Shown here piece after piece: positions 1 through 64,000 of a stretch of DNA of 64,000 bases. Made by a program: the position numbers and the translations under genes. The DNA comes from an uncultured archaeon (GTDB lineage Archaea; Thermoplasmatota; Penumbrarchaeia; JASLWR01), in NCBI GenBank assembly GCA_964430885.1, contig CAYSHM010000003.1, forward strand, positions 128,001 to 192,000, in the 5' to 3' direction. The stretch's first letter is position 1; every line of letters begins with the position of its first letter. Under the pieces are notes generated by a model that did no database searches, had not been told where the DNA came from, and saw only the letters and a program-made list of their open reading frames with translations.

Positions 1-856
1 TTATGCTTTGGGGGGAACCATGCTGAACACTACGGCGGGGAATATCCTCCTCACCCTGCATCTTGTATTGATATTCCTTCCGGTTATAATCGGCGTAATA
101 AGATCCAGAAAGGTCCACCTGACAAAAGATAAGGTCCCAGTTAAAGGAATAAAGAAAAAGATCAAACTGGGTTTCTTTTCCGACCTGCATCTGGGACTTT
201 TGGTGGGCAAAAAGAGGCTTTCATGGATAACAGGCATCTATGATAAATGGAGACCTGACCTCCTGATCATCGGAGGCGACCTCTATGACACTAAACCGGC
301 CAACATAAAAGGGATGGAAAGCAGGCTCAGAAAATTAGCCCGAATAGCTCCCGCCTATACTGTCATGGGAAATCATGAGTTCATCAACGGTGTGGAAGCC
401 TGCACCGAGCATATTCTGAAAATGGGTATGACACCTCTTCGGAACAAGACTATCAAAGACGAAAGAACAGGATTGAACCTGATAGGCGTAGATGATACAG
501 GCGGGCAATCCCCCATTCATGACAACTCTTTTGATGCGCGAAGCTTCATTGAAGCTAATTGCGGGGACAAATCAGGCAGCCCAATAATCTTTATTAACCA
601 TTCTCCGCTCCTCTTCGGAAAAGCTGCCGAGTGCGGTATAGAACTCCAGCTCAGCGGACATACGCACGGCGGGCAGATGTGGCCCTTCGGCTATATCACA
701 AGAGCGCTGTTCAAGGACGGCGACAGAGGTCTGAACCGAAAGGGCAGCAGTTATCTATTAACATCAATGGGTGCTGGAACATGGGGCCCCCCGATAAGAA
801 CAGGGTCCCGAAGCGAGATCCATCTCATTGAGCTAGTGCCTATGAAGGAAGGGTGA
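1..856 (+). CDS. Calcineurin-like metallophosphoesterase (YkuE-like), 5' truncated by the window edge
   Basis: Motifs SDLH, GGDLYD, GNHE, NHSP, SGHTHGGQ and GAGTWGPPIR. The frame is open from the window start. Confidence 0.9.
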   Translation, partial: YALGGTMLNTTAGNILLTLHLVLIFLPVIIGVIRSRKVHLTKDKVPVKGIKKKIKLGFFSDLHLGLLVGKKRLSWITGIYDKWRPDLLIIGGDLYDTKPANIKGMESRLRKLARIAPAYTVMGNHEFINGVEACTEHILKMGMTPLRNKTIKDERTGLNLIGVDDTGGQSPIHDNSFDARSFIEANCGDKSGSPIIFINHSPLLFGKAAECGIELQLSGHTHGGQMWPFGYITRALFKDGDRGLNRKGSSYLLTSMGAGTWGPPIRTGSRSEIHLIELVPMKEG

Positions 857-1057
857 GCAGTTTATTTTGCGACTTACAAAGGTTATCATACCAAAAAACA
901 TAATTGATACGAGGGGAGAAAAGTTTAGGAACAGGTATGGAAATATGTGGGTCATTTACCCGTAGAAATATTATTGAATAAAATACATCGTTCCCCATTC
1001 CGAATTAGATACCTAGATGAAAATGGATTATCTAATTGATAAAATGTGTAATAATTT

Positions 1058-4000
1058 TCATTCACTCTTTTTGGAGTTTTTTTTTGGTAAAGGTGGAATT
1101 TTTTTGGGCCGGGATAAGGGATGTACTTCTGCATAAGGTATGGTTTTATCACTTTCTACAGTTGATTTTGGTGAACTAACTTCATTTGAAGCTTGAACTG
1201 AACTGACCATTGGCAACGCCAGGTTGCTAGGAGAAGGAGGCAGAGGAGGGGGCGGGGGAATCTTTTTTGGTGCAGGGTGTTGCTGCTGTTGCGTAGTGAT
1301 TTCCGGCGAAGGTAAATGAAGTTTGGATAGATCGGGTTTTTGTTCGAAAATGCGTCCCTTCCTATTTTCTTTCGGCGGGTAATAATGTTGCTCTTTGAAA
1401 TTTTGCGGAGTTACATCTAAAATTAGGGGTTCAGCATTTATGCGCTGAATGTCAGCTTCAGTAATTCCCTTAGTGGGTTCTGACAGAATTTCAGTGTACT
1501 CAATTTCATTCTCGTCATATTCAATATAACCATCATTGCGACGCTTTCTAAGTCCGATTAACAGCAATATAATTATTAAAGCCAAAATTATTATTGCCAC
1601 TGGCCAAAGCCACCAGTATGAGCTGTCAGAAGTGACAACATCGTCCTTGTCGATTATTACTAGAGTTATTGTTTCCGTTGTAGTTATATTCGAGTATCCT
1701 ATACTCACCGTCACATCATATTTACCTTTCAGGGTGTTTTCAACATCCACAAATCTAAGAATCAATAAAACTTCTTCTCCAATATTCACATCAATTGAAT
1801 TCTGAACAATTACATATTTTGAAATCTCACCAAGGATACTTATTTCAGCAACTTCATTGAATTCACCAAGATTCAGTAAGGTAATTTTAACCTCGGCCCA
1901 AGAGCCAGCTGTAATTTCTAAATATTTTTTTTCTAATGTTACATTTATTTTATGAATCAATTTCTCTCCGATTTTCACCGTGAACTGAAAGACTGAACTG
2001 TTGAAAACAATATTGGTCGTCCCCAAATATGCTTGTACCATCCAATAATATGTAGAATTATTCACTAATTCATCCACTTCTATGGATGTGTTGATTGTTT
2101 CATGGAAGTGAACTGAAAGGTTTTCCGGGGAAAAACCAATTAAAACATTGAAGGTGATATTTACACCCTGAGTATTGAAAGCTGTCCAGTTCAATGTAGT
2201 TGAGGTCGTATTTATAATTGATGAATTTTCAGGAGAAAGTAAGGAAAGTGTAATGTTAGGTTTTGTTGAGAAATCCAATATCTCAACCGTGATGTTTCTG
2301 TAATTTGAACCTCCATCTTTGTCATTGAGCTCAAATCTTATCATACCCTTACCGCTTTTCTCGGCCGATGACGGGATGATTGTTAGATCGGATTGATCCT
2401 TTATGAACGTTTCGAACAATCCAATCGGTCCAAATTCAATAATATGCCAAAACAATGAGGGCCCATCTTCGGCATCTTTGCCGTATCCTGTTAAATTCAT
2501 AGTGGAATCATGGTCGTTGTATACAAGAATTCCCGTGAAATTCTGATCAAACATAGGCAAGTTATTGAGGATTATCATTGAAGAATTAACATAGTGCCAA
2601 TCCGCCGTAATACCGTCATTATCTTTAATCATAACTCGAAAGGAGGGTGGGCCAGTATCAAAATTCAATGGTACTATCCATTCAGCTGAATAGTTCTGAC
2701 CTTCATTGTTGTAATACACATCCAAGTTCTGCCAGGATCTGGTTCTTGTTCGAACTTGAACAATAGGAAGAGAGAAATCAACTCCAACACCTGGAACCTC
2801 ATCATCAATGAAAATGAATACTGATTCACCTCTAAATGCGGAAACAGGAGCAACATTGAAACTGAATTGGTTTACTGGTTTGGTATTGTTGTCCAAAACA
2901 GCAAGAGTGAACTCTGTGTGGTCCCAACCACCATTGCCGTCATCAACGGAAATATTTACCGAAAAGTTCCCTATATCAGATCGCTTTGGTGAACCGAACA
3001 GGGTCCCATCCTCATTGTCAAAATAAAGCCATGTGGCATTGGAAACAAAATGCCATGTAATTTCGCCCTGGCCGTCATCGGTGGAGTTATAGTCGTTATA
3101 ATATTCTTCATCTTGGTCAATCACTATGATATTTGATGTAATAATTTGGGGAGGAATATTGTTAATAGTAAGAATAAAATTAATAGAAACGCTGCAGTAT
3201 TCATCAGAAATCGTCGCATTAATCCAGAAAGTACCTACGTCTCCGTTATTTGGAATCCCATGAATTGAACCATTATTGGAAAACGTGAGCCAATTGGGTT
3301 TGGTTACTACATCCCATTCACCCGGGTTGTATCCGTATTCAACGATGCATTGTCCATAATAATAATGGTCTTCATAAGGTGTCAAATTTGTTGGCATTGA
3401 TATTTTAAGACACAATGGGCAATCATCTGAAGCCATGGATGCACCATCCAGCTCATAAACAATGTCAACAACACCGAATGGAGATAGATCATCAGGTTCA
3501 ACCCAATTTGACCAATAGTTGCCTTTTGAACCAGTGTCCCAATAATTTCCCGTTCCATCATCCTGTGCTTGGGAGAAATGATGTTTATTCTCAAGTATAA
3601 AGTTCTCATGTATAGAGTTGAAATCAGAATGACCATTTACACTTAAACCATATTCTGAATTGTCGATAATTGTATTTTTGGAGATTGTATTGCTGTTTGA
3701 TCTATCTAAGTGGATACCGCCTCTGATACCGTTTTCATAATAATGACTGATCTCATTTACCGATAGAAAGCGGTTATAGATACAAATTTCATCAATTTGA
3801 CCGTCAAAAAAACGCGGATTTCCAGTATCATATAATTTCCCGATCCGTAAGGGAGTCCCAGGATTTACTAAATCTGGATCCCCAGTTCCTCCAACAGTAG
3901 TAGATGACTCCATTCCATCTATATATATTGAAATATCCTTTTCATATGCATCATACACACAAGAAACAAAATGCCATTCATTATCCGCTACATCATCATT

Positions 4001-5854
4001 GGAATATTCCCACCGATTCATATTATTATTACCCTGGACAAATAATCTCACCTTACCTGACACAATTCTGAAATTGTAATGATCTCTTTCGGTCGGTTTT
4101 GCCAAAATGGTATTATCTCCGTCCGAATTGGATGTTTTTATCCAGGCGGTCATTGAGAAATCATTTCTGCCGAAATGGTGAGAAACGTCGTCGTTGATCT
4201 CAATGGAATCATCAAATCCGTCAAAAAAACCTGAATTATAATACCTTCCGGGGGAAAGAGTGGCCCCTCCTTCTGCGGTTCCATGGTTTCCAAATCCTGA
4301 ATCATCCTTTACCTCGTCAGTATTCCCGCCCCATGAAATCTCATCCATCTTCCAGTGACCCACAAGACCCGCACGGGTTTTCGTATCAGCTGCATAATTT
4401 GAACCAACTGTATTACTAGTTATCTGGTTCCCGTTTGAGGAATCTAACAATAGACCTGAAACTCCATTGTTTATCAATTCATTGTTCATCAATGTATTGC
4501 CTTCGGAATGGGCCAAATCAATTCCGTTTCCCTTGTTTGAATCAATGGTGTTATTCGTTAAGCCATTATCATCCGAATTGGACAGAAAAATTCCGCTATT
4601 AACACCGAAGATGAAATTACGAAGGATTTCATCTCGTGTTAGGGGGCGGTTATAGATTCTAACCTCATCTATGGGGCCACAGTTGTTCTCATTTGTTTCA
4701 CACTCGTATCTGCCGATTTGAATATCACGTCCATAATTGGAGATTGAACCTGTGGTAGGCAGGAAATTTTCCCGTATGCCGTTAACAAATATGCACATTT
4801 TTGACCCATCGAAAGAACCGGTAACATGATACCAAATTCCCAATTGAGGAATTGTCCTGCTTTCTATGAGATGCAGTGTGTTCCCAATGGATAACTCAAA
4901 AGCAAAGTTCGAAGCTGCACCATCAAGGCCAATCGCCCATTCCTGATAAGGTGAAGTTGGAAAAGAAGAGTAGGATTTGGAAATTATTTTATCGTATGCA
5001 CCCTTTGTATTGTATTTCACCCATGCAGAAATCGTTAGACCATCGCCCATATTGAATTCTGGAACGTGAGGTATGGATATATAATCATTGACACCATCAA
5101 AATTTCCCGCGGTCCCTAGTATTCCCGGAACATTGGTCATTCCTCCGTAAATAGTACCGTCGTTCCCCAATCCGCTGAAATCCTTTACTTCACCTCCCCA
5201 CGGGACATCGTCCATCCTCCAGTATCCGACTAGTCCGGAAGTAGCAGGATCCATACCAAAATTTCGAACGACGGTATTATTATCCAATTTGTTAAAATTG
5301 GAATTGTTCAGGTGAATTCCCCGATTATTACCTTCAAGATGACAGTTCTCAATAGTATTATGATTGGAGTTCAACAGAATTCCCGCAGCACCAGGCTCCA
5401 CACCACTGTTTGTTATCTTAAAACCATTGATGGTACAATAATCACCGTTAACGGTTATTACCGACCCCGCTCCGGAACCATTTATCTCTGTGAATCCAGG
5501 CCCCATCCCTTGAATGGTTATAGATTTGCCTGATGGAACGATGATATTCTCTATATATTGACCTTCACTAACCCTTATCGTATCACCCGAAGGACCGGCT
5601 GCCAGAACTGCAGCGGATATCGATGGGTAGACCTCGGGAACTTCAAGGCTGTTCCGGATTCTTGAAGATCCCATCGGAAATAGATTGGTTTCGGATTCAT
5701 CACCTACTGATAAAGACTCGGATTCATCGTAAAATATATTTGTTTCAAGTTTTTCATGTGGATTTGAATGCATTGGAGAAAATATGAATACGGTATTGAT
5801 CATCAAGAGGAAGAGTGTTATTATGGAAAACCGTTTATTCATTCCAAGCACCAT
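1058..5854 (-). CDS. Large secreted single-pass surface protein: parallel beta-helix (NosD/PbH1-like) with two inserted LamG/ConA domains, cadherin/Ig-like and FN3-like domains, C-terminal TM and Pro-rich cytoplasmic tail
   Basis: N-terminal signal peptide; GIxLxxSxxNxLxxN repeats; GNYWSNW; two LVGxWxMD...FDGxxD...IDExxIYNR LamG units; TM WWLWPVAIIILALIIILLLIGL followed by RKRR. Confidence 0.85.
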   Translation of the reverse strand: MVLGMNKRFSIITLFLLMINTVFIFSPMHSNPHEKLETNIFYDESESLSVGDESETNLFPMGSSRIRNSLEVPEVYPSISAAVLAAGPSGDTIRVSEGQYIENIIVPSGKSITIQGMGPGFTEINGSGAGSVITVNGDYCTINGFKITNSGVEPGAAGILLNSNHNTIENCHLEGNNRGIHLNNSNFNKLDNNTVVRNFGMDPATSGLVGYWRMDDVPWGGEVKDFSGLGNDGTIYGGMTNVPGILGTAGNFDGVNDYISIPHVPEFNMGDGLTISAWVKYNTKGAYDKIISKSYSSFPTSPYQEWAIGLDGAASNFAFELSIGNTLHLIESRTIPQLGIWYHVTGSFDGSKMCIFVNGIRENFLPTTGSISNYGRDIQIGRYECETNENNCGPIDEVRIYNRPLTRDEILRNFIFGVNSGIFLSNSDDNGLTNNTIDSNKGNGIDLAHSEGNTLMNNELINNGVSGLLLDSSNGNQITSNTVGSNYAADTKTRAGLVGHWKMDEISWGGNTDEVKDDSGFGNHGTAEGGATLSPGRYYNSGFFDGFDDSIEINDDVSHHFGRNDFSMTAWIKTSNSDGDNTILAKPTERDHYNFRIVSGKVRLFVQGNNNMNRWEYSNDDVADNEWHFVSCVYDAYEKDISIYIDGMESSTTVGGTGDPDLVNPGTPLRIGKLYDTGNPRFFDGQIDEICIYNRFLSVNEISHYYENGIRGGIHLDRSNSNTISKNTIIDNSEYGLSVNGHSDFNSIHENFILENKHHFSQAQDDGTGNYWDTGSKGNYWSNWVEPDDLSPFGVVDIVYELDGASMASDDCPLCLKISMPTNLTPYEDHYYYGQCIVEYGYNPGEWDVVTKPNWLTFSNNGSIHGIPNNGDVGTFWINATISDEYCSVSINFILTINNIPPQIITSNIIVIDQDEEYYNDYNSTDDGQGEITWHFVSNATWLYFDNEDGTLFGSPKRSDIGNFSVNISVDDGNGGWDHTEFTLAVLDNNTKPVNQFSFNVAPVSAFRGESVFIFIDDEVPGVGVDFSLPIVQVRTRTRSWQNLDVYYNNEGQNYSAEWIVPLNFDTGPPSFRVMIKDNDGITADWHYVNSSMIILNNLPMFDQNFTGILVYNDHDSTMNLTGYGKDAEDGPSLFWHIIEFGPIGLFETFIKDQSDLTIIPSSAEKSGKGMIRFELNDKDGGSNYRNITVEILDFSTKPNITLSLLSPENSSIINTTSTTLNWTAFNTQGVNITFNVLIGFSPENLSVHFHETINTSIEVDELVNNSTYYWMVQAYLGTTNIVFNSSVFQFTVKIGEKLIHKINVTLEKKYLEITAGSWAEVKITLLNLGEFNEVAEISILGEISKYVIVQNSIDVNIGEEVLLILRFVDVENTLKGKYDVTVSIGYSNITTTETITLVIIDKDDVVTSDSSYWWLWPVAIIILALIIILLLIGLRKRRNDGYIEYDENEIEYTEILSEPTKGITEADIQRINAEPLILDVTPQNFKEQHYYPPKENRKGRIFEQKPDLSKLHLPSPEITTQQQQHPAPKKIPPPPPLPPSPSNLALPMVSSVQASNEVSSPKSTVESDKTIPYAEVHPLSRPKKIPPLPKKNSKKSE

Positions 5855-5950
5855 TATTCGGCTTAAATGAAGTTTTTGATTTTAATTTTTACTCCTTCTT
5901 TTTTATAAAACACTTCTGTTAGAGTGTGGGATTTCAGTAATGAATGAGAA

Positions 5951-6445
5951 TCAATCTTCATAGATTTTCTCAAAAAAACCGGTCTTTCTGTTCTTCCTCA
6001 CGTTATCCCATTCGAAATATTGTCCATTCATGACTATATAGATTCCATTATCAAGAGATTGAACGAAAGCAAGCGCGCTTCCGAGATTGAAAAGTCCGTC
6101 TGAACTTCCAAAAGTATAAGGGATCATAGCACCTGTCAATACAATGGTTTTATTATGAATTTTTTCGGCCAACAATTGGGCAGTTTTTTCCATTGTATCC
6201 GTACCATGGGTTACAATGATCTTATCTTCCTTTGCTTTTAAACAGTTAATCAAGATTATTTCCCGATCCTCATCCGTAATACTGAGACTGTCCACCATCA
6301 TCAATGTACGGATCTCATAAGGAACCATAGATCGCCCAAGTTTAAGCATCTCCTGAATATGGGTGTCTTTGAAAAAGAGTTCTCCGTTGATCATATTGTA
6401 TTCCTTGTCGAAAGTTCCGCCAGTAACGAAAATCTTGATTGTCAT
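5951..6445 (-). CDS. Asparaginase/glutaminase N-terminal-domain-only protein
   Basis: TGGTFDK, HGTDTM and LTGAMIP motifs. Start moved to the ATG at 6445 (MTIKIFVTGGT). Confidence 0.9.
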   Translation of the reverse strand: MTIKIFVTGGTFDKEYNMINGELFFKDTHIQEMLKLGRSMVPYEIRTLMMVDSLSITDEDREIILINCLKAKEDKIIVTHGTDTMEKTAQLLAEKIHNKTIVLTGAMIPYTFGSSDGLFNLGSALAFVQSLDNGIYIVMNGQYFEWDNVRKNRKTGFFEKIYED

Positions 6446-6611
6446 CGATGCGGAGTGAATTCCAATGTTCATTATAAACTTTGTTTTTCAAATTATTGTT
6501 TTAATGTGGAACTCGACCCATCTGGAAAACAATGGATAGTGTTAAGTCATGATGATAAATTTAATGAAGTAACGGTTTTGATAATGGGTCTTGCTTATTG
6601 TAATTAAAAAT

Positions 6612-6833
6612 TTATAACTGTTTAAAATCAGGTTTGGCGGATTTGGACATGTATTCAATACCGACATAATTCAAGTTATAATATATTATTCCAAGACGTT
6701 TCAGTTGTTTAGCATATTTCCAAAATTTTTCTTCACTTATATTCAATTCCTTGGTTAATAAAGAAACAAGAACCATTTGTCCAGGCTCATCTATGTGTTT
6801 GGCAATTTGATCAAATACTACAACCAGATCCAA
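6612..6833 (-). CDS. Small hypothetical protein, possibly winged-helix
   Basis: GGTGA SD before a TTG start; helix pattern LTKELNISEEKFWKYAKQLKRLGIIY. Confidence 0.55.
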   Translation of the reverse strand: MDLVVVFDQIAKHIDEPGQMVLVSLLTKELNISEEKFWKYAKQLKRLGIIYYNLNYVGIEYMSKSAKPDFKQL

Positions 6834-7035
6834 TTTCTCACCAAAAATTGCTATCGCGCTTAGGGTTTAAAAAGATTTTGAACTCAATCAATCGAAACCT
6901 GACATTTTTGTAGATATGTTTCATTTATAATCCTAAATTCCAGTCCACATTAAAATCTTACCACTGAGGGATTTATCAGTGATACTTAGATAAACTAAGA
7001 GTTTAATAATGAGCCATTGCTTCGGTGGATGCAAG

Positions 7036-8472
7036 ATGATATCCCTAATATGGCTAATGATGAAGGAGGAGTTCAGGTTCCATACCAATTTCGCCTCCAA
7101 GGTAAATTTCTTCTTTTTTCCCGTTATTGCCCTACTGGTGGGCGCCATCGGTCCATTGGGGATACCCAACATCTCCGAGAGCATGGACATTGAAAGAATG
7201 GTTATCTATCTGCATGTTTCCATGCTATTCTACGGCTTCTCCATCGGCAGCATTACCTTTCTCGGTGGGGATTATATTGAACGGCGGTTCGGCAATGTGA
7301 CATTTATCCGGTTCACCCCGAGAACCCTTCCCTGGAGTTTCCGAAAAGCCTTCGCGGTCTACTATATCCAGGACCTGATCTTCTATCTTCTCTTGACCAT
7401 AATACCCCTCACCGCAGGCGGTATGATATCTTCCTTTATTCAGGGTATGAACCCTGGCCAGGCCCTCCTGCTTGGATTCACCTTTTTCCTGGCATTCAGC
7501 ACTGGGCTGACCTTTTCATTTCTGTCTGCCGGGATTTTCAGCCGCGGGAAGAAGTTCTTCATCCCTTACGCTGTACTCCTGGTAACCGGAATAATCTCCA
7601 TGGTGGTGGTACCTGAATCCATCCATAGGTTCCTATTACCCTCCTATCAGTTCTTTCAAACAAAGAATTACCTTTTCATGATACTGAATATTCTCTATGT
7701 TGCACTGCTCTTTGACTTGGGGGTGATGCTTATCAGAGAATATCCTGCCAAACGGATGTTCAAGGTCAAGAGCGTGCTCCATGAGATCCATAAACGCTTC
7801 TCGTTCAGCAGGAACTATTCACTGATGATATCAAAGGAGATCATAGATATCAAGCGGTCCAATACCATTTCCAAAATGCTTTTTTCCACTGTTATGCCCC
7901 TGCTTCTCATTACTGGAATGACATGGTTCATTGAGACCGGGTTCGATCTTGAACTGGGATTCAATACCGTGTTCTATGCCAGCCTGATAGGTTATTTTCA
8001 GGTGGTCACCTACAGCTGGATGAACAACTCGGAAAAGGTGGATTACTACGAAACACTGCCGGTCACAGTGGCCAAGGTTATAAAGTCCAAGATAATGGTA
8101 TGCGTGGTAATAGCAAATCTGATGTCATTCCTTTTTGTGATATTCGTTTCATTCCTGCTGAAAGAAGTGGAACTTGTACCCATAGCTCTGGCGGTGATGT
8201 TCTTCAACATACTTTACTGCGTGACGGTCATAGGTTATCTTACAGGTCTGAGGACAAATTCGGCTCTGTTTGATATCAGGATACTGATGAAGTTCAGCGC
8301 CTTTGCAATGGTTCCGCTAATATTCATGATGGCATTTTCCAGGATAATCGATAATAAATGGATATTCGCCCTGGTATCCCTTGTGGGTGTCTGTATAATA
8401 ATGGGCGGTGTTGTGCTCCTCCTATACCGGGCTATAGATAATAAATGGAAGAACGAAAGGTTCGTCATATAA
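7036..8472 (+). CDS. Polytopic membrane protein, ABC-2 exporter permease-like (two internal halves, about 12 TM)
   Basis: KEEFR and KEIIDIKR amphipathic starts of the two halves; TLPWS and TLPVT loop motifs; many hydrophobic segments. GGTGG SD precedes the ATG at 7036. Confidence 0.7.
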   Translation: MISLIWLMMKEEFRFHTNFASKVNFFFFPVIALLVGAIGPLGIPNISESMDIERMVIYLHVSMLFYGFSIGSITFLGGDYIERRFGNVTFIRFTPRTLPWSFRKAFAVYYIQDLIFYLLLTIIPLTAGGMISSFIQGMNPGQALLLGFTFFLAFSTGLTFSFLSAGIFSRGKKFFIPYAVLLVTGIISMVVVPESIHRFLLPSYQFFQTKNYLFMILNILYVALLFDLGVMLIREYPAKRMFKVKSVLHEIHKRFSFSRNYSLMISKEIIDIKRSNTISKMLFSTVMPLLLITGMTWFIETGFDLELGFNTVFYASLIGYFQVVTYSWMNNSEKVDYYETLPVTVAKVIKSKIMVCVVIANLMSFLFVIFVSFLLKEVELVPIALAVMFFNILYCVTVIGYLTGLRTNSALFDIRILMKFSAFAMVPLIFMMAFSRIIDNKWIFALVSLVGVCIIMGGVVLLLYRAIDNKWKNERFVI

Positions 8473-8479
8473 CTTCAAA

Positions 8480-9538
8480 TTGGCAGATGCTGCTTTAACG
8501 ATTGACAAATATAAATTGAACAACGAGGTGATCCGGATACGGGAATGGGTAAGACCCCTATATACTGAAAGGCCGAAGATAGGGATTGTCGGAACTGGAA
8601 TCGGCGGTTCGGGTCTCATCGATGAACTTCGGGAGATGAGCCTGCTCTTCCGGAATATCGATGACCTGGTACTGGTCCAGATGGAATCCCTTAACAGTAT
8701 GGGTCCTATCTGGGATTCACAGGGTTTCGAGTTCGATTCCTTTTTGGAGGACGGGGGAAAGGATGGACTTGAAGGTGACCTTATCGGCAGGGATTGGCTG
8801 GATAGAAACCTGATGATGATGAATCCGGCCTATTCCATCCTCCGCAATATGCCCCTGGAAACAGTTAAATGGGCTGCGCATCTCGTTTTAGAGCTTGACA
8901 TGGTCTACATTATCAGCGAATTGAAAAAGGACGCCCTTGACCTGTGTCTTCTCATCGACGCCCTGTGCACAAAGTTCGATAGAAATGATATACTGTTTCT
9001 GGTCAGACCCGACTCCATTCTGGAGAGCCACAATATCCGCTATTACAACAACCGCACCCAGCACCTCTCCTTATGTTCAGACTGCGCCATAATGACACCT
9101 GAACTGATTATGGATAACCCGGATGACCTGGCCGAGATAATAATCGGCCTTCACAAGGTCATCTTTCATACCGGAACAGTTAACATCGACCTAGCAGATG
9201 TCCGGAGCATTGCAGGGTCGGGAAACGTCGGTATGATAGGCGTGGGAAGGGGCAAGGGGCTGACAAAGGCGGAGCAGGCCTCCAAAAGGGTGGTGAAGCA
9301 CCCTATGATAGATATCGACATATCCTGGATACGCCGGCTGATAATCTGTGTGGAAGGTGGTGCGGATATGACCATAAATGAGAGCAAGGTGGCATCCCAG
9401 TTCATAAAAGAGAAACTCAAAGAGGAAGCGAAGATAATTTGGGGTGCATATGTAAATCCAAAGATGTCCCAGCGGTTGGACATAGTGCTGTTAGTGGGGT
9501 TGACGGCAAATCAGGCCCTGACCCGTAAGCTTTACTGA
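8480..9538 (+). CDS. Divergent FtsZ/tubulin-superfamily protein lacking the GGGTG(T/S)G signature
   Basis: KIGIVGTGIGGS (T1 region), GTVNIDLADVR (T7 loop), GMIGVGRGKG, HPMIDIDI, VEGGADMTINE and IIWGA match the FtsZ fold. Confidence 0.8.
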   Translation: MADAALTIDKYKLNNEVIRIREWVRPLYTERPKIGIVGTGIGGSGLIDELREMSLLFRNIDDLVLVQMESLNSMGPIWDSQGFEFDSFLEDGGKDGLEGDLIGRDWLDRNLMMMNPAYSILRNMPLETVKWAAHLVLELDMVYIISELKKDALDLCLLIDALCTKFDRNDILFLVRPDSILESHNIRYYNNRTQHLSLCSDCAIMTPELIMDNPDDLAEIIIGLHKVIFHTGTVNIDLADVRSIAGSGNVGMIGVGRGKGLTKAEQASKRVVKHPMIDIDISWIRRLIICVEGGADMTINESKVASQFIKEKLKEEAKIIWGAYVNPKMSQRLDIVLLVGLTANQALTRKLY

Positions 9539-9661
9539 TCAAAAAAAGATTTTTCAAGCAGTTCTTTGCTGTAAATGCCTCGATAATAAATATAATGCAA
9601 CCTTTTTAAGGAAGGAAAGACTATATCGGCTGAGCTTGGTTCAAGTCTTAGGTGGGTTATT

Positions 9662-10867
9662 ATGAACAGACAAACAGAAAGAGGATTGATCGTTTCGGCA
9701 GTGGGATTCTTCTCGAGTATTTTCTTCGGCGTATTGGCTGCGGTGGGTGCGGGCACCGCCTGCTGTCTCATCGATATGATAGGGCTGTTCGGCCTTATCC
9801 TCATTTATATCGGGAGGTTTGACCACGGAAAATCCCACCAGACATTCGCAAAATATGCCATTATCATCTATATCGTAGTAAACCTGGGAATATTATTCTT
9901 CAATTTCACTGAGCCCGGCGTTCTGGAGGTCACTCTAATCAGTGGTGTTCAGATAGCCCTCCTCATGCTGGTGGCCTTCCTGATGGCGTTTAAATTGGTG
10001 GATTCCACGGGGAAACAGCTTCTGGCCTTGGGTCTGGTCCTAGGTGTTGTTGGTGCGGGTACTTTGACCTTCATGAGCATGCCAATTAATCAAGAAAACG
10101 ATGACATTCAATCCGAACTGGAAAAATTCATTGATGACAAGGATGAACGATCGGACGCCATGCTATCACCTTCAGTCATAAAGAAGGATTACAAGAACGA
10201 TATCAAGGAGAATGAGATCAACGATACCGAGAGCTACCAGCGTCTGAACCGGCTGTATATGGAATGGCGGAACCAGACAGATCTCAATCATTCGGCATAT
10301 ACCATAACAATTGCCGCTCTGGCGGATATCAACAGCACCCTTTATGAGCTCAATACCTCATTGAAGGAACCTGGGCACTCAACAAAGGACGAGAATCTGA
10401 CCCTTGAGCTTCTGAACATCACCATCAATATCAAGAAGGATGTCATAAACAATAACAGGGATTACTGGAACAAGACAAATGCAATACGCCTCCTTAAGGA
10501 CTATCTGGATAACGCGGAAGAAATGAACATGGTACTTCTGGCAAAGGCTCCCGGACTCCTTTTCTTCGGATTTGCATATCTGCGTTGCTATAAGCGGACA
10601 AAAAAATACAATGATGAACAGGAACTCCTCATGAAGCAGGAGAGACAGCGGCTCTTGGAAGAGCAAGCTCTGGCGGATAAGGACGATGAGCTTGAGGACG
10701 ATGAAGAGGAAGAAGATCCGAGGCCTGATGATAGGAAAAAAGGAACGGCCAAGGGTTCAAAGAAGAAATCCGGCGAAAAGAAAAAAACCTCTCGACCAGT
10801 GGAAGACGATGATGAGCTTGATGATATTATGAATATATCCGAAATTAAGAAGAAATACAGCAATTGA
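9662..10867 (+). CDS. Hypothetical membrane protein: several TM, a large external helical loop with N-glycosylation sequons, and a charged C-terminal tail
   Basis: Hydrophobicity pattern; NDT, NQT, NHS, NST, NLT, NIT and NKT sequons; GGTGG SD. Confidence 0.7.
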   Translation: MNRQTERGLIVSAVGFFSSIFFGVLAAVGAGTACCLIDMIGLFGLILIYIGRFDHGKSHQTFAKYAIIIYIVVNLGILFFNFTEPGVLEVTLISGVQIALLMLVAFLMAFKLVDSTGKQLLALGLVLGVVGAGTLTFMSMPINQENDDIQSELEKFIDDKDERSDAMLSPSVIKKDYKNDIKENEINDTESYQRLNRLYMEWRNQTDLNHSAYTITIAALADINSTLYELNTSLKEPGHSTKDENLTLELLNITINIKKDVINNNRDYWNKTNAIRLLKDYLDNAEEMNMVLLAKAPGLLFFGFAYLRCYKRTKKYNDEQELLMKQERQRLLEEQALADKDDELEDDEEEEDPRPDDRKKGTAKGSKKKSGEKKKTSRPVEDDDELDDIMNISEIKKKYSN

Positions 10868-10874
10868 ACAAGAG

Positions 10875-11810
10875 GTGGCCATAATGAAAAAGGACGTAAT
10901 ATCTATTCTGGACATAGAGGATCAGATAATGGGTCTGATAGAAGCTTCCATCAAGATCAAGCAGAAGATTAAAAATTCCGAGAGATACACACCCATGGAA
11001 GGGATGACACTGGGAATGCTCTTCGAGAAACCGTCCACCAGAACCCGTATTTCCTTTGAAGTGGGCGCGACACAGCTTGGCGGTCATGCCATCTATCTCG
11101 GGACCAATGACCTTCAGCTGGGAAGGGGCGAGACCATCGGTGATACCGGCCGGGTAATATCAAGATATGTCGATATTGTTATGTACCGAGCTTACGAACA
11201 TTCCAATGTTGTTGAATTGGCTAGAAGCTCTACAGTACCTGTGATAAATGCCCTGGACAATATCGAACACCCATGCCAGATTCTTGCGGATTTTCAGACC
11301 ATATATGAGAAGAAACATAGGCTCCAAGGAATCAAACTAACTTATGTCGGGGACGGAAACAACGTATGCAATTCCCTGCTGTTGGGAGCTGCCTGTGCCG
11401 GTATGGACATTGTGGTTGGGACCCCTGAGATTTTCCGGCCTCCAGCCTCCATAGTGGAAAAAGCAAAGTTCATTGCAGGCAAGAACGGCAGCACCGTCAA
11501 GATCACAAGTTCACCCCAGGAGGCTGTTGATGATGCGGATGTGATTTATACCGATACGTGGGTCTCCATGGGTGACAAGAACGCTGATGAGCGCAAGAAA
11601 GCTCTTACCCCATTTCAGGTAAACAGAGAACTGGTCAGTCTGGCCAGGGACGACTATATTTTCATGCACTGCCTGCCTGCTCACAGAGGTGAAGAGGTTA
11701 CAAACGAGATAATCGATTCACGTCGATCAGTGGTCATAGACGAGGCCGAGAACAGACTGCATGCACAGAAGGCATTAATGCTGTATCTCCTAGGACTTCT
11801 GAAGCTGTGA
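10875..11810 (+). CDS. argF: Ornithine carbamoyltransferase
   Basis: STRTR, HPCQ, DTWVSMG, HCLP and AENR motifs. Confidence 0.97.
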   Translation: MAIMKKDVISILDIEDQIMGLIEASIKIKQKIKNSERYTPMEGMTLGMLFEKPSTRTRISFEVGATQLGGHAIYLGTNDLQLGRGETIGDTGRVISRYVDIVMYRAYEHSNVVELARSSTVPVINALDNIEHPCQILADFQTIYEKKHRLQGIKLTYVGDGNNVCNSLLLGAACAGMDIVVGTPEIFRPPASIVEKAKFIAGKNGSTVKITSSPQEAVDDADVIYTDTWVSMGDKNADERKKALTPFQVNRELVSLARDDYIFMHCLPAHRGEEVTNEIIDSRRSVVIDEAENRLHAQKALMLYLLGLLKL

Positions 11811-11845
11811 ATGAACAATTTTGGCAATTACTCTAATATACCGTT

Positions 11846-12334
11846 TTAAAAAAATTTCTTCACCAAAGCGGCCATCCTCCTGCCATAGCGTAAGCACTCC
11901 TCCCTAGCCCTTTCATCAGGCTTCCCTACTGAGACTGGTCCGTAATGACTTCCTTTAGGGTCTCCCATCAGGACCATTCCATGGACCATGAACATCTGAA
12001 GAATACCCATTATTGTAGTCTCGTTACCTCCGGCCAAATTCGCACTGGATGTGAAAGCTCCGCCCACCTTTCCCTCAAGTTTTCCGTGATAGACGACGCT
12101 GCGGTCTAAAAGATCCTTGACCTGATAGGCCGAAGCACCGTAATAGGTCGGGGAACCTATTATGATCCCCTGAAATTCAAGCATGGCCGAGGGCTCAGCT
12201 TCATCTATGTCCATAACGTGAGCTTCCAAACCCTCTTCCACTATCCCCTTTCCTATCAATCTAGCCATTTCTTCAGTATTCCCACTTCTGGAATAATATA
12301 AAATCAGTATTCTCGACATTTTCTTCAACTCCAA
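11846..12334 (-). CDS. WrbA-like flavodoxin / NAD(P)H-dependent oxidoreductase
   Basis: YYSRSGNT FMN loop, GSPTYYG, GGNETT. Confidence 0.88.
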   Translation of the reverse strand: MELKKMSRILILYYSRSGNTEEMARLIGKGIVEEGLEAHVMDIDEAEPSAMLEFQGIIIGSPTYYGASAYQVKDLLDRSVVYHGKLEGKVGGAFTSSANLAGGNETTIMGILQMFMVHGMVLMGDPKGSHYGPVSVGKPDERAREECLRYGRRMAALVKKFF

Positions 12335-12363
12335 TTTTCAATAAAAAATATTAAATTCCGATA

Positions 12364-13566
12364 TCAAAGATCAATCCCGTATGACTCTTTGAGCTTTCCC
12401 CTTATTTTCACAGGAACATTCCCCTCGATATCCGTAAACCTTATACGGCTGAACTCCCCAAGTCCAAGGTCTAGCTGGGTAAGGGTCTGCCATATCCTAT
12501 CCTGCACCATTCCCTTTTCATTAACAAGTTTTTTCAAAAGTGGTTCCACAACCCTCATATCGCCTAATTCAGAAAATGCTTTAGCCACTTCCCAACGAAC
12601 ATGCATATCATCATCGGACAGCAATTTCAGTAAGGGATCAAATACAGGGATATCCGACGAAGGCACCAATCTTCCCAGAGCCTTTGCTGAAGCCCTCCTC
12701 ACCCGGGGATTTTTATCAGAAAGTGTCTGAATTATTCCCTGTACCCCTCCTGTGTCCCCGATTTCCCCTAGGGTCCAAACCGCGCCTTCTCTAATATTGG
12801 CATCTTCATGGGAAAGGGCATCAAGCAAACTGGTAACGGCCATTCCTCCGAACTCCACCAAGGTTCGAGCTGCTGCCCGTTGCAGTGGGGGTTTCTTGTG
12901 AGACAGCTCAATTACACTGAGACTGTCATCGGTTTCGGCCTGTGATAATAAAGGAATGATACAGGCAATGCTCCCTTTGTCCCGTATCTTGCCGAGGGCG
13001 CTCAGAGCAGCCCTTACTACGTCAGATGAGGGGTCTGACAGCATGGGTAAGATATATTCGGCGTAATCCCCGGGATGATTGACCGCAATACGGCCTATGG
13101 CCCTGAGACATGCATATCTTACATATCTGTTTTCACTGATCAAGTTATGAATCAGTACGTCCTTTTCATCAGTACCTACCAGGCTCTCAATGGTCTTCAT
13201 CAACTGCATCCTACTACACTCATCATCAGAATCCAGTTGGTCGAAAAGAGCAGCCATAGGGGAATTGCTCCCATCCCTTTTCAGGGGATGACATCTTTGG
13301 CATGAATGTAGAATACCTTCCTTGGTGATCATCCATTCATCCTGCAGTTCCATTACCCTGTCGGACCGGCCGCAGGTAGGACATGTGTACGGGGATTCAT
13401 CTGGCGATTCACCATCCGAACCATTGATCAAGCGCATACTATGGGAGCAGTGATCACATATCCAAAAGGGAAGCGGTCTTACGGCAATGGAGACCTGCCC
13501 CTGATTGGGAGAATGAAGTTCAACTATCATGTCGGCATTGCATTTAGGGCACTTTAAGTAAACCAC
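12364..13566 (-). CDS. HEAT-repeat (PBS-lyase-like) protein with N-terminal zinc ribbons
   Basis: Four CxxC motifs (CPKC, CDHC, CPTC, CQRC), then LxDxxxxVRxxAxxALG repeats. Confidence 0.85.
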   Translation of the reverse strand: MVYLKCPKCNADMIVELHSPNQGQVSIAVRPLPFWICDHCSHSMRLINGSDGESPDESPYTCPTCGRSDRVMELQDEWMITKEGILHSCQRCHPLKRDGSNSPMAALFDQLDSDDECSRMQLMKTIESLVGTDEKDVLIHNLISENRYVRYACLRAIGRIAVNHPGDYAEYILPMLSDPSSDVVRAALSALGKIRDKGSIACIIPLLSQAETDDSLSVIELSHKKPPLQRAAARTLVEFGGMAVTSLLDALSHEDANIREGAVWTLGEIGDTGGVQGIIQTLSDKNPRVRRASAKALGRLVPSSDIPVFDPLLKLLSDDDMHVRWEVAKAFSELGDMRVVEPLLKKLVNEKGMVQDRIWQTLTQLDLGLGEFSRIRFTDIEGNVPVKIRGKLKESYGIDL

Positions 13567-13617
13567 CTCAATTACGATTCTTACTGAGCCAATGGTGTGA
13601 AGATATTATTATTGCCC

Positions 13618-14559
13618 TCAATCTTCCTTATCGTCATCAGCATCAACATTATCATGAACCTCTGATTTTGTGCCGCCGTCCTTCTTTTTGGGAAATTTGA
13701 ACCTCCCCTTCACTATCTTCCCCTTGTCCCGTTTATGCAGATCTATCAGGTCAAACAGATTCTCCAAGGCCTCCGGCAGTATCTTGAATGAATAGATCAC
13801 AATCCCTATCAAAACTATAAATGAGAATATCTTACCCAGCCAATTATGGGCCAGATCGAAAGCATCCATTCCGGTTCCAAAACTGATGTCCTCGGCATTG
13901 AGATAGATAATAGCAACATTCCTGAACTGGTTTGCCAAATATATTATAGGTACTGTTATCAGAAAGCCGTAGAACTTCCTTTTTAAAGGTGCTTTAAGGA
14001 ACACATTGAAGATGAAGAAAAGGACAATGGCCTGGATTCCTGTACAAGCCAGTATTATGGTGATGCCTCCGTCCTCAATTGGAACCCTGATCATATCGGA
14101 ATCAAATAGCAGTTCGCCCAGGGACACTTCGGCTCCGAAGGGCTGATAACCAATCCATTGAATTATCTTTACCGTCTGCCAGGCGGTTGCATATATTATC
14201 CCGCCAGATACCCATTTTATCTTATCAATGGCGAAATATATCAACGCTGTGACCGCGGTGGCCTTTGCCGCCCATTCCATGGAAAGCAGATATTCATCCT
14301 TAGAATAGTTCTCCCACTCATGATAACCCAAGTATCCGAACACTGCCACGCCCATCAAGGTGAAAATACCGTTCGTGGGGTTAGCCTCTTTGGTAAAATA
14401 TAGTGCCGTCAAGACCATCCAGAATACTGCATATCCAAAGTATCCGATGGATGCTAGGAGATGTCTCTTCCTGCCACGGAGGAGATATGCAATACCCATT
14501 ACTAGCAGGAATATAATCAGATAGACATCCACAATGGTCATGAACTGGCCGTATTTCAT
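13618..14559 (-). CDS. artA: Archaeosortase A
   Basis: Multi-TM protein with IILACTGIQ (catalytic Cys), NQFRN (Arg) and AHNWLGK. Exact start uncertain (14541/14559/14601). Confidence 0.88.
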   Translation of the reverse strand: MKYGQFMTIVDVYLIIFLLVMGIAYLLRGRKRHLLASIGYFGYAVFWMVLTALYFTKEANPTNGIFTLMGVAVFGYLGYHEWENYSKDEYLLSMEWAAKATAVTALIYFAIDKIKWVSGGIIYATAWQTVKIIQWIGYQPFGAEVSLGELLFDSDMIRVPIEDGGITIILACTGIQAIVLFFIFNVFLKAPLKRKFYGFLITVPIIYLANQFRNVAIIYLNAEDISFGTGMDAFDLAHNWLGKIFSFIVLIGIVIYSFKILPEALENLFDLIDLHKRDKGKIVKGRFKFPKKKDGGTKSEVHDNVDADDDKED

Positions 14560-14673
14560 TTTGGTACACCGATAAAACACTGCTTGGACTGAAAATATCA
14601 TCCGATTGAATATACCATGCTAAAGTAGTTCATGTTTTAAAAAATGAAACCTCCGGATTAGAAAAGTTAGAGA

Positions 14674-15216
14674 TTATTCCTTTTTAACCTTATCATATAT
14701 TCCTTTGATGATGGGATTCTTAACTGTCAATTCAAAATCTGCACCGGGCTGTATTTTCTCCAGTTCCAAGATAATGCTAACCAGATCCTTGTAGGCCAGA
14801 TCTGAGCTTCCGCTGATCATATATAGCTCCTGGCCGCCTCTATCCTTTAGGGATAGGCCCTCTGGACAAGGTCCAGAATGGTGACCTTTTACCTCTATCC
14901 TGCGAGTCTCCACTGCACTGATATCACGAATATTCACATCAAATTCCACATTCTTACCCAGAATGAACTTCCAGCTTCCCTCATCCAGGTACAGGTGCCT
15001 CATCCTGCCGGCCCTAATCGCTCCGATTACAAAGAGAGCTCCTGCCACAAATAGCACGATTGCTATTGGTAAAAACAGAAAACTGTCCTCTACAAATATC
15101 ATTGTAGCGCACACACCCGCGCCCACCAGGATGAACAGGGCGATTATTATCAGCAGTATTAGGACAAACCAGTTTCTCTTATGAAGTTCGAACATTGAAA
15201 ACCTCCGTAATATCAA
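14674..15216 (-). CDS. Hypothetical protein with two TM and a PH-like beta domain
   Basis: Two hydrophobic helices, then a soluble beta-rich region. The ORF-track start overlaps the MTase stop. Confidence 0.6.
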   Translation of the reverse strand: MILRRFSMFELHKRNWFVLILLIIIALFILVGAGVCATMIFVEDSFLFLPIAIVLFVAGALFVIGAIRAGRMRHLYLDEGSWKFILGKNVEFDVNIRDISAVETRRIEVKGHHSGPCPEGLSLKDRGGQELYMISGSSDLAYKDLVSIILELEKIQPGADFELTVKNPIIKGIYDKVKKE

Positions 15217-16265
15217 ATTTTCAGGTTTGAGCGGTAGACCCTATGATTCCCATCATCATTTGACCTCTCCATCCAAACCTTTTCAACAAGAGGAATCGCT
15301 ATCGCTGATTCCTGTTTTGTGACAATTCCGAAATCGTATTGTGATGAGCGGTGTTCAGAGCGGCCATCATCAAAATAATTTTCAGCGAATTCCTCGTGTG
15401 CGGACAAACGGCCTGCTTTCAGTCTGCTTGACAGCTCAGGCGCATCCATCATCCGGTCATGGATCAGTGTAGAAAGGCTCTCATCCACGTCATATCCTAT
15501 AAAATTCCGCCCGGTGCAGATGGACGATACTGCTGATGTGCCTGTGCCCAAGAAGGGATCCAGTATTGTATCCCCATGAATGCTGAACATATTTATGAGG
15601 CGGTAAGGTAGCTCAATGGGAAAGGCCGCTGACCGCTGGCGGATGTTGTTCCTCGACATATCCTGAGAAACACCCTTGACATCCTCCCAAACGCCCGTGA
15701 ACCATTTATTCCTTTCCTCCCAGAAGTAACCGCTCATGGATCGGATGGATTTTTCTTCATGGGTGAACTCTCTTTTTCCGCCTTTTCTGAATATCAGAAT
15801 GAATTCATGGTCCATGGTCACGTAAGCATTACTGGGGAGCATACCCGAACCCATAAATTTGTTTGGCTTGTTGCCCTCCTTTTTCCAGATGATGTAGGGA
15901 AGGGGATTGAATCCAATTTCGGTCAAGATGTTGGTGAGGATCGTATGGTTGGGGTAGAGTTTGAACTCGGCGCCTATCTTCCGTGTGGCATCACCTATAT
16001 TGACACAGACCAAACCGCCTCCAGCCAAAACCCTATAGCATTCCTCCCAAATGGGTTTCAAACAGAGGTGCATTGCCGTGCAGGCCGCCATGCCGTCATA
16101 AGAATCCAAAAGGGTCCTGACTTCTGGGTCCATATCCGAGAAAACACCATCCCACATCTCAACCATAGGGTAGGGCGGAGAGGTAACAATAAGATCTACG
16201 GATCCGTTCTCAATTTGCTTCATATCAACGGAACTAGTGAAATATATATGGTGGTCAGTGATCAT
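15213..16265 (-). CDS. Beta-class N4-cytosine/N6-adenine DNA methyltransferase, orphan
   Basis: TSPPY (motif IV) lies N-terminal to DPFLGTGT (motif I). Start placed at the ATG at 16265. Confidence 0.92.
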   Translation of the reverse strand: MITDHHIYFTSSVDMKQIENGSVDLIVTSPPYPMVEMWDGVFSDMDPEVRTLLDSYDGMAACTAMHLCLKPIWEECYRVLAGGGLVCVNIGDATRKIGAEFKLYPNHTILTNILTEIGFNPLPYIIWKKEGNKPNKFMGSGMLPSNAYVTMDHEFILIFRKGGKREFTHEEKSIRSMSGYFWEERNKWFTGVWEDVKGVSQDMSRNNIRQRSAAFPIELPYRLINMFSIHGDTILDPFLGTGTSAVSSICTGRNFIGYDVDESLSTLIHDRMMDAPELSSRLKAGRLSAHEEFAENYFDDGRSEHRSSQYDFGIVTKQESAIAIPLVEKVWMERSNDDGNHRVYRSNLKI

Positions 16266-16281
16266 GATATTCAATCCTGAA

Positions 16282-17295
16282 TTATTCAGAGGAGCGCAAA
16301 AGTTCATTCAGAGATACATCTTTTCTGAGCAGGTAAAGGGGTTCATCCGACATCTCAATTATTATGCGGTCGTTCCTTTCAAAGGGATACTCGTTGAAAC
16401 CGTCCAGAGAGATTATACCGCTGGCCATATCCGAAACAATGACCAATTTACTGGTAAAACCCATTTTTAGGTTCACCCGGTCCATGGGCTCTCTAACTAT
16501 ATAGAAGAATTTTCCGGCATCCCTCTCAACTGAATACTTGAACTCCTCCATGATATTCTCATATCTTGTTGGGCCGGGATTGATCTGATCATATAGTATC
16601 CCATCTGATCCCGTAATGCGTTTGTTATTCCCGCCGCCATTAGGACGTGTCTGGCCGTGATAACAGTGATCGCAGAGCACGTAGCTTATCCATCCGCTCA
16701 TGCCGTGATAGGTGGAGGTTATCAATCCAGAGGAGCGCTGCCATTCCTCTTTTATGTCTCCCTCCCCCCCCTCATCTTCATGGACCAGGATCACATACTT
16801 GGATGGACGCCCGAAAAGATCATTGCCTATAGCGTACTCATTGAATGCCAGGTCCACCGGGATTGTGATGCCTGTAGCCCGTTCTATCCGGGCTTCAAGC
16901 CTTTGATATCGTGAAAAATGAGATGCCAGGGCGGATATTCGTTCTCCTTTACTGCGGACTTCCAAAGCCAGTTTCAGCATCAGCTTGGGAAGGTTTCCGT
17001 TCTCCCTTTCCATGGGGTCTTTGGCCGATAGGCCCATAAAGTGCCCCACACTCCTTTCACCGCATGAATGGATACCGACTATGAAACCTTCCTTTAGATA
17101 ATGTGTCAAGGTGAAAAGAGTACCATCGCCCCCGAGAGTAAAGTAGAGGGATACGCCCTCAAGGTCGGCATGATTGAGGTTGTTCCTTGACAATATCAAT
17201 AGATCCATATCCTCTCTTTTTCCGAAGAAAGCCCTTAACCTTTCAACCAATATGGAATGCTGGAGTTCCTCACTGCAGACAAGAACTATTCTCAT
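16282..17295 (-). CDS. Divergent NAD kinase / diacylglycerol-kinase-fold protein
   Basis: GGDGT, NEY, QRSSGLITST and SLDG motifs. Confidence 0.75.
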   Translation of the reverse strand: MRIVLVCSEELQHSILVERLRAFFGKREDMDLLILSRNNLNHADLEGVSLYFTLGGDGTLFTLTHYLKEGFIVGIHSCGERSVGHFMGLSAKDPMERENGNLPKLMLKLALEVRSKGERISALASHFSRYQRLEARIERATGITIPVDLAFNEYAIGNDLFGRPSKYVILVHEDEGGEGDIKEEWQRSSGLITSTYHGMSGWISYVLCDHCYHGQTRPNGGGNNKRITGSDGILYDQINPGPTRYENIMEEFKYSVERDAGKFFYIVREPMDRVNLKMGFTSKLVIVSDMASGIISLDGFNEYPFERNDRIIIEMSDEPLYLLRKDVSLNELLRSSE

Positions 17296-17562
17296 AGTTT
17301 TCACACCTGAACTGAACCTCGATCGCCCTAATATGGCCTATTATCCCTGGGGGAACTTGAGACAGTTAAGTATTCTACCCCATATATAAATATGGGCATA
17401 TACAGTCAGTTAGATGAAGTTTTCACTAAAACGAGGATTTTTTAGGTAAAAATAAATCATATAAAAACAATATTATTATTTCGAAGGCATTAATGATGAT
17501 TACATTGTAATATCTCATGAAACTCTACACATATATTGTATACAAATATCAAGGGTGGTCGA

Positions 17563-19983
17563 TTGAAAAAAGTATTAGTATTCCTTATTGCAGTAATATT
17601 ACTAGTTATACCGGGCGTACACGCCATAACCGGTCTTGGGACCGAAATGAAGAACGATCGAACATTGAAGGACCTTCCACCAGTCTATTGGAAAAATATG
17701 GACGGATACATTACCACTGGAATCGACTTCAGCGGTTACGATGAATATACATTTGAGTACTTTAGACCAAATCGTCCTCTATATGTTGTGGATCACTATC
17801 TAAGAGAGAAAATGGACCTTGCTGGCAGTGAAGAGCTCATTGAGGTAATTGTTCAATTCCAGGATGATATAGAAGAGAGTGATTATAGTTATCTCTCCAA
17901 GCTGGGAATTGAGGTAAAACATGTTTTTGACTCCTTTGAGGTCATTTACTGCCTCTGTACCAAATTGCAGATCGAGAAGCTCTCCAATAACCCACGGGTT
18001 TTCTATATGGAGTACAACGAGAAGCTTGAGTACTTTATGGACATGTCATTGGAGACCATCAAGGCCACTAATACCTGGTATTCTATGGTAGAGGATGCTA
18101 CAGGAGGATACAGCGGACCGATCGACGGGGCCGGGATCACCTGTGTGGTTGTGGACTCCGGCGTGGATGCAGGCCATCCAGATCTAGATTACAAGGAGAA
18201 GACCATCCTCAATATGAAATCAGATACCAACCTTGTTTGGACCGAGATGGAGAACACGGATACCTCTTCTGGACATGGAACCCACTGCGCCGGAACTGTG
18301 GCCGGTAACGGAGATGCTTCAGGTGGTGCGAGAAAAGGGGTGGCTCCCGGCGCAAATCTCATAGGATTATCCACTGGGGAAGGGGTGGCCATTCTCAATG
18401 CTCTCGGTGCCCTGAACTGGGTACACGAGAATTCAAGACCATACAACAATCCCTATAATATAAGACTCTGTACCAACAGCTGGGGTGCCGGGGGAGGAAC
18501 CTACAGTCCCAATGATTCCATATCTGTGGCAATCAATAAGATCACCTACGAGAACAATGTGGTATGTGTCTTTGCTGCCGGGAACTCAGGCGGGGACGGA
18601 AGCACAATTCAGTCCAGCAATTACGGCAATACTCCCTCGGCCATATGCGTAGCTGCTTCCGAGCGAGACGGATCCGGAATATCCGATTTCTCATCAAGGG
18701 GGAAATTCGGGCTCAACAGCACCTATCCCGATATTGCCGCACCGGGCGTGAGCATCTGGTCAACTGCTGCTAGGAGGACTCTTATCAGCGCTATGACCAA
18801 AGGACCCGTTATCGATCCCTACTATTTTGCAATTTCAGGTACAAGCATGGCCACACCTCATGTTGCGGGATTGGTATGTTTGCTCTGGCAGGCCTGCCCA
18901 TCCATGAAAATATCCTATATGCGGGACCACTATTCGGGAGATGAATTTACCGACTGGTGGACCCGAGAGGATACTAAAATGCACGAGGTCGAGCTCATTC
19001 TAAAGGCTAGTGCTGACTACATGAATGCAACCGATGACAACGGCATACCAAACAACTACTCCATGGGATACTGGGGCAAGGGATATGACATATCACAGGG
19101 GTATGGATTGGTGAATGCACAAAAGGCCGTTGCATTGGCTTTAACCCTTCAAGAACTCAGAGAACGCGACTTTGATCAGGACGGATTACCCGATTTCCCC
19201 AATGCCTCGGTTTGCGATGCTAGAAAGCAGTATGAGAAGACCATCAAACTCAAGAATATCAATTATTCGACCTCAAAACTTCACGCTAACTGGGAAGGTG
19301 AATGGACTCGGTTTACCAACCAGACTAACAGTATCAATAACGTGGAGACCGACCAGAGTCATTATTTCTACGTTCCCAAGGAGGCGAACAGATTGATCGT
19401 CGACCTTACCTACAGGGCAATGGAGGCGTCAACAATTTCTGCGGTCAACCTTAATCTTGTCATTGACGCAAACATGGACGGGAGCATTGATTGGAGACAA
19501 CCTCCGGGGTCCAGTATGCTGAAGGGAGTGAAGCATAACGAAATAGACCTTACCAGCGGAGATCTCAGCAGTCACAGGGGCAAGGTTTGGATGGTCAATA
19601 TTGAAGGACGCGGTATAGATTTCACACTCTTGGATCTGCTCCAAGGTAGTGCATATGGGGAGGTAATGGCAGAATATGAGGTTGGATTCGAAATTCACCT
19701 TGAAGAGGGGAACGGCCCTATTTTCCTCGGCTATATGAACAATCAGTCAAGCTTCACCCCCCTGGAACCTATCCTTCAGGGAGGTTATTATCCTGATGGA
19801 GTAACAATGACGAAGGGCGTTTTCGACATGAGCGTCATAGTCCCCATTGGAGAAGAAGGGGGCAAACCTGCAGAGGAAAAAAAGAGCTCATTGTGGATGA
19901 TCTGGATCCTGCTTGCCCTTATAATTGCCGTCATCGCTGTGGCAGTATACAGGAAAAAGAAGAAGGGTGACGGCAGGGAATAA
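17563..19983 (+). CDS. Membrane-anchored subtilisin-family (S8) serine protease
   Basis: Catalytic triad VVDSGVD, HGTHCAGT, GTSMATPH; oxyanion AAGN; signal peptide; C-terminal TM plus RKKKK. Likely TTG start at 17563 after GGGTGG. Confidence 0.95.
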   Translation: MKKVLVFLIAVILLVIPGVHAITGLGTEMKNDRTLKDLPPVYWKNMDGYITTGIDFSGYDEYTFEYFRPNRPLYVVDHYLREKMDLAGSEELIEVIVQFQDDIEESDYSYLSKLGIEVKHVFDSFEVIYCLCTKLQIEKLSNNPRVFYMEYNEKLEYFMDMSLETIKATNTWYSMVEDATGGYSGPIDGAGITCVVVDSGVDAGHPDLDYKEKTILNMKSDTNLVWTEMENTDTSSGHGTHCAGTVAGNGDASGGARKGVAPGANLIGLSTGEGVAILNALGALNWVHENSRPYNNPYNIRLCTNSWGAGGGTYSPNDSISVAINKITYENNVVCVFAAGNSGGDGSTIQSSNYGNTPSAICVAASERDGSGISDFSSRGKFGLNSTYPDIAAPGVSIWSTAARRTLISAMTKGPVIDPYYFAISGTSMATPHVAGLVCLLWQACPSMKISYMRDHYSGDEFTDWWTREDTKMHEVELILKASADYMNATDDNGIPNNYSMGYWGKGYDISQGYGLVNAQKAVALALTLQELRERDFDQDGLPDFPNASVCDARKQYEKTIKLKNINYSTSKLHANWEGEWTRFTNQTNSINNVETDQSHYFYVPKEANRLIVDLTYRAMEASTISAVNLNLVIDANMDGSIDWRQPPGSSMLKGVKHNEIDLTSGDLSSHRGKVWMVNIEGRGIDFTLLDLLQGSAYGEVMAEYEVGFEIHLEEGNGPIFLGYMNNQSSFTPLEPILQGGYYPDGVTMTKGVFDMSVIVPIGEEGGKPAEEKKSSLWMIWILLALIIAVIAVAVYRKKKKGDGRE

Positions 19984-19984
19984 T

Positions 19985-20461
19985 ATGAAGGAAATGACCT
20001 TCGACGAATTAGGGATAATTTATCAAAATCTGGTCCATGAGGCGGAAAGGGTTATGGCAAATGCCTATAACCCTTATTCTAAATTTTATGTGGGAGCTGC
20101 AATTCTATGCAGGGATGGAGAAATCATAACCGGCTCCAATGTTGAGAACTGCGCCTACGGCTCTACAATATGTGCTGAGAGAATGGCAATCGGACGCGCA
20201 AATGCAAAGGGAAAGAGGGATATGACCGCCATAGCAGTCATCGGAAAGGGGGAGAGCGCGGACTCGGAGAGTGTTGTAGGACCATGCGGATCCTGCCGTC
20301 AAATGATATTCGAGTTCGGCCACATTCACCCTGGATCTGTGGATGTTGTTATGTCCAATGCAAGAAAGGACAAGATAATTGTTGCAACCATCTCGGAACT
20401 GCTGCCATTGGCCTTTGGCCCTAGAGAATTAGGTGTTGATGTAGCGGAATATCAGCAATGA
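19985..20461 (+). CDS. cdd: Cytidine deaminase (homotetrameric type)
   Basis: PYSKFYVGAA, NVEN, CAER, PCGSCRQ, ELLPLAF. Confidence 0.95.
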   Translation: MKEMTFDELGIIYQNLVHEAERVMANAYNPYSKFYVGAAILCRDGEIITGSNVENCAYGSTICAERMAIGRANAKGKRDMTAIAVIGKGESADSESVVGPCGSCRQMIFEFGHIHPGSVDVVMSNARKDKIIVATISELLPLAFGPRELGVDVAEYQQ

Positions 20462-20520
20462 GCAGTTCACATACCAGTTGGCTCCTTCAGCACCCTATAC
20501 TCCGATTTATTATTTTACAC

Positions 20521-20535
20521 GCAAACCTTTTATAT
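20521..20535 (+). promoter_or_regulatory. Putative archaeal BRE-TATA promoter upstream of mbf1
   Basis: GCAAACCTTTTATAT: a purine-rich BRE followed by a TTTTATAT box. Confidence 0.4.
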
Positions 20536-20817
20536 GCCGGAGGTTTTTTTTCCCCGTTGGTTAATTGCCAAAAGGGGTGAATCCCTGTTATTGATGTCTG
20601 GTCTGATAACTGGTAATGAATTGACTTTCAATAAATGGCCGAATAATATAATACAATCAGGGATTCAAGAGAAATGGGAACAATCAGGAAGCAGTATATC
20701 AATGAACAATAATTGGTATTGTATTGGTCCCCTTCAACCGGATAAGAACATATCGATTGAATATTACCTGCTGATTTGGAAAGTGCCGCATTACTGAATA
20801 TAGCCGAGGGTGAGAGT

Positions 20818-21345
20818 ATGATGTGTGAACTATGTGGAAAGAGCATTGAGAGAGGAGTGCCTACTGAAGTGGAGGGATCGGTGCTGGAAGTATGCAGAGA
20901 TTGTGCATCGTTCGGAAAACCCGTTAAGACCAGAAAAGGAGGGGGGGCGGGTTACCCTTCACCCCCTGGAGATTCTTCGGGATCCAATATCGAGGCAAAC
21001 CTCCAGAGGCGGTTTCAGAGAATGAGGGGTAAGGACATCTATGACAAGGCCGACCTGGTTCTGGCCGATGATTTTAATAGAATCATCCGAAAGGGCAGAC
21101 AGGCTAAAGGCTGGAGCCAAAAGGACCTCGCCAACAATATCAATGAAAAGAAATCCGTTATTGCCAAGCTGGAGAAATCGGACATGAGGCCAGATGAGGC
21201 TTTGAGAAAGAAACTCGAAAAGGCCCTAAATATCCGCCTCCTGGATGAACTCCCTGAACCTGTAACTCAATCCAAAAGAGGAGGAGGGGCTTTAACCATT
21301 GGCGACCTTATTCTCATGGCCAAAAAGGATCAGAAACAGAAGTGA
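20818..21345 (+). CDS. mbf1: Archaeal multiprotein bridging factor 1 (Zn ribbon plus Cro/C1 HTH)
   Basis: CELCG...VCRDC ribbon; WSQKDLANNINEKKSVIAKLE HTH; C-terminal TIGD; GGTGA SD. Confidence 0.95.
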   Translation: MMCELCGKSIERGVPTEVEGSVLEVCRDCASFGKPVKTRKGGGAGYPSPPGDSSGSNIEANLQRRFQRMRGKDIYDKADLVLADDFNRIIRKGRQAKGWSQKDLANNINEKKSVIAKLEKSDMRPDEALRKKLEKALNIRLLDELPEPVTQSKRGGGALTIGDLILMAKKDQKQK

Positions 21346-21349
21346 TACA

Positions 21350-22201
21350 ACGAGCAGAAAAAAAATCTTTATCAGTATTGTGATTACCACTTTCAACGAA
21401 GAAAGGAACCTCCCGGGCCTCCTGGATTCATTTATTCATCAGGAAAAGCCTTTTGAAGTGATCATAGTCGATGCCGGTTCCAGGGACCGATCGCAGGAAA
21501 TTGTCAGGAGATATGGGGAGAGATATCCTTTCATAAGGTTGGAGATATATCCAGGGACTCGGGGCGAGAGCAGGAACAGGGGGATTGAAATCGCAAAAGG
21601 GGGCGCTGTGGCCTTTATTGACGGAGACGCCCTGGCCAATCCGTTCTGGCTGAAGGAACTGAGAAAGAGTCTAAAGAAAAATGATGTCGTCGGCGGGATA
21701 GTGTTCAATGTGGGTTATCAGCCCTTTGTAGAATTGCCCCGTGTGGAGATGTTCTTCAGGAACAACGATCTTTCCCTTCCCTCCTGCAACCTTGTTTTTA
21801 AGAAAAAGGTGCTTGATGACATAGGTGGTTTTGATCCTGTTTTCATTACGGCGGAGGATATGGATCTCAATCTGAGGGCGGTTCTGGCCGGTTATAATAT
21901 AGGATATAATGAAAAGGCTGTTGTCTATCATCACGAGCGCTCTACTGTACAAGGGTTCATAAAACAGGCATTCTGGAATGGATTGGGAAGGAGACAGCTC
22001 CAGCTCAAACATGGAGATGTCGGGGAAGGCTACGATCTGGACAAGCTTTTATCACGAAAGCTCAACATGTGGTACTTTGTTAGAATAGGAATAGGAATGC
22101 TTGGATATGCCACTCTTCTCCTTACGGGTGTTAAGAAATACACTCCTGAAAAATATTCAAATAAGAAAACAAAAAAGAATAATAGGAACAAAGGGAAATA
22201 A
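21350..22201 (+). CDS. Glycosyltransferase family 2
   Basis: ISIVITTFNEE, VDAGSRD, FIDGD and AEDMDL. Start uncertain (see findings). Confidence 0.9.
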   Translation, partial: TSRKKIFISIVITTFNEERNLPGLLDSFIHQEKPFEVIIVDAGSRDRSQEIVRRYGERYPFIRLEIYPGTRGESRNRGIEIAKGGAVAFIDGDALANPFWLKELRKSLKKNDVVGGIVFNVGYQPFVELPRVEMFFRNNDLSLPSCNLVFKKKVLDDIGGFDPVFITAEDMDLNLRAVLAGYNIGYNEKAVVYHHERSTVQGFIKQAFWNGLGRRQLQLKHGDVGEGYDLDKLLSRKLNMWYFVRIGIGMLGYATLLLTGVKKYTPEKYSNKKTKKNNRNKGK

Positions 22202-22345
22202 AGGAAAGGAACAATCCAACGTTTTTGCTATTACTGCATTACTAATAATAATAATAATTCAAATTTCAAATAAATAATTGAGATTTAGGAAAGGTATATT
22301 CATTGAGGCAGATCGGGAGATAACATAAAAAGGCAGGTGTGAATC

Positions 22346-24889
22346 ATGGCGGAAATGACCAATCAGGGTTTACCAAAACCCCCTAGGAAAAAGGTAAAAA
22401 AGGTAAAGAAGGTAAGGAAAGAGACCCGGACCGTGAAGCGTCCGATTCCAAAGAGAAGGGTAGTCCGGCAGGCTACAGCCAAGGACAAAATGGTCCAGCA
22501 GCAGCCCTACGCGGAACAGCCCGATTTTGGTCAATATGACATGCCTAGCGGCGAACAGACCGTAAGTCAGGAGGAGAGCTATCAGGAATACGCTGGTGAA
22601 GAACAGGCTGAAACATCTGCAGAGATGTTCGGGGTAATGGCCCAAGAAGAGGATGATGTTGTGGAGGAACTTCTTAGAGAGGGGCTCGATGGTGAAGGTG
22701 ATGCTGGAACCGAAGATATTGCTGAAGGAGTGGAGACCCCGGAAGAGATGGAGGAAGAAATCACCCCCGAATTGGCCCTGAAAATACAGGACGTTACCGA
22801 TCTGCTTAACAAGGCAAACCAGAAACTAACCATGGCAAAGAGGGAAAGCGGTTACGCATTCAACGAGGCTACCAGCATTATGGAGAGATGCGCAGACCTT
22901 TTCGGTGAAGAGAAATATGATGAGATAATGGAGATTATCGGAGAGGTAGAGCCTTCAGTAGATAATGAGATCAGAAGTTGGGATGATATCTACGAACGGT
23001 TGGAAAAATTAAGAAATGATATTGTCTGGCTCGGTGAGAGGAATATTTTTGACGAACAAGTCAATGAATGTTATGAGAAGGCTGGCGAAACCTACCAGGA
23101 AGGGGATATTCAGGGTACTTTGGCTCTGATCGAAAATATGGAGAACAGCACCAAAACCCTGAAGGAATCCCTCGAAACCACCATCGAGAATATAGGAAAG
23201 ATCAAGGTCATACTTTCAGAAGCTCAGGATGAGGGCATCGACATTACCGAAGAGATGAATTCTGTTGCCATGCTCAGAGAACCCATGTCCGAGGGTGATT
23301 TTGAAACGGTGAACAAGGCCATTTCGGGAATTGAGGGATCAATCCAAAACAGAAGAAAAGAAGCTGTCCTTGCTGAACTTGAGGAGACGGACAAGATACT
23401 GAAAAATGCTCCTCCTACAATAGACCTTACGGAAGCTAAAGAACTGCTACTGGAAAGCAGAGAATTACTGGAAAACGACGAATACAAGGATGCAAAGCAG
23501 AAAATATTCAATGCTAGGGAAGCGGCAAAGGAAACCAGAGAGCGATATCTGGAACTGGTCCAGAAGATCGAAACGGTGAGCAAATATATGGATCAGTTAT
23601 CCACAATGCCTATTGACATCACAGAGATAGAAGAGATCAGCATCACATCCAAAGAGGCCCTTAAAAACGGAGACCTTGACGGAGCTGAGGAGTGCCTGAA
23701 AAGACTCCAACCAGCAATGGAGGAGATGAAGGAGAAGGAAAAGGCAAGATTTTCGCAATCCATAGAAGAAGAACTACAGAAGGTCGGCGCTTCCCTGGCC
23801 GAGATACGGGAAAAATATCCAAGCAGCGATATCGAGGTATTCCAAAAGCGTCATATCACTCTGGCTGAACAGTATGAGGAAGCACAGGATCTGAGGGACC
23901 TAATCCATCTTCATGCACTAACCGAAGAGCTCCATAATATCATGGAAGCCAGAATGGGCATGATCATCAAGAGAGCGAAGGAGACCCAGAATGGAAGGGC
24001 AGTTCTGGGTGTTGACACTGAAACCGGTACGGGGCATCCACGATCCACATTTGATGTGTGTACTGTCTGCAAGAAACCCGTAGGTACTCATGAAGCTAGA
24101 TATCTGTGCGGCTGCAACCAGCTTTATCACAAGGGCTGCGCAGAAAAAGTGAGCTCCAACTTCTGCAACGAATGCGGCGGTGACCTGTTCGATATCGAGA
24201 ACATGTTCCTAGTGACCTGCTCCATATGCGGAGGCGACGTATGGTATGACGATACATTGTTGGTCCATGACTGCGGTGCTTTCTATCACAGGGACTGCAT
24301 ACTTACAGAGATGGAATGCGGAAACTGCTATGGACCGGTGGATGCTGCTACCGGATATATAATGGCAACATGTATGGTATGCTACAAAATTGTGCGGGAT
24401 GATTCGGACAGCGTACGTTGCGACTGCGGTGAGCCATACCATGACAAATGCTACGATATAATTAACTACTGCACCAGGTGCGGGAAAAACCTCAGTGAAG
24501 GGGCTACCGTGCAGGAGAAAATGAAATGGGAAGAGGAGAATGTAGCCAGTGATGATCAATCCGACTCCACTGAGGAAGTAGAGAGCGATCCCGCTGAAAA
24601 CGCAGATACGGAAGTTGACAGCCTTCTCGGTGAAGCCGAGGAAAGCATATCCCAAGAGGTGACGGAGGTAGAACCAAAACCTGATAAGATCGAAGAGGGA
24701 AGCCCGGAGAAAGGAGAAAAAGAGGAGGTTGTGGAAGAAAAGATCGAAGAAGAGGGCAAGGAAGAGGAAGAAGCTAGCGAACCAGTCTTGCCGGAAGCTG
24801 AAAAACAAGAAACCAAGGACCAGGGAGGAGATGACGACATCGATGATGAGCTGGAATCCCTCCTTGAAGGCATTGAGGACGAATTGTAA
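22346..24889 (+). CDS. Acidic coiled-coil/helical-repeat protein with three tandem C4HC3 zinc fingers
   Basis: Basic N-terminus, long Glu-rich helical region, three CxxC...CxC-x4-HxxC...CxxC units (HxC in unit 2), acidic tail. Confidence 0.8.
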   Translation: MAEMTNQGLPKPPRKKVKKVKKVRKETRTVKRPIPKRRVVRQATAKDKMVQQQPYAEQPDFGQYDMPSGEQTVSQEESYQEYAGEEQAETSAEMFGVMAQEEDDVVEELLREGLDGEGDAGTEDIAEGVETPEEMEEEITPELALKIQDVTDLLNKANQKLTMAKRESGYAFNEATSIMERCADLFGEEKYDEIMEIIGEVEPSVDNEIRSWDDIYERLEKLRNDIVWLGERNIFDEQVNECYEKAGETYQEGDIQGTLALIENMENSTKTLKESLETTIENIGKIKVILSEAQDEGIDITEEMNSVAMLREPMSEGDFETVNKAISGIEGSIQNRRKEAVLAELEETDKILKNAPPTIDLTEAKELLLESRELLENDEYKDAKQKIFNAREAAKETRERYLELVQKIETVSKYMDQLSTMPIDITEIEEISITSKEALKNGDLDGAEECLKRLQPAMEEMKEKEKARFSQSIEEELQKVGASLAEIREKYPSSDIEVFQKRHITLAEQYEEAQDLRDLIHLHALTEELHNIMEARMGMIIKRAKETQNGRAVLGVDTETGTGHPRSTFDVCTVCKKPVGTHEARYLCGCNQLYHKGCAEKVSSNFCNECGGDLFDIENMFLVTCSICGGDVWYDDTLLVHDCGAFYHRDCILTEMECGNCYGPVDAATGYIMATCMVCYKIVRDDSDSVRCDCGEPYHDKCYDIINYCTRCGKNLSEGATVQEKMKWEEENVASDDQSDSTEEVESDPAENADTEVDSLLGEAEESISQEVTEVEPKPDKIEEGSPEKGEKEEVVEEKIEEEGKEEEEASEPVLPEAEKQETKDQGGDDDIDDELESLLEGIEDEL

Positions 24890-25008
24890 TGATTTAAAGA
24901 TAATATATTTTTTCAGAATAAATACAAATTGACGGACCATAATACAATTTAAAAAATTGAAACTATAAGCTTTGATCTTATTTATTTCCCCATTGACTAG
25001 GTGATTTA

Positions 25009-26493
25009 TTGGAAAAGACAACAGAAAATGAACTAGATCTACTAGGTGAATTGAGAAGGACCCATTACTGCACCGATGTAAAGGAAAGCGAATTCAACAC
25101 CCAGGTAGTGCTGGCTGGCTGGATTCACGAGATGAGGAACCTCGGCGGGATATGCTTTCTTCAGCTGAGAGACCGAAGCGGCATTGCCCAGGTCACCCTT
25201 GAGAAGAGCCATGATGAAAATATCTTCAACACCTTGACCTCACTATCCAGGGAAAGCGTTATCATGGTCAAAGGATTGGCGAAAGAGAATGATCGAGCTC
25301 CCGGAGGATTTGAAGTAATACCCGATCTGGCAAAGGTGCTTTCAAAAGCCGAAGTGCCCCTTCCCCTGGGCGTATCCGACATGGTACTAGCGGATCTGGA
25401 CACAAGACTGGACAACAGATTCCTGGATCTGAGAAAAGAGGATATCAATGCAGTGTTCAGGATCAAGCATAAGGTTCTGAAAGCGGTATCCGATACCTTA
25501 TCGGACCGGGGTTTTATCGAGGTTAATACACCCAAGATCGTGGCCACTGCTACCGAGGGAGGAACTGAACTCTTCAGGGTCAAGTACTTCAACGAGGATG
25601 CTTTCCTGAACCAATCCCCACAGCTATACAAGCAGACGCTGATGGGTGCGGGATTCGACAGGGTATTTGAGATCGGGCCGGCATTCCGAGCGGAAGAGCA
25701 CGACACTGTGAGACATCTTAACGAGTTCATATCCCTTGATATTGAGATGTCCTTTTCAGATGAGAACGATGCTATGGACGCTCTGGAAGAGGTAACCCGA
25801 AACGTTGTCAACAGCGTAGCTGGCTGCAGGGATGAGATTCAGCTAATTAATCAGGGCCGCAAGAAATTGAACAAGCTTGTTAACAAGATGAACATGAACA
25901 TCAACAGACAGAACAAAGCCATAAAGAAAGAGAACCAGAAACTGAAATCCCAGAGCAAACCTCTAAAGGAGCTGGCCAAACCCCATGGACTTTATCCTAT
26001 GATGGAGGTCGAACCTATAGAGGGAAGGGTACCCCGGATCAGATACCAAAAATGCATCGATATTGCCAAAAAAGGAGGGGTGAAAGTGGAGTTTGGTGAA
26101 GATCTTTCCATGGAAGCCATGAAAGTTGTGGCCAAGAAATATCCTGGCTACTTCTTCATAACCCATTGGCCCACTGCAATAAAACCTTTCTATGTTCAAC
26201 CCTACGAGGACGAGCCGGAGGTATGCAGGGCCTTTGATCTTAACAGGGGATGGTATGAGCTGGCATCTGGCGCCCAAAGAGTACATGATATTGAGCTATT
26301 GAGGAAGAACTTAGAACGAATGGGGTTGGACCCTGAGGCTTTTTCCTACTATCTCAATGCCTTCAGGTACGGTATGCCGCCTCATGCTGGTTGGGGGTGC
26401 GGACTTGAAAGATACATGATAGCCCTGACCAGCGTGAAAAATGTACGTGAGGTAGTACTGTTCCCCAGGGACCGGTACAGACTGGTGCCGTAA
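25009..26493 (+). CDS. aspS: Archaeal-type aspartate--tRNA(Asp/Asn) ligase with a basic insertion
   Basis: RTHY, GWIHEMRNLGG, QSPQLYKQ, FRAEEH, GMPPHAGWGCGLER, LFPRD. His and Pro (RAPGG) at the anticodon-loop positions are typical of non-discriminating enzymes. Confidence 0.96.
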   Translation: MEKTTENELDLLGELRRTHYCTDVKESEFNTQVVLAGWIHEMRNLGGICFLQLRDRSGIAQVTLEKSHDENIFNTLTSLSRESVIMVKGLAKENDRAPGGFEVIPDLAKVLSKAEVPLPLGVSDMVLADLDTRLDNRFLDLRKEDINAVFRIKHKVLKAVSDTLSDRGFIEVNTPKIVATATEGGTELFRVKYFNEDAFLNQSPQLYKQTLMGAGFDRVFEIGPAFRAEEHDTVRHLNEFISLDIEMSFSDENDAMDALEEVTRNVVNSVAGCRDEIQLINQGRKKLNKLVNKMNMNINRQNKAIKKENQKLKSQSKPLKELAKPHGLYPMMEVEPIEGRVPRIRYQKCIDIAKKGGVKVEFGEDLSMEAMKVVAKKYPGYFFITHWPTAIKPFYVQPYEDEPEVCRAFDLNRGWYELASGAQRVHDIELLRKNLERMGLDPEAFSYYLNAFRYGMPPHAGWGCGLERYMIALTSVKNVREVVLFPRDRYRLVP

Positions 26494-26504
26494 ATATAGG
26501 CAGT

Positions 26505-26849
26505 TCATATAAAATAATTCAGTATAAGCCATACTAAAAGAAAACCTATCCCAAAACCTGCCAAAACACCAGTGAGAAAACGCCTACCGTTGCTGCTGGT
26601 ATATTTTGTCTGAAATTGAAGAGCACCATCTACCATTAAGGGGCACTGCAGGATTACTGATGCTATTACCACCCATTGAGCTCCAACATTCTTTACAAAA
26701 TCAGTGAATAAAGCAGATATTGTAAGCCCTGCTATGGAAAGAGCAAGCATAGTATAGAAACCCAAGCATCTGGAGCAGATCCTCATGGGTTTTCCGCGAA
26801 ATCTGAAACATCTCTCTTCTCTTCCATGGCACAAGGGGAAAAACGGCAT
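26505..26849 (-). CDS. DUF2085-like small membrane protein
   Basis: CH...ERCF...PMRICSRCLGFY, PLMVDG, SNGRRFLTG. Confidence 0.8.
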   Translation of the reverse strand: MPFFPLCHGREERCFRFRGKPMRICSRCLGFYTMLALSIAGLTISALFTDFVKNVGAQWVVIASVILQCPLMVDGALQFQTKYTSSNGRRFLTGVLAGFGIGFLLVWLILNYFI

Positions 26850-26937
26850 ACTTTATCTGCACCTCTTTGGCTTCTCACATGTGTTTCGATATGGATATTG
26901 ATATGATATCATTGTAGTTGTCATAATATTTGTGTAT

Positions 26938-29900
26938 TTATTTGGGAGGAGGGGGCAGAGGTTTCTTCGGAGGGTTTTTAGATGGGGGGTCAGTAGCTGT
27001 TTCAGCAGATATTTCCGAAAGTTCATCGGCAGGCACTTGGTCCTCCGCTTCTGCAGGCTTGCTCTCGGTTATTTCATCTTGGGACTTCTCCCCGTTTCCG
27101 TCCGAACCTACCTCATCCTGACTATTGCCATCATAAATTTTATCACCGCCTTGATACCGTGGGACCTGATCCCCCCCTTCATCGGACAACTCTTCTTCAG
27201 TTTCCAAAGAATGAGTGTTGGTTTCGCTCAATGAATCCGAGCCGCCAACTCTCTCCTCTTCAATATCCAAATCAACCCCTTTCCCTTTACGGGCTAGGAT
27301 CAAAATCAGGAACAATATTGCAAGGACAACAATGAAAACTATGAGTATTATCAGCCATAAGGGAAAACCGCCGGTGCTTTCTGACTTTTCCTGACCACCT
27401 ATTTCCTCACCCGTTACGGTTATCCTCCTACTTATCTCCGATGAGTCACCATCGCTGTCGGTCACTGAAAGGACTATCTCATAACTGCCTGATTTCGTGA
27501 AAACATGCTCCACTGCTATACCTGTTTTTTTCAAATTGCCAATCTTCCACTCATAGGTGAGACCATCAATATCTCCAAGCGTATCAATAGAGCCCGTCCC
27601 ATTGAACGTGATAACTGCACCCGTGGTTATTCTGCTTGGTGAGATCGACATTACTGCTTCAGGAGGCAGATTCTTTACCGTAACTGTCTTTTCGGCCTGC
27701 ATGGACTCTCCGTCATCATCTGTGACCGTCAATATCACCTTATGTTTGCCTGAGACTCCAAAAATATAATCTGTAATCATACCATATAACTTCACGGAGT
27801 TATCAATTGTCCAGGTGAAGTTCAAATGTGGAATATCCGATAAGGTATCCATTGAGAGTGCGGCGTCAAAGGTTACGCTCATACCTTCCTCGATGTTAGA
27901 TGATGGAGAATATGTAAACCTTGCGGAAGGTGCTTCATTGAGAACTGCTACCAGCATGGTATCTTCAACGGATAGATTGCTGTTATCCCTGACCGAAGCA
28001 GTTAGCAGGTAGCTTCCCTCATATTCATAGGAATGGCGGAAATTCATCGTATTATTCCAATCTGTCGCATTTCCGTCACCGAAATTCAATCTATACTGAA
28101 GATCATCCAGATCCGATGGCGTGTCGGTGGCCTCAATGGCAACCTCTATCTCCTGATCCTCAAATACCTCGCTATAGTCTACACTTAATTCAATTTCAGG
28201 GGATTGATTCTCCACAGTAATGTTCACTATACTTTCGTCAGTATCTTCATCATCATCCTTAACGGTCAAAATTGCCCGATATTCTCCCGCCTGAGTATAG
28301 GTATGCACTGAATCAGGGGTAACAGACCAGGGAGATATTGTACCGTCATAGAAATCCCATTGATAAATCAGACCATCGAGGTCCGAAAGGGTATCCTCAG
28401 CAGTACCCGTGAACAATGTGGCCTGATCCTCCTCGATTGTCATAGAAGCTGCTGAATCACAGATGGGAGCTACATTTTTTACAGCAATATGGTGAATCGA
28501 GGAATTCATATCTCCGTGGCGATCCCTAGCATATAGAATAATCGAATAATTACCCGATTTCTTATAGGTGTGTGCAGAGGAATTCATTACATTATAATCT
28601 GTTTTATATCCATCTCCAAAATCCCATTTGTGGGTCATCTCACCCATGTCCAGAAGTGAATCCTTCACCCTGCATCGAAAATTTATTTCCTGATCCTCCA
28701 AAGAGCTTGTCGGACCAATAACTTCGATTTCCGGCAATACGTTAAGTATTTCGATCTCTCTGCTCGTCTCTGATACCACATTATCATCATCCCTTGCCCT
28801 CAACGTCAGGGTATAGGATCCCTTGTTTTCATAACTATGACTGTAATGGGAAGAATTGCTCCAGCCAGTGCTGTTGCCGTCTCCGAAATCCAACTCATAA
28901 CTCATGTTCTTAAGATCGTTAAGTGAATCAAAGGTATCGTTTGAATAAAAATAGAGCATCTGATTCTCAAAGCCCGCAGCATCCCCGGTAAGAATCGCAG
29001 AGGGTTCCATATTCTCTGAAGTTACCTTCAAAGTCCTCATGGTTCCTTCTGAACCGTCATAGTTCCAGGCGGTAGCTCTAATAATATTAGACCCGGGGAA
29101 GTAGTAGGAATGATCAATGGTCTCGGAAGAGGATTTTACCGTATCATCACTACCGTCATTACCAAAATCCCAGGCCACCTGGCATTGTACGTCGGTGGAT
29201 ATGCTGAAAGTTATCATCTCATTCTCATGGGCATCATAAGTGCTGGCAGTGAGGGATTCAATGGAAGGGGGGGATGAAGGTTTTTCAATAACTAAAACTT
29301 GATCCGCATTGATGTTCTCAACTACCTTCACAGTACCATCAGGATATTCAATCTCTATGCGGTTCGCAATAGTATCCTGTCCAAGCCCAAAATGCAGCAC
29401 CATGTCGTTCTGGCTTGAATGGGAACCTACCCCCGTTTCCACCTGTTTCAAGCACATACCCGAATTGGTATGTACCCTTACCTGGGCTCCTATGGCAAAT
29501 GAGGTCCCATCCATGACCTTTATCTTCAGCCAGTGATTGGAATTACCCTCGTTACGGAATAGCCTGATCCTTACTGGATGCTCTTCAGTGGTACGCCCAG
29601 CAGTTACCAGATCCTGATCGCCGTCATTGTCGTAATCAGCCCATGCTCCTGCATAGGTATCGACAATATCCAAACCCAGTTGGGGTGCCATATTGGTAAA
29701 GGTTAGATCTCCGTTATTCCTGTAAAGATAGGCATACATCCAATAATGATTGTAGACCTGGGTTATCCAGAGATCCATATCCCCATCGTTATCATAATCT
29801 GCGAATACTGCATTTGCAAAGTTCTCATCATCATAATACCCGCCTTCAACACCTCCAACAGGTTTAATAGGTATTCCGCATGTGGCTCTGGCATCGGTAA

Positions 29901-30936
29901 AGTTCCAATGGGGAGGGCCATTGTTGACATACAACTTGGAATCGTCGCAGAACCTTCCTCTGTTCGGATCCTTATGTACAAGATTGGAGACGAAGATGTC
30001 CAATCGGCCGTTATTGTTCAGATCTGCAAAGGAGGAGCCGATGGTGTGGCCATAGTAATTCCCGCCTAGATTTCCGCTGGAATCTCGGCCCACGCCTCGG
30101 ACCCCCAACTCGGCAGCCTTATTGGTAAAAGTACCGTCTCTATTGTTTATCCATATGTAATTTGGCTTCAATCTATAATTCGATACATAAATGTCCTGCC
30201 AGCCATCATTGTCATAATCTCCCCAAATCACTCCTCTTCCGTAGCAGGGGGAATTGGATGTATCCATCCCCGATGCTACTGTTGCATCGGTGAAGGTCCC
30301 GTCGCCATCGTTGCTGTAAAACCTGTCAGCATAATGAATATAGTTGCCGTCATTCCAATTCTCTCCATTTGTAATGTATAGGTCCAGGTCACCGTCCCGG
30401 TCATAATCACCCCAGGCTCCGGAGGTTGTGGGATAGTCATCGATATTGAGCCCCGCATGAACTGTCATATCCTCGAAGGTACCGTCACCTCTGTTCCTGT
30501 ACAATTTATCTGCTCCGCCTCCGCAGAAGATATCCAAGTACCCGTCGGAATCATAGTCTCCCCATACACCGTTGCTGACACCGCCAGTAAGATTGGCGTC
30601 ATTTGAAACCAGAGTGAAATTGTAATCCGGAGGCCCTCCATTCCTGTAGAGGTCCCTTCCATTTACAAGGAGGTCTGGACAATCATCATTGTTATAATCA
30701 CCCCATGCAAAAAAGCTGCCACCCTTTCCTCCAAAACCAGCGTCCAAGCTTATATTGGTGAATGTGACTGCTTCGTTCTGTCGGGTAATTTCATCTGAAA
30801 AAATGTCCTTTTGACTCGAACTTATATGGAGATTGCCGGAGCCGATTGCATTCAGATAAACTAAAAAGCTGGCTGAAAAAAACATTACCGCAAAAAACAT
30901 AGCTAGAATCTTTTTTTTCATTTGGAACACCATCAC
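26938..30936 (-). CDS. Secreted FG-GAP/ASPIC-UnbV (CRTAC1-like) beta-propeller protein with about 7 PKD domains, C-terminal TM and acidic/Pro-rich tail
   Basis: Repeated WGDYDxDGxxD; NHWLKIKV...AIGAQV...LHFGLG (ASPIC/UnbV); WDFGDG...HxY...GxYxxxL PKD repeats. Confidence 0.9.
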   Translation of the reverse strand: MMVFQMKKKILAMFFAVMFFSASFLVYLNAIGSGNLHISSSQKDIFSDEITRQNEAVTFTNISLDAGFGGKGGSFFAWGDYNNDDCPDLLVNGRDLYRNGGPPDYNFTLVSNDANLTGGVSNGVWGDYDSDGYLDIFCGGGADKLYRNRGDGTFEDMTVHAGLNIDDYPTTSGAWGDYDRDGDLDLYITNGENWNDGNYIHYADRFYSNDGDGTFTDATVASGMDTSNSPCYGRGVIWGDYDNDGWQDIYVSNYRLKPNYIWINNRDGTFTNKAAELGVRGVGRDSSGNLGGNYYGHTIGSSFADLNNNGRLDIFVSNLVHKDPNRGRFCDDSKLYVNNGPPHWNFTDARATCGIPIKPVGGVEGGYYDDENFANAVFADYDNDGDMDLWITQVYNHYWMYAYLYRNNGDLTFTNMAPQLGLDIVDTYAGAWADYDNDGDQDLVTAGRTTEEHPVRIRLFRNEGNSNHWLKIKVMDGTSFAIGAQVRVHTNSGMCLKQVETGVGSHSSQNDMVLHFGLGQDTIANRIEIEYPDGTVKVVENINADQVLVIEKPSSPPSIESLTASTYDAHENEMITFSISTDVQCQVAWDFGNDGSDDTVKSSSETIDHSYYFPGSNIIRATAWNYDGSEGTMRTLKVTSENMEPSAILTGDAAGFENQMLYFYSNDTFDSLNDLKNMSYELDFGDGNSTGWSNSSHYSHSYENKGSYTLTLRARDDDNVVSETSREIEILNVLPEIEVIGPTSSLEDQEINFRCRVKDSLLDMGEMTHKWDFGDGYKTDYNVMNSSAHTYKKSGNYSIILYARDRHGDMNSSIHHIAVKNVAPICDSAASMTIEEDQATLFTGTAEDTLSDLDGLIYQWDFYDGTISPWSVTPDSVHTYTQAGEYRAILTVKDDDEDTDESIVNITVENQSPEIELSVDYSEVFEDQEIEVAIEATDTPSDLDDLQYRLNFGDGNATDWNNTMNFRHSYEYEGSYLLTASVRDNSNLSVEDTMLVAVLNEAPSARFTYSPSSNIEEGMSVTFDAALSMDTLSDIPHLNFTWTIDNSVKLYGMITDYIFGVSGKHKVILTVTDDDGESMQAEKTVTVKNLPPEAVMSISPSRITTGAVITFNGTGSIDTLGDIDGLTYEWKIGNLKKTGIAVEHVFTKSGSYEIVLSVTDSDGDSSEISRRITVTGEEIGGQEKSESTGGFPLWLIILIVFIVVLAILFLILILARKGKGVDLDIEEERVGGSDSLSETNTHSLETEEELSDEGGDQVPRYQGGDKIYDGNSQDEVGSDGNGEKSQDEITESKPAEAEDQVPADELSEISAETATDPPSKNPPKKPLPPPPK

Positions 30937-31059
30937 ATGACTATTTGATGAAAAACATATGTAAAATTACTGACATACCGCACTTAACCTGAAACATATT
31001 AGCATGTGCAATATTTAATTCTTCTGTGTTATGCTCCGAGAAAAGATTGTATTATAGAG

Positions 31060-31881
31060 CTACTTTTTCTTGGATACTTTTCCGCTTTTCGGTGCTTTCT
31101 TACCGGATAGTTTTTCTCCTTCTTTTTCTGGTTTTTCCTCGAAAAGGTATTTCCAAAGAAGGGCGGCAATAATAGCCCCGATTATAGGTGCAGCTATGAA
31201 AAGCCACAGCTCCGACAAGGCATCTCCGCCCACCAGAACCGCCGGCCCTAAACTCCTGGCTGGATTCACGGAGGTCCCGGTTATCGGTATTCCGATTAGA
31301 TGGATCACCACAAGAGACATACCTATGGAAAGGCCGGCAAAACCCTTTGGAGCTTTATCGCTGGTGGAACCAAAAATAACCATAAGGAACAGAAATGTCA
31401 GTATCACTTCCGCTATAAATGCCGACATCATGGAATAACCGCCCAGATAATCAGTACCGAAGCCATTCTGGCCAAGACCGTTATCAGCGACTGTATATCC
31501 GTCAAGACCGGTCATTATTCCGAGAAGAGCACCTGAAGCCAATACCGCTCCTATGCACTGGAATATTATATAGAATGCTGCGTCCTTTGACTTAATCTTG
31601 CCTGCAGTCAGCATTGCAATGGTAATTGCAGGATTGATATGACAGCCGGAGATATGGCCGATGGCATAGACCATGATCAGAACCGTTAGACCAAAAGCAA
31701 AGGATATTCCGAGATAACCTATATGTCCGCCCATTGTCAGCGTTCCCGAAGGATTGCCCATGGTATCAAAAAGTGAAGCTACGCTGGTTCCGGCTATGAC
31801 TGCACTTCCACAGCCCAAGAAAACCAGGGCAAATGTCCCGAGGAGTTCGGCTGTATATTTCCTCACATCACTTTTCTCCAT
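31060..31881 (-). CDS. aqpZ: Aquaporin Z-type MIP channel
   Basis: AELLGTF, SGCHINPA and TSVNPARS (two NPA motifs). GGAGTGA SD before the ATG at 31881. Confidence 0.92.
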   Translation of the reverse strand: MEKSDVRKYTAELLGTFALVFLGCGSAVIAGTSVASLFDTMGNPSGTLTMGGHIGYLGISFAFGLTVLIMVYAIGHISGCHINPAITIAMLTAGKIKSKDAAFYIIFQCIGAVLASGALLGIMTGLDGYTVADNGLGQNGFGTDYLGGYSMMSAFIAEVILTFLFLMVIFGSTSDKAPKGFAGLSIGMSLVVIHLIGIPITGTSVNPARSLGPAVLVGGDALSELWLFIAAPIIGAIIAALLWKYLFEEKPEKEGEKLSGKKAPKSGKVSKKK

Positions 31882-32075
31882 TATTTCACTCCATTTTAGA
31901 TTGTATATTGACAATAGATATTGTATGGAATTATTCAAAGATATGGCTCATTTTCTTGAATATATATCTTTACACATTATTGGTTATAGGGAATGTATTT
32001 TATGGTTCAATACTACAAATGAATATTGGACCTGAAATATGATCACATAAGAGGAATTTTCCTTTCAGGTTACCA

Positions 32076-35036
32076 TTACATATTTCGGGAAATGTTTTTT
32101 TCGGACGTCAGAAAGAAAACCACTCCAATCATTATGACAATGGTCCCTATGACCAACACTATAATGATCCAATGAAAATCCCTTTTTGTGCCTGAAGGCT
32201 TTTCATATCGGCCAGCATCGTATGGAAAGTGGTCCCAGGCATTCTCAATCCCATCCCCATCAATGTCATCATCCATATGATCGGCTATCCAATCGCCGTC
32301 AAGATCAAAAGGATAGGAGAGACGATTTTCGTGTCCAGTACCTTCCTGTAGTTCAATAATATTGGACCATCCATCCCCATCAATGTCATCATCCATAACA
32401 TCAGGTGTTCCATCACCATCGAGGTCTGACGGATAGGAAAATAAGGAATAAGGATCGGTCCCTGCAGCTCTTTCCACGCTATCGTTCCAACCATCGCCAT
32501 CGGCATCAAATCCTTTCTCAGCTTCAACCAATACTATTAAAGTATCTCTGTCATGATTACCTTCAGCATCTGTGACAACCAGGGAAATATTGTAAAAACC
32601 TGTTACTATGAACTCATAGAAAAGCATCTTCCCGTACAATAAAACATTCGACCCATCAAGGATAAAACTCCAGGTATAATTGATAATACCCATATTATCA
32701 CTGCTATTTCTAGCATACAGCATAGCGCTAGCTCCCTGAAGTATCAATATATCATCCCCCGCATCGGCAACAGGTGGCGTTATATCCCTGACCGCGACCA
32801 TGAACGCATCCTCATCATAATTACCTGCTGCATCGGACACATTGAGAACCACCCTGTAATTACCTGCTTGGCTAAAAAGAAATTCCGCCTCTTGGGAATA
32901 GAAAAATATGACGGCCCCACCATATTCCAAGACCCAGGTAAAATTCACAATTCCCACATTATCACTGCAGCGGGAAGCATTCAAGAATAATTTTTCATGC
33001 TGTCCCATGAATACATCGGCTCCTGCATCGGCAATGGGAGGAGTGATATCCTTGACAGTTACCATTAGAAAATCCACTGCCCAATTCCCCTGCTCATCAC
33101 TGACGTTCAGGCACACTAAAAAAGGACCGGCTATGTTGAAGATGAAAACTGGGTTTGGACCGAATATCCTGACATCTCGACCATCATAACTGAAGGACCA
33201 TGAATAGTTGAAAACCGCCAAATTATCCTCACTTTGAGTCCCATTGAACACCACTGAAACATGCTGCTCTGAGAAAATGTCATCTCCGGCTCTAGCTATT
33301 GGAGCTATCTCATCTATCACCGTGACCTGGAAGGAATCCTCATCAGCATTCCCAACCTCATCTGTCAAGCGAAGGTTCACAATGAATATATCCAGTTCCA
33401 TGAATGAATGTGACACCGATGGACCATAGAGTTCTAGAGGGTCATCAAAATCGATCTGCCAGGTAAAATTCACAATACTGGGAGTGAAAATGCTGGCGTT
33501 TCCGTTGAAATACACTTTCACTCCTGCGTTAACTGTGACATCGGGGCCTGCTTCAGCCTCGAGAGGATAGTATTTGAAGGTCCAGTTTGCATAATACATA
33601 GTTGAAGGGTCAAAGAGCAGGGATGCGGCCAATGATACATTATAAACACCCGGTTCTAACCCTTTCAGATAATATTTCAGACAGCCGTTGGTAATATTGC
33701 ATAGGAAAGTCACATCCATGCCGTTCAACTTCGCAGTTATGCTCTCGGGATCCAATTGAGCGGAATCGAAACAGGCAGAAATTTCGGGAGGAGTTAGCGT
33801 ATAAGCCATATACCGTGGACTTCTATCAACAATTGGAAGAGGCGATCGGTAGTTCTCGAAAAGATCGGCATAGTACTTGAGACGAGGGGAAGAGGCCCAA
33901 TTTGCCAATAGGTAGAGGTTATTTATGTGGATGTCATGGTAGCTGCCTGAAGCCAGTTTGCCGTCTTTTAGTGAATAGTAGCTCCATCTTCCAGTGTCAT
34001 ATCTATGTATATGACCTATCAACTCCGGGATGCTCAGCTGAAAACGTTCCAGGGCACGAGTATCATTGGTCATTTCATAATAGAGGTAAAGGTCACGCAG
34101 TGCGGTTGTATATCCGTTCAGGATCCTATGGGAATGATTGCTGGGGCATTCGGCGTACCAGGGCCCGAAATCCCCCGGTTCCTTTATCCCTCCTTCCCAC
34201 CAGTTAAGATAGAAGGTTTGAAGGGTAGAACCAGCTGCAGATAGGTAGGTTCTATTGCCTGTTATACTATAGGACATACCTAACAATTTCAGAATACGGG
34301 CCTGGGCTAGTGCAGATGACCATGGAGCCACCTGATCCCATTTGCTGTGATTGAAAAGATAGGGCCAAGATCTCAATGTCCTATTGTCCCGTTCATAGAC
34401 CCTGGAATGGGATAACAATCGGTCAAGACCCCTTCCCAATAACTGTAAATTGCCGTCGTCAATAATATAGAACAGATGGGATGCGGCAAAAAGGGGATTA
34501 TAACAAGCGCCAATGGACTTGTAGAAAGACCAGGTATCGTCATTGAAGGTGAATACAACCACCCATTCCTTGCCAAGGCCTATACTGAGACCGTAATCAG
34601 TGGCTTCGGACCTCAGGGACATTTCTCGATACAGGTATGGATCCAGTGAACCCGAACGGTGAAGCCAGAAGAGATCAGATATGAAATTGGCGTAAATGGA
34701 TTGAAGCAAACTAGAATTTCCTTTACTGTAGTTTTCCGCTCGGGTAAGCCAGGTAACCCCATGTTGAAATTGGGATTCTGTGATACTGCTTTCATTGAGC
34801 CAATGGGATGAAAGTGAAAAAATATCCCTAAGGGTATCTGAAATATTATTCTCTTCTTTCCCCCTGGTATGGCACCTATCATTGGATTCAACTTCGGAGA
34901 CATATGAATTGCAGTTGTTTGTTAAAGTAGGGAACGGCATATGGCTTTCTTCTGCAAGGAAGCTTTGGAAAAGAGAAAAAGACAGAACCATGCAGATAAT
35001 TATGAATTTTACATCCTGCGGCATTTTCATAGGCAT
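32076..35036 (-). CDS. Membrane-anchored D-glucuronyl C5-epimerase-like domain protein with PKD domains and TSP3-like Ca-binding repeats
   Basis: PWSSALAQ, WYAECP, ILNGY, YDTGRWSYYSL and SYHDIHI (C5-epim_C-like); four AxAGxD...FTW PKD units; DxDGDG repeats; C-terminal TM. Confidence 0.8.
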   Translation of the reverse strand: MPMKMPQDVKFIIICMVLSFSLFQSFLAEESHMPFPTLTNNCNSYVSEVESNDRCHTRGKEENNISDTLRDIFSLSSHWLNESSITESQFQHGVTWLTRAENYSKGNSSLLQSIYANFISDLFWLHRSGSLDPYLYREMSLRSEATDYGLSIGLGKEWVVVFTFNDDTWSFYKSIGACYNPLFAASHLFYIIDDGNLQLLGRGLDRLLSHSRVYERDNRTLRSWPYLFNHSKWDQVAPWSSALAQARILKLLGMSYSITGNRTYLSAAGSTLQTFYLNWWEGGIKEPGDFGPWYAECPSNHSHRILNGYTTALRDLYLYYEMTNDTRALERFQLSIPELIGHIHRYDTGRWSYYSLKDGKLASGSYHDIHINNLYLLANWASSPRLKYYADLFENYRSPLPIVDRSPRYMAYTLTPPEISACFDSAQLDPESITAKLNGMDVTFLCNITNGCLKYYLKGLEPGVYNVSLAASLLFDPSTMYYANWTFKYYPLEAEAGPDVTVNAGVKVYFNGNASIFTPSIVNFTWQIDFDDPLELYGPSVSHSFMELDIFIVNLRLTDEVGNADEDSFQVTVIDEIAPIARAGDDIFSEQHVSVVFNGTQSEDNLAVFNYSWSFSYDGRDVRIFGPNPVFIFNIAGPFLVCLNVSDEQGNWAVDFLMVTVKDITPPIADAGADVFMGQHEKLFLNASRCSDNVGIVNFTWVLEYGGAVIFFYSQEAEFLFSQAGNYRVVLNVSDAAGNYDEDAFMVAVRDITPPVADAGDDILILQGASAMLYARNSSDNMGIINYTWSFILDGSNVLLYGKMLFYEFIVTGFYNISLVVTDAEGNHDRDTLIVLVEAEKGFDADGDGWNDSVERAAGTDPYSLFSYPSDLDGDGTPDVMDDDIDGDGWSNIIELQEGTGHENRLSYPFDLDGDWIADHMDDDIDGDGIENAWDHFPYDAGRYEKPSGTKRDFHWIIIVLVIGTIVIMIGVVFFLTSEKNISRNM
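32251..32397. repeat. Exact 27-bp intragenic direct repeat with 120-bp period
   Basis: CCATCCCCATCAATGTCATCATCCATA at 32251 and 32371; encodes MDDDIDGDG on the minus strand. Confidence 0.85.
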
Positions 35037-35326
35037 ATTCCCCCCCCATAATCAATAAAATCTAATATATGAGAATATACTCTTTAATATATTCATAAAA
35101 AAAATACTTATGGTTAAACCAGTAAAAGTAGAGAAAACGGAATTCAATAATTAATTCCGAATCCATATCAATTGATGTGGTAGTGATCAAATACTTCAAC
35201 GAATTAATAATCCGTGTATTGAACTGAATTTTCAGCGGTTCACATACAAGGAGGGCAGTAATACAATACAATGAAATAATACTGCACCTAATTTTAAATA
35301 ATGGTTATTTGATTATGTATACGAAG

Positions 35327-35341
35327 TTATAATGATTACAT
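35327..35341. promoter_or_regulatory. Putative Fur/PerR operator (7-1-7 box)
   Basis: TTATAATGATTACAT matches 12 of 14 defined positions of the Bacillus Per box TTATAATnATTATAA and lies about 25 bp upstream of the Fur-family gene. Confidence 0.55.
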
Positions 35342-35365
35342 AATTGTATTAGATCGGGTGATTTT

Positions 35366-35779
35366 TTGGAAAAATTCGTAAAGATACTCAAGGAAAAGGG
35401 TTTGAAGATCACACCCCAGCGTCTGGATATCATGAGTTATTTGGATGTGAACCGATGCCACCCGGATGTGGATACTATATACAGGGATCTCAAGGAGAAA
35501 AATCCCTCTTTGTCCAAAACCACGGTCTACAATACACTTCAGACCCTTAAGGAGAAGGGAGTAATACTAGAACTTACCATTTCAGGATCGGAAAGAAGAT
35601 TCGATTACGACCATGGTTTTCACCATCATTTTCAATGTTTGAAATGCAACAGGATAATTGACATGGACATCCCCTGCGATTATGTAAACAATATTTCTGA
35701 AATGGGCCATGAAGTGAAGGAGATACACAGCTACATCAAAGGGATTTGCATGGACTGTCTAAAAGAGGACCAATCTTAA
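35366..35779 (+). CDS. Fur/PerR-family transcriptional repressor
   Basis: LKITPQR, HPDVD, SKTTVYNTL, HHHFQCLKC, GICMDC. Confidence 0.93.
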   Translation: MEKFVKILKEKGLKITPQRLDIMSYLDVNRCHPDVDTIYRDLKEKNPSLSKTTVYNTLQTLKEKGVILELTISGSERRFDYDHGFHHHFQCLKCNRIIDMDIPCDYVNNISEMGHEVKEIHSYIKGICMDCLKEDQS

Positions 35780-35864
35780 AAATAATGAAAAGAAATTACC
35801 CTGAAAGATCCGAAATAATATCAACTAAAAGAAAGAAATCTACGTATGAAAAGGAGGTAAAAAC

Positions 35865-36023
35865 ATGGACAAATACGAATGCATGGTATGCGGATATGTA
35901 TACAACCCCGAAGTGGGCGACCCGGACGGAGGCATTGCTCCAGGAACAGCTTTTGAGGATATCCCTGACGATTGGGTATGCCCTGTATGCGGCGTCGGAA
36001 AAGAGGATTTTGAGAAGATATAG
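35865..36023 (+). CDS. Rubredoxin (52 aa, not in the ORF track)
   Basis: Hand translation [52 protein letters not shown]; AGGAGG SD. Confidence 0.97.
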
Positions 36024-36033
36024 ATAAAAAGGA

Positions 36034-37221
36034 GTGATTGGATTGAACAAGGAGGAGATCAAGCCCGGAATATTTTGGGTAGGTGGCATCGACTGGAATT
36101 TACGTAATTTCCACGGCTATATTACCCAGAAAGGATCGACCTATAATTCATATCTGATAATGGATGAGAAGATAGTTCTGGTGGATACTGTTAAGAGCTA
36201 TCTCTTTCCGGAAATGATGGAGCGTATCAAGGCAGTTGCGGACCCTGAGAAGATCGACCTATTGGTATCCAACCATGTGGAGATGGACCATTCCGGATCC
36301 CTTCCCATGATCAAGGAATTACTGCCCAATGCAAAGATCGTCACATCACCCCAGGGAAAAATGGGATTGGAAAGGCATTTCAAGAGCGGATGGGACTACC
36401 AGGTAGTAAGGTCAGGCGACAGCGTGAATATCGGAAAACGCAATCTAGTCTTCGTTCAGACACCCATGGTGCACTGGCCCGATTCCATGGTCACCTATAT
36501 CCCCGAGGACAATCTCCTCCTTCCAAATGACGCCTTCGGACAGCACATAGCAAGCACCGAGAGATACGACCGCCAGATGGAATGGGGAATGCTCAAGGAG
36601 GAAGCGGCAAAATACTATGCCAATATTGTAATGCCTTTCGGTCCCCAGGTGAAAAAGGCCCTGGAAACGGTTTCCTCTCTGAAGATCGACATGATAGCTC
36701 CCAGCCACGGTATTATTTGGCAATCATATATTCCTGACATAATAGCAGAATATTCCAAATGGTGCGAGAACAGAACCGAAAAAAAGGCCCTGATAGTATA
36801 TGACAGCATGTGGGGAACGACTGAATGCATTGCAAAAAGACTTCTTTCGGCACTGCAGGAAGCGGGGATCAAGGTCTCTTTCAGGGACCTGAAGTACAAC
36901 CATATCTCCGACATCATGACAGATGTCCTCACATCAAGATTGATACTAATGGGATCACCCACACTGAACAATAATTATCTGCCTACTATGGGAGCGCTTC
37001 TGACCTACCTGAAGGGCCTCAGACCCAAGGGCAGAATAGGCTTGGCCTTCGGCTCATACGGCTGGAGCGGACAGGCCGTGAAGTTCATCTCCGAGGAAAT
37101 GAAGAAAATGGGATGGGATGTGCCCCTTGAAGGTATAAATATTAAATTCATTCCTGAGAGTGGAGAATTGGACGAGGTGGAAGAGGTTGGACAAAAATTG
37201 ATAGAAATGCTGAATGATTGA
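36034..37221 (+). CDS. fprA: Flavodiiron protein (FprA, class A)
   Basis: GSTYNSY, HVEMDHSG, HWPDSM, NDAFGQH, PSHG; flavodoxin YDSMWGTT and FGSYGWSG. Confidence 0.95.
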   Translation: MIGLNKEEIKPGIFWVGGIDWNLRNFHGYITQKGSTYNSYLIMDEKIVLVDTVKSYLFPEMMERIKAVADPEKIDLLVSNHVEMDHSGSLPMIKELLPNAKIVTSPQGKMGLERHFKSGWDYQVVRSGDSVNIGKRNLVFVQTPMVHWPDSMVTYIPEDNLLLPNDAFGQHIASTERYDRQMEWGMLKEEAAKYYANIVMPFGPQVKKALETVSSLKIDMIAPSHGIIWQSYIPDIIAEYSKWCENRTEKKALIVYDSMWGTTECIAKRLLSALQEAGIKVSFRDLKYNHISDIMTDVLTSRLILMGSPTLNNNYLPTMGALLTYLKGLRPKGRIGLAFGSYGWSGQAVKFISEEMKKMGWDVPLEGINIKFIPESGELDEVEEVGQKLIEMLND

Positions 37222-37273
37222 AAATTATCAATCAATAAACACATTAATAGAAAAATGAAAGGAGGAACTAGAC

Positions 37274-37456
37274 GTGAGTGAAATGGAAAAAAAGGTATTG
37301 GATGCAATGAAAGAAGCGGGTAAACCCGTAAGACCGGGCGACATCGCCAAGATGATCAATCTAGACAGCAAAGATGTATCCAAGGCTATCAAGAAATTGA
37401 AGAATGATGGGAGCGTTCATTCGCCCAAAAGGTGCTACTACTCAGTTAGCGAGTAA
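37274..37456 (+). CDS. Small winged-helix protein with SPKRCYY motif
   Basis: VLDAMKEAGKPVRPGDIAK...VSKAIKKLK...SPKRCYY; AGGAGG SD. Confidence 0.8.
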   Translation: MSEMEKKVLDAMKEAGKPVRPGDIAKMINLDSKDVSKAIKKLKNDGSVHSPKRCYYSVSE

Positions 37457-37624
37457 TTAGTCAGACTTGAAGTATTTGAGTCTAAAGAGCCAATTTATGA
37501 ATAAAACTGATAAAAATGAAAAAAGGAGAATTAGGTGAGAGTATTCCTGACTAAAGCACTTAGAGGAATGACCTACAAATAGTATAATACATATTGACAA
37601 TAAAATGTTCAAGGAGGAACTGTT

Positions 37625-38140
37625 ATGATAGATAAAAAGATGGTAAAAGCACTGAATAAACAACTGAACGCTGAACTGTATGCTTCATACCTATATTATT
37701 CCGCTTCTGCCTATTTGGAATCCATTAATTTTGGAGGATTCGCTCACTGGATGAGAGCACAGGCCATGGAAGAGATAGGGCACGCCCAGAGATTCTACAA
37801 CCATATAGTAGAGAGGGGCGGAGATGTAAAATTGGAGAAGATCGAACAGCCGCAAAAAAAGTGGAAGTCACTTCTAGAAACCGTAAAAGCCGCTTACGAT
37901 CACGAGGTGAAAGTGACCGGAATGATAAATAAACTTGTTGATCTGGCACAGAAGGAGAAAGACCATGCAACCTTCAATTTCCTTCAATGGTTCGTCATGG
38001 AACAGGTGGAAGAAGAAGAACAGACAAGCGAACTCATCGCCAAGCTTGAGATGATCGGCGATTCAGTCGGATCCATCCTGATGTACGATAAGAAGATGGG
38101 GGAACGACCAATCAAGGCATTTTGGCAGGCACCAAAATAA
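37625..38140 (+). CDS. ftn: Non-heme ferritin
   Basis: LNKQLNAELYASYLY, EEIGHA, HEVKVT, FLQWFVMEQVEEE ferroxidase residues. Confidence 0.95.
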   Translation: MIDKKMVKALNKQLNAELYASYLYYSASAYLESINFGGFAHWMRAQAMEEIGHAQRFYNHIVERGGDVKLEKIEQPQKKWKSLLETVKAAYDHEVKVTGMINKLVDLAQKEKDHATFNFLQWFVMEQVEEEEQTSELIAKLEMIGDSVGSILMYDKKMGERPIKAFWQAPK

Positions 38141-38163
38141 AAAGGTTTTCAAGCCTATATCAC

Positions 38164-38210
38164 TGATGCCCTCCGAGCATTTGGAGGGATCATTTTCTCT
38201 TTTTATTCTT
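38164..38210 (+). terminator. Hairpin plus T-rich tract after ftn
   Basis: CCCTCCGA-GCAT-TTGGAGGG stem, extended by TGAT/ATCA, followed by TTTTCTCTTTTTATTCTT. Confidence 0.6.
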
Positions 38211-38251
38211 TAACAACTGCATTATTTCAAATAATCATTACAGGTGACCAA

Positions 38252-38746
38252 ATGGATCTAACTGGATATGAGCTCAAAGATGTATTTATAACTGCCCTCA
38301 AATCAGAAAAGGAAAGTTATAGGGTGTATAAGAATCTAGCAAACATAGTGAACAACGCCTTTCTTAAGGATAAGCTAGAATTCCTTGCCAAAGAGGAAGT
38401 GAAGCATTATTCTTTTTTAGCCAAAGCCTTCGATAAATTGTTCAGTAAGAGCGACATTGAACTTCCTGAAAAGTCACCCATTCCCTTACCAGAAATAAAG
38501 ATCGATGATGAACTTATGGAAATCAGCGAAATTTTGAGCAGTGCCATGGAAGCTGAAAAGGCAGCAAGCAGATTTTATCTCAGTATGGCTAAACTGGTCA
38601 GGGATCATCACCTCATTTCCAAAACATTGAAATATCTGGCCCAGATGGAAATTGGGCATTACAAACTGCTGGAAATTGAGAGAGAAAACATAGCTGATTT
38701 CGAGAACTTTCAGGACGGATGGCCCCTGATGCATGTGGGACCCTGA
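38252..38746 (+). CDS. Rubrerythrin-like ferritin-superfamily diiron protein without a rubredoxin domain
   Basis: A..SE...Y, EEVKH, AE...FY, EIGHY; C-terminal MHVGP. Confidence 0.88.
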   Translation: MDLTGYELKDVFITALKSEKESYRVYKNLANIVNNAFLKDKLEFLAKEEVKHYSFLAKAFDKLFSKSDIELPEKSPIPLPEIKIDDELMEISEILSSAMEAEKAASRFYLSMAKLVRDHHLISKTLKYLAQMEIGHYKLLEIERENIADFENFQDGWPLMHVGP

Positions 38747-38856
38747 TATGAACTCTCCAATTCAGTCCTAAATCAATTGTTTCAGAACAAACATGCCAAT
38801 TTATTTATTCCTGGTGCAGATTCAATTAAGAAAAAGCTCTGAAGGAAGGAAGCAGA

Positions 38857-39345
38857 ATGATAGATGTTGTGGAAATACTGAAGAACGGCCACGGAGGCAT
38901 CGGGGAGAACAGCCTCATGGGATTGAACTTCATAAATGATATCAATGTGAGCGGATGGTCCGGAGGAATGAATATAAGCATGGTGGAAAAGAAGACCCAT
39001 TTCATGAAAGACCTGATACTTCCCCATTTCAGACAGGAGGAAACAGTGATCTATCTCCTCCGCAAGGATTTTGATCTTAACGATTATGCCTCGGATGTAA
39101 TAAAAAAGGTAGTTAAGGAGCATGAGTATTTCAGGAACAGGATCCAAGAGCTGCAGAATATGAGGGGTTCCCTTGAAATCTTCGACCTGGAGGTCTTTGT
39201 TCAATTCAGAAAGGAGTTCAATAAATTGATGGAGGGACTATTCAAACATGCCGAATACGAGGATACCCATCTATTCCCCCTTTTCAGAAGGATGCTGAAA
39301 CCTGAGCACATCCGATATATCGAAGATAAATGGAAAATGGGATGA
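38857..39345 (+). CDS. Hemerythrin-like (HHE) cation-binding protein, copy 1
   Basis: GH, PHFRQEE, KEH and KHAEYEDTHLFP. Confidence 0.85.
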   Translation: MIDVVEILKNGHGGIGENSLMGLNFINDINVSGWSGGMNISMVEKKTHFMKDLILPHFRQEETVIYLLRKDFDLNDYASDVIKKVVKEHEYFRNRIQELQNMRGSLEIFDLEVFVQFRKEFNKLMEGLFKHAEYEDTHLFPLFRRMLKPEHIRYIEDKWKMG

Positions 39346-39390
39346 AATATCCCTTCTATTCCATCATAGTGTTTGAAAAGGAGGCCTCAT

Positions 39391-39888
39391 ATGATAATAG
39401 ATGTAATAGAAATATTGAAGAATGGACACGGCGGTATTCAGGAAACCATACTTCTCCGGAAGAAATACATTGATTCTATTGGTATTGAAAGCGAATTGGG
39501 TACGGATGCAGTTAAGATACTTAAAAAAAAAATGGAGTTCTTGAACGATGTCATGATACCCCACTTCAGGCAGGAAGAAGTTGCTATTTTTTTAATTCGT
39601 AACGAAATAGATATGAAGACGACAGAGGGCGAGATAATTCGTAAGGTTTTGGAAGAGCATGTTGATTTCAGAGAAAGGATCGATGCCTTTATCGAGGACA
39701 CACTTATCAATACAAAGGAATCAATACAAATCCCTCTATTCAAGAATAAATTCAATAAACTTCTAAATGACATTTTGGAACACGCTGAATTTGAAGATGA
39801 AGAACTGTTTCCGATCATCAGGAACAGAATCAATCCAGGTCATATCAAGTATATCAAGGAAAAGTGGAATGAACTTAACATGATTTAG
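39391..39888 (+). CDS. Hemerythrin-like (HHE) cation-binding protein, copy 2
   Basis: GH, PHFRQEE, EEH and EHAEFEDEELFP; AGGAGG SD; tandem paralog of 38857-39345. Confidence 0.85.
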   Translation: MIIDVIEILKNGHGGIQETILLRKKYIDSIGIESELGTDAVKILKKKMEFLNDVMIPHFRQEEVAIFLIRNEIDMKTTEGEIIRKVLEEHVDFRERIDAFIEDTLINTKESIQIPLFKNKFNKLLNDILEHAEFEDEELFPIIRNRINPGHIKYIKEKWNELNMI

Positions 39889-39979
39889 AATAAATAAAAA
39901 AATAAATATCACAACTGATAATTATTAAAAAAACAATATTACTGAAAGATATTAAAAAGATGGTTTTTAGGTGATTGAA

Positions 39980-40435
39980 ATGGAAAAGTTCAATTCAGTG
40001 GAAGAAGCCCTGGACTTCGCTATAGTAAATGAAGAAGAAGCATATCAGTTCTATACTGAATTAGCAGATAATATGAAACTGGAATCAATGAAAAACGTTT
40101 TCCTTGGTTTTGCCAAGGAAGAATTGGGCCATAAGGAGAAATTAATGAAAATAAAAGCTGGTGAAGTAGCAAGCCCTCCTGAGAAAAAGGTAACCGATCT
40201 CAAGATCTCTGATTTTGTTGTAGATGTGCAGCCCTCTGACGATATGGATTACCAGGATGCTCTGATCTTGGCCATGAAAAAGGAGAAGGCAGCATTCAAA
40301 CTTTACACCAAGATGGCGGAGATCTCCGAGGATGCGGTACTGAAAAAGATATTCTTCTCTCTGGCCCAGGAAGAAGCAAAACATAAACTTAGATTCGAAA
40401 TCGAATACGACGATTATGTATTCAATGAAAATTGA
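39980..40435 (+). CDS. Rubrerythrin-like ferritin-superfamily diiron protein
   Basis: NEEEAYQFY, EELGH, KEKAAFKLY, EEAKH. Confidence 0.88.
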   Translation: MEKFNSVEEALDFAIVNEEEAYQFYTELADNMKLESMKNVFLGFAKEELGHKEKLMKIKAGEVASPPEKKVTDLKISDFVVDVQPSDDMDYQDALILAMKKEKAAFKLYTKMAEISEDAVLKKIFFSLAQEEAKHKLRFEIEYDDYVFNEN

Positions 40436-40448
40436 AGCGGTCCATCTA

Positions 40449-41057
40449 TTATTCTTGGGCAATCATTCCCGCTTCTTTTTTCAATTTCAATAATTCGTTT
40501 ATCTTGCCATCAATATCCAATTCGGACCCTTTACCCACTCCTCTGCAGAAACTGCAGACAAAAAGTTCCCCGGATGGGAACAGCAGAAAGGGAAAGGCAC
40601 TGCATGAAAAACATTTGATATCATATATTTTGCATAGACTCTTATCTTTATCATACTGAGGGCAATCTCCCCTTATCTCCATATATGGATGAGAAGCACC
40701 TGTGGGTTCATGGACCGCCACCTTGTCGATGGGAAGAAAGTCCTTTAACCTGTCAAATTCCACCCATGTCATATTGATTCGCCAATTCTGCTGACAGCAC
40801 CAGCCGCATTTAATGCACTCCCACTTCATACTCTTCTCAACTGGATAAAAACCCCCTTCTGCTTCATCCAAGTAATCCGATTTCTCCTTTCTGAAATCAA
40901 CATTCACACCCTTTCTGGGAATTACGACCGTTCCCTTGTCCCCCACCTTGATCTCGGAACCATGAAAGGCCTTTCGTTTTCTTTTCCTTTTTGGGGGCTT
41001 TTTTCTATTGGAGGTTCTCATCGATATCCCATCTTTTCGGCTTGTAAAGGAATCCAT
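40449..41057 (-). CDS. YkgJ-family cysteine-cluster (Fe-S/Zn) protein with basic N-terminus
   Basis: CIKCGWCC, DCPQY, LCKIY...CSAFPF, CRGVG. Confidence 0.85.
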   Translation of the reverse strand: MDSFTSRKDGISMRTSNRKKPPKRKRKRKAFHGSEIKVGDKGTVVIPRKGVNVDFRKEKSDYLDEAEGGFYPVEKSMKWECIKCGWCCQQNWRINMTWVEFDRLKDFLPIDKVAVHEPTGASHPYMEIRGDCPQYDKDKSLCKIYDIKCFSCSAFPFLLFPSGELFVCSFCRGVGKGSELDIDGKINELLKLKKEAGMIAQE

Positions 41058-41309
41058 TCATAAAATGCACTTATAATAAATAAATTAACCTGAGAAAACA
41101 GAATATTCCCGATGGCATAAAATGCCTGGCAAGGAGAAACATATCTGGAAGAATGCAATAATTACTAATTATATTAATGAGCTCTTCAATTGAAAAATGC
41201 AACAGATTACAGAGTAATAAATCTGATAAAACCTATAAAATTATTTATAATTTGAAGGTGGTATTGCTAGGGACAAAATTTCATATATTTAAAAAAGAGA
41301 GGCGATAAC

Positions 41310-44300
41310 ATGCTTGCTAGAAAGATCATGATATTGTGCATATCAGCACTGCTTTTGATAAGTTCCGCCATATTGATAAGCGGAGAAAAGGATGACCACC
41401 CCATGACAGGTGATGGGACCCGAGCGTCCATTGGCCAGAAGTTCTATTTCAACAAGACCTTCAATATTGACCAATCTTGGAACACCGATGATATTTATGT
41501 TGTTGTGTTTGTTCAGAGCAACACCCAGGTGAACAAGAATATGCAGAACGATCCTGGCAGGAGCTACGATTCCGCCGAGGTCCTGCAATCCACCACCGAT
41601 TTCTTCACAGGGGTCCCTGCCGCAACCGGAGCGCAGAAAAGGGTCCTGGGAGAATGCTTTACAGCGACATGGTGCGGATACTGTCCCGGTTCTGTTGGAG
41701 CTCACGATCGTATCGCGAGCGATCCTGCCTTTTTCCCTGGGAGCTATTCCCTGATAGAGTGGCACGCTACCTCAAGCGACCACAATCTTGGAAATGCTGA
41801 CAGTAATGCCCGATTCCAGTACTATAACTGGGGCGGTGCGATCCCTTTCAGCACCTTTGACGGTGTAATAGGACATATCGGCGGAAGCGCAAACGGTAAT
41901 GAAACAAGCATTGATACCACATATAAGGGATATATCAACCAGAGAAAAGGTATCAGCAGCCCAGTTTCCCTGGAAACCTTCGGACACAAAGGAGCCAACA
42001 GCGGATGGATAAATGTCTCCCTGGAAGTTCTGGACATCCCCGACGAGGACCTTTACAAGGTTCAGTTCGTTGTCGTGGAAGACCTCAGAGTGGACAAGAA
42101 CCTAAACCCATGGAACCCCAACAGCCCCCAGGCCATCTACAGATATACTGCCAGGGATGTACTTACACCGGAAACGGTAAACCTGGGAAATTCACAGCCG
42201 GACGTTTCCATAGACTACCCCGCCGGCGGTGAAGTGATAACTGGCAATCTCCATATTAACTGGACGGCAACAGACCCTGAGGATGACGACATCACCATAA
42301 GCATTGATTACAGAAAGGGAAATGGTATTTGGGCCAATATAGATTCAGATCTGACCAATACCGGAACATATGTATGGGATACAACTACAGTTGTTGACGG
42401 CGATGATTACAGGGTCAGGGTAGTTGGCACGGATGCAGTAGGAAAGCAGAGAGAAGCTCTCCTAGGATCAACATTCACCATAAAGAACGATTTCGGCCCG
42501 ACTGTACAGCTCACTTCGCCCCTGGGAGGCGAGGTGTGGAACGGCACTCAGACCATAACATGGATGGCCGAAGATGACGGCGGAGACGGAAATGATGATA
42601 TGGATGCGGAAGCATCAGCAGACATAACCATAAGATTGGATTTTACACGTAACGACGGGGCGGACTACTCCCCCATATACTCAGGTCTTGCCAACACAGG
42701 AAGCTATGAATGGGATACCAACACCACACTGTCCTGGAACGCTGATACCTACAAGGTAAAGATTATGGCTACTGATACAAAGGGCCAGACCGCCTGGGCA
42801 ATATCCACGGATACCTTCGAGATCAATAATGAGAAGAATTTCCGGGATGAGGATAACGATAATATGCCTGATGAGTGGGAGGAGCTATATGACGATGTTG
42901 AGGTAGGCGAGAACGATGCCATGGACGATGCAGACTCCGATGGTCTGAGAAATATTGAGGAATACCATTTTGGAACAGATCCCAGCGATGATGATACCGA
43001 CGGAGACGGTATGACCGACGGATGGGAGATAAATAATGAACTGAACGTCTTGGAAGCCGATTCAAATCTCGACAGCGACGGAGACGGACTCATCAATCTA
43101 CAGGAGTTCCAGATCGGCACCTACGCCAACCGATGGGACAGCGAGAACGATGGAATCCCCGACGGATGGGAAGTAAACAACGGACTCATTCCAATGGGAT
43201 TTGATTCTGGAAATGATGATGATGAGGATGATCTGGATAACCTTGAGGAGTATCTCAATGGAACAGACCCCAATAATGATGATTCTGACGAGGACAAGAT
43301 ACTAGATGGTTGGGAAGTGAAGTATGGATTCGACCCTCTGGACGATGATGATGCATCCGAGGATTTCGATGGGGACGGATTGACCAATCTCCAGGAATTC
43401 CAGATCAATACCAAACCCACCGACGGGGACACGGATATGGACATCATGACCGACGGATGGGAGATCCAATATGACCTGGACCCCCTTATGGGCAATGATG
43501 CAGGAAGCGATCCCGATGGTGACCTCATGACAAATGTGCAGGAGTTCGAGAACGGTACAAATCCGCTTATAGCCGATACCGACGGAGATCAGATCAAAGA
43601 CGGATGGGAGCTGGATAACGGACTTGACCCCTTACTGAACACCGACGCGGCCCTGGACAACGACAACGATGACTTATCCAACCTTGATGAGTTCAAGAAG
43701 GATCTGGACCCAAATAACAACGATACGGACTCAGACGGTATGCCTGACGGATGGGAACTCGATTATGACCTTGATCCCAAGAACCCATCAGACGGCGACG
43801 ACGACCCTGACGAGGATGAACTCACCAATCTCCAGGAATACTTCAAGGGCTTGAATCCCAATGAGATCGATAACCCTGACTATGTTCCCAAGGACGATGA
43901 TGATGACAAACCTCTGCCCAAACCAAAGGACAACAAGGACACTAACGATGACAGTGGAAGCAGTTCTACACTCTGGATAATCGTGATCATTGTAGTAATA
44001 TTCATTATTGCCGTCATAGGCGTACTGGTTGCGATCATGGTCAAGAAGGGAAAGAAGGGCGACCTTGAGGGAGAGGACGAGATGGGACGTGTTGACGAGG
44101 ACGGGCATATTATAACTGCCGATGAGGAATATCAGAAACTATATGGTCCCGCACCGGCATCCCCCGAACCAGAGATCAGCGAAGAACCCCTTTATGAAGA
44201 CAACATATATACCCAGAATGAACCTGCCACCCAACCATATGAGGAAGAGGTGCATACTGAAGAGGTTCAGCAGCAGGCCCCAGTAAAGGAATCACCAGCA

Positions 44301-44414
44301 CCAGTTCGGCAGCCTTTACCAAAACCGGTAAAGAAATCACCCCCTCCCCCTCCGGCGAAAAAGGGTGTGAAGAAGATGCCCAAACCCCTCCCTAAACCTC
44401 CTGTGAGAAAGTAG
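41310..44414 (+). CDS. Secreted single-pass protein: permuted Omp28-like thioredoxin domain, two Ig-like domains, long DxDGD Ca-binding repeat array, TM and Pro/Lys-rich tail
   Basis: Signal peptide; FTATWCGYCP; PxGGE...W...NTGxYxWDT Ig units; many DxDGDGxxDGWE...LDP repeats; TM LWIIVIIVVIFIIAVIGVLVAIMV. Confidence 0.85.
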   Translation: MLARKIMILCISALLLISSAILISGEKDDHPMTGDGTRASIGQKFYFNKTFNIDQSWNTDDIYVVVFVQSNTQVNKNMQNDPGRSYDSAEVLQSTTDFFTGVPAATGAQKRVLGECFTATWCGYCPGSVGAHDRIASDPAFFPGSYSLIEWHATSSDHNLGNADSNARFQYYNWGGAIPFSTFDGVIGHIGGSANGNETSIDTTYKGYINQRKGISSPVSLETFGHKGANSGWINVSLEVLDIPDEDLYKVQFVVVEDLRVDKNLNPWNPNSPQAIYRYTARDVLTPETVNLGNSQPDVSIDYPAGGEVITGNLHINWTATDPEDDDITISIDYRKGNGIWANIDSDLTNTGTYVWDTTTVVDGDDYRVRVVGTDAVGKQREALLGSTFTIKNDFGPTVQLTSPLGGEVWNGTQTITWMAEDDGGDGNDDMDAEASADITIRLDFTRNDGADYSPIYSGLANTGSYEWDTNTTLSWNADTYKVKIMATDTKGQTAWAISTDTFEINNEKNFRDEDNDNMPDEWEELYDDVEVGENDAMDDADSDGLRNIEEYHFGTDPSDDDTDGDGMTDGWEINNELNVLEADSNLDSDGDGLINLQEFQIGTYANRWDSENDGIPDGWEVNNGLIPMGFDSGNDDDEDDLDNLEEYLNGTDPNNDDSDEDKILDGWEVKYGFDPLDDDDASEDFDGDGLTNLQEFQINTKPTDGDTDMDIMTDGWEIQYDLDPLMGNDAGSDPDGDLMTNVQEFENGTNPLIADTDGDQIKDGWELDNGLDPLLNTDAALDNDNDDLSNLDEFKKDLDPNNNDTDSDGMPDGWELDYDLDPKNPSDGDDDPDEDELTNLQEYFKGLNPNEIDNPDYVPKDDDDDKPLPKPKDNKDTNDDSGSSSTLWIIVIIVVIFIIAVIGVLVAIMVKKGKKGDLEGEDEMGRVDEDGHIITADEEYQKLYGPAPASPEPEISEEPLYEDNIYTQNEPATQPYEEEVHTEEVQQQAPVKESPAPVRQPLPKPVKKSPPPPPAKKGVKKMPKPLPKPPVRK

Positions 44415-44445
44415 GATTCGGCTGAAAATTATTTCTTATGAATAT

Positions 44446-44480
44446 GCGGGGAATCATTTCCCCGCCCTTCTTTTTTGTTT
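44446..44480 (+). terminator. Hairpin plus poly-T terminator
   Basis: GCGGGGAA-TCAT-TTCCCCGC followed by CCTTCTTTTTTGTTT. Confidence 0.7.
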
Positions 44481-44677
44481 GGGATTTTATACTCCTGTGC
44501 TCTTTAATGGTATAATTAAATAAAGCATTTTTCAATCTTAAGATGGTGATATAAATTGAAAAATTACCTTACCTAAGACTCTCTATTGAAATATAGAACA
44601 CAACATGCCTGTTTGAAGAAAACGGGATTCAAAAACTGTGCCGGAATTTTGCAGTATAACAATTATAATGTGATAAA

Positions 44678-45703
44678 ATGAAAAACGATACTATAGGAAT
44701 TATTGAAACAAGGGGATTGCTGGATGCCTTTGTGGTAGCCGATGCCATAAGCAAGGGAACTCGTGCCAGATTGATAGGACGGCATATGCTGGGCGACGGC
44801 CTTGTCACACTCATTATCAAGGGCAGGAAGGATGTTGTCAGATCAGCCCTGGAAATCGCTGAAGCTTCTGCGGCTTACACCCGGAGTTTTTTAACCCGCA
44901 AGCAGATGCTTTTTGAGGAGGAGGATTGGAGCTGCGAAGATGACCCTGAAAATTTTAAGGCTGAAGAGGAGCGGGTAGACCTGTTCACACGTGAACAGGA
45001 CCGAACCATTGAACAACCACTTTCGGTCCCGGAAAGGGCCCACGTAATAGAGGAAAAGGGAAAATTCCTACGTGCGCCAGAAAAAACAGGGAAAATGTCC
45101 AAAGCCAGGGAAATAATGCTCAGAAGAGAAAAAATGGCAAGTTACATCTCATCGAATATGGAAAAGGACATAAAAACAGGAATCAATGATCTGGAGAAAG
45201 AATTTTCTGGCATCTCCCGTGCCACTATTCGACTGGACCTTAAAGAACTAATGGACAAGGGCATTGTGAAAAAGATAGGGCGAACCAGCGGAGCTTACTA
45301 TATCATTGCGGATATGAAAATGGAAGGAACAGAAACCAATGATTTCAAAGAAAAAGTAAAAAAGGGTATTAAGGCAAACATTAAAGGGAAAAAAGCTTGG
45401 AGAATAGATAAAAAGAGCCTTAAAATTCCGAAGAAACAAGAGAAAGCTAAGAAAAGCACTACCGATTCCCAAATAATACATTCTAAGAAAAAACTCAGAT
45501 CATCTGAAAGAAAGGAAAGAATGCTTGATTATATCGTTTCCCAATGCAATGCCGGAGAAAAGGTTTCTATCACCGATCTGGAGATCATCTTCACTGATGT
45601 TACAAGAAGGACCTTACAGTTGGACCTCCAGCATCTGAAGAAAAAGGGCCGTATAATCAAAAAGGGACAGACCAGGGCCTGTCATTGGGTACCAAAGAAT
45701 TGA
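44678..45703 (+). CDS. BMC (microcompartment hexamer shell) domain fused to two winged-helix domains
   Basis: N-terminus TIGIIETRGLLDAFVVADAISKG...GDGLVTLIIKG...VRSALE aligns with PduA/EutM. Two wHTH units: ISRATIRLDLKELMDKGIVKKIG and VTRRTLQLDLQHLKKKGRIIKKG. Confidence 0.8.
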   Translation: MKNDTIGIIETRGLLDAFVVADAISKGTRARLIGRHMLGDGLVTLIIKGRKDVVRSALEIAEASAAYTRSFLTRKQMLFEEEDWSCEDDPENFKAEEERVDLFTREQDRTIEQPLSVPERAHVIEEKGKFLRAPEKTGKMSKAREIMLRREKMASYISSNMEKDIKTGINDLEKEFSGISRATIRLDLKELMDKGIVKKIGRTSGAYYIIADMKMEGTETNDFKEKVKKGIKANIKGKKAWRIDKKSLKIPKKQEKAKKSTTDSQIIHSKKKLRSSERKERMLDYIVSQCNAGEKVSITDLEIIFTDVTRRTLQLDLQHLKKKGRIIKKGQTRACHWVPKN

Positions 45704-45784
45704 TACACTATTTAACACTATGATAAATACCCAAAAACAATACAATTCTGCTGCCTGTTGAAATATTGCGGAGATAGATTCATT

Positions 45785-46681
45785 ATGGAGCGAATTCAGG
45801 CATTGATAGATAACCTACGGGAATTGGAAAAAAAAGCCCGGAAAAACCCTGGTATGGAAGCGTCTCATAATTTCCATCCAAGCAAGGATTACGAAACTTA
45901 TAACCTGGGGCACTATGAATTCGGCAATGCATTATCCAAAATGGGACCTGGGGTCTTTTTAGAACTTTTCCATTGGAGCCTTGAAAACGACCATTACTTC
46001 GGTGATGTGAAAATGCCCGGTGTCCACAGGAGTAAATGCTACTGGGTAGAAAAAAGCAGGTCTTTGAGAACTGTCATCCTCGAGCTCCTGATAAGGGAAA
46101 ATGAATTCAACATATGGAAAAATGAGGATTTATTGGAAATGCTGACACATCCATCCTGGGAAGAGCAGGCAATCAATATCTGCGACGGTGATCATTCAGA
46201 GGGAAGGTGGGAAAAACTGATGGCCAGGATAATTGTAAATTGGAGAGGGGACAGGAATAAAATTCTAAAGCATTTCGATGGGAAAAAAGCAGGTGAATTT
46301 GCCAATGATATGATAGACCCTTCCAGGCAGTTCTGCATAGACCGAGTTACCCTTCAATCTGACGGGGACAATATGGTATTAAATATAAATTTCAAACACA
46401 ATCTATCCATGAATTATTCAATTTTAATTGGAGTGTTCAGAAAGAAGGATGGTGTGGTATTAAGTGCTTTTGATACCATTTTGAACTATCACGGCAAGGA
46501 TGCCCCCCGACAATTTACTGGCGGGTCCGAGTTCGGCAGGGCGGAAGTGAAAATATACGATAATGAATTGATTACTCGGATCAGTATGGAAACCTGGAAA
46601 AAGTATAATGTGGAGAAAAAGGAACTGGGCATTAAAGTGAAGCTGTATCAGCTGGGAGAATTCAAACTATTCCCCTTTTGA
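45785..46681 (+). CDS. Hypothetical protein (helical N-half, beta-rich C-half)
   Basis: Long ORF of about 300 aa with GGAG upstream of the ATG at 45785; no motif recognised. Confidence 0.65.
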   Translation: MERIQALIDNLRELEKKARKNPGMEASHNFHPSKDYETYNLGHYEFGNALSKMGPGVFLELFHWSLENDHYFGDVKMPGVHRSKCYWVEKSRSLRTVILELLIRENEFNIWKNEDLLEMLTHPSWEEQAINICDGDHSEGRWEKLMARIIVNWRGDRNKILKHFDGKKAGEFANDMIDPSRQFCIDRVTLQSDGDNMVLNINFKHNLSMNYSILIGVFRKKDGVVLSAFDTILNYHGKDAPRQFTGGSEFGRAEVKIYDNELITRISMETWKKYNVEKKELGIKVKLYQLGEFKLFPF

Positions 46682-46751
46682 TTTATTATCCGACCGGAAA
46701 ACGCCATTATTCTATGCTTTTTAAGGAAAGGATAATATTTTCAATGGGCAA

Positions 46752-47507
46752 CTATAATTTTGTCACATCACCGGGTTCTGGAACCGTAGCTTTGATACCC
46801 AGATTGGAGCCATACTTCCTGATATTCTCAATCTTTTTCTTTCGGCAGTCCCTCTGGATGTGGGTGAACATAAGATGCTTGACCCCTGCCTTTTTGGCCA
46901 TCTTGGCCACATCCTTCACGGTTCCATGTCCGCTGAGGGGTTTGTTGTAGAAATAGGCCTCGTGTATTAGAACATTGCAGGAACGGTACATCTCAACGGA
47001 TTCATCTGTGAACCTGCCGTCCCCGCTGTAGCATACGCTTTTCATACCTTGTTTGATCCTGATAGCCATATTGGTAATGGAATGCTCAGTCAAGGCAAAG
47101 GAGAGAATAAGGTCCTTGAACCGAAGATCCCTACCCTCCTGGGCTTTAAGAAAATGCAGGGAGAATTCCAGGGCATCCTCCGTACCTGGATAACCCATAT
47201 CCAGCAAATATTTGATATTTGGTATCACATCGGAATGAGATATGATCGTAAGAGGTTTTTTTCTGCCGTCCTCGCGCATTCTGACCAACAGTGCCGGGAT
47301 GCCGAAATAGTGATCGGCGTGCTCATGGCTTATAAATACTGCATCAATGAGTTCGGGATCTGCCGAGTATTCCCATAAACTATTGGGTACTGAATAGCCG
47401 CAGTCAAGAAGCAGTCGTGTTCCCATATCATCTGAAATGATAAGGTGGGAATTATTCGGCAAGGTTTCATCAAAGGCCTCTCCAACTCCAATGTTCACTA
47501 TTTCCAT
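46752..47507 (-). CDS. Metallo-beta-lactamase-fold hydrolase, RNase Z-like
   Basis: LLDCG, SHEHADH, EHS, YSGDG, HEA, GHG, FTH. Confidence 0.88.
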   Translation of the reverse strand: MEIVNIGVGEAFDETLPNNSHLIISDDMGTRLLLDCGYSVPNSLWEYSADPELIDAVFISHEHADHYFGIPALLVRMREDGRKKPLTIISHSDVIPNIKYLLDMGYPGTEDALEFSLHFLKAQEGRDLRFKDLILSFALTEHSITNMAIRIKQGMKSVCYSGDGRFTDESVEMYRSCNVLIHEAYFYNKPLSGHGTVKDVAKMAKKAGVKHLMFTHIQRDCRKKKIENIRKYGSNLGIKATVPEPGDVTKL

Positions 47508-47745
47508 TGCTATCTCACCTCTAAGTCTATAGAATCACATGTGAAACGCTTTTTTTATTACCGCGATTTATGGCAAACAAAAGGCTACAGACTTGGGATT
47601 CACATCATAATCTTCATGGATTATTAAATTATCCCCATTCGACTTCTGCATCATTCATACAATTCGATTGATCTCCTCTTCTGGATGATTTCCAAATTCA
47701 TTTCAACATACTTAAAAATGTGACGCACCAGCCCTTGAACCAGTA

Positions 47746-50700
47746 TCATTCCACTTCTATCCTGCTGCAGATGGGTGCAAAATCAACGTTTATTCTATTC
47801 TCGGTCAAAATACGGATATCAGATATTGACATTGGTGTTATGGATACCTTTTCATTATGAAAGGTGTAAAACAAATAGGCCTTTACTTCCCTATCAGGAT
47901 ATACCTCCCTGACAATGTGGTAATAGATGCTCAGCTGTTTTCGGTACTCCTTTTCGGTGTCCTTATCAATATCAGTCTTATAATCGATTATCTCCACCAG
48001 TTCATCAGTAATATGCAGGAGATCTATTATTCCCTTGAAAATAACTCGCCTTCGCCCTACTGTTGTGGATAGGAAGCATTCCTTTTCCGGCTCCTTTTTT
48101 CCCTTAAGTTTATCGATGAGGTTCTTGACCCTCCACTCATCCACAACTTCAGGATGAACCGCGTGACCATTTGCGTATTTCTCGCCGAACAAATGAACTT
48201 TTGTCCCGAATTCCGGTCCGCGGCCCGATATATCCTTGGACTTATCCCATTCTTTATCATCCATCAAATAATGGCAGCTGACCTTCACAGGTGCAGGTTC
48301 ATCCGGAGGTGAAAAGCCGAATATCTCCAGTTCTTCGGAAGGTATACTGACATCCGAAATAATGGGTTCCACCGTCTGCTTTTCAAGGTTCAGATCCTTG
48401 AAAAATGTTGTTTCCTTACCCTTTTGAGAAGTGAAGAAGAGATGCCTCTCGGCCCTGGTTACCGCAACGTACATAAGCCTCCTCTCCTCGTCGTAGTCCT
48501 TTCCCGCACATTTACTCAGCACATCCCATCGCCAATTATGATAGAAATAGGAATATTTCACTCCCTGAGATAAAAATAAACTCTTCTGCCTGAGCCCCAA
48601 GGGCACCCTGAATTCCATAGGGAAACTTCTTCCTCCGCCTTTCCATGCGTCAGGAATAATCACAACAGGGTATTCCAGACCCTTGGATTTGTGTATGGTC
48701 TGGATCTTGAACACATCATCCCCGGCTCCCGGGTCTACCTCATAGGTTTCCCCCGATTCAATGTTGTCCTCAATGAAATTAATAATTTCACCTGTATTCA
48801 TAAAAGAGGATTCAAAACTGGTCTTGAGGACTTCAATTATCTTCTCAGTATAACCGTCGTTCAATCCATATCTGTCGAATACCTTGAAAGCTACCGAGCC
48901 CAAGCTAAAGGCGCTTTTTCCATAATATCTAGATTTATTAACCGCTTCAATCCCATCGGGACCATCATCTTTATCATCACTATTATCGTCGCCATCACCA
49001 TCATTTTTCCAATCATTGCCCACTTCGGCCCGCAGTTCATTCAGAAACCGAAGCATGTTTTTTGGATATCTTACATCCTCATTCTGAAAGATATATCTGA
49101 TCTCGGGAAAGGTATAACCTGCCTCATCAAGCACCAATGACCAAGCTCTTTTTGAAGAGGGATCTTTCAGCAATCTGAGCCAGGCCAGAAGAATCAAGGC
49201 GGGTTTGGTCCTGAAAAGCTCCACTCCTCCCTCATAGACTGCTGGTATGCCGTAGGCCCTTGCACTGTTAAGGAGCTCAAGGCCCACCCTTCTCTTTCTG
49301 ACAAGTACAGCGATGTCACCCAATCTGACCCTTCTATTGCCGCCGCCTTCCCTGACAAAGCAGTCGGGATATACCCCCAGATGAATATTATTATCACCTG
49401 CATCAGCTGAATCATCATTGTTCTGACAGGAGCCTACCAGACCGGTTATAAGACCTAATATGCAGTCATATTGATCATCGGCAACATAGGCCCCAATGAC
49501 CGTGGGAACATTGACATTTACCGCCTTCAAATGAGTAATCTTCTTCCTTACGGTTTCAGTATCAAAATCCTCGTTATTTGAATACTTTAGAAGCAGCGCG
49601 CCCTGGGAAAAATCTATTATTGATTGACTGGACCGGTAATTCTCTGAAAGATATATTTCTTCAATGGGGCAGACCGGATAGTTGATTCTCCTGAAATCAC
49701 TGTTCAATTCGTACTTGTAGTCGTTAAGACGGTTGCCGAATTCAAGGATGTTTTCTACTGAGGCATACTGGAATGCAAATATGCTCTGCTTCCAATCTCC
49801 AACTGCACAGATATTCCCAGTGGATGAAAGGAGCATCGCCAGCTTCAGTTGAATCTCATTCGTATCCTGAAACTCATCTATCATAACATAGCTGAAAGAG
49901 GTGCTGCTTCTGAGCTTATGGTCCTGGCATAGAACGACAAAAGTAAACATCATGATAAAGGCGAAGTTAAGATAGTTGCGGGACAGAGCATATTCTATAT
50001 ACTGGAAATAAACATCGTGGATGAAGGATTTCAGCTGGTCCCGGTTCTCGGTGAAAACCTTAAAAGCCCATTTATCATCTATGGATTTCGTCCCCCTGGC
50101 CCCCCTGAGTTCCTCAATGGACGGAGCACCAGGTATATAATTTCTGGACCCGTAAGAATTCAGAGATTCCCTTAGCTTGGATTGTTTACTGCTTTTTTCA
50201 CCCTGTACCGGAGTGTTCAGCTCTTTGAATATCTTGAAAAAAGCATCGAAATCTCCATCTAGATATTTATCCGAATTGCGATACCAACCTTTTCTTTTGG
50301 GAAAAATGCCTTTGGCACACAAGGAAGTTATTAGATACAACAGGTCAGTATGATCACCCAATATTCGAAAAAAATCATTGTATTCCGGATGTTCGACTAT
50401 GAAGCCCTGCATGAAATTCCTGAACTCACCCTTCTCCATTATGGAATTCTCAAGTATTCTGGTAGAAGAGGATATGTGTTCAGATATACCCAGGTAGAAA
50501 GGAGCGAGGATCCCGTGCTGGCTTAATAAAGAAAAACATAGACTGTGAAATGTGCATATGGGGGCGTCCCTAAGGGAGGACGAGTCCCTTTGGCAAATGG
50601 ATATTATCCTTTCCTTCATGTTCTCGGCAGCATTATTTGTGAAGGTGATGAGAAGTATATCTTCCGGGTCTAGGTCCTTATATCTCAGAAGATTGTCATA

Positions 50701-50814
50701 TCTGAGGGAAATGGTAAATGTCTTTCCGGTTCCCGGACCTGCATCTGCTAGCACAATGCCGTCCATGGCATCTATCAACAGCTGCTGGTTTTCATTGGCC
50801 TTCGGTTCACCCAT
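47746..50814 (-). CDS. UvrD/SF1A helicase with C-terminal RecB-type PD-(D/E)xK nuclease (AddA/AdnB-like)
   Basis: AGPGTGKT, TFTNNAA, TFHS, DEFQD, GDWKQSIF, NYRS, TIHKSKGLEY, EERRLMYVAVTRA; nuclease GIIDLL...IIDYKTD...QLSIY. Confidence 0.93.
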   Translation of the reverse strand: MGEPKANENQQLLIDAMDGIVLADAGPGTGKTFTISLRYDNLLRYKDLDPEDILLITFTNNAAENMKERIISICQRDSSSLRDAPICTFHSLCFSLLSQHGILAPFYLGISEHISSSTRILENSIMEKGEFRNFMQGFIVEHPEYNDFFRILGDHTDLLYLITSLCAKGIFPKRKGWYRNSDKYLDGDFDAFFKIFKELNTPVQGEKSSKQSKLRESLNSYGSRNYIPGAPSIEELRGARGTKSIDDKWAFKVFTENRDQLKSFIHDVYFQYIEYALSRNYLNFAFIMMFTFVVLCQDHKLRSSTSFSYVMIDEFQDTNEIQLKLAMLLSSTGNICAVGDWKQSIFAFQYASVENILEFGNRLNDYKYELNSDFRRINYPVCPIEEIYLSENYRSSQSIIDFSQGALLLKYSNNEDFDTETVRKKITHLKAVNVNVPTVIGAYVADDQYDCILGLITGLVGSCQNNDDSADAGDNNIHLGVYPDCFVREGGGNRRVRLGDIAVLVRKRRVGLELLNSARAYGIPAVYEGGVELFRTKPALILLAWLRLLKDPSSKRAWSLVLDEAGYTFPEIRYIFQNEDVRYPKNMLRFLNELRAEVGNDWKNDGDGDDNSDDKDDGPDGIEAVNKSRYYGKSAFSLGSVAFKVFDRYGLNDGYTEKIIEVLKTSFESSFMNTGEIINFIEDNIESGETYEVDPGAGDDVFKIQTIHKSKGLEYPVVIIPDAWKGGGRSFPMEFRVPLGLRQKSLFLSQGVKYSYFYHNWRWDVLSKCAGKDYDEERRLMYVAVTRAERHLFFTSQKGKETTFFKDLNLEKQTVEPIISDVSIPSEELEIFGFSPPDEPAPVKVSCHYLMDDKEWDKSKDISGRGPEFGTKVHLFGEKYANGHAVHPEVVDEWRVKNLIDKLKGKKEPEKECFLSTTVGRRRVIFKGIIDLLHITDELVEIIDYKTDIDKDTEKEYRKQLSIYYHIVREVYPDREVKAYLFYTFHNEKVSITPMSISDIRILTENRINVDFAPICSRIEVE

Positions 50815-53413
50815 ATCTTATCACCAGGTCCTTGTTCTCGATCTCGTCCAGATCAACTGCTCCCACTGGGAAGCCTTCCGCCATATATCTGTTCAACATC
50901 TCCAATTGCTCTTTCAGAAAGGCATCGAAGGCATTGAGATCTTCAACAAATAGATGCGCATTCCTGAAACGAAGCAGGAACTTCAGAACACTGTAGCTGG
51001 AATTTCTTACCTTCTTCGTATCCCCTGCCATGTCCACACAGAAATTCTCAAAAGCCTTGGTTATTACATGACATGAGAGTTCTTCCTCACCGCAATCTGG
51101 CATGGAGTTCTGTGAAAAAAAGGTATTGTAACCTTCAAAACCCAGCTTGTCCAGAAGCTCCCTGCGGGCTTTTGAGCTTTTGAGCCATTCAAATACATCC
51201 CGTTCTGGCACCACTTGGTGAAAGTTAAAGGGAAAATATTTGACACTGATGAGATTATCCTTCATATCGCCACCGCCCGCTAGTGATCCATCTATGTTCT
51301 CCAGGAGATGGCAGAATGTAAATTTCAACAGCCTTCCGGGATAGATGCTGCGGAGATGGGATAGATACATTCGAATCTGAAAATCCGGTTTTTTTGATAT
51401 CGCCACCACATCCGAACCTCTTATTATCTCTCCTATGCTCTTCTTCCTTCCTGTTTTATAGTCCACTATCCATTGAGATGACGGGATAAGATCTACCTTC
51501 CCGTTGGAACCCAGCCCCCTATTGTAAAAATTCATCTCAGTAAAATTCGAATGCACAGCTTTATTGAAATGCTTCGAAAATGTGTTGGTTTGGGCCCTTT
51601 TTTCAAATCCCTTCACAGAAACTCCGGACAGATCCAAATTGGTGTCTATGAAAGTTATCAGGTTCTCAACAGCCACGGTGAACTGGGTACGGTATTGGGA
51701 CAGGGTCAGGCGGTCGACATATGGCTCCATGAGATTGACCATGATATCTATGAACTCATCAGGACCCATTTCCTTAACAAAATGGGGGAAATTGAGATAA
51801 AACTCAGCAAAATCATGAAGGAGGTTCCCTCTCTGAAAGTATAGCTTATCCTCCCCTTCGACCAATCTGGAGAAGAAGTAATCTTTGGGGCTGAAGGCAA
51901 GAACATTCAATCCGGATTGACTTAGGGTCTTAACAGGATAAGTAGTGCTGGTGACATCGTATTGTTCCTTTTTAAATACTGGCCTGTTCCCGCAGGCATT
52001 CTTTTTGGATCGAATTTTATACTTGACGCTTTCCAGTTCGGAGAAGCTCTTGAATGAGTCGCTTGTAAATTCCGAGAAATAATGACACGGCACTATTCTC
52101 TCACCCATGTAACTATCTTTTACCATATATTGCTGTGAAGCTCCGTTCTGCAGGAGTAACTGAAAATTTCTCAGATTCCTATTATCTCTCTCTTTCTTAT
52201 CCACCCAGGGCCGGTTGTCCGCTCTTGGAGTCCAGGAGGAATCCATACCCATGTAGAAAATTAGAGGCCGGTCTATAAAGCCTGAAGTATTGGGAGAAGC
52301 AAGAAGAACCCCTCTGCTGGGCTTGTCACGGGACTGCTCATATGCATTCAGATAGAACTCAATACTATCAAGATTCCTTTTGGATGTGATCTCATTCAGG
52401 AACCCGATCTCTTCTATTACAGCTCTCAATTCGCCCATGTAAACATCCAGCCACTCCTCGAACTCCTCCAGTGCTTCATGGAAGGTCATTTCATTCATGG
52501 TGGACAGCTTGTTCTTGATATCATCCAGATCCGCCAGGTCCAGAGGCGATACAAACATTGATCTGTGGGTTCGGGGCAAAGCTTTTCCCAAATGCAGAAG
52601 TATGGGGGAAACCTCTTTTACCCTTATACCCCGCCTTCCAGCTAGACGCAGTAATGCCAGGAATGTCCGGAGATCCTCCAGATCCGCCAACTTCTCTTTT
52701 CTCATTATTGGCACGTTCCTAGCTCGTAGGGCCGATTCCACAAGATGCATATATCGGCTTCCCTCCTTTGCCACCACTGCGGCATCCGAAGTAATGCATT
52801 CGGTCAAGCTTCCGACCACCGCCTGTACAATATCTCGGGTAGTTCCGAATATCCCGAAAGGCGGAAGTTCAATCCATTCATCCTCGAATAGAGTGACCTT
52901 CTCGAAATTATCAGGCAAAATGAGTTTATCCAATTCCTGGAACTGTTCCAGACCAATAACTGCCACACTCTTACCTTCAGGCAAGCGGGACATCATCATC
53001 ACACTGTATTGATTAGCAGCGGACATCATCAAATCCAATATCTTGGCACTAATCGGAGTATTATACTCATTATAATGCAGGATACTGCGGGGATCACCTG
53101 TCTCCCTCCAGCAGCTGATGATGTTTTCCATGAGATATGATGCCATCTTCCAGTGTATCTTTTCAGAATTGATTATTCGGAGAAAAAGCGCCCTGTCAGA
53201 CTCAAGCTTCTCCATGTGATAATTACCCAGTGCCCAGCGTTTTGGGGTTGTGGCAAAATATCCCAATCGTGCACCTCCCCATCTTACACAAAGGGCATCA
53301 TTTAGAGGCGCATCCACCGATAAAACAATATCAAAATCCTTTACCCTTTCGTATATGGATTCAATGGAACGTGCTTTCCTCATCTTCAGTGGGATGAACT
53401 GCTTTTCGGCCAT
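50807..53413 (-). CDS. AddB/AdnA-like protein: degenerate helicase-like N-terminus plus PD-(D/E)xK nuclease
   Basis: LSQSGLN...GNLLHDFAE...GKVDL...IVDYKTG...QIRMY; no Walker A; overlaps the helicase gene by 8 bp. Confidence 0.85.
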   Translation of the reverse strand: MAEKQFIPLKMRKARSIESIYERVKDFDIVLSVDAPLNDALCVRWGGARLGYFATTPKRWALGNYHMEKLESDRALFLRIINSEKIHWKMASYLMENIISCWRETGDPRSILHYNEYNTPISAKILDLMMSAANQYSVMMMSRLPEGKSVAVIGLEQFQELDKLILPDNFEKVTLFEDEWIELPPFGIFGTTRDIVQAVVGSLTECITSDAAVVAKEGSRYMHLVESALRARNVPIMRKEKLADLEDLRTFLALLRLAGRRGIRVKEVSPILLHLGKALPRTHRSMFVSPLDLADLDDIKNKLSTMNEMTFHEALEEFEEWLDVYMGELRAVIEEIGFLNEITSKRNLDSIEFYLNAYEQSRDKPSRGVLLASPNTSGFIDRPLIFYMGMDSSWTPRADNRPWVDKKERDNRNLRNFQLLLQNGASQQYMVKDSYMGERIVPCHYFSEFTSDSFKSFSELESVKYKIRSKKNACGNRPVFKKEQYDVTSTTYPVKTLSQSGLNVLAFSPKDYFFSRLVEGEDKLYFQRGNLLHDFAEFYLNFPHFVKEMGPDEFIDIMVNLMEPYVDRLTLSQYRTQFTVAVENLITFIDTNLDLSGVSVKGFEKRAQTNTFSKHFNKAVHSNFTEMNFYNRGLGSNGKVDLIPSSQWIVDYKTGRKKSIGEIIRGSDVVAISKKPDFQIRMYLSHLRSIYPGRLLKFTFCHLLENIDGSLAGGGDMKDNLISVKYFPFNFHQVVPERDVFEWLKSSKARRELLDKLGFEGYNTFFSQNSMPDCGEEELSCHVITKAFENFCVDMAGDTKKVRNSSYSVLKFLLRFRNAHLFVEDLNAFDAFLKEQLEMLNRYMAEGFPVGAVDLDEIENKDLVIRYG

Positions 53414-53474
53414 AGGAACATCATTTTAGATTGGATTAATATTGAGCACTATAAGCAAGAATTAGGTAATCAGC

Positions 53475-54260
53475 CTATAGACCCACTTTTTCAATAAGCT
53501 CTTTTCGGAATAACTCTATCTTTGGACTCACGCCTCTTTTAACTTCAGCATACTTGTGGAAATTGAGAATATTCACACCCTTGACCTGGAAATCCACCAT
53601 TATATCCGGCAGATTGGCAGGATCTTTCCATACCGCAGATTCCATGAGCATTTCAAAGGAATGGAGAAGACATTCTATCACACTGGGGTCCCTATCCTTG
53701 ACAGGAGGTTTCTCGGTATGAAGGACATTTACTCCAATGAGAACATCACAATGATCCCTGATAATATCGTATGGCACCGGGTCGAAAAGGCCTCCGTCCA
53801 CATATACCGCGCCTTCGATTTTGTGAGGGCGGAAAAGCACTGGAATGGATATGCTTGCCCTTACCGCGTCCACAACATCTCCCTTGTCAAATACCACCTG
53901 TCTCCGGTTCCAAAAATCGGTTGCTACGACCTTCAAAGGTATGTCCAGTTCTTCAAAGGAATTAACCTTGATCACCTTTTCAAGCCATTTCCTTATCTTG
54001 TTACCCTTCACAAGTCCGCGGTTCTGATTGAAAGGTATATCCACCAACCTAGTGACTCCCACCAGACTCATGTCCTGGGCCATCTTCTCCATCTCTGTAG
54101 GAGTAACGCCTGAAGCATATATCGCACCAACCAGCGACCCCATGCTTGACCCTGATATAATATAGGGTTTGATGCCTAGATCCTCAAATACCTTAAGAAC
54201 CGATATGTGAGCCAATCCTTTAGCTCCTCCGCTGCCCAATGCTAGACCAATTCTTTTGAT
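53475..54260 (-). CDS. Patatin-like phospholipase (RssA/NTE family)
   Basis: KRIGLALGSGGAKG, GSSMGS (catalytic Ser), DGG (catalytic Asp). The probable start is the non-canonical ATC at 54260. Confidence 0.9.
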   Translation of the reverse strand: MKRIGLALGSGGAKGLAHISVLKVFEDLGIKPYIISGSSMGSLVGAIYASGVTPTEMEKMAQDMSLVGVTRLVDIPFNQNRGLVKGNKIRKWLEKVIKVNSFEELDIPLKVVATDFWNRRQVVFDKGDVVDAVRASISIPVLFRPHKIEGAVYVDGGLFDPVPYDIIRDHCDVLIGVNVLHTEKPPVKDRDPSVIECLLHSFEMLMESAVWKDPANLPDIMVDFQVKGVNILNFHKYAEVKRGVSPKIELFRKELIEKVGL

Positions 54261-54511
54261 ACTATTACCTCCGAAAAAATATGAAAAACGAGGGATTATT
54301 ATTCCATAATGTTAAGGATATATTTATTATTGATTTATATTTTATGAAAGGGCCGACATGTGTTAAAGGCTTAAACACACCAAAAAATAATGAAAAAACA
54401 TCTAATTTCTTCTGGTATTTACGTAAAAAGCCTATTATAAAGTAACAATCATGACTTTAGACCATCTTCGGCATCTGTATATAGATGCAATAAATAAAAA
54501 GAGAGATCGGA

Positions 54512-55348
54512 ATGGCTAAGGGCTCAAGACGCAGAAAGAACCTTTTCACCAAGATAAAGAAACCTTCCACATTCCGCAAGATGGCTTGCGCCTGGTGGCA
54601 GGACCCTAAGAATCCCCAGATCTACGGCAGCATGGATGTCGAGGCATCAAAATTGACCGCATTTCTCAAGGAATATTCAAAGAAGAATAAAATAAACGTC
54701 ACCTTCACCCATGCAGTTATCAAAGCATCGGCCCTTGCATACCGGAAATATCCCTATCTCAATGTAAAGGTGGAAGGAAAAAAGATGTACCAGCGGAACA
54801 GTATTGATATAATGGTCCTTGTATCCCTGGGGTCAGGAAAAGACCTCTCCGCACTAAAGATAAATTCCGTGGATGAAATGTCCCTGGCGGATATCGCCAA
54901 GAGGATCAGAAAGGATGCGGACAAGGCGAGAAAGGGAAACGTTCCCAAATTCCAGGCGTCGCGGAATATCATGTCTAGGCTGTCTGCCAGAATGGCAACT
55001 CCGGTGATAAGGATCGCAGGTTGGCTGGTTAACAAGATGGGGAGAGATCTCACAAGGTTCGGATTCCCTCAGGATCCCTTCGGTACAGCTATAATATCAT
55101 CTGTGGGAATGTTCGGCGTGGATACCGCCTACGCACCCCTGCTTCCCCTTGCCAAGAGCGGGCTTCTTTTGGTTGTGAACGAAGTCAGGAAAAGACCCTG
55201 GGTTGTGGATGATGAAGTAGTAGTAAGACCGGTCATGAGACTCTGCGGCACCTTTGACCACCGTATATTCAACGGACATCAAGCCAGCAAGATCGCAAAC
55301 GAGTTCAAAAGACTTCTGGGAAAACCGGAACTGCTTCTAGAGCAGTAG
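54512..55348 (+). CDS. Stand-alone 2-oxoacid dehydrogenase E2 acyltransferase catalytic domain (no lipoyl domain)
   Basis: YPYLN, GTAIISSVGMFG, TFDHRIFNG. Confidence 0.85.
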   Translation: MAKGSRRRKNLFTKIKKPSTFRKMACAWWQDPKNPQIYGSMDVEASKLTAFLKEYSKKNKINVTFTHAVIKASALAYRKYPYLNVKVEGKKMYQRNSIDIMVLVSLGSGKDLSALKINSVDEMSLADIAKRIRKDADKARKGNVPKFQASRNIMSRLSARMATPVIRIAGWLVNKMGRDLTRFGFPQDPFGTAIISSVGMFGVDTAYAPLLPLAKSGLLLVVNEVRKRPWVVDDEVVVRPVMRLCGTFDHRIFNGHQASKIANEFKRLLGKPELLLEQ

Positions 55349-55393
55349 AAAAACGGCCTTGAAAGGGCGTGTCAAATAACAATTTTTTCGTTC

Positions 55394-55930
55394 CTATGTG
55401 GGACAAACTTCATCTTCGCATTCCAATTCCCCGTAGGAGAACAAAGTGACGGTGAAAACGTAATTGATGGTATCCCCCCTGTGAGAACCCTGATTGGATA
55501 GGGCCAAGTGACAGAACCACATGGTTTCTTGAAGAGTAGAATTGGCCTCAGCCTCAAATGTAACTGAAAGCATGTCCTCCGACCCAGTAGTTGAAGCCAG
55601 CATTTCCCCGCTGTGGGGGCAGTCTCCCGTACCGGTGGAAAGTTCGATAGTCCTTGAGGGACCGCTGAGGGTTACATTTACCATGACCTTGGTTACATTA
55701 TTGGACATATCCCAATGATGCTTCACATCCGTATCAACAAAATTCGCTCCTATCAAAGGTATCTCAATGCTGCCTGAAGCGCCTTCATTGAGGGATACTG
55801 GAGTTGATTGAAGTGTAAGAGGCAGTTCGGCATTATTATCAATACTGCCTGAGGGCTCCTTGTCACCGATACATCCCATGGAAATGATCCCAATAACGAC
55901 CAATATCGAGATATAGAATGTGGATTTCAT
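55394..55930 (-). CDS. Predicted lipoprotein
   Basis: Lipobox-like ISMGC after a hydrophobic signal; beta-rich body; C-terminal CEDEVCPT. Confidence 0.7.
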   Translation of the reverse strand: MKSTFYISILVVIGIISMGCIGDKEPSGSIDNNAELPLTLQSTPVSLNEGASGSIEIPLIGANFVDTDVKHHWDMSNNVTKVMVNVTLSGPSRTIELSTGTGDCPHSGEMLASTTGSEDMLSVTFEAEANSTLQETMWFCHLALSNQGSHRGDTINYVFTVTLFSYGELECEDEVCPT

Positions 55931-56134
55931 AACTGTGTAATACTTTTCATCAAATAAAGCCTTTTTCGGAATAATTACCCTTGCATCTTCATTTATTGAA
56001 TTAAATCCATCTCTTCATATCATAGGATTCCCTAATAAAAAATGATTTAAGGGAAAAGATTATTTCAACCTATCGCTATCCAGAATTAAATATACTACAT
56101 CCAATTGAATTATTAATTTCGAAGTTGTGATAAA

Positions 56135-57652
56135 TTGTGGTTCTATCTTAAAGGAAGATTGGTACTGAGCAAGAACGCTGATGAGGCCATACCCGGGCTG
56201 GAGGAGATGTTCTCGGAAGTGAACGACGGTCTTTTGGCCAAGGGTGCCTCTGAAGGTGAAGGCGCCAAACTGCTCTCATGGTTGGTTTTGGAAGATACTA
56301 TTGAATTAGAGATTGAAAGTCCCGGAATTGTAAGGCCTCATGATGCCCTCTTGAGGCTGAAGAACCAGATCGGCAAACAGCTCGGCAGGAAATACCGTTT
56401 AGGAGTAAGACAAAGCTTTATAGACGAGTACACCATAGAATTCTCCGTCCCTCACACACCTGAAGAGACCATAGAGATCCCCTTTGCCGAATCTGCGGAG
56501 ATCAAGGACGGAAGGTGCAGACTTATCATCCACAATGTGACCGAGGAGATGATAAAAACCAATTATATAGACCGTATGATCAACCTTACAAAAGAGAAGA
56601 TCGATGCTCAGGATTACCAGGGTAAAGGTGAACACTGGGAGCAGATATGGAGATCCCCGGAAAGGGAATTGGTCTATTCAGCAGATCCCACCGAGGAAAT
56701 GGTGAAAAAAGGATGGATCAAGCAGGGACCTACAAAAGGAAAATGGTTCTTCAGATCAGAGATCACCAAGATAATGAGGACCATGGAAAGGATCGCGATC
56801 GAGGAAGTTCTAGAACCCATGGGTTTTCAGGAGATCGTTGCATCTCACATGGTTCCCTTCGACATCTGGATAAGGACCGGACACATGCAGGGTTCACCCA
56901 ATGAGTTTTACTATGTTTCTGAACCCAAGACCAGGGACGCGGACATTTGGGAAAGATTCATGGACAGGGTCAAGATAACACGGGAAGTGGACCGAGATTC
57001 TTTGGCTGAACTAGTCACAACACCCAAGGCAGGTCTTTGCTATGCCCAATGCCCGGTAATATACTGGTCCCTTCGGGGAGAAACTGTGTCGGAGGAATCA
57101 CTGCCCATTAAGATATACGACAGAACTGCAAACTCATGCAGATACGAATCAGGCGGCAGGCACGGCATGGAAAGGGTGGACGAATTTCATCGTCTGGAAC
57201 CAGTTTACATTGGAACTGAAGAACAGCTAATAGAGATCAAGAATTTGATGATGGAACGCTACAAGCACGTGTTCAACAACATTCTGGAGCTGGAATGGAG
57301 AATGGCCTGGGTCACCCCCTTCTATATGCAGCAGAGTGGTGCCTTCGGAGTTGAGGATGACGAGGAGAAAGTAAAGGGAACAGTGGATTTTGAGAGCTAC
57401 ATGCCCTACAGAGGGAACAGGGAAGAGAGCGAGTGGTTGGAGTTCCAGAATTTTTCCATAGTTGGTGATAAATACACTTCTGCTTTCAATATCAAGGCTC
57501 AGAAGAGCAAGCTATGGTCAGGTTGCTCGGGTATCGGACTGGAGAGGTGGACCGCTGCCTTTTTGGCCCAGTGGGGATTGGATCCTGAGAAATGGCCGGA
57601 AGGTTTCAGAAAGAGATTCGGCGAGATGCCCAAGGGTATCGAGATCCTATAA
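56135..57652 (+). CDS. serS: Serine--tRNA ligase, methanogen type (SerRS2)
   Basis: RPHDALLRLK N-domain; YAQCP, RYESGG, ERVDEFHR and WSGCSGIGLERW, including the Zn-binding Cys/Glu/Cys pattern of methanogen-type SerRS. Confidence 0.93.
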   Translation: MWFYLKGRLVLSKNADEAIPGLEEMFSEVNDGLLAKGASEGEGAKLLSWLVLEDTIELEIESPGIVRPHDALLRLKNQIGKQLGRKYRLGVRQSFIDEYTIEFSVPHTPEETIEIPFAESAEIKDGRCRLIIHNVTEEMIKTNYIDRMINLTKEKIDAQDYQGKGEHWEQIWRSPERELVYSADPTEEMVKKGWIKQGPTKGKWFFRSEITKIMRTMERIAIEEVLEPMGFQEIVASHMVPFDIWIRTGHMQGSPNEFYYVSEPKTRDADIWERFMDRVKITREVDRDSLAELVTTPKAGLCYAQCPVIYWSLRGETVSEESLPIKIYDRTANSCRYESGGRHGMERVDEFHRLEPVYIGTEEQLIEIKNLMMERYKHVFNNILELEWRMAWVTPFYMQQSGAFGVEDDEEKVKGTVDFESYMPYRGNREESEWLEFQNFSIVGDKYTSAFNIKAQKSKLWSGCSGIGLERWTAAFLAQWGLDPEKWPEGFRKRFGEMPKGIEIL

Positions 57653-57670
57653 CAGTGATAACAGGAAAAA

Positions 57671-58822
57671 TTACCTGGGGCGGCGGCCATAATTCTCAAT
57701 GAAGTCAACCAGCTGTTTTGATATGCTGTCTCCAATATTATCGAGGGATTTCAATCCTTCAATACCCTTTTCACTGTAGATAACATCAATACCTTCATCC
57801 AATTCATCAAGTGACCATGCTGCCTTCCGATATGCCCACTCCCTGAAACCGGGAACTCCCATCTGAACCTGCTCCCGGGCCTTAACATGGAACATCTCCG
57901 AGGCGAACTTGTTGATCCGTAGATACCTGGGATAATGGACTACCGGCCGGAGGATGTGGTTTTCAAGGCCATATTCCCGACAGTATTTTTTAACCAGTAA
58001 GTGAAGATCCCTTATACGGTGGTGGTATAAACTTCGATCGTTGAAAAGCTCGTCGTATTTTCTGATCAGGGCAGGATCGAAATCCCTCAGAGCGCGGTAG
58101 AAATGCTGGCGGGTATATTCATCCAAGGTCAGACCAGCTTCAAGCACATATTTACCGCCGCTCTCCGCAGTCTTCTTCACTACCTCACGAACATTCTCCT
58201 CTGTGTCATAGATATAGGGTAAGACCGGCATGAAAGCGATTCCCGTCATTAAGCCGTTGTCCGAAAGCTCCTTCATGGCCTTGAACCTGGCTGACACGGG
58301 AGGAGCGCGGTTTTCCAGAATTGTGCGCTTATCATCATCCCTCGCGGTAATGATTGACCAGCAGACGTTGATATAGGAGGATTCGTTGATCTGCTTCATT
58401 ATGTCAAGATCCCGGATCAACAAAGGTGATTTCTCGTTTATCAGAACAGGAAAGTTCAAATTCCGGCATACCTTCAGCATCTTTCTGGCAAGACCGTATC
58501 GAGAATCGATTGCCTGGTGATTGCCCAGATATACAATATCCCTTTCTTTGCCCTGAAGTTCATCCCTCAATAGTTCGACAGCATTTGTCTTCACCTTGAT
58601 CAGTTGGCAAAAGGGATCGTCCAATTCTTCTATGGCATCATCATTCACATATTTATGAGGATGATATTTCTCATCCCGGCAATAGCAGTAATGGCACCCC
58701 CACTGACATCCCATATATGCATGTGCGGAATACTTGTTCCAGAACCAGCCGCCGTCTGTCCTCTTCTGGATATTAAGTATTCGTTTAGCCTCGTACTCGA
58801 TTACCCACGGTCGATCATTCAT
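57671..58822 (-). CDS. SPL-like radical SAM protein with a C-terminal PolX-type helix-hairpin-helix domain
   Basis: YMGCQWGCHYC, KSPLLIRDLD, PVLPYI; C-terminal AYRKAAWSL...LKSLDNIGDSISKQL. Confidence 0.85.
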   Translation of the reverse strand: MNDRPWVIEYEAKRILNIQKRTDGGWFWNKYSAHAYMGCQWGCHYCYCRDEKYHPHKYVNDDAIEELDDPFCQLIKVKTNAVELLRDELQGKERDIVYLGNHQAIDSRYGLARKMLKVCRNLNFPVLINEKSPLLIRDLDIMKQINESSYINVCWSIITARDDDKRTILENRAPPVSARFKAMKELSDNGLMTGIAFMPVLPYIYDTEENVREVVKKTAESGGKYVLEAGLTLDEYTRQHFYRALRDFDPALIRKYDELFNDRSLYHHRIRDLHLLVKKYCREYGLENHILRPVVHYPRYLRINKFASEMFHVKAREQVQMGVPGFREWAYRKAAWSLDELDEGIDVIYSEKGIEGLKSLDNIGDSISKQLVDFIENYGRRPR

Positions 58823-58921
58823 AGCTCTGCCACCTTTTAGGAATTCTTTTAGGCTTTGTGAATACGGCAATACTATCAATGGAATTATAAAAATATATAG
58901 GAAGCTAGAGTGGAAGTAAAA

Positions 58922-59515
58922 TCACTTCATCTTAGAACTCACAAAGGAATAATAACCCCATCTCTTTCTATTCCGGAGATAACCAACATCGCCGCTTACG
59001 GATTGGAGGCTTTCAAGGGTATAGAACGCCTTGGGATTGTGTTTCTTGATATTGTGTATTACATTTCTGACATCCCTTCTCTTCAAGGGCATGTAGATGA
59101 CATTCACTGCTCCCTCGTCGCTCTGGGCATCCACCATTGTAAAGCGGTAGCCGGAGGAAGCAAGATATTTCAGAAGTTTTGTGGCAGACCTTCTTGTGAT
59201 GATACGAATAACCTCAAAACCAATGGACAGCTTTCGTTCGATATATATGCCCAGATAATTACCTAAAGCAAATCCAAATCCATAGGCGATGTAATTGACC
59301 ACATTTGTAAGGTTCTGCATTATCTGACCTATTGCAAGAAGCCAGATTATCACCTCGAAGAAACCCAGGATAGGGGCCACTATCTTCATTCCCTTCGATA
59401 CAAAAATTATCCTTAATGTGCCGATGGACACATCAACGATCCTCGCTAGTATAATAAAAACCGGTATTACAATATAACCGAATACCCAAGTGTCTGAAAA
59501 GACATCGTTGAACAT
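58922..59515 (-). CDS. DUF2179/UPF0316-like membrane protein
   Basis: ARIVDVSIGTLR, GFFEV, YGFGFALGNYLG, PKAFY. Confidence 0.88.
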   Translation of the reverse strand: MFNDVFSDTWVFGYIVIPVFIILARIVDVSIGTLRIIFVSKGMKIVAPILGFFEVIIWLLAIGQIMQNLTNVVNYIAYGFGFALGNYLGIYIERKLSIGFEVIRIITRRSATKLLKYLASSGYRFTMVDAQSDEGAVNVIYMPLKRRDVRNVIHNIKKHNPKAFYTLESLQSVSGDVGYLRNRKRWGYYSFVSSKMK

Positions 59516-59882
59516 ACGCATACCTCCGGGAGGCGCGGAAATGACCATTCTGTATTTAAGGCTTGCTAGACACTTGTAATCGGGTCAACAATATCTGAAA
59601 ATATTTGATTGCCAGTTTATAAAAAATTAATAATGTTGGCCTCCATATATATTTTAAAAAAATTTATAAAAAATTAACATTTCTTTACACACCCCGGGGA
59701 AGTGTGGGAAAATTGGCTCAATAATTCAATCAATGGAATCATTTCCTGGAAAAGGTACATCGTGAAAGGCATGAATAAAAGTATCAAAAAACCAGTAATA
59801 AATAAATGCAAGTACTATGGTAGGTACGATTCAAATCTGAATTCTCGATGGATTCATCTGAGATAATTGAGGTGTTCTGAAA

Positions 59883-62800
59883 ATGAAGAATAACATTGTT
59901 ACAATATTAGTTTGTACACTATTAATGGGCAGCCTTCTCACTGTCGTGGACATACCATATTTCGGACCTATTTCTCCATTCGTAAAAGCCGAAACGACCC
60001 ATTGGTATGTGAACAGCTCATTTCAAGGGACTTCCCATGGGAATGAGACAAATCCATTCAAGACCATCAATGAGGCAGTATCCAATGAACAATTAGAGGG
60101 CGGAGATGTTATTCACGTTCTGCCTGGAACCTATACGGATACAGATATGCAGATAGATGAGGAAATTCGGATAATCGGAGCGGGGGGAGAAATAACTTTG
60201 CTCCAACCGCCCAACAGCGGATTCTACATCATAAGCGACAATGTCTCGATAAGCCATATGAGCATTGGCAATGCAGGCGGTGGTCAAGAGAAAGCAATAA
60301 CTATCCAAGGGGCCTATAATGTTACTTTAGATAACATCACTATTGACCTGTGTGACATAGGAATTGATGTATACGGATCAAGCAAAATTACAATTGATAA
60401 CTGCTCATTCTCCCCAAATATTCAGGCAGGAATTATGTTCAGTGATCAATCGGATGATGTCTTAATTAAAAATAATATTTTTCAAGGGGCCCAGTACGGT
60501 ATAAGATTATTCAATCAGACCGAGGATGTTAGAATTATTAATAATTCAGTACCCAATGCCGTTGAAGGCATATCCGTCCAGAATAACTGCTCAAATATAT
60601 TTCTTCAGGATAACAACTGTTCCAATAATAGCTACGGATTAAAAGTGAGCGGATGCGATTTGATGGAGTTGTGGGACAATATGTTCAATGACAACACAAA
60701 TGCAGGTATATATATCCAAGATACCGATGATATTCAAATATACGGCAATCAAATGATGAGATGCAATGACGGTATCAGGGCTGAGAATTCCTACGGTATG
60801 GCCTTTGTCGATAACAGAATGAACGACTGCACAAACCGCGCTCTTCAGATCATTGGCTCAGAGGGAAATTATTCTGATAATACTTGTGAATCCAACAATT
60901 ACGGCATGTTCTTAGAACATGTGAATACAAGTATTTTTTTGAACAACAAATGCCTATATAACAGCGATTACGGAATGGAACTGAAGGATTCCAGCGATAA
61001 CTATATTGAAAAATTAAATTGCTCTTATTCAAATGCGAGCCACGGAATACTCTTCACCGACGGGGCTGACCATAATGAGATATATGATTCCCAATTTCTA
61101 ACCAATGTCGGGTGGGGAATCCAAATACTGGATTCCAACCATAATACATTTGAAAACATATTGGTGATGGATTGCAATGCTGGAGGAGTAATGGTTTCCG
61201 GAAATGATGAAGGAAATAGATGCATCGGAAATGTAATCGGAAGCAGTGTCATAGATGATAACTACGGGAACAATATAATTTTACAAAATACCCAATACTG
61301 CAACATTACGGATTGTCAAATCATAGATTCGGATAACACAGGTATATATCTCCAAAATGCCAGCGGTTCCGTCATCTACGACAATATTGTCAACAGCTCT
61401 AGATATGCAGGAATAAGACTTGAAGGAACCGAATCCCAAAATAATGTGATATATGAGAACTATTTCAACAATAACAGTTGGTTTAACGATGAACGACAGG
61501 CAGGTGATTTTTCCGATGACTACACAAATTTGTGGTATGATGCAAACCTCCAAACTGGCAACTATTGGTCGGATTACTTAAATTACAATCCGAATGCAAT
61601 TTCCGAAAACGGTCTCATTTGGTCCGTGCCTTACCAACTGGCCGAGGACGGAGCTGTTCTTTCGCATTTCGACATTTACCCTTTGGTCAACCCAAAGAAT
61701 GAAGGACCCATCTCAAACGAGATCACAGGAGAGACCTACAACACTATTGAGAGTGCCTTGGAAAATGCCAGCGCGAACGATATTATATCCATAAATATTC
61801 CAGGGGAATATCGGGGTACCGACGGTCTGTACTTGACAGAAAACGGAATAAAGCTTACCGGATTGGGAGCTGATAATGTGACCCTCATTCCCAGAAAAGG
61901 AGTGGACTGCATCATAGTGGAGGCTTTCAACTGTACAGTTGAGGACCTTAGCATATTCGGCGGAAGAATGGGTATACTAGGGGACGGAGCTGATGGAATA
62001 AATGTACATGACATCAATTTTGTGAATCAGAGTCTAGCATCCATAAGATACCAGGATGTAGTGGAGGGAAATGTGGACAACTGCAGATTCGATAATTCCA
62101 ATGTTGCCATATCTGCAGAGGATTCCAGTGAGGTTTCATTTGAGGATTGTCTCATGTTAGATTGCAACAGCGCTTTCTCCATCGATACCTCCCACAATAT
62201 CGATATATTGGATAACCATATGGTAGACTGTGTGAATGGTTCACATCTAATGGACGAATGTTATAACTTCAGCATCACGGGGAATCGTTTTGACAACATG
62301 AACCTAACTCCAAACAGAGGATTGGAAGAACTCAGGGACCTGGGATTGTTGTTATACGGGAGCATCTCTGACATATCCATATCCAATAATGAATTCTTCG
62401 GCGTAGGAACGAGCATAATAACATTGGCTGGAGGAGATAATGTCAGGATATCTGAGAACAGTATTCTCCAATCAGATTACAGAGGTATAGTTGACCTCGG
62501 GAACGACGATCCCATATACATATTCAACAACACATTGGATATGAACCCAATAGGAATAATGATCAACTGCAGCAGCAGCGATATCCTTTTCAACAACAAT
62601 ATCACACACGGAAAGATAGGCATTTCAATAATAAACAACACTGAACCGCTTGTTATGCCTGGTGGAAAAACATTAACATTCCCCAACGGATCACACGACA
62701 ATATCATCAAATACAATGAATTCAGGGATAACGAGAAAGCGTTGTACATTTCCGGAGGATATGATAACCAGATCTACCACAATAACTTCTTCGGAGGCGA

Positions 62801-64000
62801 CCAGCAGATATCCATCCCCTCAGGATTAGTTACAAAGGTCACATGGGACCATGAAGGAATATCAGGTAATTACTGGAATGATTATTCTGGTACTGATGAC
62901 GGAAGCAACGGCAGAACCGCAGGTGATGGTATAGGTGATACGAATCTGCCACACAGGGGGATCGATGAATACCCTCTGATGAAACCAGCATTGGCGCCTG
63001 AATATGATCTGGGAATTTTATCTTATCAGGACCTGACCTCGGCAGAGGGATGGAAGGAAGGTGATACCGTAACCTTTAACCTGACCGTATTTGTAGAGGA
63101 AGGGAATGGTAAATTACCCGATATGGTGATACTTGAATATATCGATCCAGAAGGCGAGGAAGGCTGCCTTCCCATGAAGAGTAAGTCCATCTCCCCTAAC
63201 AGCTGGTACGGTGAGCATCCCCTGGGACGCGGTGAAGGATTGTTCAAATACCGATACAGGTCCAGCACCATCTATCTTGACTGGGCTAGAAGTGAATGGT
63301 TCCAGTTCCTAGTGGCCAAGAATCCTAGCTACCAATCAGGCATATCAATTCAGAACCTTTCGGTCCCCGAGGAAATCGTCCTTGGAGATTCGTTGATAAT
63401 CAATTTTTCATTGAACACAAGTAATGATATGAACATTTCAGAAGTTAAATTGCTCTACTGGTACAACAGCGAGATAAACAAGACTGAAGAGGATCTTGTA
63501 CCTGACAGCCTCTTAATTAATCACTACTCTCACGGATTGAATCCGGATAAACTCGGTACGCTACATTATACGTTAAGAGTTCAGGGTTCTTCGGATAATA
63601 TCATCTTTGTAAACGGTTCGGTAAATGTGACCTTGGCACCAAGAATAATCTTCATGGCAGACCACACCCCTCCCGAAGCTACCACCGGAGACCTGATGGA
63701 GTTCAAGCTGGCACTCAATAATATCGACCTTTTAGGTAAGGTAACGCTAAAGATATGGTATAATGACGAAGGAGACCAGGATACAGAGATCCACACCATG
63801 GTCTTGAAGAACGTATCAACAATAAGCTATACCGTCATGGATGCTGTAGGTTATTTCAATTACAGGTATGAGGCAAAGGATATTCGCGATAATGAATACA
63901 GAAGCTTCGATTCAAAACAGATCACGGTTTCCGACAATGATGCTCCCGAGCTCATTTCCGATTCCATACCTTCAACCTTTGAGGTCCCCGGCCAACTAGA
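59883..64000 (+). CDS. Large secreted parallel beta-helix (NosD/pectin-lyase-like) protein, 3' truncated by the window edge and missing from the ORF track
   Basis: Hand translation MKNNIVTILVCTLLMG...WYVNSSFQGTSHGNETNPFKTINEAV...VLPGTY; Asn-rich GIxx repeats; GNYWSDY and GNYWNDY motifs; the last codons of the window are in frame with no stop. Confidence 0.88.
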   Translation, partial: MKNNIVTILVCTLLMGSLLTVVDIPYFGPISPFVKAETTHWYVNSSFQGTSHGNETNPFKTINEAVSNEQLEGGDVIHVLPGTYTDTDMQIDEEIRIIGAGGEITLLQPPNSGFYIISDNVSISHMSIGNAGGGQEKAITIQGAYNVTLDNITIDLCDIGIDVYGSSKITIDNCSFSPNIQAGIMFSDQSDDVLIKNNIFQGAQYGIRLFNQTEDVRIINNSVPNAVEGISVQNNCSNIFLQDNNCSNNSYGLKVSGCDLMELWDNMFNDNTNAGIYIQDTDDIQIYGNQMMRCNDGIRAENSYGMAFVDNRMNDCTNRALQIIGSEGNYSDNTCESNNYGMFLEHVNTSIFLNNKCLYNSDYGMELKDSSDNYIEKLNCSYSNASHGILFTDGADHNEIYDSQFLTNVGWGIQILDSNHNTFENILVMDCNAGGVMVSGNDEGNRCIGNVIGSSVIDDNYGNNIILQNTQYCNITDCQIIDSDNTGIYLQNASGSVIYDNIVNSSRYAGIRLEGTESQNNVIYENYFNNNSWFNDERQAGDFSDDYTNLWYDANLQTGNYWSDYLNYNPNAISENGLIWSVPYQLAEDGAVLSHFDIYPLVNPKNEGPISNEITGETYNTIESALENASANDIISINIPGEYRGTDGLYLTENGIKLTGLGADNVTLIPRKGVDCIIVEAFNCTVEDLSIFGGRMGILGDGADGINVHDINFVNQSLASIRYQDVVEGNVDNCRFDNSNVAISAEDSSEVSFEDCLMLDCNSAFSIDTSHNIDILDNHMVDCVNGSHLMDECYNFSITGNRFDNMNLTPNRGLEELRDLGLLLYGSISDISISNNEFFGVGTSIITLAGGDNVRISENSILQSDYRGIVDLGNDDPIYIFNNTLDMNPIGIMINCSSSDILFNNNITHGKIGISIINNTEPLVMPGGKTLTFPNGSHDNIIKYNEFRDNEKALYISGGYDNQIYHNNFFGGDQQISIPSGLVTKVTWDHEGISGNYWNDYSGTDDGSNGRTAGDGIGDTNLPHRGIDEYPLMKPALAPEYDLGILSYQDLTSAEGWKEGDTVTFNLTVFVEEGNGKLPDMVILEYIDPEGEEGCLPMKSKSISPNSWYGEHPLGRGEGLFKYRYRSSTIYLDWARSEWFQFLVAKNPSYQSGISIQNLSVPEEIVLGDSLIINFSLNTSNDMNISEVKLLYWYNSEINKTEEDLVPDSLLINHYSHGLNPDKLGTLHYTLRVQGSSDNIIFVNGSVNVTLAPRIIFMADHTPPEATTGDLMEFKLALNNIDLLGKVTLKIWYNDEGDQDTEIHTMVLKNVSTISYTVMDAVGYFNYRYEAKDIRDNEYRSFDSKQITVSDNDAPELISDSIPSTFEVPGQL

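What the first reader, a model, noticed from the sequence alone, without database searches (positions are those of the whole stretch)
44678..45703. Orphan BMC shell domain fused to two winged-helix domains in an archaeon: candidate hexameric DNA-binding scaffold
Seen: residues ~1-75 match the BMC-H consensus (GIIETRGL..A...ADAxxK...IG...GxGLVTxxxxG....V..A) and keep the DxxxK edge motif (DAISK). The C-terminal VIxRP motif, whose Arg supports hexamer-hexamer tiling in PduA, is absent. An acidic linker, a first wHTH, a Lys-rich linker and a second homologous wHTH follow. No other shell gene (BMC-T, BMC-P) or BMC signature enzyme is in this window. Known: BMC-H domains form hexamers, microcompartments are essentially bacterial, and EutK is a known BMC plus single-HTH fusion inside eut loci. 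Inference: a non-tiling hexamer would display 12 wHTH domains and could bridge or organise DNA, or act as a pore-ligand-sensing regulator. That would be a shell fold repurposed outside any organelle.
Basis: partly seen in the sequence, partly recalled or inferred. Interest (0 to 1): 0.85.

Follow-up and report, generated by a model that had tools for sequence, protein, structure and literature searches.

The report
Microcompartment shell protein fused to DNA-binding domains
This archaeal gene joins a microcompartment shell domain to two winged-helix DNA-binding domains; it is not an orphan but an extra copy of a shell-cluster gene in a genome that carries a full sugar-phosphate microcompartment.

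Summary
ORF 44678-45703 (+, 341 aa) has a complete BMC-H domain (PF00936 39 bits, cut-off 24.5; predicted fold rmsd 1.2 A to EutM). After it come an acidic linker, a DeoR-like wHTH, a Lys-rich linker and a second, homologous wHTH.

"Orphan" holds only for the window. The genome is archaeal, but contig C6 carries a complete sugar-phosphate-utilisation microcompartment locus. Contig C26 carries a shell-only triad: BMC-P, a BMC-T-like gene and a paralogous BMC-wHTH gene. The triad recurs in all 5 distinct loci seen. A sister genome is the MAG with accession prefix JASLWR01, and a 2025 preprint already reports archaeal microcompartments in order JASLWR01.

The window gene is a fast-evolving, genome-specific duplicate of the triad gene. 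It keeps the edge Lys but lacks both inter-hexamer motifs of facet-forming BMC-H. Its wHTH is not EutK-type; it is the module found on Fic and AlbA_2 proteins.

Best reading (about 0.45): a specialised shell-associated hexamer that displays nucleic-acid-binding arms on the cytosolic face of a DNA-salvage organelle. Rivals are a regulator, a free DNA scaffold or a decaying copy. New variant of a known kind; hexamer formation and DNA binding were not tested.

The parts
44446..44475 (+). Terminator-like hairpin plus T-run after the upstream TSP3-repeat surface-protein gene. It marks the start of a separate transcription unit for the BMC-wHTH gene.
   Evidence: 8-pair stem with 6 G-C pairs, then CCTTCTTTTT. 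This is a bacterial-type pattern scan; an archaeal role is inferred.
44678..45703 (+). BMC-H::wHTH::wHTH gene (P0001, 341 aa)
   Evidence: It assembles identically in two run-level assemblies, which may both be the source of this DNA.
44678..44917 (+). BMC-H domain, residues 1-80. The edge Lys is kept (DAISK). KAAN and (P/A)RPH are not kept. The pore loop reads GDG.
44918..45097 (+). Acidic disordered linker, residues 81-140 (net charge -8)
   Evidence: pLDDT below 50
45098..45313 (+). wHTH1, residues 141-212, DeoR-like
   Evidence: HTH_DeoR 23.9 bits against a cut-off of 21. The H-H-H-E-E pattern is present but pLDDT is only 38-56. Weak match to the C-terminal part of PADLOC SoFic.
45314..45499 (+). 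Lys-rich disordered linker, residues 213-274 (net charge +15, 35.5% K+R)
45500..45700 (+). wHTH2, residues 275-341, homologous to wHTH1 and to the single wHTH of the triad paralog
   Evidence: Domain model pLDDT 89.1. Winged-helix structural matches: DIP2311 C-terminal domain, DsrD, Zalpha.
45758..46681 (+). Orphan ORF of 307 aa, 55 bp downstream on the same strand, possibly co-transcribed. No family assigned.
   Evidence: No Pfam hit and no PADLOC hit. Not found in G001, G002, G003 or G005 with this query. No terminator-like site on the + strand between the two genes.

Best explanation
P0001 is a genome-specific, fast-evolving duplicate of a conserved satellite-locus shell gene. That gene is a BMC-H domain fused through a disordered linker to a winged helix. 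It belongs to the archaeal sugar-phosphate-utilisation (deoxyribose-5-phosphate, DNA-salvage) microcompartment of a Thermoplasmatota lineage that is very probably order JASLWR01.

Proposed mechanism:
- The BMC domain forms a hexamer (inferred).
- The hexamer associates with the shell as a minor, specialised tile rather than a bulk facet protein (inferred).
- BMC-H termini lie on the outward, concave face, so the two wHTH domains per chain and the polycationic linker project into the cytosol.
- There they bind nucleic acid (inferred). This would tether DNA to the organelle, or the organelle to the nucleoid.

The closest parallels are the DNA-binding K/R-rich tail on Hodarchaeales AMC-P2 and, architecturally, EutK.

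Shown here: the domain architecture, the folds, the paralogy, the genomic linkage of the family to shell genes, and the co-occurrence with microcompartment loci. Not shown: hexamer formation, shell incorporation and DNA binding.
For: (1) The genome has a full metabolosome locus at C6:78594-88507. It holds a Tdp-like BMC, three BMC-P, AldDH, a PduS-like protein, BMC-Ts, TIM, RpiB, BMC-H and a DeoC aldolase. aIF2-alpha and PAC2 lie about 4.8 kb downstream, so the contig is archaeal. The locus is collinear in G001 and G002.

(2) The paralog P0002 (BMC domain, basic linker, one wHTH) is 31% identical to P0001 overall, E 1e-30. It is the last gene of a co-oriented BMC-P / BMC-T-like / BMC-wHTH triad. 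The triad, with a convergent M24 peptidase gene, occurs in 5 of 5 distinct loci seen: G000, G001, G002, G003 and metagenome contig L052. A dedicated pentamer gene in the same cluster argues that the family acts in closed shells.

(3) Phyletic pattern. In 401 genomes of the phylum, the BMC part of the profile matched only 5: family f1 (4 of 4, counting G000) and G005. BMC-wHTH fusions occurred only in f1.

(4) P0001 groups with P0002 in the BMC-domain tree, support 83/87.

(5) P0001 keeps the edge Lys. Type-1 orthologs keep K..N (KGAN against canonical KAAN).

(6) Kirst and Kerfeld 2019 (PMC6787980, passages read) state that the concave side faces outward and that BMC-H termini are naturally external.

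(7) This genome alone has three polycationic appendages on shell-family proteins: the P0006 BMC-P tail (+19), the P0002 linker (+17) and P0001 linker 2 (+15). Du et al. 2025 (PMC12747264; sections 5 and 6 and passages read) report that such a tail on Hodarchaeales AMC-P2 binds DNA and RNA. They propose DNA capture for an SPU-type organelle.

(8) The wHTH fold is that of DNA-binding winged helices.
Against: - Both inter-hexamer motifs that Sutter et al. 2021 give for facet-forming BMC-H, KAAN and (P/A)RPH (PMC8217296, passage read), are missing from P0001. It has SKGTR and FEEE, with a Glu where the Arg should be. No member of the BMC-wHTH family keeps the Arg, so tiling into a shell is uncertain.
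- P0001 lies in no shell cluster. Its neighbours are unrelated or orphan genes.
- P0001 sits on a very long branch (1.51 against a median of 0.066) and was found in this genome only.
- wHTH1 is modelled at low confidence.
- G005 has a main locus but no BMC-wHTH gene. G003 (88% complete) has the triad but no main locus was found. So the fusion and the organelle are not strictly coupled.
- The Lys-rich BMC-P tail and the strongly basic linkers are absent from G001 and G002. Polycation-mediated binding is therefore not a conserved family trait.
- C26 is a compositional outlier in the bin, with a tetranucleotide correlation of 0.917.
- No oligomer or DNA-binding test could be run.
Confidence: 0.45

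Rival explanations
1. Transcription regulator. The BMC domain serves only as an oligomerisation or ligand-sensing module, or reports how much shell subunit remains unassembled. The wHTH domains bind specific operators to control microcompartment or other genes.
For: - DeoR-like wHTH domains are typical of transcription factors.
- PADLOC's AbiEi model matches weakly. That AbiEi is an autoregulating antitoxin is recalled, not tested.
- No recognisable regulator was found among the genes of the C6 locus that were scanned. A bacterial SPU locus carries a GntR-type regulator (PMC11585597, passage read).
- The tiling motifs are lost.
- P0001 has its own transcription unit away from shell genes.
Against: - No motif is shared between the upstream regions of P0001, the C26 triad and the C6 locus. 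The one 12-mer found lies in a coding region in G003 and is not conserved. This is a weak test.
- Strongly polycationic disordered linkers suggest non-specific binding.
- The family's conserved position is inside a shell-gene operon with a pentamer gene.
- The same wHTH type sits on Fic and AlbA_2/HATPase_c_4 proteins, which are not classical operator-binding regulators.
Confidence: 0.25
2. One reading: a free, non-tiling hexamer that bridges or organises DNA independently of any organelle, that is, a nucleoid-associated scaffold with 12 wHTH domains.
For: - Arg is replaced by Glu at the tiling position and KAAN is absent.
- The gene's location is isolated.
- There are two wHTH domains per chain and a +15 linker.
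- In sister genomes a further 'type-2' paralog has a degenerate BMC domain (below the Pfam cut-off in G001's copy) and lies beside pdxS-like genes, not shell genes. This shows that the family does drift away from shell contexts.
Against: - The genome carries a complete microcompartment and a shell triad that contains the closest paralog.
- The family is confined to lineages that have BMC genes.
- The edge Lys is retained.
- P0001 occurs in one genome only, which is odd for a nucleoid organiser.
Confidence: 0.12
3. A decaying or functionless recent duplicate. The ORF is intact but the gene is drifting and has no selected role.
For: - Very long branch.
- Found in a single genome.
- Interface motifs are lost.
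- It is followed by an orphan ORF, in a region whose MBL-fold gene was also not found in the sister genomes.
Against: - The frame is intact over 341 aa.
- The BMC domain and wHTH2 fold confidently.
- An extra wHTH has been retained.
- GC (0.428) matches the genome (0.435).
- The sequence is identical in four samples of one study. Two of those runs may be the source of this DNA, so this is not independent support.
Confidence: 0.12

Closest known systems
EutK (ethanolamine-utilisation shell protein: BMC-H domain plus a C-terminal helix-turn-helix)
   Same: An N-terminal BMC-H domain is followed by a C-terminal HTH-type nucleic-acid-binding domain. The function of that domain is still unknown: 'mysterious ... 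no functional role' (PMC5821096, passage read).
   Different: - The EutK_C family PF16365 finds nothing in this genome at E <= 1, while the control set scores above the cut-off in 2 of 14 genomes.
- The NCBIfam EutK equivalog scores 32 bits against a cut-off of 218.
- There is no eut locus here; the organelle is of the SPU type.
- P0001 has two wHTH domains and long charged linkers, and the host is archaeal.

The fusion therefore looks independent.
Archaeal microcompartments (AMC) of Du et al. 2025, bioRxiv 10.1101/2025.11.08.687404
   Same: - The organelle is SPU-type (DERA, AldDH, RpiB, TIM), and the preprint says AMCs were detected in Thermoplasmatota order JASLWR01 with an extra Tdp gene.
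- The C6 locus fits that description.
- The preprint's theme of DNA-binding appendages on the shell is echoed here.
   Different: - In the preprint the DNA-binding element is a K/R-rich disordered tail on a pentamer (AMC-P2) in Hodarchaeales. Here it is a folded wHTH on a hexamer-type protein encoded in a satellite triad.
- The preprint's main text has no occurrence of 'helix-turn-helix', 'winged' or 'satellite'. Its supplements could not be opened.
Non-basal ('specialised') BMC-H with C-terminal extensions, and satellite loci (Sutter et al. 2021)
   Same: - C-terminal extensions of up to 200 residues are reported.
- Such proteins lack KAAN and (P/A)RPH, and BMC-H outside the basal group are said to have more specialised functions.
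[quoted passage not shown]
   Different: - The extension here is 261 residues with two folded DNA-binding domains.
- That catalogue covers bacteria; 'archaea' does not occur in its main text.
- Its passages on extensions that I read do not name DNA-binding fusions.
C-terminal wHTH of Fic/DOC proteins and of AlbA_2 + HATPase_c_4 proteins (DIP2311-like)
   Same: - The wHTH of the BMC fusions matches the C-termini of such proteins in 45 other genomes of the phylum.
- The best structural match of wHTH2 is the DIP2311 C-terminal domain, 3lmm.
- The sequence profile also reaches Fido and Fic chains 8uqu and 8cil.
   Different: The N-terminal partner is a BMC shell domain, not a Fic or Schlafen/AlbA_2 domain.

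Membership tests
BMC-H (PF00936 shell hexamer family) | Pfam BMC domain above the gathering score | tested here: met
   39 bits against 24.5, residues 6-65. The A2 profile scores 58.7 bits on CsoS1A over profile positions 5-86.
BMC-H (PF00936 shell hexamer family) | Complete, non-permuted beta-alpha-beta-beta-alpha-beta fold | tested here: met
   AF2 model: strands 5-12, 31-39, 42-49 and 72-79; helices 14-27 and 51-68; pLDDT 79-92. Foldseek target-normalised TM 0.76-0.85 and rmsd about 1.2 A to EutM, PduA and the HO shell BMC-H.
BMC-H (PF00936 shell hexamer family) | Forms cyclic hexamers | not testable with these tools
No oligomer model was made.
Basal (facet-forming) BMC-H, in the sense of Sutter et al. 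2021 | KAAN inter-hexamer motif | tested here: not met
   P0001 has SKGTR; only the Lys is kept. Canonical BMC-H of these genomes have KAAK or KAAN. The motif definition comes from PMC8217296.
Basal (facet-forming) BMC-H, in the sense of Sutter et al. 2021 | (P/A)RPH inter-hexamer motif | tested here: not met
   P0001 has F-E-E-E where the canonical proteins have P-R-P-H. Type-1 orthologs have P-N-M/L-S.
EutK | C-terminal EutK_C domain (PF16365) | tested here: not met
   No match in the genome at E <= 1; the control set scores above the cut-off in 2 of 14 genomes. EutK_C is also not among the Pfam hits at E <= 10.
EutK | NCBIfam EutK equivalog score, and a eut locus context | tested here: not met
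   32 bits against a cut-off of 218. The neighbours are not eut genes.
Winged helix-turn-helix (DeoR-like, PF08220) | Family match above the cut-off | tested here: met
   wHTH1 scores 23.9 bits against 21. The G001 type-1 ortholog scores 24 bits. wHTH2 alone has no Pfam hit but is homologous to wHTH1 (E 2e-13).
Winged helix-turn-helix (DeoR-like, PF08220) | Three helices plus a beta-hairpin wing | tested here: met
   wHTH2 model at pLDDT 89.1 with H-H-H-E-E. Matches to DIP2311-C, DsrD and Zalpha at rmsd about 2 A, but Foldseek E-values are only 3e-3 or weaker.
Winged helix-turn-helix (DeoR-like, PF08220) | Binds DNA | not testable with these tools
   Needs EMSA or a similar assay.
SPU-type metabolosome / archaeal microcompartment (for the genome's C6 locus) | DeoC-family aldolase (PF01791) and RpiB (PF02502) together with AldDH, BMC-H and BMC-P in one locus | tested here: met
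   The locus is collinear in G001 and G002. The criterion is taken from PMC11585597 and PMC8217296.
Satellite BMC locus (Sutter et al. 2021) | [quoted passage not shown] | tested here: met
   P0001 on C3 and the triad on C26 lie on contigs other than the main locus on C6. The triad's flanks in G001 hold no cargo enzymes.

The most novel reading that the evidence does not exclude
Two archaeal phyla have independently equipped the shell of a DNA-salvage (deoxyribose-phosphate) microcompartment with nucleic-acid-binding appendages. Hodarchaeales use a disordered K/R tail on a pentamer. This Thermoplasmatota lineage uses folded winged helices on a hexamer-type protein, encoded with its own pentamer and trimer-like genes. 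The conserved P / T-like / H-wHTH triad would then build, or decorate, a DNA-tethered shell. Such a shell could capture substrate DNA or anchor and partition the organelle on the chromosome. P0001, with 12 wHTH domains per hexamer and a +15 linker, would be an amplified version of that tether.
Probability: 0.2. Interest if true: 0.75.

Novelty: new variant of a known kind. Interest (0 to 1): 0.5.

Why it matters
Microcompartments were long held to be bacterial only (abstract of PMC6620236, seen in the listing). A 2025 preprint moved them into Archaea and proposed that their shells capture DNA.

A folded DNA-binding domain fused to a shell hexamer protein, found in a different archaeal phylum and conserved next to pentamer and trimer-like genes, would be an independent natural case of the shell-meets-DNA idea. 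It would also give a tractable handle on the unsolved question of what EutK-like HTH domains do.

For engineering, it is a natural template for displaying folded DNA-binding modules on the outer face of BMC tiles.

If the gene is instead a regulator, it would be a rare case of a shell fold recruited as a sensor or oligomerisation domain.

Tried and rejected
- **Shared operator motif.** I compared the upstream regions of P0001, the C26 triad, the C6 locus and the G001 and G003 triads for shared k-mers. The only 12-mer shared with P0001's upstream region lies in a coding region in G003, is absent from G001's triad locus and occurs elsewhere in the genome. I rejected it as chance.
- **Synteny with the 'type-2' paralogs.** None exists between the window and the type-2 loci of G001-G003. 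The pdxS-like neighbours of type-2 lie on G000 C11 with no BMC-wHTH gene beside them. P0001 is therefore not that ortholog in place.
- **wHTH tree.** P0001's two copies and P0002 fall in an unresolved polytomy, so the order of the wHTH duplication is unknown.
- **RNA evidence.** No RNA holder was listed: 4 DNA runs from one study. This says nothing about expression.
- **Laid contigs.** The stretch is identical in X1 and X2, which may be the source, and in fragments in X3 and X4. This shows only that the assembly is consistent.
- **Word-indexed protein searches.** P0001 found itself only, among 4284 candidates. The A2 profile found 3 proteins among 8000 scored candidates. The G001 type-1 protein found 11 among 529. 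These searches are limited by length window and word index, so they do not prove absence elsewhere.
- **Collection scans.** Genome contigs gave 2 relatives from 38 pattern matches, and both are G001 and G003 themselves. Metagenome contigs gave 1 from 254. Viral contigs gave 0 from 6.
- **Defence-island reading of the neighbourhood.** PADLOC gives only generic UvrD/GajB-like and phospholipase hits, and no system could be assigned.
- **Flank test for an insertion.** The MBL-fold gene was not found in G001-G003 at E <= 1e-10. The CxxCxxCC gene was found in all 3. No boundaries could be defined.
- **Literature.** No held paper contains both 'BMC domain' and 'winged helix'. 'JASLWR01' occurs only in the Du et al. 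preprint. One search was badly phrased and useless.
- **Supplements.** Supplementary Figs 1 and 11 and Table 2 of Du et al. may already show the JASLWR01 satellite genes, and I could not check.
- **Other archaeal lineages.** Hodarchaeales and SpSt-1190 genomes could not be searched for BMC-wHTH fusions, because I had no handle outside this phylum.
Full report
**1. The observation**

The ORF at 44678..45703 (+) encodes 341 residues.

- Pfam places a BMC domain at residues 6-65: 39 bits against a gathering score of 24.5. It also places a DeoR-like HTH at residues 175-200: 23.9 bits against 21.
- NCBIfam gives only sub-threshold matches to shell-protein equivalogs: CsoS1 41 bits against 166, and EutK 32 against 218.
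- An AlphaFold2 model built on an 8-sequence alignment gives a complete, non-permuted BMC fold. Strands are at 5-12, 31-39, 42-49 and 72-79, helices at 14-27 and 51-68, with block pLDDT of 79-92. It also gives a confident C-terminal winged helix (275-339), a low-confidence first winged helix (142-211, pLDDT 38-56) and disordered linkers.
- Foldseek puts the BMC part on EutM 4axj (E 3.9e-7, target-normalised TM 0.78, rmsd 1.2 A over 74 columns), PduA 3ngk and the Haliangium shell hexamer 5v74. 193 matches have E <= 0.001.
- The two wHTH domains are homologous: 38% identity over 61 residues, E 2e-13.
- A model of wHTH2 alone, built on a 19-sequence alignment, has pLDDT 89.1. It superposes on winged-helix domains: the DIP2311 C-terminal domain 3lmm (E 3.4e-3), DsrD and Zalpha. 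No match reaches E <= 0.001.
- Linker 1 has net charge -8. Linker 2 has net charge +15 and is 35.5% K+R.

**2. The organism is archaeal**

- The SSU rRNA on contig C2 scores 1503.7 bits with the archaeal model and 1097.7 with the bacterial one.
- The window's contig, C3, carries archaeosortase A (124.9 bits, cut-off 75) and an archaeal-type non-discriminating AspRS (552.9 bits, cut-off 368.4).
- C3 and C6 have tetranucleotide profiles that correlate 0.996 and 0.997 with the genome mean. C26 is lower, at 0.917.
- A sister genome of the same family, G001, is the record JASLWR010000022.1, titled 'Thermoplasmatota archaeon isolate ETNP2_MAG_1'. The match coordinates are the same.

**3. The gene is not an orphan**

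Genome-wide there are 7 PF00936 matches (12 candidates scored) and 4 PF03319 matches (5 scored).

C6:78594-88507 holds, in one orientation:
- a Tdp-like BMC protein
- an unassigned 263-aa gene
- BMC-P
- an aldehyde dehydrogenase
- a PduS/RnfC-like flavo-iron-sulfur protein
- a tandem BMC-T
- a BMC-P with a Lys-rich tail
- triosephosphate isomerase
- RpiB
- a third BMC-P
- a canonical BMC-H with DAMVKAAK and IPRPH
- a DeoC-family aldolase

aIF2-alpha and a PAC2 proteasome chaperone follow about 4.8 kb downstream, so this contig is archaeal too.

DeoC plus RpiB is the signature of sugar-phosphate-utilisation (SPU) metabolosomes, which are thought to process deoxyribose 5-phosphate from DNA breakdown (PMC11585597 and PMC8217296, passages read). 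The locus is collinear in G001 and G002.

**4. A paralog sits in a shell-only triad**

On C26 (44222-45999, 506 bp from the contig end) three co-oriented genes encode a BMC-P, a divergent tandem BMC-T-like protein, and P0002. P0002 is a 259-aa protein with an N-terminal BMC domain, a basic linker (net +17) and one wHTH. P0001 and P0002 are 31% identical overall (E 1e-30), with most of the similarity in the BMC domain and the wHTH.

The same triad, followed by a convergent M24 peptidase gene, is present in G001, G002, G003 and one metagenome contig. That makes 5 of 5 distinct loci. In G001 its flanks hold sulfotransferase, PKD, MMPL and ABC genes and no cargo enzyme. It is thus a satellite locus in the sense of Sutter et al. 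2021.

**5. Distribution**

- With P0001 as query, 5 of 41 related genomes matched: 3 of 3 other members of family f1, 1 of 1 in f3, and 0 of 24 in f7.
- With the type-1 profile, 50 of 401 genomes of the phylum matched. The BMC part matched in only 5: G000-G003 and G005. The other 45 matched only the wHTH part, inside proteins of about 190-720 aa. Those I inspected are Fic proteins, or AlbA_2 + HATPase_c_4 proteins that carry the wHTH at their C-terminus.
- G001, G002 and G003 also have a second, 'type-2' BMC-wHTH gene (217-218 aa). Its BMC domain is degenerate: G001's copy has no Pfam BMC hit and scores below the cut-off in the genome scan, while G002's copy scores 25.3 bits. It lies beside pdxS-like genes. 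It was not found in G000.
- G005 has a main locus but no fusion. In G003 (88% complete) no main locus was found.
- Database searches found the family to be small: 11 clusters for type-1 and 2 besides P0001 for the A2 profile, none of them named. These searches are limited by their word index. The exhaustive search never became available.

**6. Where P0001 comes from**

In a tree of 14 BMC domains, the BMC-wHTH proteins form a clade separated from the canonical BMC-H with 100/100 support. P0001 pairs with the same genome's P0002 (83/87) on a very long branch: 1.51 against a median of 0.066.

Its GC (0.428) is that of the genome (0.435). It has its own upstream terminator-like boundary and may be co-transcribed with an orphan 307-aa ORF.

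I read it as an in-genome duplicate of the triad gene that gained a second wHTH and diverged fast. The wHTH tree could not order the duplication.

**7. Can it tile?**

Sutter et al. 2021 give KAAN and (P/A)RPH as the inter-hexamer motifs of basal, facet-forming BMC-H, and say that other BMC-H have more specialised functions. In the alignment:

| Protein group | KAAN position | (P/A)RPH position |
|---|---|---|
| Canonical BMC-H of these genomes | KAAK or KAAN | PRPH |
| Type-1 orthologs | KGAN or KGSN | PNMS, PNIS or PNLS |
| P0002 | RSVK | PSMP |
| P0001 | KGTR | FEEE |
| Type-2 | neither motif kept | neither motif kept |

So P0001 fails both tests for a bulk facet protein but keeps the edge Lys. 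The pore loop has Asp (GDG) where the canonical proteins have GGG.

**8. Mechanism**

BMC-H termini lie on the concave face, which faces outward in shells (PMC6787980). A shell-bound P0001 hexamer would therefore hold 12 wHTH domains and six +15 linkers in the cytosol.

Du et al. 2025 show that a K/R-rich tail on the Hodarchaeales pentamer AMC-P2 binds DNA and RNA. They propose DNA capture by an SPU-type organelle.

In G000 the middle BMC-P of the main locus has just such a tail: 66 residues, net +19. Its orthologs in G001 and G002 (118-120 aa) do not. The linker of P0002 is far more basic than in its orthologs (+17 against +2 to +4).

This genome thus shows three independent polycationic additions to shell-family proteins, on top of the family-wide wHTH. 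I take this as the best, though indirect, support for a shell-associated nucleic-acid-binding role (confidence 0.45).

The alternatives are:
- a transcription regulator that uses the BMC domain for oligomerisation or sensing (0.25)
- a drifting duplicate with no selected role (0.12)

**9. Comparison with what is known**

EutK is the textbook BMC + HTH fusion, and the role of its HTH is unknown (PMC5821096). The present wHTH does not belong to EutK_C: PF16365 gives no match while the control set does score. There is no eut context either. So this works like EutK in architecture but is not a member of that family.

Archaeal microcompartments in order JASLWR01 are already reported (Du et al. 2025, sections 5 and 6 read). 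The preprint notes an extra Tdp gene, one fewer BMC-H and no PTAC. I saw no PTAC among the locus genes I scanned, but I did not search for it specifically.

No held paper contains both 'BMC domain' and 'winged helix'.

**10. Verdict**

What remains is a new variant of a known kind. A small, lineage-restricted family of BMC-H::wHTH proteins is encoded with dedicated pentamer and trimer-like genes in archaea that carry a DNA-salvage microcompartment. The window gene is an amplified, fast-evolving copy of that family's gene. Interest 0.5.

Noticed in passing
G000:C6:78594-88507 (L014 10595 to L015 507): A complete SPU-type microcompartment locus in an archaeal genome: Tdp-like BMC, an unassigned 263-aa gene, 3 BMC-P, AldDH, PduS-like protein, BMC-Ts, TIM, RpiB, BMC-H and DeoC. 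It is collinear in G001 and G002. G002 has an extra BMC-H after BMC-Ts.
   Followed up: partly
L014:15836-16348 (G000:C6:83835-84347), protein P0006: The middle BMC-P carries a 66-residue Lys-rich tail (net +19, 39% K+R) in this genome only. The orthologs are 120 aa in G001 and 118 aa in G002, with no such tail. It resembles the DNA-binding tail of Hodarchaeales AMC-P2.
   Followed up: partly
L049:9488-10141(-), L050:9433-10086(+), L051:6285-6935(-): A 'type-2' BMC-wHTH paralog (217-218 aa) with a degenerate BMC domain that has lost the edge D..K and the Arg. It sits next to pdxS-like 302-aa, 171-aa and 387-aa genes in G001-G003. In G000 those neighbours lie on C11:8643-11268 with no such gene beside them.
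   Followed up: partly
L053:8380-9792 (G001) and L014:19069 to L015:507 (G000): The DeoC aldolase of the locus is 471-484 aa long. The DeoC domain occupies only residues 261-462, and an N-terminal stretch of about 260 residues has no Pfam family.
   Followed up: no
L056 (G005:C56:11500-13278): A same-class MAG (82% complete, 980 contigs) has an EutC gene (244 bits) followed by a BMC-domain gene at a contig end. This looks like an 'EUT module' satellite. Whether the contig truly belongs to the archaeon was not checked.
   Followed up: no
G003 (88% complete): G003 has the satellite triad and the type-2 gene, but no canonical BMC-H, BMC-Ts or main locus was found with PF00936 or PF03319.
   Followed up: no
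window 36034-40435: A run of oxidative-stress and iron genes on the + strand: a flavodiiron-like protein (ODP + flavodoxin), a ferritin, two rubrerythrin-like proteins and two hemerythrin-domain proteins.
   Followed up: no
window 47746-54239 (-): A UvrD-type helicase with a C-terminal PD-(D/E)XK nuclease (1022 aa), then an 868-aa PD-(D/E)XK protein, which together look like an AddAB pair, and then a patatin-like phospholipase. PADLOC gives only generic GajB-like and phospholipase hits.
   Followed up: partly
window 8480-9535 (+): A 352-aa protein matches only the C-terminal part of FtsZ (77 bits against a cut-off of 295). It may be a divergent tubulin-family protein.
   Followed up: no
window 1058-5854, 26938-35036, 41310-44414; L014:2478-10239: There are many very large surface proteins with PKD, FG-GAP, Big and TSP3 repeats, alongside archaeosortase A at window 13621-14601.
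   Followed up: no
G000:C26 (46.5 kb): This contig has a lower tetranucleotide correlation with the bin (0.917) than most others and a higher GC (0.466). Its triad + M24 synteny is nevertheless shared with sister genomes on long contigs.
   Followed up: partly
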